Source of the DNA: Azolla caroliniana
Lineage: Eukaryota > Plantae > Polypodiophyta
DNA: 64,000 nt
Assembly (NCBI GenBank): GCA_043228905.1
Contig: JBHGNT010000010.1
Coordinates: 14,818,001 to 14,882,000 of the forward strand
Direction of reading: 5' to 3'
In this document: positions 1 to 64,000 of the stretch, in pieces
How the letters are laid out: the number at the start of each line of letters is the position of its first letter
How positions within the stretch are numbered: the first letter of the stretch is position 1
Program-made: the position numbers and the translations under genes
The notes under the pieces: model-generated
The model's input: the letters and a program-made list of their open reading frames with translations, nothing else
Database searches by the model: none
Told to the model about the DNA's origin: nothing

Positions 1-277
1 CAATTGGTTCAGGAATTAGGCGATTAGCTTGTTGCGATTGAATGGCTCCATTCGAGGCATAGACAAAGAAGAGGAAGAAGAAGTTGAAGAAGAAGAAGGG
101 TTCTGACAGTAAAGGAAAAGACGAGAAGAAGAATGCTTATGAAAAGAGATGGATAGAGGAGGAGGAGATGATGACGAAGAAGAATGGTGGATTCATATTA
201 ACATCAGAGAAGATTGATGGAAACAGAGCCACTATAGCATCCTAGAAGAATGAGATTAAGGAACATTTAACATCATA

Positions 278-690
278 TTAGTAGCATTCTAGAAGAGTGA
301 TATCGATAGAGATGGAGCCGTATTCCTTTTCCTTCCTTCTCGCTTCCTCATTCAGGATGCTTGTCTTCACTGCTTGTAAAGACAAGTTCTCTTCTTGACA
401 GGAGGTGCTGAGAGTAACCACCAGGTTCTCCCAACTATCCGACAATGCGCACATTAGTAGGATGGCTTGCATAACATCATCAAGGTAAAACTTGGTTGCA
501 ACAAGTTGATTTACATACCCCATGAATGTGTTGATGTGTTCGACGATGCTCTCACCGTCTCTGTATTTCAATCGTACGATCTTTCTCATCAGTGAGATTT
601 TATTGAGGGTGTTGTTCCTCTCATATAGACCTGACAACTTTTGTCACATCTCATGCGCATTCGTTTCGTTTGCCACATGTTGAAGGACAA
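278..690 (-). pseudogene. Ty1/copia (Tork-like) gag fragment
   Basis: ORF 278..637 (SGLYERNNTLNKISLMRKIVRLKYRDGESIVEH...LPDSWENLVVTLS-like) is collinear with gag of the intact copia at 51998. Truncated at both ends. Confidence 0.85.
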
Positions 691-809
691 TTGCATCTTT
701 CACCTTTAGTTATCACAGTTATCAATCACCCGTACATCTCGTACAGTAACGCCAAGATGTTGATTCGTCGAAGGCAACATCACGGCTAACTCAAACTTGC
801 TTTGACCGG

Positions 810-1030
810 TAGGGATTGGCAACGGTTCGGTTTAGGCTTAGCCGGTTTGGCCTGATCCAAGCCAAACCGGCTAAGCCTAAACCGTTTACGAGATCTCAAA
901 CATGAGCCAAGCCGAGCCGAGCCGAGCCGGTTCACAAACCGGTTTAGCCTAAACCGGTTTAGCCTAAACCGGTTTGGTAAACGGCTTGTAAACCGGTTTC
1001 CAAACCGGCTTGTAAACCGGTTTAGAAACC
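810..1030 (+). mobile_element. hAT-like DNA transposon terminus (TIR plus subterminal repeats); partner end not seen
   Basis: Begins TAGGGATTGGCAA, resembling the Ac TIR TAGGGATGAAA. Followed by many AAACCGG/CCGGTTT motifs in both orientations and a perfect 24-bp inverted repeat (828-851/861-884). Confidence 0.6.
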
Positions 1031-1259
1031 TCTCTCTCTCTCTCTCTCCCTCCCCCTACCTCCCTCTCTCTCTCAGATGATCCACTATATACTATACATT
1101 GTACAAGCTCTCCCTCCCACTCTCTCTCACGTCTGTGGTCTCGACTCTCTCTCTCTCTCTCTCTCCCCTCCCCTCTGTGTAGTCTCCCGATGGCCTTTTC
1201 TGCCACAATACCAACATTCTATTTCGGCCTTTCATTGCCAGTTTCCGGTGCCGCCTTGA

Positions 1260-1800
1260 CTCCCCTTGTTTTCGGAGGGTTTGGAATTGCTGTCGACATT
1301 TCGATTATGCCTTCGGTTTTGCTCATGTCAGTCGTCTTCGTTGCGTGCTGACCCACCTCGTCCACCACAACCATAGGGTCTATCCTCCTTCGTGTACAAC
1401 ATCTTGCTATCGATGTATATGGTCGTCGACGCATCTGGGTGGTTCTCTTCAACGAGAAGCATCGATTGCAACTCAAAGAATGACAGTGTATTCACTCTCG
1501 TGCAGATAGCCGTTCGGAATGATCTGACATGAACCTACACCATTTCTTCCTCCTCGATTGTCACATTGATAGAGGCGAGGGAGTCGTAGATGTCATTGAT
1601 TCGGGTTGTATAATTGACCACTGACAAATCTTTCTGTCAGACATTGGAGTTGCAGCTTTGTGTTCATTGTGCAAGCCGCAACAACCTTTTTTAGGTTCGT
1701 CCAAGCATCTTTGGGTGTCTTGGCATCCTGGATGTAGCTGAGTAGTTGATCACCAACGTTGGACGCGAAGCACTACATTACTCTGATTGCCGCCTGCTCC
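1260..1800 (-). pseudogene. Degenerate Ty1/copia gag relic (related to family B), cut at 1800 by a chromovirus LTR
   Basis: Minus strand reads EQAAIRVM*CFASNVGDQLLSYIQDAKTPKDAWTNLKK, homologous to gag at 4804 and 48489. Confidence 0.75.
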
Positions 1801-2226
1801 TGTCATGATATGGCAAAACTCGAACCCATAACCTTATGTTATATGGGTCGAGCTCTTGACCATTACATTATCTATTCTAATACGTAGGATATTATTTTCA
1901 TTTAAGTTTTACTATTGAAAATTATTGTATATTCCAAATTTCTCTGGAACATTCTAGAAGCTTAAGGACTATTCCTCAGAACATTGTAAAAAGAGGCACA
2001 AGGCATTATTTTGAACCAAATTGGTTCAACGCCAGTCTTAAGCTTCATATCTATTTGTACTTACTCTTCACATAATATATCATCTGTTATCATCATTCTC
2101 TCTCTCTCTCTCTCTCTCCTTCGCTATCTCTCTCTCGTGAGTCTTACGCAATCCGTCCTCTTAGTACTAATAGTACTTCCCTTCTCTAGTACTAATTCTC
2201 TCTCTGTTTTAGTACAATTTTTGATA
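1801..2226 (+). repeat. 5' LTR of G0
   Basis: Aligns by eye to the LTR at 8100-8552. Ends TTGATA (decayed CTGACA), followed by GTTTGAAC as in the intact element. Confidence 0.8.
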
Positions 2227-4258
2227 GTTTGAACAAAAATTTTCCCTCTAGTCTTCTTTTCGGTTTCCCTCATCCTTTTACCCCTTTTTCCAATATTATG
2301 GCTACTGTTAGCGCCCAGGAATATCAATTCGTTTTTTTCGAGCTACAGTGTCTAAAAGAAAAATTCGTAGCATTGGAAGAAGAAAAGCAACGATGGTTAG
2401 GGCATCTTCAACAAATTTCTTTAGAAAAATAGCAAACGCAACAACAACATGGGGAGTTAGCGTTACATGTACAACAACTCGAAGCAACCATTGTAGCGTT
2501 ACAACAACAAGTATCAAGTCCCCAAGGACTTCATAAAGAGCCCAAGATTGGTCTTCCTGTGAAATTCGATGGAATGCGCTCACAATTTAGAGGATTCCTT
2601 AATTAGGTAAGCTTAATCATGCCAATGCATCCTTCCCGATACCCCACCGATGCATCCCGAGTAGGCCTAATAGGCATGTTGCTCAACGGCTCAGCCTTGG
2701 CATGGTTCCCTCCACTTTTGGAAAAACAATCTCCCTTGCTTAATAACTTTGAAGACGTTATTAGCGAGTTTAAAGCCTGCTTTGGAGATACCGACACCAT
2801 CAGGACGACGATCAACAAATTCCAACAATTGCGTCAAGGCGATCGTCCAGCCTCTGCCTACGTGGCGGATTTTCGACTACTCGCCTCAGATATCCCCTGG
2901 GATGATCAAGCACTAATGGAGCAGTTTTGCTATGGCCTGCGAAATAACGTCAAAGATTTACTTTTAACCTTTCCCGAAGAACCAAAATCTCTTACAGAGG
3001 CAATCAGTCAACCGATCCAATGCGACAACCGCCTTTTCGAACAACGTTCGGAACGTCAAGTTCAAATGCCACGGACTAGAGTATCCGTAGTTGCTTGTGC
3101 CCAGTGTGGCTTTGTGTAGATGGTGCCAAGTTTTTTACAAAAATCGACTTACGAGGAGCATATAACATCGTGTGGATCCGACTGGGAGACGAATGGAAGA
3201 CCGCTTTTCGCACCCGATATGGGCACTTCGAGTATACTGTTTTGCCGTTCGGTCTAACCAATGTGTCCGCAGTCTTCCAACACATGGAAAATGATATATT
3301 CAGAGATCTCTTGGATATCTGTTTGATCATCTATTTGGATGATCTATTGATTTATTCGAAGACCCAGGAGGAGCATGATGCTCATGTACTATTAGTACTA
3401 AAACGACTCTGAGAGCATGGTCTTTATGCCAAACTAGAAAAATGTAGCTTTGACTGCAAGCAAGTGGAATTTCTAGGCTACGTCATCTCCTCAAAAGGCA
3501 TTTCCATGAATCCAGCTAAAGTGAAAATTGTGCTAGAGTGGCAAACTCCACGTTCATTACGAGATGTGCAATGTTTCCTAGGCTTTGTTAACTTCTACCG
3601 CAAGTTTATACAAGATTACTCGAAGATTATTTTACCTCTCACACAGCTTACCAAGAAGGAACAATCATTTCTTTGGTCCAATGAAGCGGACATGGCTTTT
3701 ATGCAACTTAAGAAAGCCTTTACATTAGCTCCTATTCAAGCTCATGTGGATACAAACAAACCATTCATCATGGAGGCCGACACATCGGATTTTGCCCTCG
3801 GTAGCATCCTTTCACAACAAGGAGATAAAGAAAAGTTACATCTTGTTGCTTTCCACTCCCACAAATTTGATGCCACGGAAATTAACTACGAGATACATGA
3901 CAAGGAGTTATTAGCCATCATGGATTCGTTTGTGCATTGGTGGCACTTCTTAGAGGGATCTCCTCATCAGGTCACTGTCTTCAGTGATCATAAAAATCTT
4001 GCTTACTTCCAGAATGCTCGTGTACTAAATCGACGGCAAGCTCGGTGGGCCCAATTCCTCATGCATTTTGACTTCAAAATCACATATCAGCCGGGGAAGC
4101 AGCAAGGAAAAGCAAATGCACTATCGCGACGTTCATATCTTGCACCTCGTCTTGGTGATCCAACATTTGATAATCAAAAGCAAGTAATCTTGGGACCAAC
4201 ACGTTTGCACACAACGTGGATTTTTCACACTCCACTGGATTCCCGAATTATCGATCCC
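1801..4258 (+). mobile_element. Truncated, degenerate Ty3/gypsy chromovirus (G0): 5' LTR, gag relic, internal deletion, RT-RNase H relic
   Basis: LTR starts TGTCA at 1801. gag ATG at 2298 (MATVSAQEYQ) with stops. gag is joined to mid-RT at ~3118. RT YLDD and RNase H are in ORFs 3095..3412 and 3464..4264. Homologous to 8100-13839. Confidence 0.9.
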
Positions 4259-4651
4259 CGTTGAGAATCAAGCTCAACCTAGTCTAGTGTGTGAACACAC
4301 TCTTGAGAGTGTGCACTCAAAAGTCAAAAGTCACCACTCTTATCTACACATTAACTATGTGTCATAGAATCATATTCTATGACACATAACTAATGAGTTT
4401 TCATATTCCCCATGACCGATGAGCTTCGATAGTTAATGAAGAGAGAGAGTGACTATATAAAGTACTCTCCTCCTACTTTGTAATTAGGTTGATTAATCCC
4501 CTCTGTAATATACATCTTCTTGAGTATTCTATTGTCTCTCAAAAATCTATCTTTTGTTTGTCTCCTCTATCTCTCTCTCTCTCTCTCACACACACATAAC
4601 ACACATCCTTAACCTATTCCGTTGCACAAGAATCATACCCGATTCTTTACA
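4259..4651 (+). repeat. 5' LTR of the family-B copia
   Basis: (C)GTTGAGAATCAAGCTCAAC...TTTACA matches the reverse complement of the LTRs at 44038-44428 and 60364-60738. The PBS follows immediately. Confidence 0.85.
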
Positions 4652-5740
4652 TGGTATCAGAGCGGTTTGGTAGCTCGATCTAGCCCATCCGCGTGTGTTG
4701 AGCTCTACGCCGACGTTCAAGAAGAACATGCTCATCGCTATCATAGTGCGACTACATAGCTCGTATTCAAGAGAGAAGAAGGAAGAAATCTACATCGAAC
4801 ACCATGAATACTCAAATGGGGAGTGCTCTCCCTGGCGAGAAGTTGGGCCGAAACAACTTCGCATCTTGGGAGTACAAGATGCACCAATACCTTGTCAGCC
4901 AAGGCTATTGGGGTTACATCAAGGGGGCACAAGAAAACCAACCCGATCCGAAAGACGCCGACTACTCAACATGGGAGCAAGCGGTGAGTCGAGTAATGTA
5001 TTGCTTGGCGATATGTGTTCATGACCACATGCTTGGCTACATTCGAGAAGCCACAACGCCAAAGGAAGCATGGGAGAATCTAAGGAAGATATTCGCCGCC
5101 AATACAACGGCACAAAAGCTTCAACTCCGCCAAGAGTTGAACAACATCCAACAACAGGATATGTTCGTCACAAGCTACACCTTGAAGATCAAGGAGCTTT
5201 GTGATGCACTCGGATCGATAAGCGTCAATGTGGAGGATGACGAAATGGAGCAAATATGCCTCGGCGGCCTTGCACCACGATTCGGCGCTATGCGGACCGT
5301 CTTACTAGCACGAGAGAATCCACCCTCTTTCTTCGATCTTCAATGTATGTTATTGGTTGAAGAGAATCATGTTCGAACAAGGAGCAACGCCTCAGAAGGC
5401 CACATGCTCTACATGCATTAGAATGGAGGAAGAGGACGTGGCCAAGTAAGAGGCCGATTCGGCCAAGGAAGAGGCGGCGAACGAGGTCCGGCTTACGACA
5501 ACTCCCAATTTCGGCAACAAGACGGAAGCCATCAAGGAACCTTCGGAAGAAGGGGGAGCTTCCATTCCAGTTCGAGTCGACAAAACTCAATCGAATGCGG
5601 ATATTGCAGAAAAATTGGCCATCATGAAGAAGAGTGTCGGAAAAAGAAGCGCGAGTCGGCTTCCACAAGCCGACAACTCACAAATTATGCCACTAACTCT
5701 GATTATGAAGACCCTGGTGGAATGTTCATGATGAGACATT

Positions 5741-6318
5741 TATTAGGATTTTGGTCCCTCCGGATGGGATATGAGTACCCAACAACGGAAGACCCGATGA
5801 GAACCGGATGATGCAGGCTCGGTGAGAACCTCTCACCGGATGGAGGGACATATATGGAAATATGTTTCTGTTAGCCCATTGTGGCTATATTTGTAAATAG
5901 CCTGAAAGTCATATTAGTATAATTATGACCTAGGGCAAACAGAGAGTGTGTGGATGTATCATTGTGTTGTCATTAATTTGTATAGTGATATTGGTGTAAC
6001 TGTTGTACAGAGCGTAGCAAAGGGAAAGAGAGAGAGAGAGACAGAGTGAGTCTCTGTTGTAACCGCTGCCAAGCAAAGATTGTGAGCACGAGGTCGTTGC
6101 CTCTTTGTTCCCCTATTGTATTCTTCTTGCATAGTGAGAGTTGGAGTTTGTGGACTCCCGTGGTTTTTCCCATCTAGGGTTTTCCACATTAACATCCTGT
6201 GCATTCTCTTTCTGTTTGTGTAATTACTTCCATTTCCCATTTCTTCTGTGCTTGATTATCATTAACTTATCTAAGCTTTGGTTGTGGCCGAAGATTATTC
6301 CGCATATTGTTCTCAGAA
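5741..6318 (+). mobile_element. Solo LTR, Tork-like copia
   Basis: Shares GGTCCCTCCGGATGGGA, TTTGTAAATAGCC and ACTCCCGTGGTTTTTCCC blocks with LTR 51252-51966. Host gag is continuous across it. Imperfect TSD ACATT/ACATA and decayed termini. Confidence 0.75.
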
Positions 6319-8099
6319 ACATAGAGCAAATTCTATGTCGGCCTCTACTTCGACTAGTGCCTCCAATCCGGAAAGTGTATGGTTCGTCGACTCCGGTGCT
6401 TCGAACAATATGACGTCTTGTCAAGAATGGTTCTGAGACTTACGAGAGCTGGATCCATCCGGTTATGTCGAGACCGGGGATGACACCATTCATCCTATTC
6501 GACATATTGGCAATGTCCCATTCAGGGAAGACGGTGAACAAACTTGCATAAAAAATGTATTACATTTACCCACCATAACGAAGAATTTGGTCTCGGTCGG
6601 CCAAATAGTGGAGCAAGGGATGCAAGTTCGATTCAACCAAGGTGGTTGCTTCATCGAGAAGGAAGGCTGACTCATCGCTCGGGGTCAAAGGGAAGGTAGA
6701 ATGTTTATCCTCGAGTCAAACGAGGTGAAATCGGCCATGTACGCAAAGGGCCTCAAATCTGACACCGACATAGAGCTATGGCATAAAAGAATCAGCCATA
6801 TCAATCTCAACAAACTCAAGGCGATGCAATCGAAAGGAGTCGTCATCGGGCTCTTGACCTTCAAAGAGAAAGAGATTGAAGGAGTATGTGAAGCATGCCA
6901 ATTCAGCAAGCAACATCGGCACCCGTTCCCGAAGGAGAGGAACATGAGCAAAGGCCTATTGGACGTAGTCCACTCAAATGTGTGGGGACCGGCACAGACG
7001 GCTACGTTCTGAGGATGTTGGTACTATGTTACCTTCATCGACAACTTCTCTAGATACACATGGATCTTTCCCATGAGGATGAAGAGTGAAGTGTTTACAC
7101 ACTTCCAAAAATTCAAAAGCAAAGTCGAAAAGACAACTGGGCGTAAAGTACGATGTCTTTGGTCTGATGAAGGAAAGGAATACTTCTCCAATGCGTTCAC
7201 GACATACCTTTGACAAGAAGGAATTCGGCGAGAATTCACTTGCCGACACACACCACAACAGAATGGTGTAGCCGAACGCAAGAATCGGCACATCCTCGAA
7301 GTAGCAAGGGCCATGCTAAATGAGAAGCATATGCCCAAGTCATATTGGGCAGAAGCTACAAATACCGTCGTCTACCTCATGAACCGGTGCACAACATCCG
7401 GAGTGCACGAGGTCAGCCCGCACGAGAAATATTATCGGAAGAAGTCGGATCTATCCCATGTAAGGATATTTGGCTCCATTGCATACGTGCACATTCCCGA
7501 TGAGAAGCAGTAGAAGCTTGACCCAAAATCAGAGAGGTGCATCTTCGTGGGGTACTCATAGGAGCAAAAGGGGTACAAGTGCTTCAACCCCTCTACTCGG
7601 AAGACTCGTGTAAGTCGGGATGTCATCTTTGACGAATCGACATCATGGTACAAACCCGAGCCAACTCCTCCCGAACCATCTACGAACGACCTCGACAACA
7701 TAGAAGACGATGATCAACTAAGGTCAATACTCGAAGAGAGTTCGATCTCACCCAGATTGAGCGGACCACAAGAGCCTCCGTGCAACCAAAGCACATCTCG
7801 GCCAAGTCCAAAGATGGACAAAGGGAAGGCCAAAATGCCAGAATGAAGACGATCACTTTGACGGCAACGAATCGACTCCTTCACTCGATAGTGAGTTTGA
7901 TGGCTTTGATGTGCCTCTTATTAGGTCACCCAGAGTTGAGAAAGCACTCACATCGGCAAATGAGAAACTTTGTCACTCCACCCGAGAGAAGAATCTAGTT
8001 AGCTGATTCGGCTACAATGACTATTTGGCATACCACTATGCCTTTATGATGAAGGTGGCAGTAGTTAGAGAACCAGAGAGCTTTACCGAAGCCGCTAAA

Positions 8100-8552
8100 T
8101 GTCATAACTAGACTCGAACCCATAACCTTTTGTTACACGGGTCGAGACTTTACCATTAGGTTATGAATTGTAATTTGAAGGATATTATTTTCATTTAGGT
8201 TTTATTGGGAAATTGATGTATATTCCAGATTTCTCTGGAACATTCTAGAAACTTCAGGAGTATTCCTGAAGACACTATAAAAGGAGGCGCAAGGCATTAG
8301 TTCGAACCAAATCGGTTCAACGCCAGTCTTAAGCCTTCTAACTACTGTTGTATATCTTCCGTCATATAATACATATATCTTTCGCATCATCATTCTCTCT
8401 CTCTCTCTCTCTCTCACTCACTCATTCCTTCTCTCAAAGTTCGACACCTCTCATAGTACTAATCCTTCTCTGTCTTAGTACTATTCCCCAACAATAGTAC
8501 TAATCCTTCTTTTAGTACTAATTCCTTCTCTGCCTTAATAGAGTTCCTGACA
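8100..8552 (+). repeat. 5' LTR of G1
   Basis: TGTCA...TGACA, TATAAAA at 8276, repeated at offset 5287. Confidence 0.97.
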
Positions 8553-8554
8553 GT

Positions 8555-8566
8555 TTGAACCGATTT
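8555..8566 (+). promoter_or_regulatory. Self-complementary primer-binding site (Tf1-type)
   Basis: TTGAACCGATTT, 2 nt after the LTR, is the exact reverse complement of 8309-8320. No TGG-starting tRNA PBS is present. Confidence 0.8.
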
Positions 8567-8640
8567 CGACTACTAGTCTCCCTCTTCCTTCTGTCTCCCT
8601 CCTTTCCTACTAGTCTCTTATTTCCCTTTTCCTTCATCCC

Positions 8641-9810
8641 ATGGCCACCGTTAGCGCTGAAGAGTATCAATCCGTTTTCTCGGAATTTCAATGCTTGAAA
8701 GAGAAGTTTCATGCTTTGGAACAAGAAAATCAACGCTTGTTGGGGGATCTTCAGCAAATTTCCTTAGAAAAGCAGCAAACGCAACAACAGCATGGGGAAC
8801 TTGCGTTACGCGTGCAACAACTCGAAGCAACCATCGTAGCAATGCAACAACAAGGGCACGGAGCACAAGGGATTCATAAAGAACCCAAGATTGGCCTTCC
8901 CACGAAGTTCGATGGAACGCGATCGCAGTTTAGAGGGTTTCTTAACCAGGTACGGTTAGTTATTCAAATGCATCCGTCCCGATATCCCACCGATGCATCA
9001 CGAGTGGGTTTAGTAGGCACGTTGTTAAATGGCTCAGCATTAGCATGGTTCGCTCCGCTACTAGAAAAGGAATCTCCAGTACTAAATAATTTTGAAGAAT
9101 TCATAAGTGAGTTTAAAGCATGTTTTGGAGATACTGACAGCATAAGGACTGCAATCAACAAAATCCGGCGATTACGCCAAGGTGACCGTCCAGCCTCCGC
9201 ATATGCTGCAGATTTCCGCCTACTCGCCGCCGATATCCCCTGGGATGATCAAGCATTGATGGAGCAGTTCCGCTATGGTCTACGCAACGATGTCAAGGAT
9301 TTACTCTTGACTTTCCCTGAAGAGCCAAAATCATTAACAGAAGCAATCAGTCGAGCGGTCAGATGTGACAACCGCCTCTTCGAGCGACGTTCGGAACGAC
9401 AATTTCAGATGCCGAGGGCAAGATCCGAGCCTACCTATGCCTCAGTGGTAGCGAAACCTTTTCAAAGGGAGTCACATAATGCGCCTCCAGTAAGTACTCC
9501 AACTCCAATGGAAATTGACACTACACGTCGTCGTGGGCCGCTATCGGAGGAGGAAAAGCAACGACGCCGAACAAACCGATTATGCCTTTATTGCGGTGGA
9601 CCAGGGCATATCGCGATAAACTGTCCCCATAGACCAAGAAGGCAGGTAAACCAAGTCATTGTTAGTTCTGACTATACTAAACCCGAGTCTATTTCAGTAG
9701 GAATCTCTGATAATCCTCATAGTCATAATAGTCCTAATAGTACTAATAGTCCGAATCTCGCAAACAAATTTGATGTCCTTAGCCAATTAGAAGAAGAGTT
9801 AAACGACTAA
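8641..9810 (+). CDS. gag: Gag of G1 (389 aa)
   Basis: Coiled-coil-like N-terminus, EPKIGLPTKFDG capsid start, PTPMEID motif, CCHC knuckle CLYCGGPGHIAINC. Confidence 0.95.
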   Translation: MATVSAEEYQSVFSEFQCLKEKFHALEQENQRLLGDLQQISLEKQQTQQQHGELALRVQQLEATIVAMQQQGHGAQGIHKEPKIGLPTKFDGTRSQFRGFLNQVRLVIQMHPSRYPTDASRVGLVGTLLNGSALAWFAPLLEKESPVLNNFEEFISEFKACFGDTDSIRTAINKIRRLRQGDRPASAYAADFRLLAADIPWDDQALMEQFRYGLRNDVKDLLLTFPEEPKSLTEAISRAVRCDNRLFERRSERQFQMPRARSEPTYASVVAKPFQRESHNAPPVSTPTPMEIDTTRRRGPLSEEEKQRRRTNRLCLYCGGPGHIAINCPHRPRRQVNQVIVSSDYTKPESISVGISDNPHSHNSPNSTNSPNLANKFDVLSQLEEELND

Positions 9811-12800
9811 GTCCAGCCAAAATAGGAGCCGTTTGGTTGGACAGCCCTAGATCTGTGCAGCCCATTAGTGGTTCCATTCCCTCTAAGCAAGTTAGTGATG
9901 TGTTCGTAGCCCAAGTAGCAGTTAGTACTAAAAATACCCCTCCAGTACATACCTTAGCCCTTCTAGATTCCGGAGCTAATTCTTGCTTCATGGATAGGAA
10001 TTTTGCCCGAGCTCATCAGATATCTCTCAGAAAGCTCCCATGTCCAGCCTCAGTAGTAGTCATTGATGGTCGTCCCATTGCTTCTGGTAATATCATAGAA
10101 GAGTCGGAACCCGTTAATATTGTCCTAGATAACTTAACATGTGTAGTATCATTTAATATTATTAATATTCCAGAACATCCCATAGTTTTAGGATTACCAT
10201 GGTTCGAGTTACATGACCCAGACATAGATTGGAGGACAAGGGAAATCCGGTTGCGACAAACCCAAGGATCTACCCAGAAGGTTGCAACCATTTCGCTACG
10301 TCAGTTGCGTGAGGAAGGGCGCAAGGAGGAAATGTTTCTCTTTGCAATATCAGTACAACCCTCCAGCACCACCAAAGAGGAGTCCACCGTTCAACTTCCT
10401 GAGAAGTATCGTCAGTATGCTGATGTGTTCGATAAAGTACAAGCCAACACACTTCCTCATCATCGGCCGTACGACTGCGCCATCGACTTACAACCGGGAA
10501 AAGAGCCGCCATGGGGGCCGATCTACAATTTGTCACCAACCGAGCTAGAAGTCCTTCGAGCCTATATAGAGGAGAATTTGGAGAACGGTTTCATTCGGCA
10601 TTCGAAATCTCCAGCCGGCGCACCCATTTTCTTCGTCAAGAAAAAAGATGGCTCGCTTCGACTCGTTGTAGATTACCGTGGCTTGAATAAGGTCACAGTA
10701 AGAAATAGGTATGCTCTTCCCCTTATCTCAAGTCTTTTAGAACGGATCAACGGTGCCAGGTTCTTCACGAAGATCGACTTACGAGGAGCCTATAACCTCG
10801 TACGGATCCGACCAGGAGATGAATGGAAGACCGCGTTTCGCACCAGATATGGGCACTTCGAGTATACGGTCATGCCGTTCGGACTCACTAATGCGCCGGC
10901 AGTCTTCCAGCACATGGCGAATGATATATTTCGAGATCTCTTGGATGATTTTTTGATCATCTATTTGGATGATCTACTGGTTTATTCAAAGACCCAAGAA
11001 GAACATGATTCTCATGTACTATTAGTACTAAAACGACTTCGAGAACATGGTCTGTATGCAAAGTTAGAGAAATGTAGTTTCGGGTGCAACCAAGTGGAGT
11101 TTCTCGGCTATGTCATCTCCTCAGAAGGCATATCTATGGACCCAGCCAAGGTCAAAACGGTGATAGAATGGCACACTCCGCGTTCGGTGCGGGATGTGCA
11201 ATGCTTCCTAGGCTTTGCAAATTTCTACCGGAAGTTCATACAAAATTACTCAAAAATTGTGCTGCCTCTCACACAGCTCACCAGGAAGGGACAATCATTC
11301 ATTTGGTCTAAAGAGACGGACATGGCTTTCGAGAGTCTTAAGAAGGCGTTTACATCAGCTCCAATTTTAGGTCATGTGGATCCGGAAAAACCATTCATTA
11401 TCGAAGCTGATGCATCGGATTTCGCATTGGGGAGCATTCTGTCACAACAGGGTAACGACGAGAAGCTACATCCTGTGGCTTTCCACTCCCGTAAGTTTGA
11501 CGCCGCCGAAATCAACTACGAAATTCATGATAAAGAGCTATTAGCAATAGTTGATTCTTTTATGCAATGGAGGCATTTCCTGGAGGGATCTCCTCATCAG
11601 GTCACTGTATTCAGTGACCACAAGAACCTTGCCTACTTTCAAGATGCTCGTGTACTGAATCGACGTCAAGCTCGGTGGGCCCACTTCCTCACACGCTTCG
11701 ACTTCAAAATTACCTACCGTCCGGGGAAGCACCAAGGGAAGGCAGATGCATTATCACGGCGTTCGTATCTAACACCACGTCCCGGTGAGCCAGCTTTCGA
11801 TAACCAGAAGCAAGTAATCTTGGGTCCAGCACGACTGCAAGCAGCACAGGTCTTTGACATGCCCGTGGATTCCGACATTACCAATACTATACGTGAGGAC
11901 TTGAAGACTGACGCTTTCGCCCAAGCTATACTAGCACAAATTGACCCCTCTCGAGCGTCATGTTCACAATCACAATCACCAGGTACGGATTATCGGCAAT
12001 TCAAATACTGTGATGGATTACTCTTCTTTAAAGAACTTTTGTATGTTCCTAATGGTTCTTGCCGCCTTCGAGTAGTACAAAACTGCCATGACACATATAT
12101 AGCAGGACATTTTGGTAGTACTAAAACATTAGATTTAGTACAACGATCATTCTGGTGGCCCCGTATGCGACAATTTGTCGAAGATTTTGTTCGGACTTGC
12201 GATACATGCTGCAGAGCGAAAATGCCGAGACATCATCCATATGGTTTATTAGAACCATTACCAATTCCAAGCAAGCCATGGCAATCCATTGCTCTTGACT
12301 TCATTACAGATCTTCCAGTCTCTAAGGGATTCAGTGCGATTCTCACAGTGGTGGATCGATATACGAAGATGGCTCATTTCTTACCATGTACTAAAGAAAT
12401 ATCTAGTGAAGACACCGCCGAAATTGTCATGCGGGAAGTATGTCGGCATCATGGACTCCCTGATAATATCATCAGCGATCGTGGACCCCAGTTTGTGTCA
12501 AAATTCTGGAAGCACCTTTTTAAAATGCTGAAGGTCACTTGTAACCTCTCCTCCGGCTACCACCCACAAACCGACGGTCAAGCCGAACGAACAAATCAAA
12601 CACTGGAGCAGTATCTGCGGTGCTTTCTCAACTATCATCAGAATGACTGGGCAGATATTCTTCAGTTCGCCGAATTTGCCTATAATAACGCTATCCACGC
12701 ATCGACTAAAGTCACGCCATTCTACGCTTATACGGGATATCATCCCCGGTGGTGTGTCCTTGAAACCCCAGAAGTGTCTACAAATCCTTGCGCGGAGGAT

Positions 12801-13394
12801 CGTTTGGAGCGGTTACGCAAGATACAAGCGGATTTATCTACTCAACTCCAGCAAGCTCAACAATCACACAAGGACTACGCAGATCGTCATCGACTTCCAT
12901 CCAGTTTTAACATTGGAGATCGGGTGTGGCTGCTACGACGACACATCAAGACTACTCGCCCATGTGAGAAGTTGGATTATCGGCGATTAGGTCCTTTCCG
13001 TATTATCGGGAAGATTAATGATGTCGCTTTTCGTCTCGAGCTACCTCCGCAACTTCGGATACACCCGGTGTTTCATAGTTCTCTCCTCGAACCCTATCAC
13101 GAGAGCACTATCCCAGGACGTACTATACAACCTCCACCTCCTATCGAGCTCGAAGATGGACCTGAGTATGAGGTCGCTGGCATCCTCGATTCCAAGATTG
13201 TTCGCAACAAGCTCTACTATCTAGTCGATTGGCTAGGATATAGTCCCAGCGAGCGTACTTGGGAACCGATCGAGAATGTGACCAATGCTCGTGCTCTTCT
13301 AGAAGACTTCCATCGACGATATCCCGAGAAACCGGGTCCTCAATCCAAAACGACTCGTAAAACTCGTCGTTTTAAAGGGGGGATAGTGTCATAA
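9783..13394 (+). CDS. pol: Pol of G1 (protease-RT-RNase H-integrase-chromodomain), -1 frame relative to gag
   Basis: Frame is open from 9783 and overlaps the gag end. LLDSGA protease, YLDD RT, DASD RNase H, HHCC and GPF integrase motifs, chromodomain EYEVAGILD...YLVDWLGY. The stop lies inside the 3' LTR. Confidence 0.95.
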   Translation, partial: PIRRRVKRLSPAKIGAVWLDSPRSVQPISGSIPSKQVSDVFVAQVAVSTKNTPPVHTLALLDSGANSCFMDRNFARAHQISLRKLPCPASVVVIDGRPIASGNIIEESEPVNIVLDNLTCVVSFNIINIPEHPIVLGLPWFELHDPDIDWRTREIRLRQTQGSTQKVATISLRQLREEGRKEEMFLFAISVQPSSTTKEESTVQLPEKYRQYADVFDKVQANTLPHHRPYDCAIDLQPGKEPPWGPIYNLSPTELEVLRAYIEENLENGFIRHSKSPAGAPIFFVKKKDGSLRLVVDYRGLNKVTVRNRYALPLISSLLERINGARFFTKIDLRGAYNLVRIRPGDEWKTAFRTRYGHFEYTVMPFGLTNAPAVFQHMANDIFRDLLDDFLIIYLDDLLVYSKTQEEHDSHVLLVLKRLREHGLYAKLEKCSFGCNQVEFLGYVISSEGISMDPAKVKTVIEWHTPRSVRDVQCFLGFANFYRKFIQNYSKIVLPLTQLTRKGQSFIWSKETDMAFESLKKAFTSAPILGHVDPEKPFIIEADASDFALGSILSQQGNDEKLHPVAFHSRKFDAAEINYEIHDKELLAIVDSFMQWRHFLEGSPHQVTVFSDHKNLAYFQDARVLNRRQARWAHFLTRFDFKITYRPGKHQGKADALSRRSYLTPRPGEPAFDNQKQVILGPARLQAAQVFDMPVDSDITNTIREDLKTDAFAQAILAQIDPSRASCSQSQSPGTDYRQFKYCDGLLFFKELLYVPNGSCRLRVVQNCHDTYIAGHFGSTKTLDLVQRSFWWPRMRQFVEDFVRTCDTCCRAKMPRHHPYGLLEPLPIPSKPWQSIALDFITDLPVSKGFSAILTVVDRYTKMAHFLPCTKEISSEDTAEIVMREVCRHHGLPDNIISDRGPQFVSKFWKHLFKMLKVTCNLSSGYHPQTDGQAERTNQTLEQYLRCFLNYHQNDWADILQFAEFAYNNAIHASTKVTPFYAYTGYHPRWCVLETPEVSTNPCAEDRLERLRKIQADLSTQLQQAQQSHKDYADRHRLPSSFNIGDRVWLLRRHIKTTRPCEKLDYRRLGPFRIIGKINDVAFRLELPPQLRIHPVFHSSLLEPYHESTIPGRTIQPPPPIELEDGPEYEVAGILDSKIVRNKLYYLVDWLGYSPSERTWEPIENVTNARALLEDFHRRYPEKPGPQSKTTRKTRRFKGGIVS
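9798..9875 (+). promoter_or_regulatory. Putative -1 ribosomal frameshift signal (G_TTA_AAC, 6-nt spacer, pseudoknot)
   Basis: Heptamer 9798-9804 is in the gag frame. Stem 9811-9821/9832-9842. Loop 9825-9831 can pair with 9869-9875. The same layout occurs at 58417-58333 on the minus strand. Confidence 0.75.
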
Positions 13395-13839
13395 CTAGAC
13401 TCGAACCCATAACCTTTTGTTACACGGGTCGAGACTTTACCATTAGGTTATGAATTGTAATTTGAAGGATATTATTTTCATTTAGGTTTTATTGGGAAAT
13501 TGATGTATATTCCAGATTTCTCTGGAACATTCTAGAAACTTCAGGAGTATTCCTGAAGACACTATAAAAGGAGGCGCAAGGCATTAGTTCGAACCAAATC
13601 GGTTCAACGCCAGTCTTAAGCCTTCTAACTACTGTTGTATATCTTCCGTCATATAATACATATATCTTTCGCATCATCATTCTCTCTCTCTCTCTCTCTC
13701 TCACTCACTCATTCCTTCTCTCAAAGTTCGACACCTCTCATAGTACTAATCCTTCTCTGTCTTAGTACTATTCCCCAACAATAGTACTAATCCTTCTTTT
13801 AGTACTAATTCCTTCTCTGCCTTAATAGAGTTCCTGACA
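13387..13839 (+). repeat. 3' LTR of G1
   Basis: Copy of 8100-8552, preceded by the PPT. Confidence 0.97.
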
Positions 13840-14165
13840 CTAAAGATCCGCGATGGGTCGAAGCGATGAACGAGGAGATGCAAACTCTCAGCAAGAACGA
13901 GACATGGGATCTTGTCCCACACTCACACAAGAAGAAGGCAATCGGCTGCAGATGGATATACAAAGTGAAGTACAATGCCGATGGTTCCGTCAACTGCTAC
14001 AAAGCTCGACTCATGGCAAAGGGCTATGCACAAACACATGGAGTCGATTATGTAGAGACCTTTGCCCCGGTGGCAAAGATGACGACTGTGCGGATCGTGA
14101 TTGCACTTGCAGCGGCGAGAGGGTGATACCTCCACCAGATGGACGTCAAGAACGCCTTTCTTCAG

Positions 14166-14739
14166 ATTGGCGGAACATTTGAATGTCTTCCAAGGACTAA
14201 TAAATCAAACCACCTCTCTAAAAGTAACTCTTGTCGATGAGGTATTGGCATTATTGTTGTTGGGATCCTTTCTAGATAGCTGGGAAATATTGGTTGTCAC
14301 CTTGGGCAACGCCAGACCGGAAGGGAAACATTTATCCTTAGAGATGGTGAAGTCGAGCTTGCTAAATGAGGAAGCTTGCTAGAAGGACCGAGAGTCTGTA
14401 ACCAACCCAAAGGTATTTCACAATAGGTGACATGAACTGGGGGAGAGATCGGAATAGAAGTCCTCAAAATCGGGAGATGTCGAGGACGAGGTCAAAGTCG
14501 AGGGGGAGGCCCACATGATTCTATTGTGGGAAGCCAACATTTCCAAAAGAATTGTCGACACTTTCGAAAAGAGAAAGGGGGAGTTGATTGTGCAGATCTG
14601 AAGAAGAATATGGATTGTAAAAACACCTCAACGATCGCGACAAGTGAGGAGGAGTTGTTGTTGATTGGCGAACAAAACGAAGTGAACCTTGTCAACGATG
14701 AAACGACATGGGTGGTCGACTCTGGAGCGTCATTCCACC
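14166..14739 (+). pseudogene. Tork-like copia gag-protease relic fused to the family-B RT
   Basis: AEHLNVFQGLINQTTSL...LLNEEA and WVVDSGASFHL are homologous to 41670-42248. Confidence 0.8.
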
Positions 14740-15030
14740 TGTTGAGAATTAGGTCCCTTCTGGATAGGTCGACTTCAAAATAAAGGAAAATGCTACACCC
14801 GGTCGGAAACTGGATGAAGTCCGAATGAGTATTCGGAAAATGTAAATAGGTTTTTGAATCGAGGTTGTTCAAGTTGGTTATGTAAATAGCCCGAAAGTTA
14901 TCTAAGTATAAAGATAACTAGGGAAAACATTATGAGTGAGTTAGTTGTCTTGAAGAGAGAGCCGTCTGTGTAACTGTGCACGGTGCATACGAGGTCGTTG
15001 CCTCTGCAACAGAACAGACGAAGCGTTGTC
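14740..15030 (+). repeat. Truncated Tork-like LTR
   Basis: Starts TGTTGAGAATTAGGTCCC and contains TGTAAATAGCCCGAAAGT and GAGGTCGTTGCC blocks. The right end is approximate. Confidence 0.65.
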
Positions 15031-15813
15031 GGGGTAGTTGTGGTTCGTGCGATGAAGTCGTAGGGACTAAGGTTAAAAGGAGTTGGCTATATATTTTATA
15101 CGGCTTGTGCAACAATGTTAGAAAGATTAAGGATAGGAAGAACAAGAGTTAAAAGTAATGTGCGAGAGACAGATGAGCATAGATAAGAGATAAGGGACAA
15201 TGTATGATTTAAGAGGTAAGAAAATATGATAAGAATATGTACTATATTAAAAACCCAAGATTTTACCAAAGTTACAATGTCGATCACAAGATGTGACTTT
15301 TCTTTTGCTGAATTGTAGATTTGAACCCTTGATTCCAACTTCGAAACACGAGCCTCTTTGCAATGATCTAACTTGTTTGTTTGATTATTTTATTTTCTAA
15401 CTTTCACTTGCCTTTTCCTCTTTTCTCTTTCACTCTTTAAATAGGTGCCCCCATGAATATGATGCATTGGAGGGTACAAGACATGCATGTAGTGCATGAA
15501 ATGCATGTGATGCATGATCACCATTTGGTGTTCATGCATTACATGTGATGCATGGTAGACATCTCGCTCATTTGAGCTTTCATGTATTAAAATATATATG
15601 GTATAAGTATAAACATGAAAATATAGATCTAAAAACAAGTGACCTAGCCTAATGGTAGGTGTGTTGAATTTGGTGTGTGAGGTTGTGGGTTCAAGTCTCT
15701 CAAATATTACTGAATACAATATGTAAGTTTACTTTTATATCGTGAAGAAAATCATTCACGACAGCGTGAGAGAGAGAGCAAGAGAATCTTTGTTGTAACC
15801 ACATGTTGGTGAG

Positions 15814-17650
15814 TGTTGAGTGGGCAAGCTCAACCGAATCTAGATCGGTTGGATAAACCAGAGCCGGATCAGTATCCAGAACAGAGAACCGGATAGGTGT
15901 CTAGAACCTAGAGCCGGACCAGAGAACTGGATCGTACTCTGGGATAGTGAGAACCGGTAGGCCGTTGGAGCCTACGGCTCGAGCCTAGTACGTAGGCATA
16001 TTCCTTGGAGTTAGTGTCAGTCGGTCGTATGAGCATTGAAGTACGTGTCAATACTTTTGTCAGTCCTTTTAAGGACTTGTATAAAAAGTGTTATGTTGGA
16101 CATTTGTATGTACAAAGTGTTATTATTTTGAATTGAGTTTATGTTGTTTTGCTCTCTCTGTCTCTCCCGTGTATTGTGTATTCTTAAGCTTCCATTAAAC
16201 CCTCATTTTCGTTCTACTGTTGTTATCCGGTTGAGCCGGTTTATCTAAAAGCTTTCACATATTAACTTTTACATGGTATCAGAGTGCGAGGGTTGAGAAT
16301 CGTCTATTGCCCACGAGTGACGCTCACAGACAAACCCTAACACCCAATAAAGAACAAGAAGAAATATATGGACAGAAGCATGGCGAGTTTGCTTCCAACA
16401 AAAAAGCTCGATCATAGCAACTATGCATCTTGGTCGTATAAAATGCACCAGTACATGCTCGGGCATGGATACTGGAGCTACGTGGAAGGGGCAAATGAAG
16501 CAACGCTGGATTCGGCACACGAGGACTTCTCGATATGGGAGCAAGGAGTGAGTAGGGTGTTGTACTGCCTCGCGTCCTGTGTGCACGACCAAATTCTTGG
16601 CTACATCAGAGATGCAAAGTTACTGAAAGTACCACGACTTCGAAATTGTAGCTCCAGCAAAAGCTCAATAGTATCCAGCAACGGGACATGTCGGTCACAG
16701 ACTACACCACCAAGATCAAGGAGATTTGCGATGCGCTCAGGTCCATCCACATGACGTTGGACGAGGACGAGATGGTCTAGATCTGCCTCGTGGTCTAGCA
16801 CACCGGTACAAGCCAATCTGGATGGCAATTTGCACCCGGGAGAAACCATCGTCCTTCTTCGACCTGCAATTGATGCTCATGGTCAAAGAAAACCATGCGA
16901 GTGGGTCAAGGGCCACTCAATTGGACAGTTGGGTGATGTACACGAAGGCGGATCAGCCCCGTGGGTGTGGAGGACGAGGTGGGTCGGCATGTAATAGTTG
17001 AATAAGTTTTGGCTCTATATACACCCTCATAAATTCTTTTAGAAATTCTAGGTAAAGGGTAATTTGGTTCATGTAACCATTGACCTCATTAACTGATTCA
17101 TGAGGCATATTCGGGAGATGTTTTTCATTTACATTCTTGTCTTTTGGAAAGAGCGGCTAAATCAAGTCTCTCCCACAAAGATCTCTCCTGACTAAGTAGA
17201 GAGAAACTTAAATCTATCTGAGTTGCAAATTATCCTCCTTGTGGGCACACCCGCCACCTATCGTCACACAGTAAACCCGCCAAGACCCTGGCCTTGGACC
17301 CGGAGGAACCAATCCGTGGATTTAGCCACGGTGGTAAGGCCGGCTCCTCATTCTTACTCCTTTCTCCAACAGGCAGGAATGTTGGTACTGTGGCCGGAAG
17401 GGCCACAGAGAAAGCAAGTGCTGGAAGAAGCGCGTCGATTCGGATAAATCCGGATCCGGCAAGGCTAGACAAGGGAATTGGAAAAGATCACACTACGCAG
17501 AAGGATCCGGAACCGAAAAGACCGGAAAAGGGTCAGCCTTTGTGATGAAGCATAAGGCGAACTCAATGAAGAAGACCACTTCCGGATCAGAGGAAGTGTG
17601 GTACGTCGACCCCAAAGCATCTAACCACATGACAAGCCACGAAGAGTGGA
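15814..17650 (+). mobile_element. 5' part of a degenerate copia (family D, related to B): LTR 15814-16273, PBS 16274-16284, gag-protease relic
   Basis: TGTTGAG...TTTACA then TGGTATCAGAG. gag 16368 (KLDHSNYASWSYKMHQY), zinc knuckle ~17380, protease ~17600. An unrelated insert at ~17001-17371 ends in CCAACA. Confidence 0.8.
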
Positions 17651-17679
17651 CCGAGCCCAGAAGACAAACACATTGTATC

Positions 17680-20600
17680 TTATGCATGCTCGATTATGCT
17701 AGGAGGAAGTAAATGTGGTAGTTGGCATAGCAAGTAAGTTGTGGCACAAGAGGCTATGCCACATGAATGAGACGGGGATGTGGAAGCTTGCCGAGGATAA
17801 CCTTATTCCGGCGGTGAAGAATGTGCAACTTGAGAAGTGCACCGATTTCTTGACCGGTAAGCAAAACAGAGCCTCCTTCCAATCAAGACCCCCGAAGAGA
17901 AAGAAGATGTTGTTGGAACTCGTGCATACCGATGTATGTTATGTAGATACAAAGTCTCACGCTAGTTCACAGTATTTCATGACCTTCATAGACGACTATA
18001 GCCAAAAGTTGTGGGATTCCGTATTGAATACCAAGGACTAGGTGTTGTCAATCTTCAAGGAGTTCCAAGCGAGGGTCAAGAGAGAGACCAGACGGAAATT
18101 GAAAGTGGTTCGAGCGGATAATGGAGGAGAATACCGAGGAAAATTGGAGGAGTACTGTTGGTCGAAGGGAATCCAGCTCTAATACACTGTGAAGAAAATG
18201 CCAGAACTAAACGAGCAGGCCGAAAGAATGAACTAGACCGTCATGGAGAGAGAGTCTAGAGCATGTTTGCACATGCAAAATTGTCCAAGACGTTTTGGCC
18301 TAAGGCGCTGATGACGGCAATCTATGTGATAAATAGGTCACCCTCAGTACCCCTGGATGGAGATATTCCACAAAGAGTGTGGACCGGCAAAGATGTCTCA
18401 TACCGGCATTTGAGGGTGTTCAGTTGTCTTGCCTATGTGCATGTTGCAAAAGACCAGCGGGGAAAACTGGACCCGAAGACTCGTCCATGCATATTCCTGG
18501 ATACGACGACGACGACTTCGGCTACCAGCTATGGGACTTAGCCGAGAAGAAAGTGATCTGGAGCCGAGACATAGTCTTCATGGAGGAGAAGACCATTGGT
18601 GACTGGGAGAAGGAGAAGTCGAATACATTCTCCCAGCCAGTCGGAAGTCGAATGCCGACTAAAGAACAAGGTGAGTCGATTGGATCTGGACAGGGAGTCG
18701 GATCAGTCAAAGACCAATCTAGAGCTGGATCGACCGAAAGTTATCCGGTCAAATCTGAAAAGGAAGAAGAAGTAGACTCCGATTAAGACGGAGAACCAAC
18801 CATAGAAGAGGAAGGACGTAACGAGCCGACTGAGGAAAATAGAGGAAGGAGATACCCTCTGAGAAACAGAAGGTTGGGCCCCCAAAGATATCCAAACAAA
18901 GAGTGCGTGCTACTAACCAATGAGGGGGAGCCATAGAGCTTCTAGGAAGCAAAGAGGGACACCCACAACAGAGAGTGCCTAAGTGCAATGCAAGACGAAA
19001 TGGATTCCTTGCATGAGAACCCCACATATGAGCTGACGGAGCTACTGAAAGGAAAGAGGGCACTATGAAATAAGTGGGTGTATAAGTTGAAACTGGGAGA
19101 TGGCGGAAATCCACCAAGGTATAAAACCCGCATTGTGGTGAAGGGCTTCTAGCAGAAGAAAGGAGTGGATTTCGACAAGATTTTTGCTCCGGTGGTGAAG
19201 ATGACATCCATCCGAACTATCTTGAGTATAGAGTCCAACATGAATCTTGAAGTCGAACAATTGGATGTCAAGATGGCCTTTCTGCATGGTGATCTGGAAG
19301 AGGTGATATATATGCAGCAACCAGAAGGATTCGTCGAAAAAGGAAAGGAGAACCTAGTATGCCAGTTGAGAAAGAGCCTTTACAGACTCAAGTAGGCTCC
19401 CCAACAATTGTACCGGAAGTTTGAATCCTTCATGGACGATCAAGGGTACTACAAGGCACAAGCCGATCACTGTGTATTTGTGAAGAAGTTCAACGGAGGA
19501 GACTTCCTCGTCCTCCTCCTGTACGTGGACGACATGTTGATTGTCGGACGGGACCATATTATCAGAATGCTAAAGAAGGCCTTGAGTAGGTCTTTCTCAT
19601 AGAAGGATATGGGTCCGGCAAGACAAATCCTGGGGATGCACATTGTTCGGCACCAGACAAAGAGGTTATTGTGGTTGTCACAAGAGAAGTACATGAGGAA
19701 AGTGCTCCAGAATTTTAGCATGGAAAGTGCAAAGCCAGTCACCTCAACACTACCGACCAATAGCAATCTATTCGTTAGAAAATGTCTGAAGACGAAGACG
19801 GGGAAGGTTGAGATGAGTAAGGTTTCATACGCCTCAACAGTCGGAAGCCTGGTGTACCCGATGGTATGTACCAGGCCGGACATCAGATATGCAGTCGAAG
19901 TCATCAATCAGTTCATGAGCAATCCGGGCAAAGAGCATTGGGTTGCGGTCAAGTAGATACTCTAGTACATGAGAGGCACCTCGAACTTGTGCTTCTGATT
20001 ATGCTCAGGTAACCCCATATTAAAAGGTTTTACTTATTCGTACATGTCAGCTGATGTGCATACCAACGGGTTCATGTCCGGATATGTACTGACTTATGCA
20101 AGGGGAGCCCTCTCATGGCAGTCGAGGCTACAAAAGGTCGTGACGTTGTCAACCACAAAAGCAGAGTATATGACTGCAATGGAAGCCAACAAGGAAATAA
20201 TTTGGATGAAGGTGTTCATTGGAGAGTTGGGAATTCGACAAGAAGAATTTCAACTCTATTACGACAACCAAAGTGCCATCTACCTTGCGAAGAATGTTGC
20301 CTACCACTCAAGGACCAAGCACATCTAGAGGAAAGCCTGATGCATGCGATGGTATGTACTAGGCCGGACATCAGATATGTAGTCGAAGTCGTTAGTCGGT
20401 TCATGAGCAATCCGGGCAAAGAGCATTGGGTTCCGGTCAAGTGGATACTCCGATACCTGAGAGGCACCTCAAACTTGTGCTTCCGATTATGCTCAGGTAA
20501 CCCCATATTAGAAGGTTTTACTAATTCGTACATGTCAACTGATGTGCATACCAACAAGTTCACATCCAGATATGTAATTTGACTTATGCAAGGGGAGCCC

Positions 20601-21240
20601 TCTCATGGCAGTCGAGGCTACAAAAGGTCGTGGCGTTGTCAACCACAAAAGCAGAGTATATGACTACAACGAAAGCCAACAAGGAAATAATTTGGATGAA
20701 GGAGTTAATTGGAGAGCTGGGAATTCGACAAGAAGAATTTCAACTCTACTACGACAACCAAAGTGCCATCTACCTTGCAAAGAATGTTTCCTACCACTCG
20801 AGGACCAAGCACATCTAGAGGAGATACCATTGGCGTTGGGAGAGGGTAGAGGAGAAGGACTTTGTTCTAATGAAAATCCACACAACGGAGAATGGATCAG
20901 ACATGTTGACAAAGGTGTTGTCGGCAAAGAACTAGATGCATGTCGGAGATGGGCTGGATTGACGAAGCTCCCCATCTCAGAGTGAAGGGTGAGTTTGTTA
21001 GGAAATATGTCCCTCCGGATGGGAAGAAGAAAATAGGAGTTGGATCAGTTGGATCCAATGAAGAAAAGAGATCGGATCCAGATCCGAATCGGCATTCAGA
21101 AAGGGGCATATTAGTAAATATGTTTCTGCACACCTAAGTTAGGTTATATTTGTAAGTATCCATAAAAGTTGTACTAATATACATACAACTAGGGCAGATC
21201 GTTTATATGTGAGAATGTTGTTGTAACCTCTGAAACTAGC

Positions 21241-21277
<37 letters not shown>

Positions 21278-21559
21278 AGAGTGAAAATATGTTGTAACCG
21301 TTTGTAGGCAAAGGACTCAAGGTCGTTACCTTGATATTCTTATTTGTACATTCCTCTTACAGTTAGTGATATATTTTGGAGTTTGTGGACTCCCGTGGTT
21401 TTTCCCTCTTAGGATTTTCCATGTTAAAAACATTGGGTCTTTGTACTTTAGTTTTCCATCTTCTTTTATTTTTCTATCGTTACGATCTTTGCACCCTCAT
21501 TTGCACATAAGATAACCGGTTGTGGCCGGTTGATCCTCATCAGTCTTCACTTCATCTCA
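17680..21559 (+). mobile_element. 3' part of a degenerate Tork-like copia (integrase-RT-RNase H, PPT, 3' LTR 20996-~21559)
   Basis: LWHKRLCHM, LELVHTDVC, LLLYVDDML and HSRTKHI fragments. PPT GAAGGGTGAG precedes TGTTAGG at 20996. Internal ~490-bp duplication. Confidence 0.85.
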
Positions 21560-22932
21560 AGAACTGATGTCTTTCGTACCCCCGACAATCGAAAGATATT
21601 CACACCATTGGGCTCTTTTGCTGATTTTGTTGCATGCGTCGTGTGCTTGATTCCAATCGGATACTAGACCAATGGGTGTAGTCCAGTCTTCAAGGAATGC
21701 GACTAATTTTTCTCGATAGGATCGGTCTGATGCCTTCAAGAATAATATGACCTTCTCCAGTTCCAAAAGAGTTATTTATGTCGTTGTTAATTTGTTATAA
21801 CGAGCTTCAAATTAATTCAACAACTCCATCACCGAAATCTTCTTGTCCTCTTTGTTCACCCAATCTACGAAACTCCTCCTTGATGCTCGGATTGTATCAC
21901 CAAGCATGTATTCATTAATAAAGCTTGTTCGAATGCAATCCAATCATTAAAACTTGTTGCAAGTTCAAAGACACTATTTCTCATAGGGAGTTCAACCATC
22001 CTCACAAAATTCATTTGAGCAATGTTGGTTTAACCCTTTACTTCCCATCTCAGTAATATATACTTGTAAGAATTTTTTACCTTCAAAGAGACCTATTTTC
22101 TCGATTGATTCGTTGGTTGCATGTTCTTGGGTTTGCATCATTCTTTCAATCATTTGCAGCACCACGTTGATTTGTGGCTCCACAACGACTTCTTGGTTTA
22201 TTCGTGGCTCCGAGACTACTTGTTGGTTCTCCATCTCTCTTAACTTCCCTAGTTCACATCGAATTCGCCACAGTGATGTTGATCACAGCATACACGTGCA
22301 ACAGAAAACAAAATTGTGAATCCTGGAAGTAAGCACCGGGCTTCTTGTCAAAGAAAGAGGAGAAACCAAATAGCTTGTATTGATAATTCCAAGATGATTA
22401 TTATAGTATTTCTTGCATATCTAATTACAATAGTATTTCTTGGCTATCTTATTACAATCGTATTTCACGTCTATATTCCCCCTTTGATAAGATTACTCAC
22501 CCCCCCTTCTATACATGAGGAAGGTGGGTGAATGACTTCAAGTGTCACCCATGCCTAAGAGGCATCTACATTAATTTGTAGTGGGTAATAGCTTTTATAG
22601 CTAAAATTCCTGATAGTGATAATAGCAAAAATGTGTTGATAATAGGTATTTAGCTTTAAAAGTGGGTAATAGCTTTAATATCTAAAATACCTTATAATGA
22701 TAATAGCAAAATGCGTTGATAATAGGTATTTAGCTTTAAAGTATTTTACTCAGTATTATGTTTTTCATAGATTCAACTAGTTATTTACACATAATATTAT
22801 AATCATGTGGCGACCGGTTCTTATCAAGTTATTAGATTTTGCTTAGCTAAACAACCATTAACAAATATTTGAATTAGTTCGTATAATTTGGTAGAGGTTA
22901 TTTTCTCATCGTGGCACAAAAACGTCATGACA
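21560..22932 (-). mobile_element. Degenerate LTR element, probably Ty3/gypsy: LTR-like 22346-22932 plus gag-like relic
   Basis: TGTCA...TGACA-bounded segment abuts a copia RNase H at 22933. Broken ORFs 21992..22234 and 21557..21766 look like a gag N-terminus. No tRNA PBS recognised. Confidence 0.5.
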
Positions 22933-23720
22933 ACGTTCCGACCGATCGGCAGGTGGTCGACATCTTCACCAAACTTCTTGGACTCAACAAGTTGTGGCAA
23001 TTCTCGAGCATGCTTGGGTTGTAGCACCTCGATGTGTCAAACTAGAGGGGGAGAGTCGAGGGGACAACTGAAAGAGCTGAGAGAACATAAGGGAGCAAAT
23101 CGGCGAAGGGGAGACCAGCAAATTGGGGGAGCAACGGAGAATATGAGCTAGAGTCGGAGCCAACCAAAGGCAAGGGGAGAGCCGATGGTGAAGTAGAATT
23201 GGAGACAACCAATTCGGATAAGGGAAATGATTTGATCGAGCCGAATCATGTAAGCATCGGACGGGTCGAAGGGCGCCGAAGCCGTAGAGGTGGAAAGAAG
23301 GTCGACGAAGGCCTAAGGAGCAGACAAGCCAATTGAACAAGTCAAGGTGTGCAGGACCGAACGGGTCGAGGAGCACAAGCCAGGAGGTGCCGGAGCGAGG
23401 GACCGACTGGAGCGAACGACAACTTGAAGTTGAGCTTGAGGGGGAGTGTTGTGTGACAAGCTCAACATGGGTTGAATCAGCTAAAGGCTGAAAGGCCAAG
23501 TCAAATGAAGAAGTCGATAGCCGTATTGGTTGAGGAGGATCGGTTGAAGAAGTCGATAGGCCGTTAGGGGCCTACATTCCTATTTTAGTAATAGGAATAT
23601 AATAGGCAATTAGTGTTAGATGCTCACTTATGAGCATTTAGGTACTTGTTAGTACTTGTGTCATCCCACTGTGAGGGGCTTGTATAAAAAGTGCTCATTG
23701 AGTATGGTATAATGTACGAA
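22933..23720 (+). mobile_element. 3' end of a copia (family D-like): RNase H tail, 3' UTR, PPT, partial LTR from 23447
   Basis: VPTDRQVVDIFTKLLG, then GAGGGGGAG followed by TGTTG at 23447. The LTR resembles 15814-16273 only at family level. Confidence 0.75.
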
Positions 23721-26700
23721 GCGCCATTGTTTTGAATCGATTTTAAAACAAATCGGGTGGATTCGATGGTTCACATGGGTGTGATGGAAGGAATGTGTGC
23801 GGTCAATTTGGTAGGCAAAAGATGAATGACCCTTTGCTTTGTGCAAACCTTATGGATTTGTTGTATAATGAGATAGTATATGAATAAAAGGGAAGTGGGA
23901 AATCCTGATTAAGAAGGCCCTCATCATAAGTTATAATAACCACTTCACTCATGCCATGTTTTGGCACGTACTATAGCATCTATTAGTTTTTGTTTTTTTT
24001 TTTGTTTTTTTGGAGGGGGGGGATGTCCTAATTTGGCATGTGTAAAGGGAGAAAGGTGCTTAAAAGTGACGTTTTACAATAGACAATAGATTGACATTTT
24101 GGGCAAATGCGATCACCATAAACAAGGGAACTCACCGTCAAGTTTGTGGGTTTTGGGATTCCAGCATAAATGCATATACATGGGCATATATTTTGCCGAA
24201 GGGGATTACCCATGCAAGGTAAGGACACGTGCAAGATCAAAAACAAAAGTTATTGTGCATGTTAAAAGAGAGAATGTTATTCTTATTTGATAAAAGACCT
24301 CTTGAAAGCTATACAATAATCAAGGATCTCATTTCAAGTTCAAGTGTAAATGTAGATACATAGACATACATTTGCTAAAACAGAGACACACAAATAAAAG
24401 ATTAAGGACAAGCCTATGCTCAAAAGAAAAAGGGATGATGCATATCTGGAAACAGAGCTTCTGAAAGATAAACAGTAAGGGAGCTCATTGTCAGTTTTGT
24501 AAGTTTCGAAATTTGAATGCCCATGCTTTATCAACTAATTGATGATAGGGCAGTAAATCACAAGGGTGTGTAGGAGGTTGGTGATGACCAAGGCATGTAG
24601 TCGTTGATCAGAGGCTCACCATGCCCAAACTCAAAGATATCCTCCCAATGTTCTTGTATCCTTAATCTTCAAAGCCTAAAGGGCTTTCAAATTATGTACA
24701 TTCTAGTTAATTTAATTTATGTTGCTAAACTTATAATTGTATATGATTTATGACAATGATTCTCCTTTTAGCCATATTCTTGCTTAAATTCATAAGTGAT
24801 ATTGCATCATGCAAGAAACGACAAGTGAATAGGGGGAAGGAGAACTTCCTTGGTCGCAAGCAAGTTGATCATGTAGGCTTGACATGAAGGACATCTTTGC
24901 TTGGGGCCTCACAAGTGAAAATGTTTCTTTTCCTATGGAACCTATGGAGATGTACTTTTGCAAAGGCCGAACGGGTTACTCATCATCTACAAAAGTTTGA
25001 CACAAAAAAAGTGCTCAATAAGGCTATCTTAGAGAAGAACACACTTGTGTCCTTGTGGGACGCATACAAATTCACCATCACATTTATAACAAACACACAT
25101 ACCCACACATTGCACCAATTCATTTTCACATAAATGCATATCCACATACACAACCATCACAAATTCCAACACATATAGTCACTGAGTACAAATACATTAT
25201 TCCACGCACAGGGGTGTGTGTTTACAAGTATGCCTGTGTTAATCAAGAAAAGAAGCTTGATCTAAAAACACACAAAGGAGTGCTAACTCGTTTGTGAACT
25301 CTTGGAAACCTTATGCACCAATGCCATTAGAGCTACCTTACCTGGTTTGGATCTTCGATAGTTCCACTCTACATTTCACAAGCATGCATGAGTTTACGCA
25401 ACTCCGGATCTTTGAGATTTTACCCACCAAACTTGCCAACATGCATTAGGCATTAGGCCTACTATTGCTCTTATCACCATGTTTTTTATGTCAACAAACA
25501 CATATAAACACACTACATCTTTGTAACGTTGTCACTTGTGTGCCAAGTAAAAATAATAATTTGCCTCACATTATAAACCTTCTAATTTTTTTGTTTTGCT
25601 ATAATTTAAATTTTTTAGCTTTAAAATTCCTAGATGCACACATATCTCCTAATAGGTTATTGTTTTTAAATAACTTCAAGAAGTAAATGATCACTTAATG
25701 TCTATAATTATATTTAGACATTAATGATGTATAATGGTGTTATGTACTTTTTGTGCCTATAGTTAGATTATACATGGTTAATGATCTCAAAATAAATTCA
25801 TACCAAATGTTAAATGTGATTATTGAAATTTGAAATATTGCAGTCTAAACTTCTTCAAAAACTTTGATACTTAAGGTTAGTATAAATATTCAAAGCTAAA
25901 AGTCAAAATGCATAGAATTGAAGTATTTGATCTACTTCCAGCATAAAGTATGCATCAGTGATGTTTAATTGCTATCAATGCATGCAATTGGAAGCCCACC
26001 ACCACAAATACATCAATTTCAGCGAGGTTGTCAATGATTAGGCACCAAGAAGTTATTAATTGAGTGTTCACTTTACGGTAGATGAAGATATCATACATGT
26101 ACCCCTCCCCCCTTCTCATTGATGGGGACTATCTTCCATTTTGCACACTTTGTAAGAAATTAAAATAAAATACAAAAATCTACATAAATGTAAAGAAACT
26201 AACCTCAACTTTTTCCACATCTATCAATATCATTTTTCCCCATTTAATTTGAGCAAGGCTTTACAAACCGGTTCAAATTCAAGGATTTCAATGAGATTCA
26301 TAGGTGGATCCTACCATATATGTATCATTCGTCGAAGTAGGGTTCAAATGTAAGTTAGCATGTATGCATTCTTAATTTGGTCACAATCACATATAGCCAT
26401 CATCCACGACAGATTGAGATTGTGGGAATCCAAATAGGACCCAACAACTTAAAAGCCAATGGTTAATTACATGGATGATATGAACCAAGGGTTTTAGTAT
26501 AGTTTCTAAATGTCTAGAAATGAGTAAAGAGGAATATGAACTGGACACACACCTAACAACACAACTGTAAAATGTCGAGTGGAGCACTAGACATCTATCG
26601 AAATAACAAGCAAACATATAGTATAAACTTATAAAGATTGTAAGCACTTCCACCAATTTTTAGTTGGTAGATAAAACCTAAGAATAGGGTACATTGTATT

Positions 26701-28914
26701 CAAATGAAAGATATAACTCTTGGTTAAACTATATAAGATAGACAATTAAGTGAAAAGCAATTTATGTTCCGACTTTTAGAGTTATTATGCTTATGTGTTC
26801 TATAAGCTATGGTGGTCACTTTTTGGAAGTCAATTGGAAATACAAAAACCTAGAGTTCATAATGATACCATGCAAATACTTCACTCAATACATGTTATGT
26901 TCAATAAGCATGTCAATTGTACGTTTAGCCAATGATGTTTTTGGGCTTGCTAAACAATTCAGTTTGTTTTCTTTTGACACGAATCTATCTTTAAGTAGCA
27001 TGTAATCATTTTCTATCATTTAATGCTTTGTTCTTGCTCTTCCATACAATGACTTGCTTCTTCCCTTGAGTCTCAAACAACTTCTATCATTATTAGTTCT
27101 TTGTTTTCTGATTGGTTGCTAGCCATGTTTAGGAAGTTTGAGCAGTTGGCAACAATGGGGAGTTATTCTCTATGTATTATTTACACCACTTAATTTAATT
27201 ACACTGGTCCTCATTTTTATTTGTACAATTTGCATATTTCTTAGTTAGACTATACAATAAGACATTACAACCAAGTATTACCACTACACAAGTAATGTTC
27301 AAGAAACCTTACAATCCCAAATCCATGTGAGAGTTGAGCCACCAACACATTACTAGATGTTTTCAACTGTCGCCTTGCGCACAAGGCCGCCTCATTTTGG
27401 ACAAGACAATCTTCCATACTCAAACATTTGAAAACTCATTATGAATGTTGATATCTTGACCCCTCCATCAGGTACTTTCTCGAAGACAATAAATGAAAGT
27501 AAGACAAGGTAAATGACTCACACCGGAAACCAAACATTTTTGTGCCTAGATGTCCCAAACCATCAATTTCATTTCAACAACCAAGGAAGTTTAGTTAAAG
27601 CAGGAGGATGGGGATGAGAACCGAGACTGAATTAATCGATGAATTAAACAATTTAATAGAAGGGAGAAATTCCCTAAAAATTAATAAGAGATGAAGAGAA
27701 GAGAGACATTGTTGGTTTAGGTCTTCAACACAATGAGATCACGAGTTCCATAACTCCATGGAGGTAGATGTGTAAGGCTTGTCATAAGTAGCAATTCATT
27801 TCGCATTTCATTATTGAGTGGATGTGTTGATGAGTGGATGTGTTGATGTCTTTATGTTTATTGTGTATTGCAAGAATGTGTATCATAATGTTTCGCCCTT
27901 CGGATTAGAATCGACAAGAAGAGGTCACCAATCAAGGGTAGTTGTTGATCAGCAGAAGTAGACTTTTGCTTGTGTAAAGCTTGGTGCTTGATTTTGATTA
28001 ACAAATATCCAAGTGGAGTTTCTAGGCAGATATATCATTCTAAGTAGTCATGACATTCTTATTTTAGGTTTTAGCAAACACATTTACAAAGCAATGTTCT
28101 TTGTGTCTGATTTTAGAAGACTCTTTTAAGTTAGGAGTTTCATGGTTCCTTTGTTCTTGAGAAGTGTTTCCTACTCCCTTTTGGCCAATGCTACAATTTC
28201 ACCATAACGTATAATCACATTAGTTTTTAAAAACAATATGTCACGCATGGGAATATAAAAAATCAGAGGAATAAGTCTTAGGAATCACAAAGGTTTTATC
28301 TAACAAGGAATGTAGATGATGGGAAAAGAAAGATAAATGTGCATGCAGTTACGAGGTGAAGCTACAAAGCATGATTGAGGGTTGGAATCTCATTTCCTAA
28401 CAACCCTAACATCTTGAGAACAGGGCACACAAGGTCCAATGTGAGGTAGAGGGTCACGTCATGATAACATCGTCATAAGAAGAATAAAGCTTGATATAAG
28501 CAAACCATGTTAAGGTCAAGGTCCATGTATAATTTGTTATAAGCCTTCACCATCTCATAGAAAAAGAGAATGCTTAAACATGATCGTGTTATAATTTATT
28601 TTTGTAAATATTGCTCACTAAGAGGTCCTCTTCATACGTATATGGGTGCTTTTTAATAGAATTTCACTATCTTCTATGTGATTTAGAATTATGTACATAC
28701 ATATACATTTATACGCCCTTTTGTATCCTCCTTGAAAACATAGGAGGATGGGTGATCACATCATTTAGTGCACAATTGTCAAACTAAGAATAAAAAGCAG
28801 TTTAGAACGCGTATAATAAATATGAAATTAAATATCAAAAACTTTATGAAATATACATTTAATAGTTCGACTTGTAGATATAAATGAGTTAAGCATGCAC
28901 CATGTTTCTAGGCA

Positions 28915-29943
28915 ACTAATAGGTTACATATCACAACATGGCAATTAATTGTGAGTTATAACCAATAATGCAATTGCCGATGTGAGCTAAATGATAGGCA
29001 AGGGTCTTGAAACAAGTAAATTGTTTGAAATAGATTGTTTGTCAATCATGTTGCTACATTTTATCTAACAAGTTTTAATAAAGCAAATGCGAGGGCATGA
29101 ACATACTCTTCCAAAGGGGTCTTTTGAGCTTTAACCTATGGAAAGAAGAAAACCCCATAAAATGAAATGTAAGCAATCAAAACAATGTTGGCCCATGAAA
29201 CTTCAAAGCTCCCTTACAACCCATACTTGCAAGTGCGCAAGTAATTAGGCACATGCCAATGGAAATTTGTGACTATAGGTTACATATCACAACATGGCAA
29301 TTAATTGTGTGAGTTAAAACCAATAATGCAATTGATGTGAGCTAAATGATAGGCAAGGGTCTTGAAACAAGTAAATCGTTTGAAATTGATTGTTTGTCAA
29401 TCATGTTCCTACATCTTATCTAATAAGTTGTAATAAAGTGAATCAGAGGGCCTGAACACACTTTTCCCAAAGGGGTCTTTTGAGCATTAACCTATGGAAA
29501 GGAGGAAACCATAAAATGAAATGTAGGCAATCAAAACAATGTTGGCCCAAGAAACTTCAAAGCTCTCTCTTACAACCCATACTTGCAAGTGCGTAAGTAA
29601 TTAGTCACATGCCAATGGAAATTTGTGACTAATAGGTTACATATCAAAACATGTCAATTAATTGTGAGTTAAAACCAATAATGCAATTGTTGATGTGAGC
29701 TAAATGATAAGCAAGGGTCTTGAAACAAGTAAATTGTTCGAAATAGATTGTTTGTCAAGCATGTTCCTACATCTTATATGTAATAAGTTGTAATAAAGAG
29801 AACGTGAGTGCATGAACACTCTTTTCCAAAGGGGTCTCTTGGGCTTTAATTTAACCTATGGAAAGAAGGAAACCCATAAAATGAAATGTAAGCAATCAAA
29901 ACAATGTTGGCCCAAGAAACTTCAAAGCTCTCTTACAACCATA
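28915..29943. repeat. Tandem repeat, ~3 copies of ~357 bp
   Basis: ATAGGTTACATATCA recurs at ~28919, ~29275 and ~29632 with collinear downstream sequence. Confidence 0.9.
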
Positions 29944-32534
29944 AATTTCCTAAGTGCGACATATATAACTTAAAATAAAGCCCCTTAGTAATCCTAAGTA
30001 TAAAAGAAAGTTTTAGAAGGTACGTTACATGTTAGAGAAAATAAATTTTTTTAATTTGGTTCATAGAACCTTCCTCGTACATTGAAGTGGCACATTTGAT
30101 GCCAACATAGAATTTCTTAATTTAAACCATCCATAACGTTTGTGTGTCTTCTATCATCTAGGTTGATTCTTTCAACAACAATGATTTCCTTAAACTCATG
30201 TAGTGTCTGATAGTCTTGTGCCTTGAGCGCTATAATTAACTAATTCTAGAGTTGATGGAGCGTGGTATGCTATTGTGTCTTGAATGGATCACGTCATATT
30301 GTATAGGATTCTAGTGCTTTGTGGGTATGTTGAATCAATGTCTGTAAATGAATTCATTGCAATCATAAGTAAGGCACACATTGTCAATATTCTACTACCT
30401 CCAAACGTTAAGGTTTTCTCTTGGAGAGGGAATAATCCTCAAGGAGTTTTGTTGGCTAGTTCTCAATCATGCAAAATAATAATATCTAATGGCTCATACA
30501 AATCTAATGTAGTTTGAATTTGAAACTTCTAGAGGTTGTGGTATCATCAGCCTTCACCTTAATGAAGACTTGTGGTCACATCCACATTCTACTTACTATA
30601 TGTACATGTAGAAGCTTGATCCATGATTCTTCATTTGCACTTGCTTTTCACCTTGACTCCATCATGACCCATCTCCATGACCACATCCTTCCTTGATCCA
30701 TAGTTTTTTAATGTCCATTTCTCTTATTAGGTATTTGTACATCAATTAGGCATATGACATAATTGAGCTTAGAGTGATTTGACACATGTATGTAAAGAGA
30801 AATAGAGCAATAGGAGAAAATTCGGTCACATTAAAATAACTAGATATAATGGCTCCATGTTGAATGAATCTATGTTTCTCATTAATGATTCATGACAATG
30901 GAGCTACATCTCAATGTGGTGTACCTAAATTGCTACTTCCTCACTCTACAAGAGTGAATTGAGCTTTCTCATGTGCTCATTGATGAATAAATTTCTCTTG
31001 AACTTGGATGCATTATGAACAACTTTTGGTGGTATGGTTTAAAGTCGTGTCGATGTGCTTCTTAGTGCATATGATTCCTTACTTGGATGCCCTCTTTTGA
31101 GCAAACGTTTTTAAACTTAGGTGATTGCATCTTTCACTATATGTTCACCCATAAAATGCCAATAAGTTACACTATATTAAGACAAAGTCGTACAAAAAAA
31201 TCATGGATTAAACACTAAAAACAATATAGGGTTAGAGTATCAAAAAATAACTATGATTTGTTGAAATCATAATAACATCCCTAATAATATGATGATAAGA
31301 CATTGTGATTTTTATATGGTAAAATTTCTCCCCATCTTGTTCAACAATATTGTAAGGTTACCAAGTTGTTAGATACACATTGATTCACCATGTAAAGATC
31401 ATTATTAACATGGAAAGAAAGAGCTCATATGAATCATAAGTCACTACATTCGATTTTTGTAAATAACCATTCATTCACTTCGTATTAGGTCATCTAATTG
31501 TAGAGAACTAATGCAAATCAATCTCTCTCACCACAGAAACAACATATACATGTGTAAGTGTTAGGAGAAAGATATCCCACTTGTTTGCAAAGGGTGCATA
31601 GGGAAGCATTTGAGCATAAGAAATATGGTCGCAAAGCCCTACATGTGTGTAGGATGTGACCATGCATGGGGTATGTCACCACACGTGAGTGTTCACATGC
31701 ACACGAACGCACACACATATTGGATGGGCAAGTTGTGAAAATGTGCCATATTACTCATACGTAGCATGGGGTTGGATACAAGAACCACAGTAGGATGAAG
31801 TGACCAACGGGAAATTGACAATTAATGTGTCATAAAGTGCACGATTGCTTGTGGTGGTAGGTACAATGGATCAACACAAATAAACAATTTACAAACATCC
31901 AAATACCTTTTTGTGTCTACCTTGATAAGATAGTTGAATCTTGCTTTTATCTTCTCAACCTGTTTGTGTTCTCGGGCGTGAAGTTAACACGACATAGGAT
32001 AGATTATCACACATTTTCATGCACAATGGTCAAACCAAGCATGAATGTTTTTTTAGAGCCTTTTCTATATAATAAATGTGAAATTAGATCTTCGATCCGA
32101 AACTTTATGTAATGTACATTTAATGACACGACTTTGTAGATATGTATGTATATATGGTAGCTAAAGGAAGGTGCATGATGTTTTTGGCTAACCAATGCAA
32201 TAAAAAGTTGCGGTACTTAAACATAGCAATGAAGTGTGGCATCCTCGAGTCATAAACCCAACGATGCAGGTGTCGTCATGAGCAAAAAAACAACTATAGC
32301 CACAGGGGAATGGGGTGGGGGTTCTTGATAGGATTACTAAACATCACACGAATAGTTTGCCCCTGGAATTGACAACAGCCCCCGAATCTAATAACAAGGC
32401 CAACGTTGCGAGAAAGGAGAAAAAAAAAAACACGAAGCCCAAGCGGTCGCCGTCCAAAAAGTGTCTTCCTATGTTATGGAAAGAAGGTGTTGGTGAATTA
32501 AACGGAAAAGAAAGAAACACAAGAAAAGGACAAA

Positions 32535-33025
32535 CATACACACACAAACATATATACACATAGTTACATACATACCATACAATCACACACACATACATAG
32601 CAATACATACATACACACATAGCAATACATACGTACACACATACATAGCAATACATACGTACACACATATCAATACATACGTACACACATACATACGTAC
32701 ACACACATACATACATACATACGTACGTACGTACACACATACATACATAGCAATAGATGCATACATACATACATAACAATACATACATACATACATACAT
32801 ACAACATACAGACATACATACATAGCAATACATACATACATACATAACATACATGATCATCAAGAAGGGAAGATCTTTGCAACTAACCAACCCACGTGAG
32901 AAAAAAAAAATGTCATCAAAAGCGCATCTTGATAAAGTTTAAAACTTTTATGTATTCTTCATGCACACACATAGATACATGCATGCATACATACATACAT
33001 ACATACATACATACATACATACATA
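32535..33025. repeat. Compound (TACA)n/(CA)n microsatellite
   Basis: Directly visible. It produces the spurious MYVC ORFs. Confidence 0.9.
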
Positions 33026-33225
33026 AAGAATGATAGTGTTCTGTTTCTGTTTTGGCTCCATTAGGTTGTTGTATAATTAGCTCTGTGATAGAATAGAATA
33101 GAATAGAACAGAATAATGTAGTATAGGTTGGGGATCAATAAAGGCCCGAATTGAGAGGGATGGGGGGGTTAAGGATATTAGGGTTTCATTTCAAAAGGTT
33201 CAGTTACAGAGGCATATACATATGC

Positions 33226-33227
<2 letters not shown>

Positions 33228-33275
<48 letters not shown>

Positions 33276-33358
33276 ATTAGAGCATAAATTAGGGTTTTAT
33301 GTGGGTGCTTTTTTGCTTTTTCTAGTGCGAAGAGAAGCTTTTAGTTAACTAATTTACG

Positions 33359-33400
<42 letters not shown>

Positions 33401-33496
33401 TTTTCTTTTACAGTGAAGGTTTCAGTTACAGTGAATGAGAGCTTCGGCTGAGACAAACAGAGAGTATGTACACAAAGACACAGGGGTCTAGAAGTC

Positions 33497-33541
<45 letters not shown>

Positions 33542-33604
33542 TGCTTCCTCTGTTCTTTCCATTTGCCGTACACTGAGGAGAGAGAAAGACATAGGGGGAG
33601 AGCT

Positions 33605-33640
<36 letters not shown>

Positions 33641-33683
33641 TACACTCTATCTATCTCATGCTTTGATCATCGTCATCATCATC

Positions 33684-33723
<40 letters not shown>

Positions 33724-33790
33724 TTCTTTCTCTTATTACTGCCGTTAAATTACAAAGAAACCTCTCTCTCTCTCTCTCTCTCTCTCTCAG
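33228..33790 (+). promoter_or_regulatory. Cluster of (GA)n then (CT)n tracts in the putative RopGEF promoter/5' UTR
   Basis: Four (GA)n runs (33229, 33364, 33498, 33608) and two (CT)n runs (33688, 33762) lie within 800 bp of the ATG. A regulatory role is inferred. Confidence 0.45.
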
Positions 33791-34006
33791 AAAGACAACT
33801 TCTTTAGCACTTCATTTTTGTTCAATTTCCTCCACAATCCTCTGTATTTTTAGCCCCCCCTGGAAACATTCCTGTCTTCCCCCCCCCCCCCCCCCCCCCA
33901 AATCCATCAAGGTTATTACCTTCCACATCCCCTGTTTCTATTAGCTCTAACTCTGAACCCAAATTCATCAAAGTTTGTTCCATATCTTCGTCAATTCAGA
34001 TGTGAG

Positions 34007-37000
34007 ATGAAGAAAGATCCTCGATACTCCTCTGTAATGGACATAAGGGCAGCAGAAGATCATTTTGAGCAAGTGAGCTTTGACTGTGGAAGCTCCATGG
34101 ATGGGCTTAGCTCCTCTGAAGCTCTCAGTTTAAGTCTCAGAAGTGATGAACCAGGAGGGAATCCACCACTAGATGAAGAAGAAAATGAAGATAGTAGTAG
34201 TCTAGAAGAAGAAGAAGAAGGAGAAGGAGGAGAAGAAGAAGAAGAAGAAGACGAGAGATGGTCTTCTTCTAGCCTCAATATAAAACACAACAAGAAGAAA
34301 AAGGGTTTTTTCTTCCAAGGAACCAATCTTCCTCCTCCCCCTCCCCCTCCCCCTCCTCTTTCCAAGACAATCAGCCAGACAAGAAATAAATCCGAGCTTT
34401 CGGGTATGTACATCATGTAACTCTGAATGCATGCATGCATATATGTTTCAATGTATGTGTATATATCTGAATGTATGTGTATCTATGTAAATGTACATGT
34501 GTTATATATGTATATATGTATGTCTGTCTGTCTGTCTGTCTGTCTGTATGTGACATTTTGTCAGACCTTCAACTCCACAATTGTATATATGTATGTATGT
34601 GACATTTTGTCAGACCTTCAACTCCACAATTGTATATATGTATGTATGTGACATTTTGTCAGACCTTCAACACCACAATTGTATATATGTATGTATGTGA
34701 CATTTTGTCAGACCTTCAACTCCACAATTCTGTGGTCAATTTTCTCCGTTGGGTTAATTCTCCATGTTTCATATAGAGCTCTTTCTATATGATAACTAAA
34801 TATGGTTCATCTGCTCTGTTTGTGATCAAATAGAACCCTCGTATGGCAATCTAGTTTCCAAACTTAATGTCAAAATGCAAGGTCACACAAGCTCTCTGCT
34901 TCCTTTGTAAACTAAGTAATATACGAGAATTTCAACTCAAACCATTCGACAGTCCATCCACTCTTTATACATTTTGTGGCTTGTTTTAAAAAAACTAGAT
35001 TCGGTGATGAAATCTTTCAGCTTTGCTGCTTTCTTGCCAAACTGAATAACAATTCTGTGGATTTTGTAGAGGTTGAAATGATGAAGGAAAAATTTTCGAA
35101 GTTACTTTTGGGTGAAGATATGTCTGGTGGTGGGAAAGGTGTTTGCTCTGCACTAGCCATATCCAATGCTATCATTAATCTATCAGGTAATTGGAATCAT
35201 TGTATTTTGTTCAATATTTTACTTCTTAATCATACACAAAATACAACCCTTTTCTATTTTAATCAAAGGCTTTCTATTGAAACATTTTTGTTGGGTTTTG
35301 GAAGAAAGAAACACATTCTTATATCTTATGGTTACACTGTGTTATTTGCTTATAGCTTCTGTATTTGGAGAGCTATGGAGACTTGAACCCTTGTCTTTAG
35401 AGAAGAAAACAATGTGGAGAAGAGAAATGAATTGGCTTCTCTCAGTGGCTGATCATATTGTAGAACTTGTGCCTTCCAGACACTCATTGCCAAATGGTGG
35501 TAACGTTGAGGTAATGCTCCTCCTCCTTTTTTTTTGATATATACAGTAGTAATCTCAATGTTGCTCTTTATATTATCATTCTCTCTATGATAGGCATAGT
35601 CAATTACTTGAAGTTATTTTCTTTTGTAGGGCATCATATTTCTATTTGATCTCCATTGATCCCCTTGTATATATTTTCAGGTGATGGTTACAAGGCCTAG
35701 GTCTGACATTCATGTCAATCTTCCTGCATTGAGAAAATTAGATGGAATGCTGCTGGTATATAGACAACCTTTGCAACAGTAAAAATATTGGTTTTGTTTT
35801 TGTTTTCTCACTGTATAATGATCACAATCATTTAAACCCTACTTGTTTTTTGTGCCAGGAAACATTGGATACATTCAATGGCACTGAGTTCTGGTATGTA
35901 GATCAGGGGCTTGTGGTGGCTGATGAAAACAATCATAATCTACAAAGGGCTCTTCCGCATCGGAGGGATGATAAATGGTGGTTACCCATACCTAAGGTTC
36001 CAAATGAAGGGTTATCGAAAGATTGTACAAAGCAATTGCAACATCAACGAGAGTGTATAAACCAAATCCTTAAGGCTGCTGTGGCAATCAATACTCAAAT
36101 CCTCTCGGAAATGGAAATCCCTGAGTTATATTTTGATGCATTGCCAAAGGTAGTCTTTTAAAGTTATCGATTGATTATCTTTGTACACAGTCCCTTTAAT
36201 TTGATTTTCGACACTTATAAAGCGATGGCTATTGCCCCAAAGATATAATTAGTTTTTTTTGCCTTTGAAAATTGTAACATAAGAGAAAACAACTTAATGT
36301 ATCAATACACTTTGCCTTTATGAAATTGATGGATATATTCAATCCGAATGTTGCTACTTGATGTTCCATTCTATCATTCTCTCTAATCGAAATTTGCCTT
36401 ACAACTTTTCAACCCTCAGCCCTCTTTTAATTTTTAAATTGGACAGAATGGGAAGGCCAGCTTGGGAGAGGACATTTATCGTTATTTGACGTCTGAATCG
36501 TTCCATCCTGATGCTATATTGGATATGATCGATTTGTCGAGTGAGCACAGAGCTGTCGATATTGCAAACCGGATTGAGGCAGCCATTCATGTCTGGCGGC
36601 GTCGGAGACATCAAAAACCGTCGAGAGAGAACAAACAACAAAACATGAGAAGTTCTTGGGGACTTGTGAAGGATTTTGTGCTAGACATAGATCGGAGGGA
36701 TTATTTCGCAGGTCGGGCCGAAAACCTCTTGTTGTGCTTGAAGCAGAGGTTCCCAAACCTTCGCCAGACACTCCTCGATATCAACAAGATTCAACACAAC
36801 AAGGTAGGATACACTTGGGGCTGGTAATTTTCTTTGGTTATCATGAATTAAATAAATTTGGGTGCTAAATCTCACATACAAGTGATCTAATATTTGGTAT
36901 ATCTTTCTTTGTGTTCATAGGATGTTGGGCGTGCGATACTCGAGAGCTATTCTCGGGTATTGGAAAGTTTGGCATTCAACATAGCATCACGGATCGAGGA

Positions 37001-37364
37001 TGTGCTTTATGCGGGCGATATGGTGAAGCAATCTCCGCCTCCATGTTCACCACCACATGCTTTTCTAAAGTCTCGGATACTATCGACTCGGCGACGTGGG
37101 TATCCCTTGAATCTTTTGGTCCACACACCATACGGTACCCCCCTTGTGACACCTAGTGCTTCTCCGACCCCTTCTTCGAGCCCCCGGAGAACTCCCAATT
37201 CTCCCCTACATTCGGAAGATGAGTCATCTCAACAAATGTCTTTCCCGGATATGGGATATGCATATGAGTTTGAGAGTGTTGGAACGGTCGTTGAGGTTGG
37301 TTCAACCATAGGGCTTGTAAAGAAGGATAGGTCATTGGCATTGTTAAGCAATGTTGAAATCTAG
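34007..37364 (+). CDS. ROPGEF: Rop guanine nucleotide exchange factor (PRONE domain), 7 exons, 611 aa
   Basis: Exons 34007-34403, 35070-35186, 35356-35510, 35681-35755, 35859-36149, 36447-36803 and 36921-37364. All introns are GT-AG with consistent phases, total 1836 nt. PRONE motifs: [73 protein letters not shown]. The start codon is the least certain part. Confidence 0.95.
34546..34729. repeat. 49-bp minisatellite (~3.8 copies) in RopGEF intron 1
   Basis: TGACATTTTGTCAGACCTTCAAC starts at 34551, 34600, 34649 and 34698. Confidence 0.95.
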
Positions 37365-38014
37365 GACGAACCATATATATACAAAATGGTGAAAAGTGCA
37401 GGAGATATATCTAAAGCTATCTATATATGTATGATATACATATGTAGATAGATTGGATATCCTAATGAAGGCTCCATCATTGGTACACATGTTAAATAAT
37501 GGCGAAGTCATCCATATCTATATCATATATATGTATATGTATATGTATATGTGTTCCAATTAATATCTTAAAGAAGGCTTGAATCATGGGCAGATGTTAA
37601 ATAATGGTGAAGTTGAGAAGATATTTGCATCTATACATACATGTATATTGGTATGTGCTCTATTGAAGATATGTTTTGAGGGATGCTAATTGTGAATTGA
37701 GAAAGAGGGTTTTTTCCGTTGGCAAGATTGGAACTTCTTTCTTTGATAAGATCAGATCGATAGCATTGCATTTTTATGAGCCACACTAACAACATTATGT
37801 TGTGGCAAATTCATATCATCAGGAAAACTCCAATCTCAATTCACTTCTGAGGGTCATAGGTAAAGTGTGGCCTATTATTGGATATGATGGCATTCCTTGA
37901 TTATTAAATTGACTTCTTCACAATTGTTCCTAAACATCGCCAGATTGTGAACTCAACTTCCAGCTCAAAGACAAACAGAGGTTGAAGATCGTCTAAAGAG
38001 CACACATACAAAAA

Positions 38015-38048
<34 letters not shown>

Positions 38049-38139
38049 CCTTATCAATTTGTATAATTTCTTATTGTATTTCTCGAACTCTTTATCTTGT
38101 AATCTTTTTCAAGATTAGTGTTGGTACATTTAAAATTGC

Positions 38140-38561
38140 AATGAAAGCTTTGATTTCAAGAATTTGTGTTCTTTTGTCTCTATGTCTTTTGATCATGTTG
38201 ATATGATTAAATTTCGATACAAAAGATTTTAACTTACGGCACAAATTGTCTATGGAAATTGTTGTAGATTCCTCCCCTCCAAAATTGGAGATATATTCAT
38301 GGAGCAACATTGTGAATTGAGACAATATATCACATTGTACCATCACAAAAATGAAAGCTTTGATTTCAAGAATTTGTGTTCTTTTGTCTCTATGTCTTTT
38401 GATCATGTTGATATGCTTAAATTTCGATACAAAAGATTTTAACTTACGGCACAAATTGTCTATGGAAATTGTTGTAGATTCCTCCCCTCCAAAATTGGAG
38501 ATATATTCATGGAGCAACATTGTGAATTGAGACAATATATCACATCGTACCATCACAAAAA
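38140..38561. repeat. Near-perfect tandem duplication, 2 x 210 bp
   Basis: ATGAAAGCTTTGATTTCAAG at 38141 and 38351. Only ~2 substitutions seen. Confidence 0.95.
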
Positions 38562-40761
38562 TTGAAGAACGACCCACATGAACCCCTCCACACAAAGGCA
38601 AATGTTTGTGCCAAGCAAATGGAAATTATATGTTGGGGGGAAATTTCATTGAATTGTGATTGGCGAAAGGGGATGAAAAGGCCTCATGACGGAAAAACAT
38701 CCTGTAGAAATGATTGGAATGATTATGTGGAAGAAACTCCCAATTTCAAATGAAATGGCTATTAATGTTAGCAACTCAGCACATGGGTAGTGTGAACAAC
38801 CATGTGGCTATTTAGAGGGACCACACTTTACCCACATAAGTTACAACTCTACTACCAAAAGGGTTCAAGAATGCTCATTTGTTGAAGATGAGTGGGCCAA
38901 ATACATTTGAAGTGTTGGGTAACATCTTTGTGGGCTCCTCTTGTCTTTATTGTTATTATTATCTTACTGTGTACTTCATCACCCTCCTCATGCCATTCAT
39001 GTGTGCTCTGTTCATTATCTTCACCAGTACTACGAAATATTTGAGGAATTTAATGAGATAAAAAAAGGCCAAGATTTAAAAATGGGCAAATCTCAATTGC
39101 GAAGATTTCAAAATAGCGAAATCTCTTTCAAAAATCCTAGCCTTTGGCAAGTCTTGTTCTCGTATCTAAGCCTCTAAAAGTTATCAATCTACTCAAGTTT
39201 TCTAGGTGAGGATAATTATATACCATAAATGAAAAGATCACTACACCTGAGAAACAAACGAAAAACTCAATAAGAAGAGGCATTTTCTCAAACGAAAAGT
39301 TCAATAAGAAGAGACATCAATGTTTATTTTTCCGTGAAGTGGCGCAATTTTGAGAAATAAGTATTCAAAATGGGTAAGATTGTTGGCATTTTGTGTTGTA
39401 GTTATCTATGTTGTAAATATTGGTGACCTTGTTGACGGTGCCCCACAATAAAAAATCCAACTCCAAATTTAGTAGAGATAATTCAAAAAATATTTCTCGC
39501 TATAGAAGTATCTACTAGAATGCTTATTTTTTTGTTATATTTTTTGACAATATCCATAGTTGCATATGGTGTTCTTCCTTTGTTACTTCCCCACCAAACA
39601 CTACACCTTTTTCTAGTTTTCTTATGTCCATTATCTTGTTGAATGGTTTCGCAAACTCTAATTTTCTTCCCTTGACATGTGGGAATTGTGAATATTATTG
39701 AGTAAACTGATCCATATGGTTAAGAAAATTGGATGGATGAACCATGTAAAAATCATGACACAAGGTATACTAAGTACCACGCCAAACAAGGCAGGACATA
39801 TTAAATCTAGAGGTAATTTGGGCTCTAGGTAGTAAAGGCAAATAGATTAGGTGCAAGCGTTGGGAACCAAGGAGCGAAGAAACAAGGATATGAGCCAAAA
39901 TAAGAAGACTTAGAAAATTGTGAAATGATGTTCAAATTCAAACATGCAACATTGAGGAGGAATTAAGTTTCAATCTGAATGTGGTAATGATGATGTCTTC
40001 GTTATGATTTTTATTTTGAAAGACGAGAAGAAGATCTTGATTTAGATCAATCAATATCATGATTCATAATGATGAGAACATGAAAGCGATTAAATTCTTA
40101 GTGTGTTAAGCAACATGGTAACTCTTTTAGGGAAGTGATGCATAAAAAGGCTATAAAGAAAACTATGTAGAGTGGTTTTTACTAACGGATATGTACTTTT
40201 GGAAGCAACTTTCTAAATTCTGCATTTACAAAATGTTAAGTCATATTCTTCTTAGTCAAGAGTCATCCAAACAAGATTTAAGGATCAATCCACATTTTGC
40301 AATTTAACCTTTAACTTATATGTAGTTAATAAGTCTAAACATGGGAATGGTCTTTCCAGTAGCGTGTTTAATGGCTTAACAATTTGCGATAATGTACACC
40401 CAAAAATACATGATTGTATATTTCTATCAGGACTACTCAAGAACTATCGACTGACTCCTTCTTTTTCACACTTGCTAAAACATTCCTTACAAACATAATA
40501 TTTTCTTTTCAGGAACCTGAACTTTATTATAGAGACACTCATATAAAGGTTTACAACCCCCAAATATTTGAGCCATATAGGATTGACTTTATTCGAACCC
40601 ACAAAATATACTGTAGCTAGCCAATTGCAACCCTAAGTCTTGTCCTCATCTTTAACAATTGATCATGCACTTGAGCAAAATACCTTCCTACATTGGCAAT
40701 GAATTGATCATCCCTCAAGTTGTGACTCCTGTGGACGCTCTATATGTCTAAACATTAATAT

Positions 40762-43700
40762 TGTTGGGAAACAGGTCCCTCCGGATGGGAAGAGAGAAGA
40801 GCCGAGTTGATGAGGAACTCGGCCAAGGCAGAAACTGAAATCGTGTAGACAGCCAACTCGGGAGACTATATCTGTAAATAGTCAAAATAAGCCTCTGTGG
40901 GCTATACTTGTAAATAGTCCGAAAGTTGTACTAGTATATAAGCATCTAGGGCAATCATTATGGGTGTATCATTATTGTGAGAGAGTTAGAACGGGGTAGT
41001 GGTCCCTGTAACTATGAAAAAGTGAGAGAGAGGGAGAGTGTGAGTGAGTTCAACTCCATCACCGTCTGTTGACGAAGAAGAACTCAAGGTCGTTTCCTCT
41101 GAGTTTCTTGTTGTACCCCCCTCATCATCATAGTGATCTGTTTTCGGAGCAAGTGGACTCCACGTGGTTTTTCCCAGTTTGGGTTTCCACGGTAAAATCA
41201 GTGTGTTCTCTGTTTTAGTTATTCTATTCTTCGGTTTTTTTGTCTGAGCTTTATTTCTTGCACACGAATATACGAACAGTAACCGGCTGTGGCCGATCGC
41301 GAGCGTAACAAGTGGTATCAGAGTGATGGAAGAATCGTTTAGCGGCATAAGCTAACCGACTCTAACTACTTAGTGTGGAAGTCGAAGATGAGAGACATGC
41401 TCGTGTGCAAAGATCTCTGGCTGTTGGTGCAATTCGGAGATAAAAGACCATACAAGATTGATTCAGTGACTTGGGAAGTGTTGCATTTGAAGGCGACCAC
41501 ATATATAAGGTGTTTTATAAACATGAGTCTATACAACAATTTTGGTGAAGAAACAGAAGCCGATGTCCTCTGGAAGAAGATTGGCGTGATGTTCGAAAAC
41601 AAGAACGCCATGAATTGAGTCTCAGTATTTCGGAAAATCGTGAGACTTCGGTATCAAGATGGCTCCAACATGGCGGAGCACATCAATGCATTCCAAGGAC
41701 TAATGAACCAAACCACCTCTCTAGAAGTACCTCTGGCCAATGAGGTATTAGCATTGTTTTTGCTAGGATCCTTTCTAGATAGTTGGGAAACTCTGGTTGT
41801 CACATTGGGCAACGCGGGACCCGAAGGGAAACACATATCCCTAGAGTAGGTGAAGTCGAGTTTGCTGAATGAAGAAGCTCGCCAGAAGGACCGAGAGTCC
41901 AATACCAACCGGAAGGCCTTAGTCACGGAAGGTGACACAATTCGGGGAAGAGGCCGAAATCGAAGTTCCCAGAATCGAGATAAGTTGGGGATCAGGTCGA
42001 AGTCCAGAGGGAGGCTCACGTGCTTCTATTGTGGGAAGCCAGGGCACTTCCAAAAGAACTGCCGACATTTCCGAAAGGAAAAAGGGGGAGCCAAAGGTGT
42101 GCAACCGAAAAGGATTTAGGAAAGCAAGAACACCTCGGCGATTGCGACAAGTGAAGAGGAGTTGCAGCTCATTAGTGAGCAAAATGAAGCAAACATTGTT
42201 GGCGATGAATCGGTTTGGGTGGTTGATTCGGGTGCGTCGTTTCACCTAACTCCTGACTGGAAATGCTTCTCATCTTAGAGAGCCGGAGATCTCGGATATG
42301 TAAAGAATGTGTGAAGATGGGAAATGAAGGAGCATGCCAAATCGTCTGCATTGGAAACGTGTGTTTGGTGACGTCAACTGGATGCAGACTTGTGTTGAGA
42401 GATGTTTGACATGTTCCGGAGATTCGATTGAACCTGATATCAGCCAGTCGGTTGGATGATGAAGGCTACATGGGTAGCATCCGGAACGGTGTCATGAAGT
42501 TTTGCAAGGGGAGCTTGATCGTGGCTCGGGCATGGAAAACCAACACACTCTATGTGATGCATGCTTGATTATGCCAAGGGGAAGCAAATGTGGCAGCCGA
42601 CACTGTTGGAGAACTGTGGCACAAGAGGTTGTGCCATATGAGCTAGATGGGGATGCGGAAGCTTGCCGAGGACAACCTCATTCCGGAGGTGAAAGACGTG
42701 CATCTTGAGAGGTGCACCGATTGCTTGGCCAACAAACAAAACCAAACCTCTTTTCGGACAAGACCACCGTCGAGACGGAATGCACCGTTGGAACTTGTGC
42801 ATACCGATGTATGTCAAGTGGACACGAAGTCACATGCCGGATCGTAGTACTTCGTGATGTTCATAGACAACCACAGTCGGAAACTGTGGATCTCACCGCT
42901 GAAGACGAAGGATCAGGTATTGTCCGTCTTCAAGGACTTCCACGCGAGACTGGAAAGGGAAACCGGCTGGAAGCTGAAGGCGGTTCGAGCGGAAAACGGA
43001 GGAGAATACCGGGGGCAGTTCGTGGAGTACTGCCAGTCGAAGGGAATCCGGCTCGAATTTACTGTGCCGAAGACACTGGAACTAAATGGATTGTCCAAGA
43101 GGATGAACCGGATTGTAATGGAGAGAGTCCGGAGTATGCTAGCACATGCAAAGTTACCCAAGACATTCTGGGTTGAGGCGCTGATGACAATGACCTAAGT
43201 GATAAACAGATCACCCTCAACACCCTTGGAAGGAGACTCACCGCAAAAGGTATGGGCCGGTAAAGACGTGTCTTACTGGCATTTGAAGGTGTTCGGTTGT
43301 CTCGCCTACGTGCATGTAGCAAAGGACAAGAGAGCGAAACTGAACCCGAAGTCCCGATCATGCATATTCCTTGGATACAATGATGATGAGTTTGGATACC
43401 GAGTGGGGGATTTGGTCGAGAAGAAGGTGTTTCGGAGTCCAGACATAGTCTTCATGGAAGACAAGAGTATTGCCAACTGGGAATCGAAGAAGAAGATAGC
43501 AGACTCCGGATCAACTGACGGGACTCATCCGGTCGGAAGCCAGATAACATCGAAGAAATGGCTAGAGTTGGACAAGAGGCCGAACTGATCGAAGAAGAAG
43601 ATCAGGACACCAGAATCGGACAAGACCCCGAATCAGATTCGGATGGAGAACAAACGGAGGAACTGATAGCTGAGAACCAAGGAAGAAGATATCTTCTCAG

Positions 43701-43939
43701 AGAGAGAAGAGCCCCCGAAGATTTCCGGATGCAGGGCATGTGTTGCTGCCCAATGAAGGGGAGCTGGAAAGTTTCGAAGAAGCAAAGAAAGACACCCAAA
43801 ACCGCAAGTGGTTGAGTGCCATGCAGGATGAGATGGATTCCCTGCATGAGAACCATACATATGAGTTGACGGAGTTGCTGAGAGTAATGAAGGCACTTCG
43901 GAATAAATGGGTATACAAGTTGAAACCGGGAGATGGCGG
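40762..43939 (+). mobile_element. Degenerate Tork-like copia (C): 5' LTR 40762-41310, PBS 41313-41323, gag-PR-IN-RT start, interrupted at 43940
   Basis: TGTTGGG...TAACA then TGGTATCAGAG. ORF fragments are collinear with 51998-54680. The remainder is not in the window. Confidence 0.9.
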
Positions 43940-44095
43940 TGTCACGAAAATACGACGAGGATATGTGAACTTCAGGTAGGACCCCGGGGCCTCCAACCAG
44001 AGGATATCAGATTCGTGCATTTATACTTTTAGGAATTTGTAAAGAATCAAGAGATGGATTCTTGTGAAGCGGAAGAGATATGAGTTATGTGTGTG

Positions 44096-44132
<37 letters not shown>

Positions 44133-44667
44133 GAGACAAGAAATACGCAAGGTAAAAGTATATTGACAAAGGAGAAAGAATTAACATTATACAAGGTGGG
44201 AGGAGGGTGCTTTATGTAGTCACCCTCTCTCTTCATTAACTACAAGCCTCATGGAGCATGGGGAATGTGAAAGATCATAAGTTATGTGTCATAGAATATG
44301 ATTCTATGACTCATACTAAATGCTAGAATACAAAGTGGTGACATAATGGTGACTCTTGACCGTTGGAGTGTCTATTCACTCTCAAGGTGAGTTCACACAC
44401 TAGACCAAGTTGAGCTTGATTCTCAACACGCCCCCTAAAGCTCAAGTCGGGTTGGTTTCATACGGTATCCGAAATCCGCTTCGACTCGCGTCGGCTCGCT
44501 TTATGCGGAGTTGAGGAATCCGTGCTCTAGCTTGCGTTGTGTGAAGTCTGTGCTTTGGCTTGCGTGCGTAGTTGCGAAGTCTGTGCTTCAGCTTGCGTCT
44601 TTCTTCGTGGCTTTGCGCGGTAGATCGGCTCTTCGCTGCTTTGTTGCGTGGTTGCGGAATCCACGCG

Positions 44668-47600
44668 TTATTGCGTAGTGTCTTTAGTACTCCCCCTCAA
44701 GCTTGGCAAGTCAGGGATCGTCAATCCGAGATCAGTCATGAATTGCCATAGCTTGTCGGCTCCTAAGGCTTTAATGAAGATGTCGGACGTTTGAAGATTG
44801 GTGCTAATGTGTTGTAGGTCGACATCGCCAGCCAGAACGCGCTCTCGGATGAAGTGATAGTGCACTTCGATGTGCTTTGTCCGCGCGTGGAACACCGGGT
44901 TCCGAGCTAGATAGATACTGCTCATGTTGTCGCAGTAAAGGGAAGTCGGATCCTTGATGGGTACGCCCAGATCCTTCAAAATCCTCTTGAGCCATACGGC
45001 TTCACACGCAGCTACGGCCGCGCCCCTTTATTCCGCCTCCGTACTCGAAAGAGCAACGGTGGGATGCTTCTTGCTACTCCAGGATATTGCTCCGCTGCCG
45101 AGGGAGAAAACAAATCCGGAGGTTGATCTTCTATCGGCTTTGTAGGCGGCCCAATTGGCGTCTGTGTACCCCTCGAGTCGTATTGGCATCACGGTCTTGT
45201 AGAGGATGCCGCAATCCATTGTGCCGCTCACGTATCGTAGAACTTGCTTAGCGCAATCCAAGTGAGTATCACGCGGTGTTTGCATGAATTGGCTAAGGAG
45301 ACCAACCGGATAACTGAGATCGGGTCGAGTGATAGTGAAGTAGATTATACTCCCGATGAGTTGCCGATACTGAGTCGGCTCACACGCTTTGGTGCCGGAG
45401 TTCGCATCTAGTTTGAGATTGCAATTGAGCGGGGTTGCCGCGGATTTGCACTCAGCCATCCCGAACTTGTATAACAAGTAGAGGATGTAGTGCTGTTGAG
45501 AGATCATGATTCCGGCTGGAGTCCGAATTACCTCGATGCCGAGGAAGTAGTGGAGCTCCTTCATGTCCGTCATCTCGAACTTGTCAGAAAGGAGGGATTT
45601 GACTTTATTGATTTCGACTAGATGCTCACCTCCAATGACTAGGTCATCCACATATAAAATGATGACGATCGGACTTGCAGAATCGCTTCGTATGTAGAGG
45701 GAGTTGTTCGATTTTGACATACGGAAGCCGATTTGATGAAGATATTGCGTTATCTTCGAATGCCAAGCACGCAGTGCTTGCTTGAGGCCGTAGAGAGGCT
45801 TCTTGAGTCGGCAAACAACTTTCGGATGGGTGCTCGAGTTGAAGACGGGTGGTTGTATGATGTACACCTCCTCTTCTAATTCGCCTTGTAGAAAGGCGTT
45901 CTTGACATCCATTTGATGGAGGTGCCACCCTTTCGCCGCGGCAAGCGCAATTACGGTCCGCACCCTTGTCATCTTTGCCACCGGGGCAAAGGTCTCTTCG
46001 TAGTCGACGCCATGCGTCTGAGCGTATCCTTTCGCTACGAGTTGAGCTTTGTAGCGGTTTACGGAGCCATCAACGTTATACTTCACCTTGTAGATCCATC
46101 TGCATCCGATCACCTTTTTGTGTGGTGAGGTGGGAACGAGATCCCATGTCTCGTTCTTCCGTAGTGCCTGCATCTCTTCGTTCATTGCTTCGATCTATCG
46201 CGGGTCCTTCGCGGCTTCCGAAAAGGTTTCCGGCTCTCGTACTGTCGCTACCTTCATAATAAAGGCGTAATGGTACGCCATATACTCGTTGTAGCCGAAT
46301 CGGCTTACGAGGTTCTTTTCACGAGTGGATCGGCGGAGCTTTTCATTTGCAGAGATGAGGGCTTTCTTAGTTCCGATTGGTACATCGAAGCCGCCGAACT
46401 CACTATCGAGTGAGTGAGTCGATTCATCATCGTCGAGGCGATCGCCTTCATATTCCGCCATTTTCGCCTTGCCTTTGTCCATCTTCGGGCTAGGCCGTGA
46501 TGTGCTTTGATGGCTCAAAGGCTCTTGTGGTCCGCTCAGTCGGGTCGTGATCGGACTTTCTTCGATCATGCACGTAGGGCGATCTTCATCCTCGATCTCT
46601 TGTTCGGCAAATTCCGGGTCGAGCGGAGGCGAAGTTGTCTCTGGTGCGTACCAGGATGCGGACTCGTCAAAAACGACGTCTCGACTTACTCGAGATTTTT
46701 GAGTTGAGGGGTTGTAGCACTTGTACCCCTTTTGTTCAAGTGAGTATCCTACGAGGATACATTTCTCCGACTTTGGATCAAGCTTTTGACGCTTCTCGTC
46801 GGGGATGTGCACGTATGCTATCGCGCCGAATATCCGGATATGCGATAAGTCCGGCTTCCTTCCGAAGTATTTTTCGTGCGGAGTGACCTCGTGCACGCCG
46901 GACGTTGTGCACTGGTTCATTAGGTAGACTGCCGTATTTGTAGCTTCGGCCCAATATGACTTGGGCATATGCTTCTCGTTCATCATGGCCCGTGCTACTT
47001 CGAGGATGTGCCGATTTTTGCGCTTAGCTACTCTGTTTTGTTACAGAGTGTGTTGGCAAGTGAATTCTCGCCGAATTCCTTCCTTTCGGAGATACGCCGT
47101 GAAATCGTCCAAGAAGTACTCCTTGCTGCCATCCGATCGAAGGCATCGTACATGTCGGCCCGTGGCTTTCTCGACTTCATTCTTGAACTTTTGGAAGTGT
47201 CCGAACACTTTGCTCTTTTGCCGCATCAGATAGATCCAAGTGTGCCTAGAAAAGTCGTCGATGAAGAGCACGTAATATCGGCATCCGCCGAATGTCACCA
47301 TTTGGGCTGAACCCCATACATCGGAATGAATTACGTCGAGTACGCCTTTGCTCAAATCCGCTCCTTCGGGAATGGGTGTCGGTGTTGCTTGCCGAATTGG
47401 CTCGCTTCGCATACACCTTCAATCTCCTTCTCTTTGAATGTCGGGAGTCCGATAATGACTCCTTTCGATTTCATTGCTTTGAGTTTGTTGAGATTGATGT
47501 GGCCGATTCGCTTATGCCATAGCTCTATGTCGGAGTCAGCTTTCGTGCTTTTCGCGAACATGGCGGATTTCATCTCGTGCGAATCGAGAATGAACATCCG

Positions 47601-48825
47601 GCCCTCTCTTCTTCCGCGTGCGATGATTCGGCCTTCTTTTTCAATGAAGCACCCTTCTTGGTCGAATCGTACTTGCATCCCTTGCTCAACCATTTGGCCG
47701 ACCGAGACCAAATTCTTTGTGATGGTGGGAACATGCAAGACATTTTTAATGTATGTTTGCTTACCTCTTTCGCCGAACGGAACATTGCCGATGTGCTGAA
47801 TCGGGTGCGTAGTGTCATCTCCGGTTTCGACATAACCGGGTTGCTCCGGCTCTCAAAGTTCGAGAAACCATTCTTTGTGGGATGTCATATGGTTTGAGGC
47901 CCCAGAGTCAACAAACCATACGTCCTCCGGATTGAGGGCACTAGTTGAGGTAGAGGCCGACATAGAGTTTGCTCTATGTTTCATCATGAACATTCCACCA
48001 CGGTCGGAGTTGTATGCGTACATTCCGCCACGATCCTCGTAGTCGGGGTTGTGCCCGTACATTCCGCTATACTCTTCGTAGTCGGAATTGTGCGCGTAAT
48101 TCGTGAGTTGTTGGCTTGTGGAGGCCGATTCACGCATCTTCTTTCGGCACTCTTCTTCGTGGTGGCCGAGCTTTCCACAATATCCGCATTCGGTTGCGTT
48201 TTGACAGCTTGGGCCGGAGTGGAAGCTCCCCCTTCTTGCGAAGGTTCCTCGTTGTCCTCCGTTTTGTGGCCAAAATTGGGAGTTGTTGTCGTAGGTCGGA
48301 CCTCGTCCGCCTTGTCCTTGGCCGAATCGGCCTCTTGCTCGTCCATGTCCTCTTCCTCCATTGGAGTGCGTGTAGAGCATGTGGCCTTCCGACTCATTGC
48401 TCCTTGTACGCACGTGGTTTTCTTCGACCAATAGCATTGATTGGAGCTCGAAGAAGGAGGGAGATTTCTCCCGTGCTAGAACGGCGGTTCACATCGCGCC
48501 GAACCGTGGTGCGAGGCCGCCGAGGCATATTTGCACCATGTCATCATCATCTATACTTACGCTTATTGAGCCACGCGAGTCGCAAAGCTCCTTGATCTTC
48601 AAGGTGTATGTTGTGATGGACATATCCCTTTGTTGAATGTTGTTCAACTCTTGGCGGAGTTGAAGCTTCCTCGCGGTCGTGTTGGCGGCGAAAATCTTTC
48701 GTAGATTTTCCCACGCTTCCTTCGGCGTCTTGGCTTCTCGAATGTAATCGAGCATGTGGTCGTGAACACATGTCGCCAAACAATACATCACGTGGCTTGC
48801 GGCTTGCTCCCATGTCGCGTATCCG
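44668..48825 (-). pseudogene. gag-pol of the family-B copia (gag N-terminus at 60055-60204), with stops and frameshifts
   Basis: CGYCGKLGHHEEEC, WFVDSGASNHM, LWHKRIGH, ILYVDDL and HARTKHIEVHYHFIRE in consecutive ORF fragments. Confidence 0.92.
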
Positions 48826-49223
48826 GGAGCTGTCGTGACTTGAGAATAGGAGAGAGAAAAATAAGATGACAGTAGAAGGTAGAGGGAGAGAGAGAGAGAA
48901 AGAACACTAGAAATGGAAAGAGAGTTTATATTATAAGAGAGCAAGGATTACAAAGAGTAGGCTAAGGGGCTACAAACTGGTGTTGAACCGAATGAGTTGT
49001 GATGAATGAATAGACACCTATTTATAGGTCCTTATGGAGTATTCTGGAATGTTCTAGAATATTTTAGATATTTATGATATTTAATATAAACATGGAATAT
49101 CCTAGAATGTTCTAGAATACTCTTGAATGTTCTAGAATACTCTAAATGTCTTGTAATAACTAATAATACATATAGACCAAGACGTCTTGAGCTCGAATCC
49201 CTGTAAGGCCAAAATGTATGTCG

Positions 49224-51251
49224 TCATGACATTATCCCCCCTTTTCGACGACAAGCTCCATGAGTCGGAAGACAAGATTTCAGACTTGGCTTATGAGGAT
49301 ATTTGTTGTGAAATGCAGCAACCATTTCGGAGGCATTAGCAAGATTCTCAAGAGGTTCCCATGTTCGATCATTAGGTGTATAACCTAACCAGTCAACCAA
49401 ATAATACAATTTGTTGCGAACGATCTTGGAGTCGAGAATGGCAGCAACTTCATATTCGGAGCCATCCGAAATTTCGATTGGAGGTGGGGGAGATGTAAGA
49501 CGGCCTGGAATAGAGCTGGTTGTGTACGACTCCAAAAGTGAAACATGGAAGACCGGGTGAAGATGCATATGAGGGGGAAGATCAAGGCGAAATGCCACAT
49601 CATTGATCTTACTAGATATCACATATGGGCCAAAACGTTGATAATCCAATTTGCAGCAAGGTCGGGTTGTTTTAATGCGACCTTGTAAAAGCCATACTCG
49701 ATCCCCCACTTGAAACGTAGTCGATGAATCACGTCGATGACGGTCAGAAACCTTCTTTTGAGTGTTTTGAGCATCACATAAATGGTGCAAAAGGATATCT
49801 TGAACTTCTTGGAGTCGGGTGAGCCGATCTTCAGTAGCCGGGTTTGTTGGGAGTTCGGGATGTTCAAGCATAGTCCAACGAGGATGGTACCCAATGTTTG
49901 CAAAAAATGGGGAATATCCAGTAGAAGAATGTTCTGAGTTGTTGTAAGCAAATTCCGCCAAATGTAATAGATCAACCCAATCATCTTGTTGATAGTTGAC
50001 AAAACAACGAAGATATTGTTCTACTGTTTGGTTGGTGCGCTCACTCTGTCCGTTAGTTTCTGGATCGTAGCCGGAAAAGAGTTTGCAAGAAGTATGTAAG
50101 AGTTTGAACATGTGCCGCCAAAATTTTGAGATGAACTAGGGACCCCGATCACTGATAATATCATCAGGAAGACCATGATGTCGAAACACCTCTCGCATGA
50201 GTAACTCGGCTGTCTCTTGGCTCGTAATGGCCTTTGTGCAGGGAAGAAAATGTGCCATCTTGGTAAAACGATCTACTACCGTGAGAATAGAATCAAAACC
50301 CTTGGAAGGTGGTAGATCCGTAATGAAGTCCAATGAAATAGATTTCCATGGACTCTCAGGAATAGGCATTGGCTGTAATAAGCCATATGGATGATGTCAA
50401 GGTTTTTTGGATCGGCAACATGTATCACAACTACGAACATAATCCGTAACAAAATGGCGAAGTCGTGGCCACCAATACCTTCGAGAAATTAACGCCAAAG
50501 TCTTGTGGATGCCAAAATGTCCAGCCATTGGTGTATCATGACATTGTTGCAAGACTTGGAGTCGAGAAGGACCATCAGGCACATATAAGAGATTTTGTCG
50601 AAAAAGTAAACCATCATGCCAATTGAACTGGTTGTAGTCTTGATGAGGATTTTGAGATTGTGAACAAGAAGCACGATCTGGGATAATATGGCTCAGAATA
50701 TCTTGGGCGAATTCATCAGTCTCAATATGCTCCCGAATGGAGTCTAGAAGACTTGAATCCTCGGGTGTGTCTATAGCATGAAAAGCCATTAGTCGTAGAC
50801 GGTCAGGACCCAAGAGGATTTGCTTCTGACTTTCAAATGCGGCCTCTCTTGGTTGAAGTTCCATATATGAATGCCGAGATAAAGCATCTACTTTGCCTTG
50901 TTGCGTCCCAGGGCGATATAGAATTACGAAATCAAAACGAGTTAAAAACTGCGCCCAACGAGCTTGTCGATGACTCAAGACTCGAGCACTTTGGAAGTAC
51001 GTTAGATTTTTGTGATCATTATAGACAATGATTTGTTGAGACGAACCCTCCAAAAAATGACGCCATTGTTGAAAAGAATCCACAATGGCAAGAAGCTCTT
51101 TGTCGTGAATCTCATAGTTGATTTCTGCAGCTTCGAATTTCCGTGAATGAAAAGCCATAGGGTGCAGTTGGCCATCATTGCTAATCTGGGATAATACGCT
51201 TCCTAGTGCGAAGTCAGATGCATCAGCTTCCAGTATAAAGCACTTCAATGG
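49224..51251 (-). pseudogene. pol: G2 pol 3' part (RNase H-integrase-chromodomain)
   Basis: ORFs 50397..51248, 50136..50369 and 49224..50111 are homologous to G1 pol. Confidence 0.9.
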
Positions 51252-51652
51252 TGTTGGGATTTCGGTCCCTCCGGATGGGATGTCCGGAGATGAATGACGG
51301 CAAGCCCGGAGGCTGTTACCGAACCGTATGATGAAGAGTACCCGGCATGAAGCCGGATGAAGAGTACCCGGCTACGGATCCGGATGATGAAGACCCCGGT
51401 TACGGAGCCGGATGATGAAGACCCCGGTTACGGAGCCGGATGCTGAAGACCCCGGTTACGGAGCCGGATGACGTATGTACCCGGAGAGAGATCCGGATAC
51501 GGGGACATATCTGTGAATATGTTTGCCAAGGGCCCTTGAGGCTATATTTGTAAATAGCCCGAAAGTCATATATGTATAAATATGACTTAGGGCAAACAGT
51601 TTTGGTTGTTGCTCATTTTATGTTTTCAGCCGAGAGAGCGAAGTGTGAGCAG

Positions 51653-51694
<42 letters not shown>

Positions 51695-51966
51695 GAGGTC
51701 GACGCCTCTGTGTATTGCCGCCGCCTGTGGCGAAGACAGTGAGCTCAAGGTCGTTGCCTTGAAGCTTCACCATTGTACATCCCTGTTCATAGTGATAGTT
51801 GGAGTTGTGCACTCCCGTGGTTTTTCCCGTTTAGGGTTTTCCACGTTATACCCTGTGTATTCGTCTCTCGTGTCTTTCTCTGTATTTCCTATTTTCTGCT
51901 GCATTGATCCGTGTTGGCCCGGTTGTGGCCGGGAGGCGAAAGATTTGATAGCGTCAAATCTCAACA
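51252..51966 (+). repeat. 5' LTR of copia A, with 28-bp tandem repeats in U3
   Basis: TG...CA, repeated at offset 4830. GAAGACCCCGGTTACGGAGCCGGATG starts at 51389, 51417 and 51445. Confidence 0.97.
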
Positions 51967-51997
51967 ATCTGGTATCAGAGCGACGGTAACACAGAAA

Positions 51998-54900
51998 ATG
52001 GAAGGCGGCGGTAGTGGGCCTCCGGGCATGATGGTGCTGAACGCGCAGAACTACGCCGACTGGAAGATAAAGATGGAGGATCTGCTCATTGTTCGGGACC
52101 TGTATGAACCGATCGACAGGTCGGAAATACCCAAGGGGGTACTTGAGACGGAGTGGAGGCTTCTGAACCGGAAAGCCGTTGCAACCATTCGGCAATACGT
52201 CGACGTGAGCGTTCTACAACACGTGGCGAACGACACCAACGCATATGAGATGTGGAGGAAGCTGTCGGGCCTCTACGAGAGGAAGAATGCGTTGAACCGG
52301 ACCTCCCTGATGAGAAAGATTGTGAACCTCAAGTACCGGGACGGCGAGAGTATGGTGGAACACGTAAGCACGTTCATGGGATTCGTGAACCAGCTTGCGG
52401 CGATCAAGTTCCCGTTGGAGGATGCAATGCAAGCCATCATCCTGATGTGTACATTGCCGGACAGCTGGGAGAACTTGGTGGTGACTCTCAGCACCTCCTG
52501 CACGGAAGACAACTTGTCCTTACAAACGGTAAAGACGAGTATTTTGAACGAAGAAGCGCGTCGGAGAGATAAAGAACCGGCCTCCGACTCGAAGGCGCTG
52601 CTTACCGAATCGGATCGGGGAAGACAATGGAACCGGAGTCCGCAAAGACGGGAGAAGTCGGGGACCCGGTCGCAGTCAAGAGGAAGGCCCACATGCTTCC
52701 ACTGTGGGAAGCCGGGGCACTTCCGGAAGAATTGTCGGCATTACCGAAAGGACAACGGAGCCGACGACACCGATTCGAAGAAGTCACCGGAGAGAAACGG
52801 TGCATACCGGGGAGCCACGGACCGGAGAGGTCCGGATCGGCGAGGGCAGGATCGGAAAGGAACGACGGCACTCGCGGCAAGTGAAGAAGAGATAATGCTT
52901 ATTACCGAAGAGAGGGAGCTGAACCTTGCCGGTGTAGAGATGACCTGGGTGGTCGATTCCGGAGCGTCGTTCCACCTGACCCCGGAGAAGAAATACTTCT
53001 CATCCTACACAGCCGGTGAGCACGGCTGTGTCCGGATGGGAAATGAAGGCACATGCCGGATTGCCGGCATAGGAGACGTGTGGCTGATGACATCAACCGG
53101 ATGCAAGATGCTGCTGAAGGATGTGCGACACGTTCCGGAGGTCCGATTGAACCTGATCTCGGCCGGGAGGCTAGATGATGAAGGCTACACGGGTAGCATC
53201 CGGAACGGTGTCATGAAGTTCAGCAAGGGGAGCCTGATAGTGGCTCGGGCCCGGAAGGTCAACACACTGTACCTGATGAATGCCCGGTTATGTCTGGAAG
53301 AGCTGAATGTGGCAGCCGACACTGCCGGTGAGCTGTGGCACAAAAGACTGTGCCACATGAGTGAGAAGGGGATGAAGAGGCTTGCAGAAGACAACCTTAT
53401 TCCAGTGAAGCATGTGCACCTGGAGAAGTGCACCGACTGTCTGGCCGGTAAGCAAAACCGGACCTCCTTCCACTCAAGGCCACCGACGAGACGTAGCGCA
53501 CCATTGGAGTTGGTGCACACCGATGTGTGTCAGGTAGAAACGAAGTCACATGGCGGAGCCCAGTACTTCGTAACATTCATTGATGATCACAGCCGGAAGC
53601 TGTGGACGGCCCCGTTGAAGACAAAGGACCAAGTATTGTCCGTCTTCAAAGATCTCCACGCGAGAGTGGAAAGGGAATCCGGCAAGAAGCTGAAAGCGAT
53701 ACGAGCGGATAACGGAGGGGAATACCGGGGGCAGTTCCAGGAGTACTGCCGCTCGAAGGGAATCCGGCTCGAGTTTACCGTGCCGAAGACGCCGGAACTG
53801 AACGGGCTGGCCGAGAGGATGAACCGGACCATAATGGAGAGGGTCCGGAGTATGCTGGCGCATGCGAAATTACCCAAGGGATTTTGGGCTGAGGCAATGT
53901 CGACGGCGACATATGTGATAAACAGATCACCCTCAGTACCTTTGGACGGAGACACGCCGCAGAGAGTGTGGACCGGTAAGGAAGTGTCCTACCGGCATCT
54001 GAAGGTGTTCGGGTGTCTCGCATACGTGCATGTGGCAAAGGACCGGAGAGGAAAGTTAGATCCAAAGACCCGGCCATGCATATTCCTCGGTTACGGCGAC
54101 GACGAGTTCGGCTACCGAGTATGGGACCCGGTCGACAAGAAGATATTCAGGAGTCGAGACATCATCTTCATGGAGGACGAGACACTCGCCGACTGGGAGT
54201 CGGAGAAGAAGATGAAGAGCTCAAAGTCGACCGGTGAGGATCAACTCTACGAGGAGCAGTCCCGACCGGCAAGGGACCGGTTAGCACTCGAGGATCCGGC
54301 CGAAGACGGTGAAGAAACAGAACCGGCCGAAGAAGATGAAAATGATACCGGAACCGGCCCCGATCCCGAAATGGATTCGGATGAAGAAGAATCGGAAGAA
54401 CCGGTTACCGAAGCTCTGGAACGGAGATATCCTCTAAGAGAGAGAAGGGCCCCCCGGAGATTTCCGGAACCAGAGCACGTGCTGCTAACCGACGAAGGGG
54501 AGCCGGAGAGCTTTGAAGAAGCAAAGCACGACACCCAGAGCCGCAGGTGGTTGAGTGCCATGCAGGACGAGATGGATTCCCTGCATGAGAACCACACATA
54601 TGAACTTGTGGAGTTGCCGAAAGGAAAGCGGGCACTTCGAAACAAGTGGGTGTTCAAGCTGAAACCGGGAGATGCCGGAAACCCCCCGAGATACAAAGCC
54701 CGGATCGTGGTGAAGGGGTTTCAGCAGAAGAAGGGCGTCGACTTCGACGAGATATTTGCCCCGGTAGTGAAGATGACCTCCATCCGGACGGTGCTGAGCA
54801 TAGCGGCAAGCATGGACCTTGAGGTAGAACAGATGGACGTGAAGACGGCATTCCTTCACGGTGACCTCGAAGAAGAGATCTACATGCAGCAACCGGAAGG

Positions 54901-56071
54901 ATTCGAGAAGAAAGGGAAGGAGCACCTGGTATGCCGGTTGAAGAAGAGCCTTTACGGACTGAAGCAGGCTCCCCGGCAATGGTACCGGAAGTTCGACTCC
55001 TTCATGACCGACGAAGGGTACCTCAAAACGCAGTCTGACCACTGCGTGTTTGTGAAGAAGTTCGAAGGAGGAGACTTTCTAATACTCCTCCTGTACGTGG
55101 ACGACATGTTGATCGTCGGACGAGACCAGGTCAAGATACGGATGCTGAAGAAGGCTCTTCACCGAACCTTCTCAATGAAGGACTTGGGTCCGGCGAGACA
55201 AATACTAGGGATGCACATCATCCGGGACCGGAGCAAGAAGCAGTTGTGGCTGTCACAAGAGAAGTACGTGACAAAGGTGCTTCAACGGTTCAACATGTCG
55301 GAAGCAAGACCGGTCGGATCAACCCTACCGGCAAACTGCAAGCTGTCCAGCAAGCAAAGTCCCAAGACAAAGGCTGAAAAGGAGGATATGATGAAAGTGC
55401 CGTATGCCTCAGCCGTCGGGAGCTTGATGTATGCCATGGTGTGTACGAGACCGGACATAGGATATGCAGTCGGAGTGGTGAGCCGGTACATGAGCAATCC
55501 CGGCAAAGAGCATTGGAACGCGGCCAAATGGATACTCCGATACCTGAAGGGCACGGCAAACATGTGCCTCCGATTCGGCTCCGGCAAGCCCGAACTCGAC
55601 GGCTTCACCGATTCGGATATGTCGGCTGATGCAGATACCAGCCGGTCCACATCAGGGTATGTGATGACGTATGCAGGGGGAGCTGTTTCATGGCAGTCGA
55701 GGCTGCAGAAGACGGTTGCGTTGTCAACCACGGAGGCGGAGTACATGGCGGCTGTTGAAGCCGGCAAGGAAATAATATGGATGAAGGACTTCATTAGAGA
55801 GCTCGGTATCCAACAGGAGGAGTACCGACTCTACTGCGACAGTCAGAGTGCAATCCACCTTGCGAAGAACGCGGCCTATCACTCCCGGACGAAGCACATC
55901 CAGCGTAGATACCACTGGATCCGGGAAAGGATAGAAGACAAGGAGTTCGTGCTGGCGAAGATCCACACGGACGAGAACGGCTCAGATATGCTGACCAAAG
56001 TGCTCACACCCGACAAGCTGGAAGCATGCCGGAAGAGGATCGGATTGGAGAGACATCCCATGCCGAAGTGA
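51998..56071 (+). CDS. Gag-Pol polyprotein of copia A (1357 aa)
   Basis: First ATG after the PBS. CFHCGKPGHFRKNC, WVVDSGASFH, LWHKRLCH, LELVHTDVC, LLLYVDDML, HSRTKHI and SDMLTK occur in copia domain order. Confidence 0.96.
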   Translation: MEGGGSGPPGMMVLNAQNYADWKIKMEDLLIVRDLYEPIDRSEIPKGVLETEWRLLNRKAVATIRQYVDVSVLQHVANDTNAYEMWRKLSGLYERKNALNRTSLMRKIVNLKYRDGESMVEHVSTFMGFVNQLAAIKFPLEDAMQAIILMCTLPDSWENLVVTLSTSCTEDNLSLQTVKTSILNEEARRRDKEPASDSKALLTESDRGRQWNRSPQRREKSGTRSQSRGRPTCFHCGKPGHFRKNCRHYRKDNGADDTDSKKSPERNGAYRGATDRRGPDRRGQDRKGTTALAASEEEIMLITEERELNLAGVEMTWVVDSGASFHLTPEKKYFSSYTAGEHGCVRMGNEGTCRIAGIGDVWLMTSTGCKMLLKDVRHVPEVRLNLISAGRLDDEGYTGSIRNGVMKFSKGSLIVARARKVNTLYLMNARLCLEELNVAADTAGELWHKRLCHMSEKGMKRLAEDNLIPVKHVHLEKCTDCLAGKQNRTSFHSRPPTRRSAPLELVHTDVCQVETKSHGGAQYFVTFIDDHSRKLWTAPLKTKDQVLSVFKDLHARVERESGKKLKAIRADNGGEYRGQFQEYCRSKGIRLEFTVPKTPELNGLAERMNRTIMERVRSMLAHAKLPKGFWAEAMSTATYVINRSPSVPLDGDTPQRVWTGKEVSYRHLKVFGCLAYVHVAKDRRGKLDPKTRPCIFLGYGDDEFGYRVWDPVDKKIFRSRDIIFMEDETLADWESEKKMKSSKSTGEDQLYEEQSRPARDRLALEDPAEDGEETEPAEEDENDTGTGPDPEMDSDEEESEEPVTEALERRYPLRERRAPRRFPEPEHVLLTDEGEPESFEEAKHDTQSRRWLSAMQDEMDSLHENHTYELVELPKGKRALRNKWVFKLKPGDAGNPPRYKARIVVKGFQQKKGVDFDEIFAPVVKMTSIRTVLSIAASMDLEVEQMDVKTAFLHGDLEEEIYMQQPEGFEKKGKEHLVCRLKKSLYGLKQAPRQWYRKFDSFMTDEGYLKTQSDHCVFVKKFEGGDFLILLLYVDDMLIVGRDQVKIRMLKKALHRTFSMKDLGPARQILGMHIIRDRSKKQLWLSQEKYVTKVLQRFNMSEARPVGSTLPANCKLSSKQSPKTKAEKEDMMKVPYASAVGSLMYAMVCTRPDIGYAVGVVSRYMSNPGKEHWNAAKWILRYLKGTANMCLRFGSGKPELDGFTDSDMSADADTSRSTSGYVMTYAGGAVSWQSRLQKTVALSTTEAEYMAAVEAGKEIIWMKDFIRELGIQQEEYRLYCDSQSAIHLAKNAAYHSRTKHIQRRYHWIRERIEDKEFVLAKIHTDENGSDMLTKVLTPDKLEACRKRIGLERHPMPK

Positions 56072-56081
56072 AGGGGGAGTT

Positions 56082-56482
56082 TGTTGGGATTTCGGTCCCT
56101 CCGGATGGGATGTCCGGAGATGAATGACGGCAAGCCCGGAGGCTGTTACCGAACCGTATGATGAAGAGTACCCGGCATGAAGCCGGATGAAGAGTACCCG
56201 GCTACGGATCCGGATGATGAAGACCCCGGTTACGGAGCCGGATGATGAAGACCCCGGTTACGGAGCCGGATGCTGAAGACCCCGGTTACGGAGCCGGATG
56301 ACGTATGTACCCGGAGAGAGATCCGGATACGGGGACATATCTGTGAATATGTTTGCCAAGGGCCCTTGAGGCTATATTTGTAAATAGCCCGAAAGTCATA
56401 TATGTATAAATATGACTTAGGGCAAACAGTTTTGGTTGTTGCTCATTTTATGTTTTCAGCCGAGAGAGCGAAGTGTGAGCAG

Positions 56483-56524
<42 letters not shown>

Positions 56525-56796
56525 GAGGTCGACGCCTCTGTGTATTGCCGCCGCCTGTGGCGAAGACAGTGAGCTCAAGGTCGTTGCCTTGAAGCTTCAC
56601 CATTGTACATCCCTGTTCATAGTGATAGTTGGAGTTGTGCACTCCCGTGGTTTTTCCCGTTTAGGGTTTTCCACGTTATACCCTGTGTATTCGTCTCTCG
56701 TGTCTTTCTCTGTATTTCCTATTTTCTGCTGCATTGATCCGTGTTGGCCCGGTTGTGGCCGGGAGGCGAAAGATTTGATAGCGTCAAATCTCAACA
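56082..56796 (+). repeat. 3' LTR of copia A
   Basis: Copy of 51252-51966, following the PPT. Confidence 0.97.
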
Positions 56797-56801
56797 AATG
56801 G

Positions 56802-59523
56802 ATCAACATGCATCAAAATTGGTGCGAATGTAAATGCTTGCTTTAATCCTTCAAATGCAGAGTTTGCATTTATACTCCACACAAATGGTTGATTCTTCTG
56901 TGTCAGTTGAGTGAGGGGCAATACGATCTTTGAATAGTCTTTGATGAACTTGCGATAAAAGTTTGTGAACCCTAAAAAACATTGTACATCTCGCACAGAC
57001 TGTGGTGTTTGCCAATCCAACACTGTTTGAACCTTTGCTGGATCCATAGAGATGCCATGTGAAGAGACTATGTACCCCAAAAATTCCACTTGACGCTGGT
57101 CAAAGCTACACTTCTCCAATTTTGCATAGAGACCATATTCACGCAACCGTTGCAAAGCTTGTCGAATGTGTATATCATAATCCTCTTGAGTTTTTGAGTA
57201 GATCAAGATATTATCTAGGTAAATTATGACGAAAATATCAAGGAAATCTCGAAAAATGTCATTCGCCATATGTGGAAAACTGTTGGTGCATTCGTGAGAC
57301 CAAATGGCATCACTGTATACTCAAAATGGCCATAGCGAGTACGAAAAGCAGTCTTCCATTCATCCCTAGGACGAATTCGAACAAGATTGTAAGCACCTCG
57401 AAGATCTAACTTTGTGAAATACTTAGCTCCATTGAGGCGTACCAGAAGGCCCGAAATCAATGGTAGAGCATATCGGTTTCGAATAGTTACTTTATTCAAT
57501 CCTCGATAATCCACGACCAGACGAAGCAAACCATCTTTCTTCTTAACGAAAAATATGGGTGCGCCGGCAGGTGATCTTGAATGCTGGATAAACCCATTCG
57601 CCAAGTTCTCATCAATATATTCCCGAAGAACCTCTAACTCTGTGGGTGAAAGATTATAAATTGGCCCCCATGGAGGCTCTTTTCCGGGCTGCAAATCAAT
57701 CGGGCAATCATATGGTCGATGCTCTGGTAGTCTATTGGCCTTCACCTTATCAAAAACATCGGAGAATTCTATATATTTCTTTAGTAGTTGGACCCCCGAT
57801 TCTTGTGAGCTCGATGTGGGAGTTGCTAAAACTGCGAACACCAACATGTCTTCCTTTCGTCCTTCCTCACGTAATTGATGTATAGAGATTGTCGAAATCT
57901 TTTGGAATGTCATATCCTTTGTTGGAGTTTTAAGAGGCTCAGAATGTATTGTGACTTCTTCGATGGTTCTTTTTCTCCAATCAATAGTTGGGTTATGTAG
58001 CTCAAACCATGGAAGACCAAGAACTAGGGAGTGCTCTGGACTACTAATGATGTTGAATGAGATGACACTAGCCAAATTGCCTAGGACTACATGAATTGGT
58101 TCAGACTCTTCAACTATATCACCTGATGCTATGGGGCGTCCATCAATGACTCCGACTGACACTGGGCTTGGGAGCTTATGCAACTGAATATTATGCATTA
58201 CAGCAAACTCACGATCCATGAAACAAGAGTTGGCTCCAGAGTCTAAGAGGGCAGAAGCTGGGACTCGATGGCACCTAGATGTGTTAAGCTCAACTTGTGC
58301 AGAGAAAACTCGACTAACTTGACCGGATGAAATGGAACCACAACTAGGGATGGACGTTACATGCCTAGGGTTGTCCAACCAAATGGCTCCAATTTTGGCC
58401 AGACTTACTCGTTTAACACATCATCTAATTGGCTCAAGACATCAAATGTAATTTTATGACAGGGACTACCAGGCCTACTTGGGTTACGAGAAGGCGGGGC
58501 AGAAATTGAGATGGGATTGTCATGAGCACTTACTTGGTTAACTTGTCGTTGTGGTTTATGTGGACAATTCATAGCAATATGCCCTGGACCACCACAATAG
58601 AGGCATAGACGATTCACTCGCCGTCGTTGCTTTTCAGCATCCGATAATGGTCCTCGATGTCATGTTGTCTCGATTTCCATTGGAGTAGGGCCTTCCACCA
58701 CACTTGACTTTGATACTTGGGGTGGAGTTGCAACCACCGAAGCATATGTTTCTGTTGGTCGAAAACGTAACATTTGTTGGCGCTCAAAACGCCGCTCAAA
58801 TAAGCGATTGTCACATCGCACGGCCCGACTTACTGCTTTAGTAAGAGATTTTGGATCATCATGGAAGGTAAGAAGTAAATCCTTCACATCATTGCGTAGA
58901 CCTTGACGAAATTGGTCCATTAATGCTGCCTCGTCCCATGGAATATTACATGCTAGAAGGCGAAAATCTGCAGCATAAGCGGAAGCAGGACGATCTCCTT
59001 GTCGTAATCGCCGAATTTTGTTTATTGCAGTCCTCATACTATCAGTGTCTCCAAAGTTGGCTTGGAACTCATTAATAAACCCTTCAAAATCTTCTAATAA
59101 TGGTGAGTGCTTCTCTAGGAGTGGTGCAAACCACGCTAATGCGGTACCCGTTAACAAGGTACCAACTAGACCCACACGAGCAACATCAGTTGGGTAACGG
59201 CTAGGATGCAATTTAATCACAAGCCGTACTTGATTTAAAAATCCACGAAACTGAGACCTTGTAGCATCAAACTTGGCCGGTAGACTAATCTTGGGTTCCT
59301 TTGGCGAGGTTTGAACTTCCGCCGCTTGTCGTTGCAATAGAGTAGTCTCCAATTGATGCACCCGTTGAGATAATTCTTCATATTGTTGTACTTTTTCAGC
59401 ACTTACTTGTTGTAGGTCTCCCAACAATCTTTGATTTTCATGCTCTAGTGCCACGAATTTGGTTGTTTGCATTTCGAGCTCGGAGAGAACACGCATATAT
59501 TCTTGCTTGTTGACGGACTCCAT
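56802..59523 (-). pseudogene. G2 gag and pol 5' part (protease-RT), frameshifted at ~58660 and ~57270
   Basis: ORFs 58660..59523, 58405..58617, 57224..58378 and 56784..57269 are homologous to G1. Confidence 0.9.
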
Positions 59524-61228
59524 AGTTGCGATAGAAAATTGCTAGATTTGGTTGAATAAGGTTAAGATAAGAAGAAGAAGTTGGAGAAGAAGAAAAGAGA
59601 TAGATTCGGTTCAAACTGTCGTGACTTGAGAATAGGAGAGAAAAATAAGATGACAGTAGAAGGTAGAGGGAGAGAGAGAGAGACAAAGAACACTAGAAAT
59701 GGAAAGAGAGTTTATATTATAAGAGAGCAAGGATTACAAAGAGTAGGCTAAGGGGCTACAAACTGGTGTTGAACCGAATGAGTTGTGATGAATGAATAGA
59801 CACCTATTTATAGGTCCTTATGGAGTATTCTGGAATGTTCTAGAATATTTTAGATATTTATGATATTTAATATAATCATGGAATATCCTAGAATGTTCTA
59901 GAATACTCTAAATGTCTTGTAAGAACTAATAATACATTTATTATAACTATACATCATATATGTTAGTACAATGGTTAAAGGTCTAACATATAGACCAAGA
60001 CGTCTTGAGCTCGAATCCTTGTAAGGCCAAAATGTATGTCATCATGACAGGAGCCGCTTCGGCGGGTCGGTCTTCATGCGTTCCTTTGATGTAGCTCCAA
60101 TAGCCTTGTCCGACAAGGTATTGGTGCATCTTGTACTCCCAAGATGCGAAGTTGTTTCGATCCAATTTCTCGGTAGGGAGAGCGCTCCCCATTTGAGTAT
60201 TCATTATGTCGATTCTTCTTCTTCTTCTTCTCTCTTCGAATGCGAGCTATGTAGCGAAGCTACAATAGCTATGAGCCGGTTCTTGGTCGTCGGCGTGGAG
60301 CACAACACACGATCACGATGAGGCGAATGGGCTAGATCGTGCTACCAAATCGCTCTGATACCATGTAAAGAATCAAGAGATGGATTCTTGTGAAGCGGAA
60401 GAGATATGAGTTATGTGAGTGTATGAGAGAGAGAGAGAGAGAGAGACAAGAAATACACAAGGTAAAAGTATATTGACAAAGGAGAAAGACTTAACATTAT
60501 ACAAGGTGGGAGGAGGGTGCTTTATGTAGTCACCCTCTCTCTTCATTAACTACAAGCCTCATGGAGCATGGGGAATGTGAAAGCTCATAAGTTATGTGTC
60601 ATAGAATATGATTCTATGACTCATACTAAATGCTAGAATACAAAGTGGTGACATAATGGTGACTCTTGACCGTTGGAGTGTCTATTCACTCTCAAGGTGA
60701 GTTCACACACTAGACCAAGTTCAGCTTGATTCTCAACAGAATTAACAGAAATCAGAAAGTTTGACAAATTTCATTAAGAAAGGAAAAGAAAAATTACAAT
60801 CTATCCCAAGCTTGGGATTGCCAAAGTTTTAGCTTATGGAGGTTGATAGGTTAAGGTTTTTGAAATATGGCTTAGATAAAAAACTAATAATTTAGGAATT
60901 ATCGAGAGATAGCTTAGATAAGAAAAATTAGGGTTTTTGAGAGATATGGCTTCCGTAAGGAAATTAGGGTTTATGGCTTCGATAAGAAAATTAGGGTTTA
61001 TTCCCCCAAAAGATGACGTCGATTGCCTAAGGACCATTAGGATCTATGGATGATTGAGAGATAACTTTTCTCCTCCCTTCTCGCACTTGCATGAGGGAAC
61101 TCCAATTTCCATCTTGAGTTCAATTGCATGCATCCACATGACCTTTACTTTACATAAAGTTTGACTTTAGTTGCATGTGTTCACATAACCTTTACTTTAC
61201 TTTACTTTAGATCGGTCGCATGATCCTA

Positions 61229-61952
61229 TGAAAGGACTACATGCTTCCGAAAGCAACGCTTGGCCACAACCGAGTCTAGGATCAAACATAGAAAAAACGG
61301 GTAATGTACGCACGACACAATAAAGAGAAGAGTACACAGGATGTTTACGTGGAAAACCCAAACACGGGAAAAACCACGGCAGTCCACAGATTGCAAACTA
61401 TCACTATGTTACAATATACAATAGATGAACACAGAGGCAACGACCTCTTGTTCATTGTCTTCGCTACATGCGGCGGTTACAACAAAGACAACGTCCTCTT
61501 CGTCTCTCACTCTCTCTCTCTCTCTCTCTCTGTACACGGTTGCACTCAAATCTTGCACCAACAAGAATGACCACTACTACCCGCTAAGTTTGCCCTAAGT
61601 CATATTTATACTAATATGACTTTTCGGCTATTTACAAATATAGCCCCAATGGACTCTCAGAAACATATTTACGAATATGTCCCTTCATCCGGTGAGCACT
61701 TCTCACCGGGCCTTCACAATCCGGCTCTTGCCGGGCACTCGTCATCCGGTTCTCACCGGGTCTTCATCATCCGGCTCTTGCCGGGCACTCGTCATCCGGT
61801 TCTCACCGGGTCTTCACCATCCGACTCTTGTCGGGCACTCGTCATCTGGTTCTCACCGGGTCTTCCGTTGCCGGGTACTCCACATCCGGTTCTCATTGGG
61901 TCTTCCATTGCCGGGTGCTCCTATCCCATCCGGAGGGATCTGTTTCCTAACA
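61229..61952 (-). mobile_element. Solo LTR, Tork-like copia (724 bp)
   Basis: TG...CA ends with perfect TSD TCCTA (61224-61228/61953-61957). The minus strand starts TGTTAGGAAACAGATCCCTCCGGATGGGA. Internal CCGG-rich tandem repeats. Confidence 0.9.
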
Positions 61953-62109
61953 TCCTATCATCCGTAAAGTTAGGCCCATGCATGATCCGTTCGTCTCGAC
62001 CGTCGCCCGATCCAATCTGTCCGGTTGCATCCGTCTCGACTGTTGCCCTATCCAATCCGTCCGGTTCGGTTCCAATTCTGGTTCCATTGCCGTCCAGTTC
62101 CGGTTCCAA

Positions 62110-62398
62110 TAAGTTTGAAGCGGTATCGCTGGCCAAATTAGGTCGACGCGGGCCCAAGGGAAAAGAAGCGTATAGATGTTTGTGGTGCGATAGCTTCGAG
62201 CACTCGCTAAGGGAGTGCACTGACTTGCAAGACGCGATTCGCAAGAATGTCGTTTATTTGGACGACAACATGATTCATTCGAGCGAGACCCGGAAGCCAC
62301 TACGAGTGAACTTTGGAAGAGGAAGACGCAAGGCATGTGGACGCTATGCATTATGCCTCATCGGTCGGGATACGAGTTAGAAGAGAGAATCTAAAGAC
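62110..62398 (+). pseudogene. Retroelement gag C-terminal fragment with zinc knuckle
   Basis: CLWCDSFEHSLREC (CX2CX4HX4C) followed by LRVNFGRG, frameshifted near 62320. Confidence 0.6.
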
Positions 62399-62399
62399 G

Positions 62400-63320
62400 A
62401 TCGGGCCGGACGGAACCGGAACCAGAACCAGAACCGGACCGGACGGATCGGATGGGCCGGATGCAACCGGACGGATTGAATCGGGCGACGATCGAGACAG
62501 AGAGATCATGCATGGGCTGAACTTTACGGATAATAGGATCATGCGACCGAACTAAAGTAAAGTAAAGTAAAGGTTATGTTAACGCATGCAATTAAAGTCA
62601 AACTTTATGTAAAGTAAAGGTCATGTGGATGCATGCATTTGAACTCAAGATGGAAACTGGAGTTCGTTCATGCAAGTACGAGAAGAGAGGAGAAAAGCTA
62701 TCTCTCGATAATCCATAGATCCTAATGGTCCTTAGGGGGATCGAAGCCATCTTTTGGGGAAAAAACCCTAATTGTCTTATGGAATCCATCTCTCAAGGGA
62801 AGAGGAGAATCCTAATTATCTTATCGAATCCATCTCTCGAGGGAAGAGGAGAATCCTAATTATCTTATTGAATCCATCTCTCAAGGAAGCCAAAAAAAAA
62901 ACCCTAATTATCTTATCGAATCCATCTCTCGAAGGAAGAGGAGAATCCTAATTCTCTTATTGAATCCATCTCTCAAAGAAGCAAAAAACCCTAATTTTCT
63001 TATCGAAGCCAAAAACCCTAAATTTTTTCTTATCGAAACCGAAAAACCAAATTTTTTTATCGAAGCCAAAAACCCAAAACTTTCTTATCGAAGCCGAAAA
63101 CCCTAATTTTCTTATTGAAGCCATATCTCACAAAGCCTAAACTTCTGTAATCCCAATCTTGGGATTGGTTGTAATTTTTCTTTTCCTTCGGTAATGAAAA
63201 ATATCAAAATTTCTGATTTTCATTAATTCTTAATACATAATGCACGAATCTAATATCCTCTGGTCGAAGGCCCAGGGGTCCTGCCTCAAGTTCACGTGTC
63301 TTTGTCGTATTTTCGTGACA
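62400..63320 (-). repeat. Right LTR-like arm (inverted relative to 43940-62105) with expanded AAACCCTAA-containing repeats
   Basis: Ends GTCGTATTTTCGTGACA at 63320. Collinear reverse-complement similarity to the left arm. Confidence 0.75.
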
Positions 63321-64000
63321 ACGTTTTTAAGAACCTGCCGATCCGGAGCTACTCCCTGTCATACTCGTTCTCGTTGAACTCACTGATTGCCGGAGTGCTC
63401 CCCTCCTTTGCCGCTATTCGAGCCGACTCGAAGAAGTCTATGCCGACTTCTTCGTCTTCGGAAACCATGCCGTCCTCGTCGTCGAACCACGCTCTCGAAA
63501 GCATATCGACCATGGCGTTGTTTTTCCCGGAGACGTGCCGTATCTCCGGATTCACGGACTTGATGTACGCGATCCACCTGAGCATAGCTAGGTTCGGAGT
63601 CGTGCATCTGGAAACCATACCTAGGATACGTAGGCAATCTGTTTCGATTATTACCTCCATCCCGATTAGATAGTCTTTGTTAGCCTTGACTGCCGAAACG
63701 ATACCCCAGAGTTCGCGTTTAACTTGGGTGTATCCTCGCTGCCGGCCACTCAATACCTTCGCCCCGAACTGGATGGGGAACCTCGCACTGTTCTCATCCT
63801 CCTGATTGACCACCCATCCGATCTCGGTGGGGCTCAGGTCCATAGTCACATAAACTGGGACCCCCTTTCCATAAACCACTTTCTGGAGGGCCGGTGTTGC
63901 GGCTAGCGCCTCATTTAACCTCCGGACCAACTCTGCGTGCTCCTCGTTCCATTCGAGCTTATGCCCCTTTTGCAGCAACCCATAGAGCGATTCCGTGACG
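63321..64000 (-). pseudogene. Ty3/gypsy pol fragment (RT connection-RNase H), running off the window
   Basis: ORF 63349..63978: YTQVKRELWGIVSAV, IIETDC and IRHVSGKNNAMVDMLSR are gypsy RNase H motifs. Distinct from G0-G2. Confidence 0.8.

What the first reader, a model, noticed from the sequence alone, without database searches (positions are those of the whole stretch)
8276..8566. tRNA-independent self-priming with a compensatory change between two chromovirus families
Seen: the G1 PBS TTGAACCGATTT (8555-8566) is the perfect reverse complement of AAATCGGTTCAA (8309-8320), which starts 33 nt after the TATA T (8276). In G2 (minus), the PBS TTGAACCGAAT (59614-59604) pairs with ATTCGGTTCAA (59779-59769), again 33 nt after TATA (59812). 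One primer base (A vs T) and its PBS partner change together. Both PBSs begin 2 nt (GT) after the LTR. Established: S. pombe Tf1 primes reverse transcription with the first 11 nt of its own mRNA, and this is predicted for the Tf1/sushi group. Inference: an intact plant element uses it. The copias here all use tRNA-iMet.
Basis: partly seen in the sequence, partly recalled or inferred. Interest (0 to 1): 0.75.

Follow-up and report, generated by a model that had tools for sequence, protein, structure and literature searches.

The report
Self-priming plant retrotransposon leaves primer footprints
A plant jumping gene has, where a transfer-RNA docking site normally sits, a 12-base match to the predicted start of its own RNA, and its genome copies carry scars at both ends of that stretch, so it likely starts copying itself from a snipped-off piece of its own RNA, a trick proven in fission yeast and already predicted in print for this group of moss elements.

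Summary
Observation confirmed: G1 (8100-13839, intact Ty3/gypsy chromovirus) has a PBS that is the perfect complement of LTR bases 8309-8320, 33 nt after TATA; G2 has the 11-nt version. Self-priming is already predicted in print for the moss Tcn1 clade (83% of 1500 elements; PMC6317226), and this scan noted it in two other moss genomes, so the mechanism is not new.

New here is genome-only evidence bracketing the primer. (1) Four primer/PBS types pair for exactly 12 or 11 bases and start at C|A (128 of 130 copies). (2) In 30 near-identical G1 copies only the 3 aligned positions right after the PBS vary. (3) 105 rearranged sites join the primer directly to reversed U5-R. Of 90 distinct ones, 20 stop within -3..+7 of the predicted cut and none at the predicted RNA start; several carry target-site duplications.

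Against or untested: host tRNA T-loops match up to 10 bases, never 11-12. Tf1's flanking 'pretzel' stems are not supported. No RNA data exist here, so start site and cleavage stay inferred. Verdict: new member of a known kind, with a reusable fossil test.

The parts
8095..8099 (+). Left target-site duplication CTAAA of G1 (right copy 13840-13844); G1 sits inside a copia element
8100..8552 (+). G1 5' LTR, 453 bp, TG...CA, 100% identical to the 3' LTR
8276..8282 (+). TATA box, 33 nt before the primer's first base
   Evidence: same spacing in 130 of 131 copies kept
8309..8320 (+). Predicted self-primer (first 12 nt of the RNA; predicted start 8309 at C|A, predicted cut between 8320 and 8321)
   Evidence: start and cut inferred, not measured
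8553..8554 (+). GT spacer between LTR and PBS
8555..8566 (+). PBS, perfect complement of 8309-8320
8567..8569 (+). Hypervariable junction just 3' of the PBS (43-50% minor states in 30 copies; all other positions from -7 to +30 invariant)
8641..9810 (+). gag ORF, 389 aa (Retrotrans_gag, Ty3_capsid, weak CCHC)
9783..13394 (+). pol ORF in the -1 frame: PR, RT (YLDD), RNase H, integrase, chromodomain with aromatic-cage residues
13374..13383 (+). Polypurine tract
13387..13839 (+). G1 3' LTR, with a second copy of the primer sequence at 13596-13607
59617..60049 (-). G2 5' LTR (TATA 59812; 11-nt primer 59779-59769)
59604..59614 (-). G2 PBS, 11 nt, after GT
48831..49231 (-). G2 3' LTR; TSD GCTCC
1801..4260 (+). 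G3, a decayed third relative with the type II primer at 2018-2029 and a decayed PBS at 2229

Best explanation
G1 is an intact Ty3/gypsy chromovirus whose PBS is the exact complement of LTR bases 8309-8320, and it likely primes reverse transcription as yeast Tf1 does: the RNA is predicted to start at 8309, its first 12 bases would fold onto the PBS, and the element's own RNase H would cut after base 12 to free the primer. Shown by sequence and copies: the complementarity, its sharp 12- or 11-base end, four matched primer/PBS types, a variable junction starting right after the last paired base, and rearranged integrated copies in which the primer is extended on the PBS and stops at the predicted cut. 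Inferred: the start site, the RNA fold in the particle, the cut and the enzyme that makes it. Also inferred: that plus-strand DNA copies the 12-base primer, runs off its end, adds untemplated bases and so scrambles the three positions after the PBS.
For: Perfect 12-nt match, 0 of 20,000 shuffles; the fold pairs primer with PBS (mean pair probability 0.85-0.95 in 16 family representatives). Watson-Crick pairs at PBS position 12 in 90 of 90 twelve-base copies, falling to 12 of 90 at position 13; at position 11 in 40 of 40 eleven-base copies, falling to 2 of 40 at position 12; the primer begins at C|A in 128 of 130. Position 10: T:A 85, A:T 44, mismatch 2. Position 8: G:C 95, A:T 26, mismatch 10. 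By cluster majority 19 of 20 (position 10) and 17 of 20 (position 8) are matched, and both states occur in both main gag clades. Junction: 18 different next-4-base strings in 30 G1 copies, versus 3 in 22 copia copies. Fossils: 105 sites, control pattern 0; 20 of 90 end at R -3..+7, 0 at -14..-4, about 15 times the per-base rate along U5-R. TSDs: exact in 6 of 17 fetched, one mismatch in 4 more; exact in 4 others read by hand. Nearest named RT-RNase H relatives are fungal and vertebrate (55-63% for amphibians, fish, Ustilago, Lyophyllum) ahead of seed plants (43-52%).
Against: No start-site or cDNA data could be had. The two extra duplexes that Tf1 needs (bioRxiv 10.1101/2022.12.06.519325, passages) are not supported: best p 0.06 upstream and 0.17 downstream in 16 representatives. 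The position-8 change is C>T plus G>A at a CpG, so methylation decay could mimic part of it; 10 of 131 copies are mismatched there. The primer's last 7 bases equal the tRNA T-loop motif, and host tRNAs match up to 10 bases. Pairing at PBS positions 1-7 is partly built in by my search anchors. 15 of 90 fossils run through the primer site into U3 and cannot tell a cut from an uncut template; 55 stop early in U5-R. A similar fold-back unrelated to the primer exists (L092). The copia control also shows a 1-base indel after its PBS in 5 of 22 copies. Copies are related, so the per-copy Fisher p values are not valid as tests.
Confidence: 0.92

Rival explanations
1. A host tRNA fragment ending in the T-loop primes on the PBS, and the LTR match is a captured or coincidental copy.
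For: Host tRNA-Gln(TTG), tRNA-Val and tRNA-Thr genes share 10 bases and a tRNA-Tyr gene 9 bases, ending at the T-loop, with one or another primer type. Half-tRNA priming exists in some copia lineages (PMC6317226 passages).
Against: No tRNA among 54 distinct ARAGORN calls matches 11 or 12 bases, while the LTR matches all of them in all four types; the PBS lacks the TGG needed for a tRNA 3' end. Four types would need several different tRNAs. An uncut RNA would put near-terminal jumps at R -11, where 0 of 35 copies still extending end. The tRNA set is incomplete: 30 of 62 RF00005 hits and 30 of 63 pattern hits were fetched.
Confidence: 0.04
2. The primer comes from the element's own RNA, but from the 3' LTR copy or from an RNA that starts at the apparent cut (8321), so there is no 12-base capped primer.
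For: Fossil junctions carry U3 in front of the primer, and two have the PPT before that U3 (L217; L347), so priming from a long upstream strand does happen sometimes.
Against: In normal copies the PBS ends after 12 (or 11) bases and is followed by variable bases, not by reversed U3 (98 of the first 100 sites keep the 12 bases, and only 4 of them continue into reversed U3). 8309 is at C|A, 33 nt from TATA, whereas 8321 is 45 nt away. That 33 nt and a pyrimidine-purine step fit plant starts is recalled knowledge.
Confidence: 0.03
3. The pile-up of fossil ends marks a block, such as the primer site paired to a second RNA's PBS or a small hairpin, or DNA-level switching between the two short inverted repeats, rather than a cut.
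For: A 12-bp duplex of -14.5 kcal/mol could stall RT; strands that reach the RNA start could fold back and be scored as 'beyond'.
Against: The local hairpin is weak (-1.7 and -3.4 kcal/mol). A plain inversion between the repeats would end at R -11, and none does. TSDs place formation before integration. This rival still needs primer-PBS pairing; it disputes only the cleavage reading of the fossils.
Confidence: 0.15

Closest known systems
Plant Tcn1-clade chromoviruses (REXdb; Neumann et al. 2019, PMC6317226: passages and Additional file 5 row read; Additional file 1 too large to read)
   Same: Chromodomain with aromatic cage, overlapping gag and pol frames, 5-bp TSD, 5.74 kb (listed range 5466-9444 bp), no tRNA PBS, self-primer in the 5' LTR predicted for 83% of 1500 elements.
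   Different: In the passages read the prediction rests on a 10-bp or longer complement found by blastn, with no start-site, covariation or product evidence. Per-element primers may be in the file I could not read.
Tf1/Tf2 of Schizosaccharomyces pombe, Tj1, Tosmo1-3 (PMC7175516, PMC4600332, PMC5341516, bioRxiv 10.1101/2022.12.06.519325: passages; primary Levin papers not held)
   Same: PBS just after the 5' LTR is complementary to the start of R; chromovirus; predicted cut right after the paired stretch.
   Different: Primer is 12 bases in three of four types here (11 in Tf1); no support for the two flanking duplexes of the 'pretzel'; two ORFs in a -1 arrangement; start and cut are measured in Tf1 but only inferred here.
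SM-Tcn1 of Selaginella moellendorffii (Novikova et al. 2010, PMC2864245: passages)
   Same: Same clade anatomy: about 5.7 kb, 440-bp LTRs, two ORFs, chromodomain.
   Different: The authors found evidence for neither tRNA priming nor self-priming there; here the self-primer is plain.
RLG1 of Physcomitrium patens (PMC7466625: passages)
   Same: Abundant, chromodomain-bearing gypsy family of a moss, with young copies.
   Different: Identity with RLG1 was not tested; the passages searched say nothing on its PBS.

Membership tests
Ty3/gypsy chromovirus | PR-RT-RH-IN order with C-terminal chromodomain, LTRs, PPT, TSD | tested here: met
Tcn1 clade (plant Tf1/sushi group) | Group I chromodomain with aromatic cage | tested here: met
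   Y at the domain start and W..Y in WLGY read; definition from PMC3350952 passages
Tcn1 clade (plant Tf1/sushi group) | RT-RH-IN phylogeny with Tcn1 references | tested here: inconclusive
   No named Tcn1 reference was available. Named relatives by identity are fungal and vertebrate ahead of seed plants (best 120 of 7860 listed), which fits but is not a tree.
Tcn1 clade (plant Tf1/sushi group) | Host is a moss or club-moss | not tested
   Host unnamed; inferred only from element type and earlier notes
Tcn1 clade (plant Tf1/sushi group) | gag overlapping pol, 5-bp TSD, 5.5-9.4 kb | tested here: met
   against the Additional file 5 row
Tf1-type self-priming | PBS complementary to a 5' LTR stretch at the start of R, not to a tRNA 3' end | tested here: met
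   (tRNA set incomplete)
Tf1-type self-priming | The complementary stretch is the 5' end of the RNA | not testable with these tools
   No raw RNA reads; indirect support from TATA spacing, C|A and the junction boundary
Tf1-type self-priming | Cut of the RNA right after the paired stretch | tested here: inconclusive
   Fossil ends pile at -3..+7 of the predicted cut and not at the start: supportive but indirect
Tf1-type self-priming | Two flanking duplexes (three-duplex 'pretzel') | tested here: not met
   No flanking duplex beat doublet shuffles in 16 representatives. A crude test that could miss short stems; so it works like Tf1 but is not shown to use Tf1's full structure.
Tf1-type self-priming | Dependence on the element's RNase H | not testable with these tools
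   Domain present; activity untested

The most novel reading that the evidence does not exclude
These plant elements self-prime with a bare 11-12 bp duplex, without Tf1's flanking stems, and the host genome keeps a readable record of the reaction: scrambled bases mark the primer's 5' end, and about a hundred integrated mis-primed products mark the RNase H cut. Primer ends of any abundant LTR family could then be mapped from assemblies alone, and mis-priming by a U3-containing strand would be a recurrent source of integration-competent rearranged elements.
Probability: 0.55. Interest if true: 0.58.

Novelty: new member of a known kind. Interest (0 to 1): 0.42.

Why it matters
Self-priming has been proven in fission yeast. 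For plants my literature searches found only a prediction from complementarity. The copies here give product-level traces of both primer ends, name the exact bases to test (8309 and 8320/8321), and suggest a genome-only assay for priming mode that could be tried on other predicted self-primers such as the TAR copia lineage. It also bears on the proposed fungal link of Tcn1 elements. The mechanism itself is not new.

Tried and rejected
RNA evidence: no RNA holder listed; four contig sets were laid and cannot show a start; no conclusion drawn.

tRNA priming: no 3'-end match and at most 10 internal bases.

Pretzel stems: not supported.

Cap copying as the source of the first variable base: in the 30 G1 copies it is T 17, C 8, G 5 (tallied), so there is no clear C bias.

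Plain DNA inversion between primer and PBS: no fossil ends at R -11.

L092 first looked like a priming fossil but switches at another short inverted match; it was not counted.

Rows dropped: 4 of 135 LTR-PBS records with truncated or decayed PBS; 8 of 30 copia loci failed the anchor; 6 of 35 gag stretches were too short or unmatched for the tree. Of 105 fossil sites, 100 were listed and 93 fetched; 3 exact duplicates were removed (L202, L207, L208), leaving 90.

Literature: nine searches listed no paper title or abstract start that reports an experimental test of plant self-priming or these fossil junctions. Most listed papers were not opened, and the primary Tf1 papers (Levin 1996, Lin and Levin 1998, Atwood-Moore 2006, Esnault and Levin 2015) were not held, so absence from print is not established. 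Additional file 1 of PMC6317226 could not be read and may list these primers.

Full report
1. Observation. G1 spans 8100-13839 with 453-bp LTRs that are 100% identical, a 5-bp TSD (CTAAA), a polypurine tract, an open gag (8641-9810) and an open pol in the -1 frame (9783-13394) carrying PR, RT, RNase H, integrase and chromodomain. After the 5' LTR come GT and the 12-nt PBS, the perfect complement of 8309-8320. None of 20,000 LTR shuffles gave 12 bases. G2 (60049-48831, minus, TSD GCTCC) has the 11-nt version but is broken and holds a nested copia. A decayed third relative, G3, starts at 1801. Folding the leaders pairs primer and PBS.

2. Families in the genome. From loci fetched by similarity and by pattern I extracted 135 LTR-PBS records in 22 clusters and kept 131 in 20 clusters. 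Four matched types occur: AAATCGGTTCAA, AAATTGGTTCAA, AATTCGGTTCAA (12 nt) and ATTCGGTTCAA (11 nt), each with its complement as PBS. Pairing stops sharply: 90 of 90 at position 12 against 12 of 90 at 13 in the long types, and 40 of 40 at position 11 against 2 of 40 at 12 in the short type. The primer starts 33 nt after the TATA T, at C|A in 128 of 130. Position 10 is T:A in 85, A:T in 44 and mismatched in 2; position 8 is G:C in 95, A:T in 26 and mismatched in 10. On a gag tree of 29 copies both states of both positions occur in both main clades (support 100/100; midpoint root for drawing only; LTR-gag recombination not excluded). Caveats: the PBS side was chosen by my patterns, the primer's last 7 bases were part of the anchor, copies are related, and position 8 is a CpG. 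A matched change is also what recopying of the PBS from the primer would give (inference), so it supports self-priming without showing two selected mutations.

3. Footprint of the primer's 5' end. Among the 30 best G1 copies no position from 7 before the PBS to its end, and none from +16 to +30, varies, while positions 13-15 carry 43-50% minor states and 18 different four-base strings. In 27 older G2 copies the peaks are at 12 and 14, again starting right after the last paired base, over a higher background. A tRNA-type copia control shows 3 strings in 22 copies, including a 1-base indel. Tf1 RT is reported to add untemplated bases strongly (PMC3185545 and PMC3035444, passages). The likely cause is plus-strand DNA running off the primer's end, adding bases and being extended after transfer. 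A mutation hot spot at this step is known for retroviruses (recalled), so the footprint marks where the copied primer ends, not by itself what the primer is. Its coincidence with the end of LTR complementarity in both the 12- and the 11-base families is the point.

4. Footprint of the cut. Some sites read U3, primer, AC, then reversed U5-R. A pattern for this junction finds 105 sites, control 0; 93 were fetched and 90 are distinct. With R+1 as the first base after the predicted cut, 55 reversed stretches end early (some because my references are distant), 20 end between -3 and +7, none between -14 and -4 where an uncut RNA would end, and 15 run on into U3. The per-base ending rate in the 11-base window is about 15 times that along U5-R, and this holds for matches above 85% and 90% identity; the window was chosen after seeing the data. 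The G1-family cases jump to different internal places, some through 2-4 bases of microhomology. TSDs flank many: 6 exact and 4 with one mismatch among 17 fetched, 7 undetermined; L160, L054, L178 and L172 were exact. So they were made before integration. The simplest reading (inference) is that a U3-containing strand, either PPT-primed plus DNA or the RNA's 3' LTR copy, annealed to a PBS, copied U5-R to the template's 5' end, and jumped. That end lies at the predicted cut. A stall at a paired primer site is the remaining alternative.

5. Rival primers. The PBS lacks TGG. Its partner ends in the T-loop motif, so I searched for tRNA T-arms. The best matches are 10 bases (tRNA-Gln, Val, Thr), never the full 11 or 12; the set is incomplete. 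The three-duplex structure that Tf1 needs was not supported in 16 representatives; the leaders are pyrimidine-rich and largely open, which may leave the central duplex unopposed (inference).

6. What is known. Neumann et al. 2019 state that most moss and club-moss Tcn1 elements lack a tRNA PBS and are predicted to self-prime (passages; 83% of 1500 in Additional file 5). Tf1's 11-base primer and RNase H cut between bases 11 and 12 are summarised in PMC7175516 (passages). Novikova et al. 2010 found no primer in SM-Tcn1 (passages). G1's aromatic-cage chromodomain, overlapping ORFs, size and TSD fit Tcn1, and its named RT-RH relatives are fungal and vertebrate before seed plants; no tree with Tcn1 references could be built. 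Two earlier notes of this scan reached the same verdict in other moss genomes; they are not independent support. Nine literature searches listed nothing on the two footprints or on an experimental plant test, with the limits given under Tried and rejected.

7. Verdict. Real, and very likely Tf1-type self-priming (0.92), but already predicted for this clade: a new member of a known kind. The added value is the pair of genomic footprints that bracket the primer and fix the bases to test, plus the apparent lack of flanking stems. Interest 0.42.

Noticed in passing
window 9797-9803: GTTAAAC in the gag frame (G_TTA_AAC) just before the gag stop, inside the gag/pol overlap: a candidate -1 frameshift site (likeness to an arterivirus slippery site is recalled).
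   Followed up: no
window 8314-8323 and 59774-59765: The primer end plus the start of R reads GGTTCAAC(G/A)C, a match to the tRNA T-loop / B-box consensus (recalled), conserved in all families; it could be a captured T-arm or a TFIIIC site.
   Followed up: partly
L178 (G000:C4:19610139), L172 (C3:10420962), L352: Tiny head-to-head LTR-only elements with their own TSDs, made of U3-primer plus a reversed LTR.
   Followed up: partly
L168, L207, L208: One rearranged junction is present as identical 680-base copies on two contigs, so a mis-primed product seems to have been propagated.
   Followed up: no
L107 (G000:C2:12269921), L051, L059: Tandem LTRs; in L107 a shortened PBS joins the PPT-U3 junction, like a mis-aimed plus-strand transfer.
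   Followed up: no
window 51252-56797: Copia with 716-bp identical LTRs and a 1387-aa open frame nested in G2; several copies elsewhere are 99-100% identical.
   Followed up: partly
window 4260-14170: G1 is nested in a copia element that itself follows the decayed G3; the window is a stack of nested LTR elements.
   Followed up: partly
L283-L284, L290-L291, L300, L338-L342: Clusters of near-identical nuclear tRNA-Lys, tRNA-Ile(TAT) and tRNA-Val-like genes, several degenerate.
   Followed up: no
window 61026-62736 and 61700-61905: A 204-nt inverted pair (94%) and a 25/50-nt tandem array inside the LTR-like region at the window's end.
   Followed up: no
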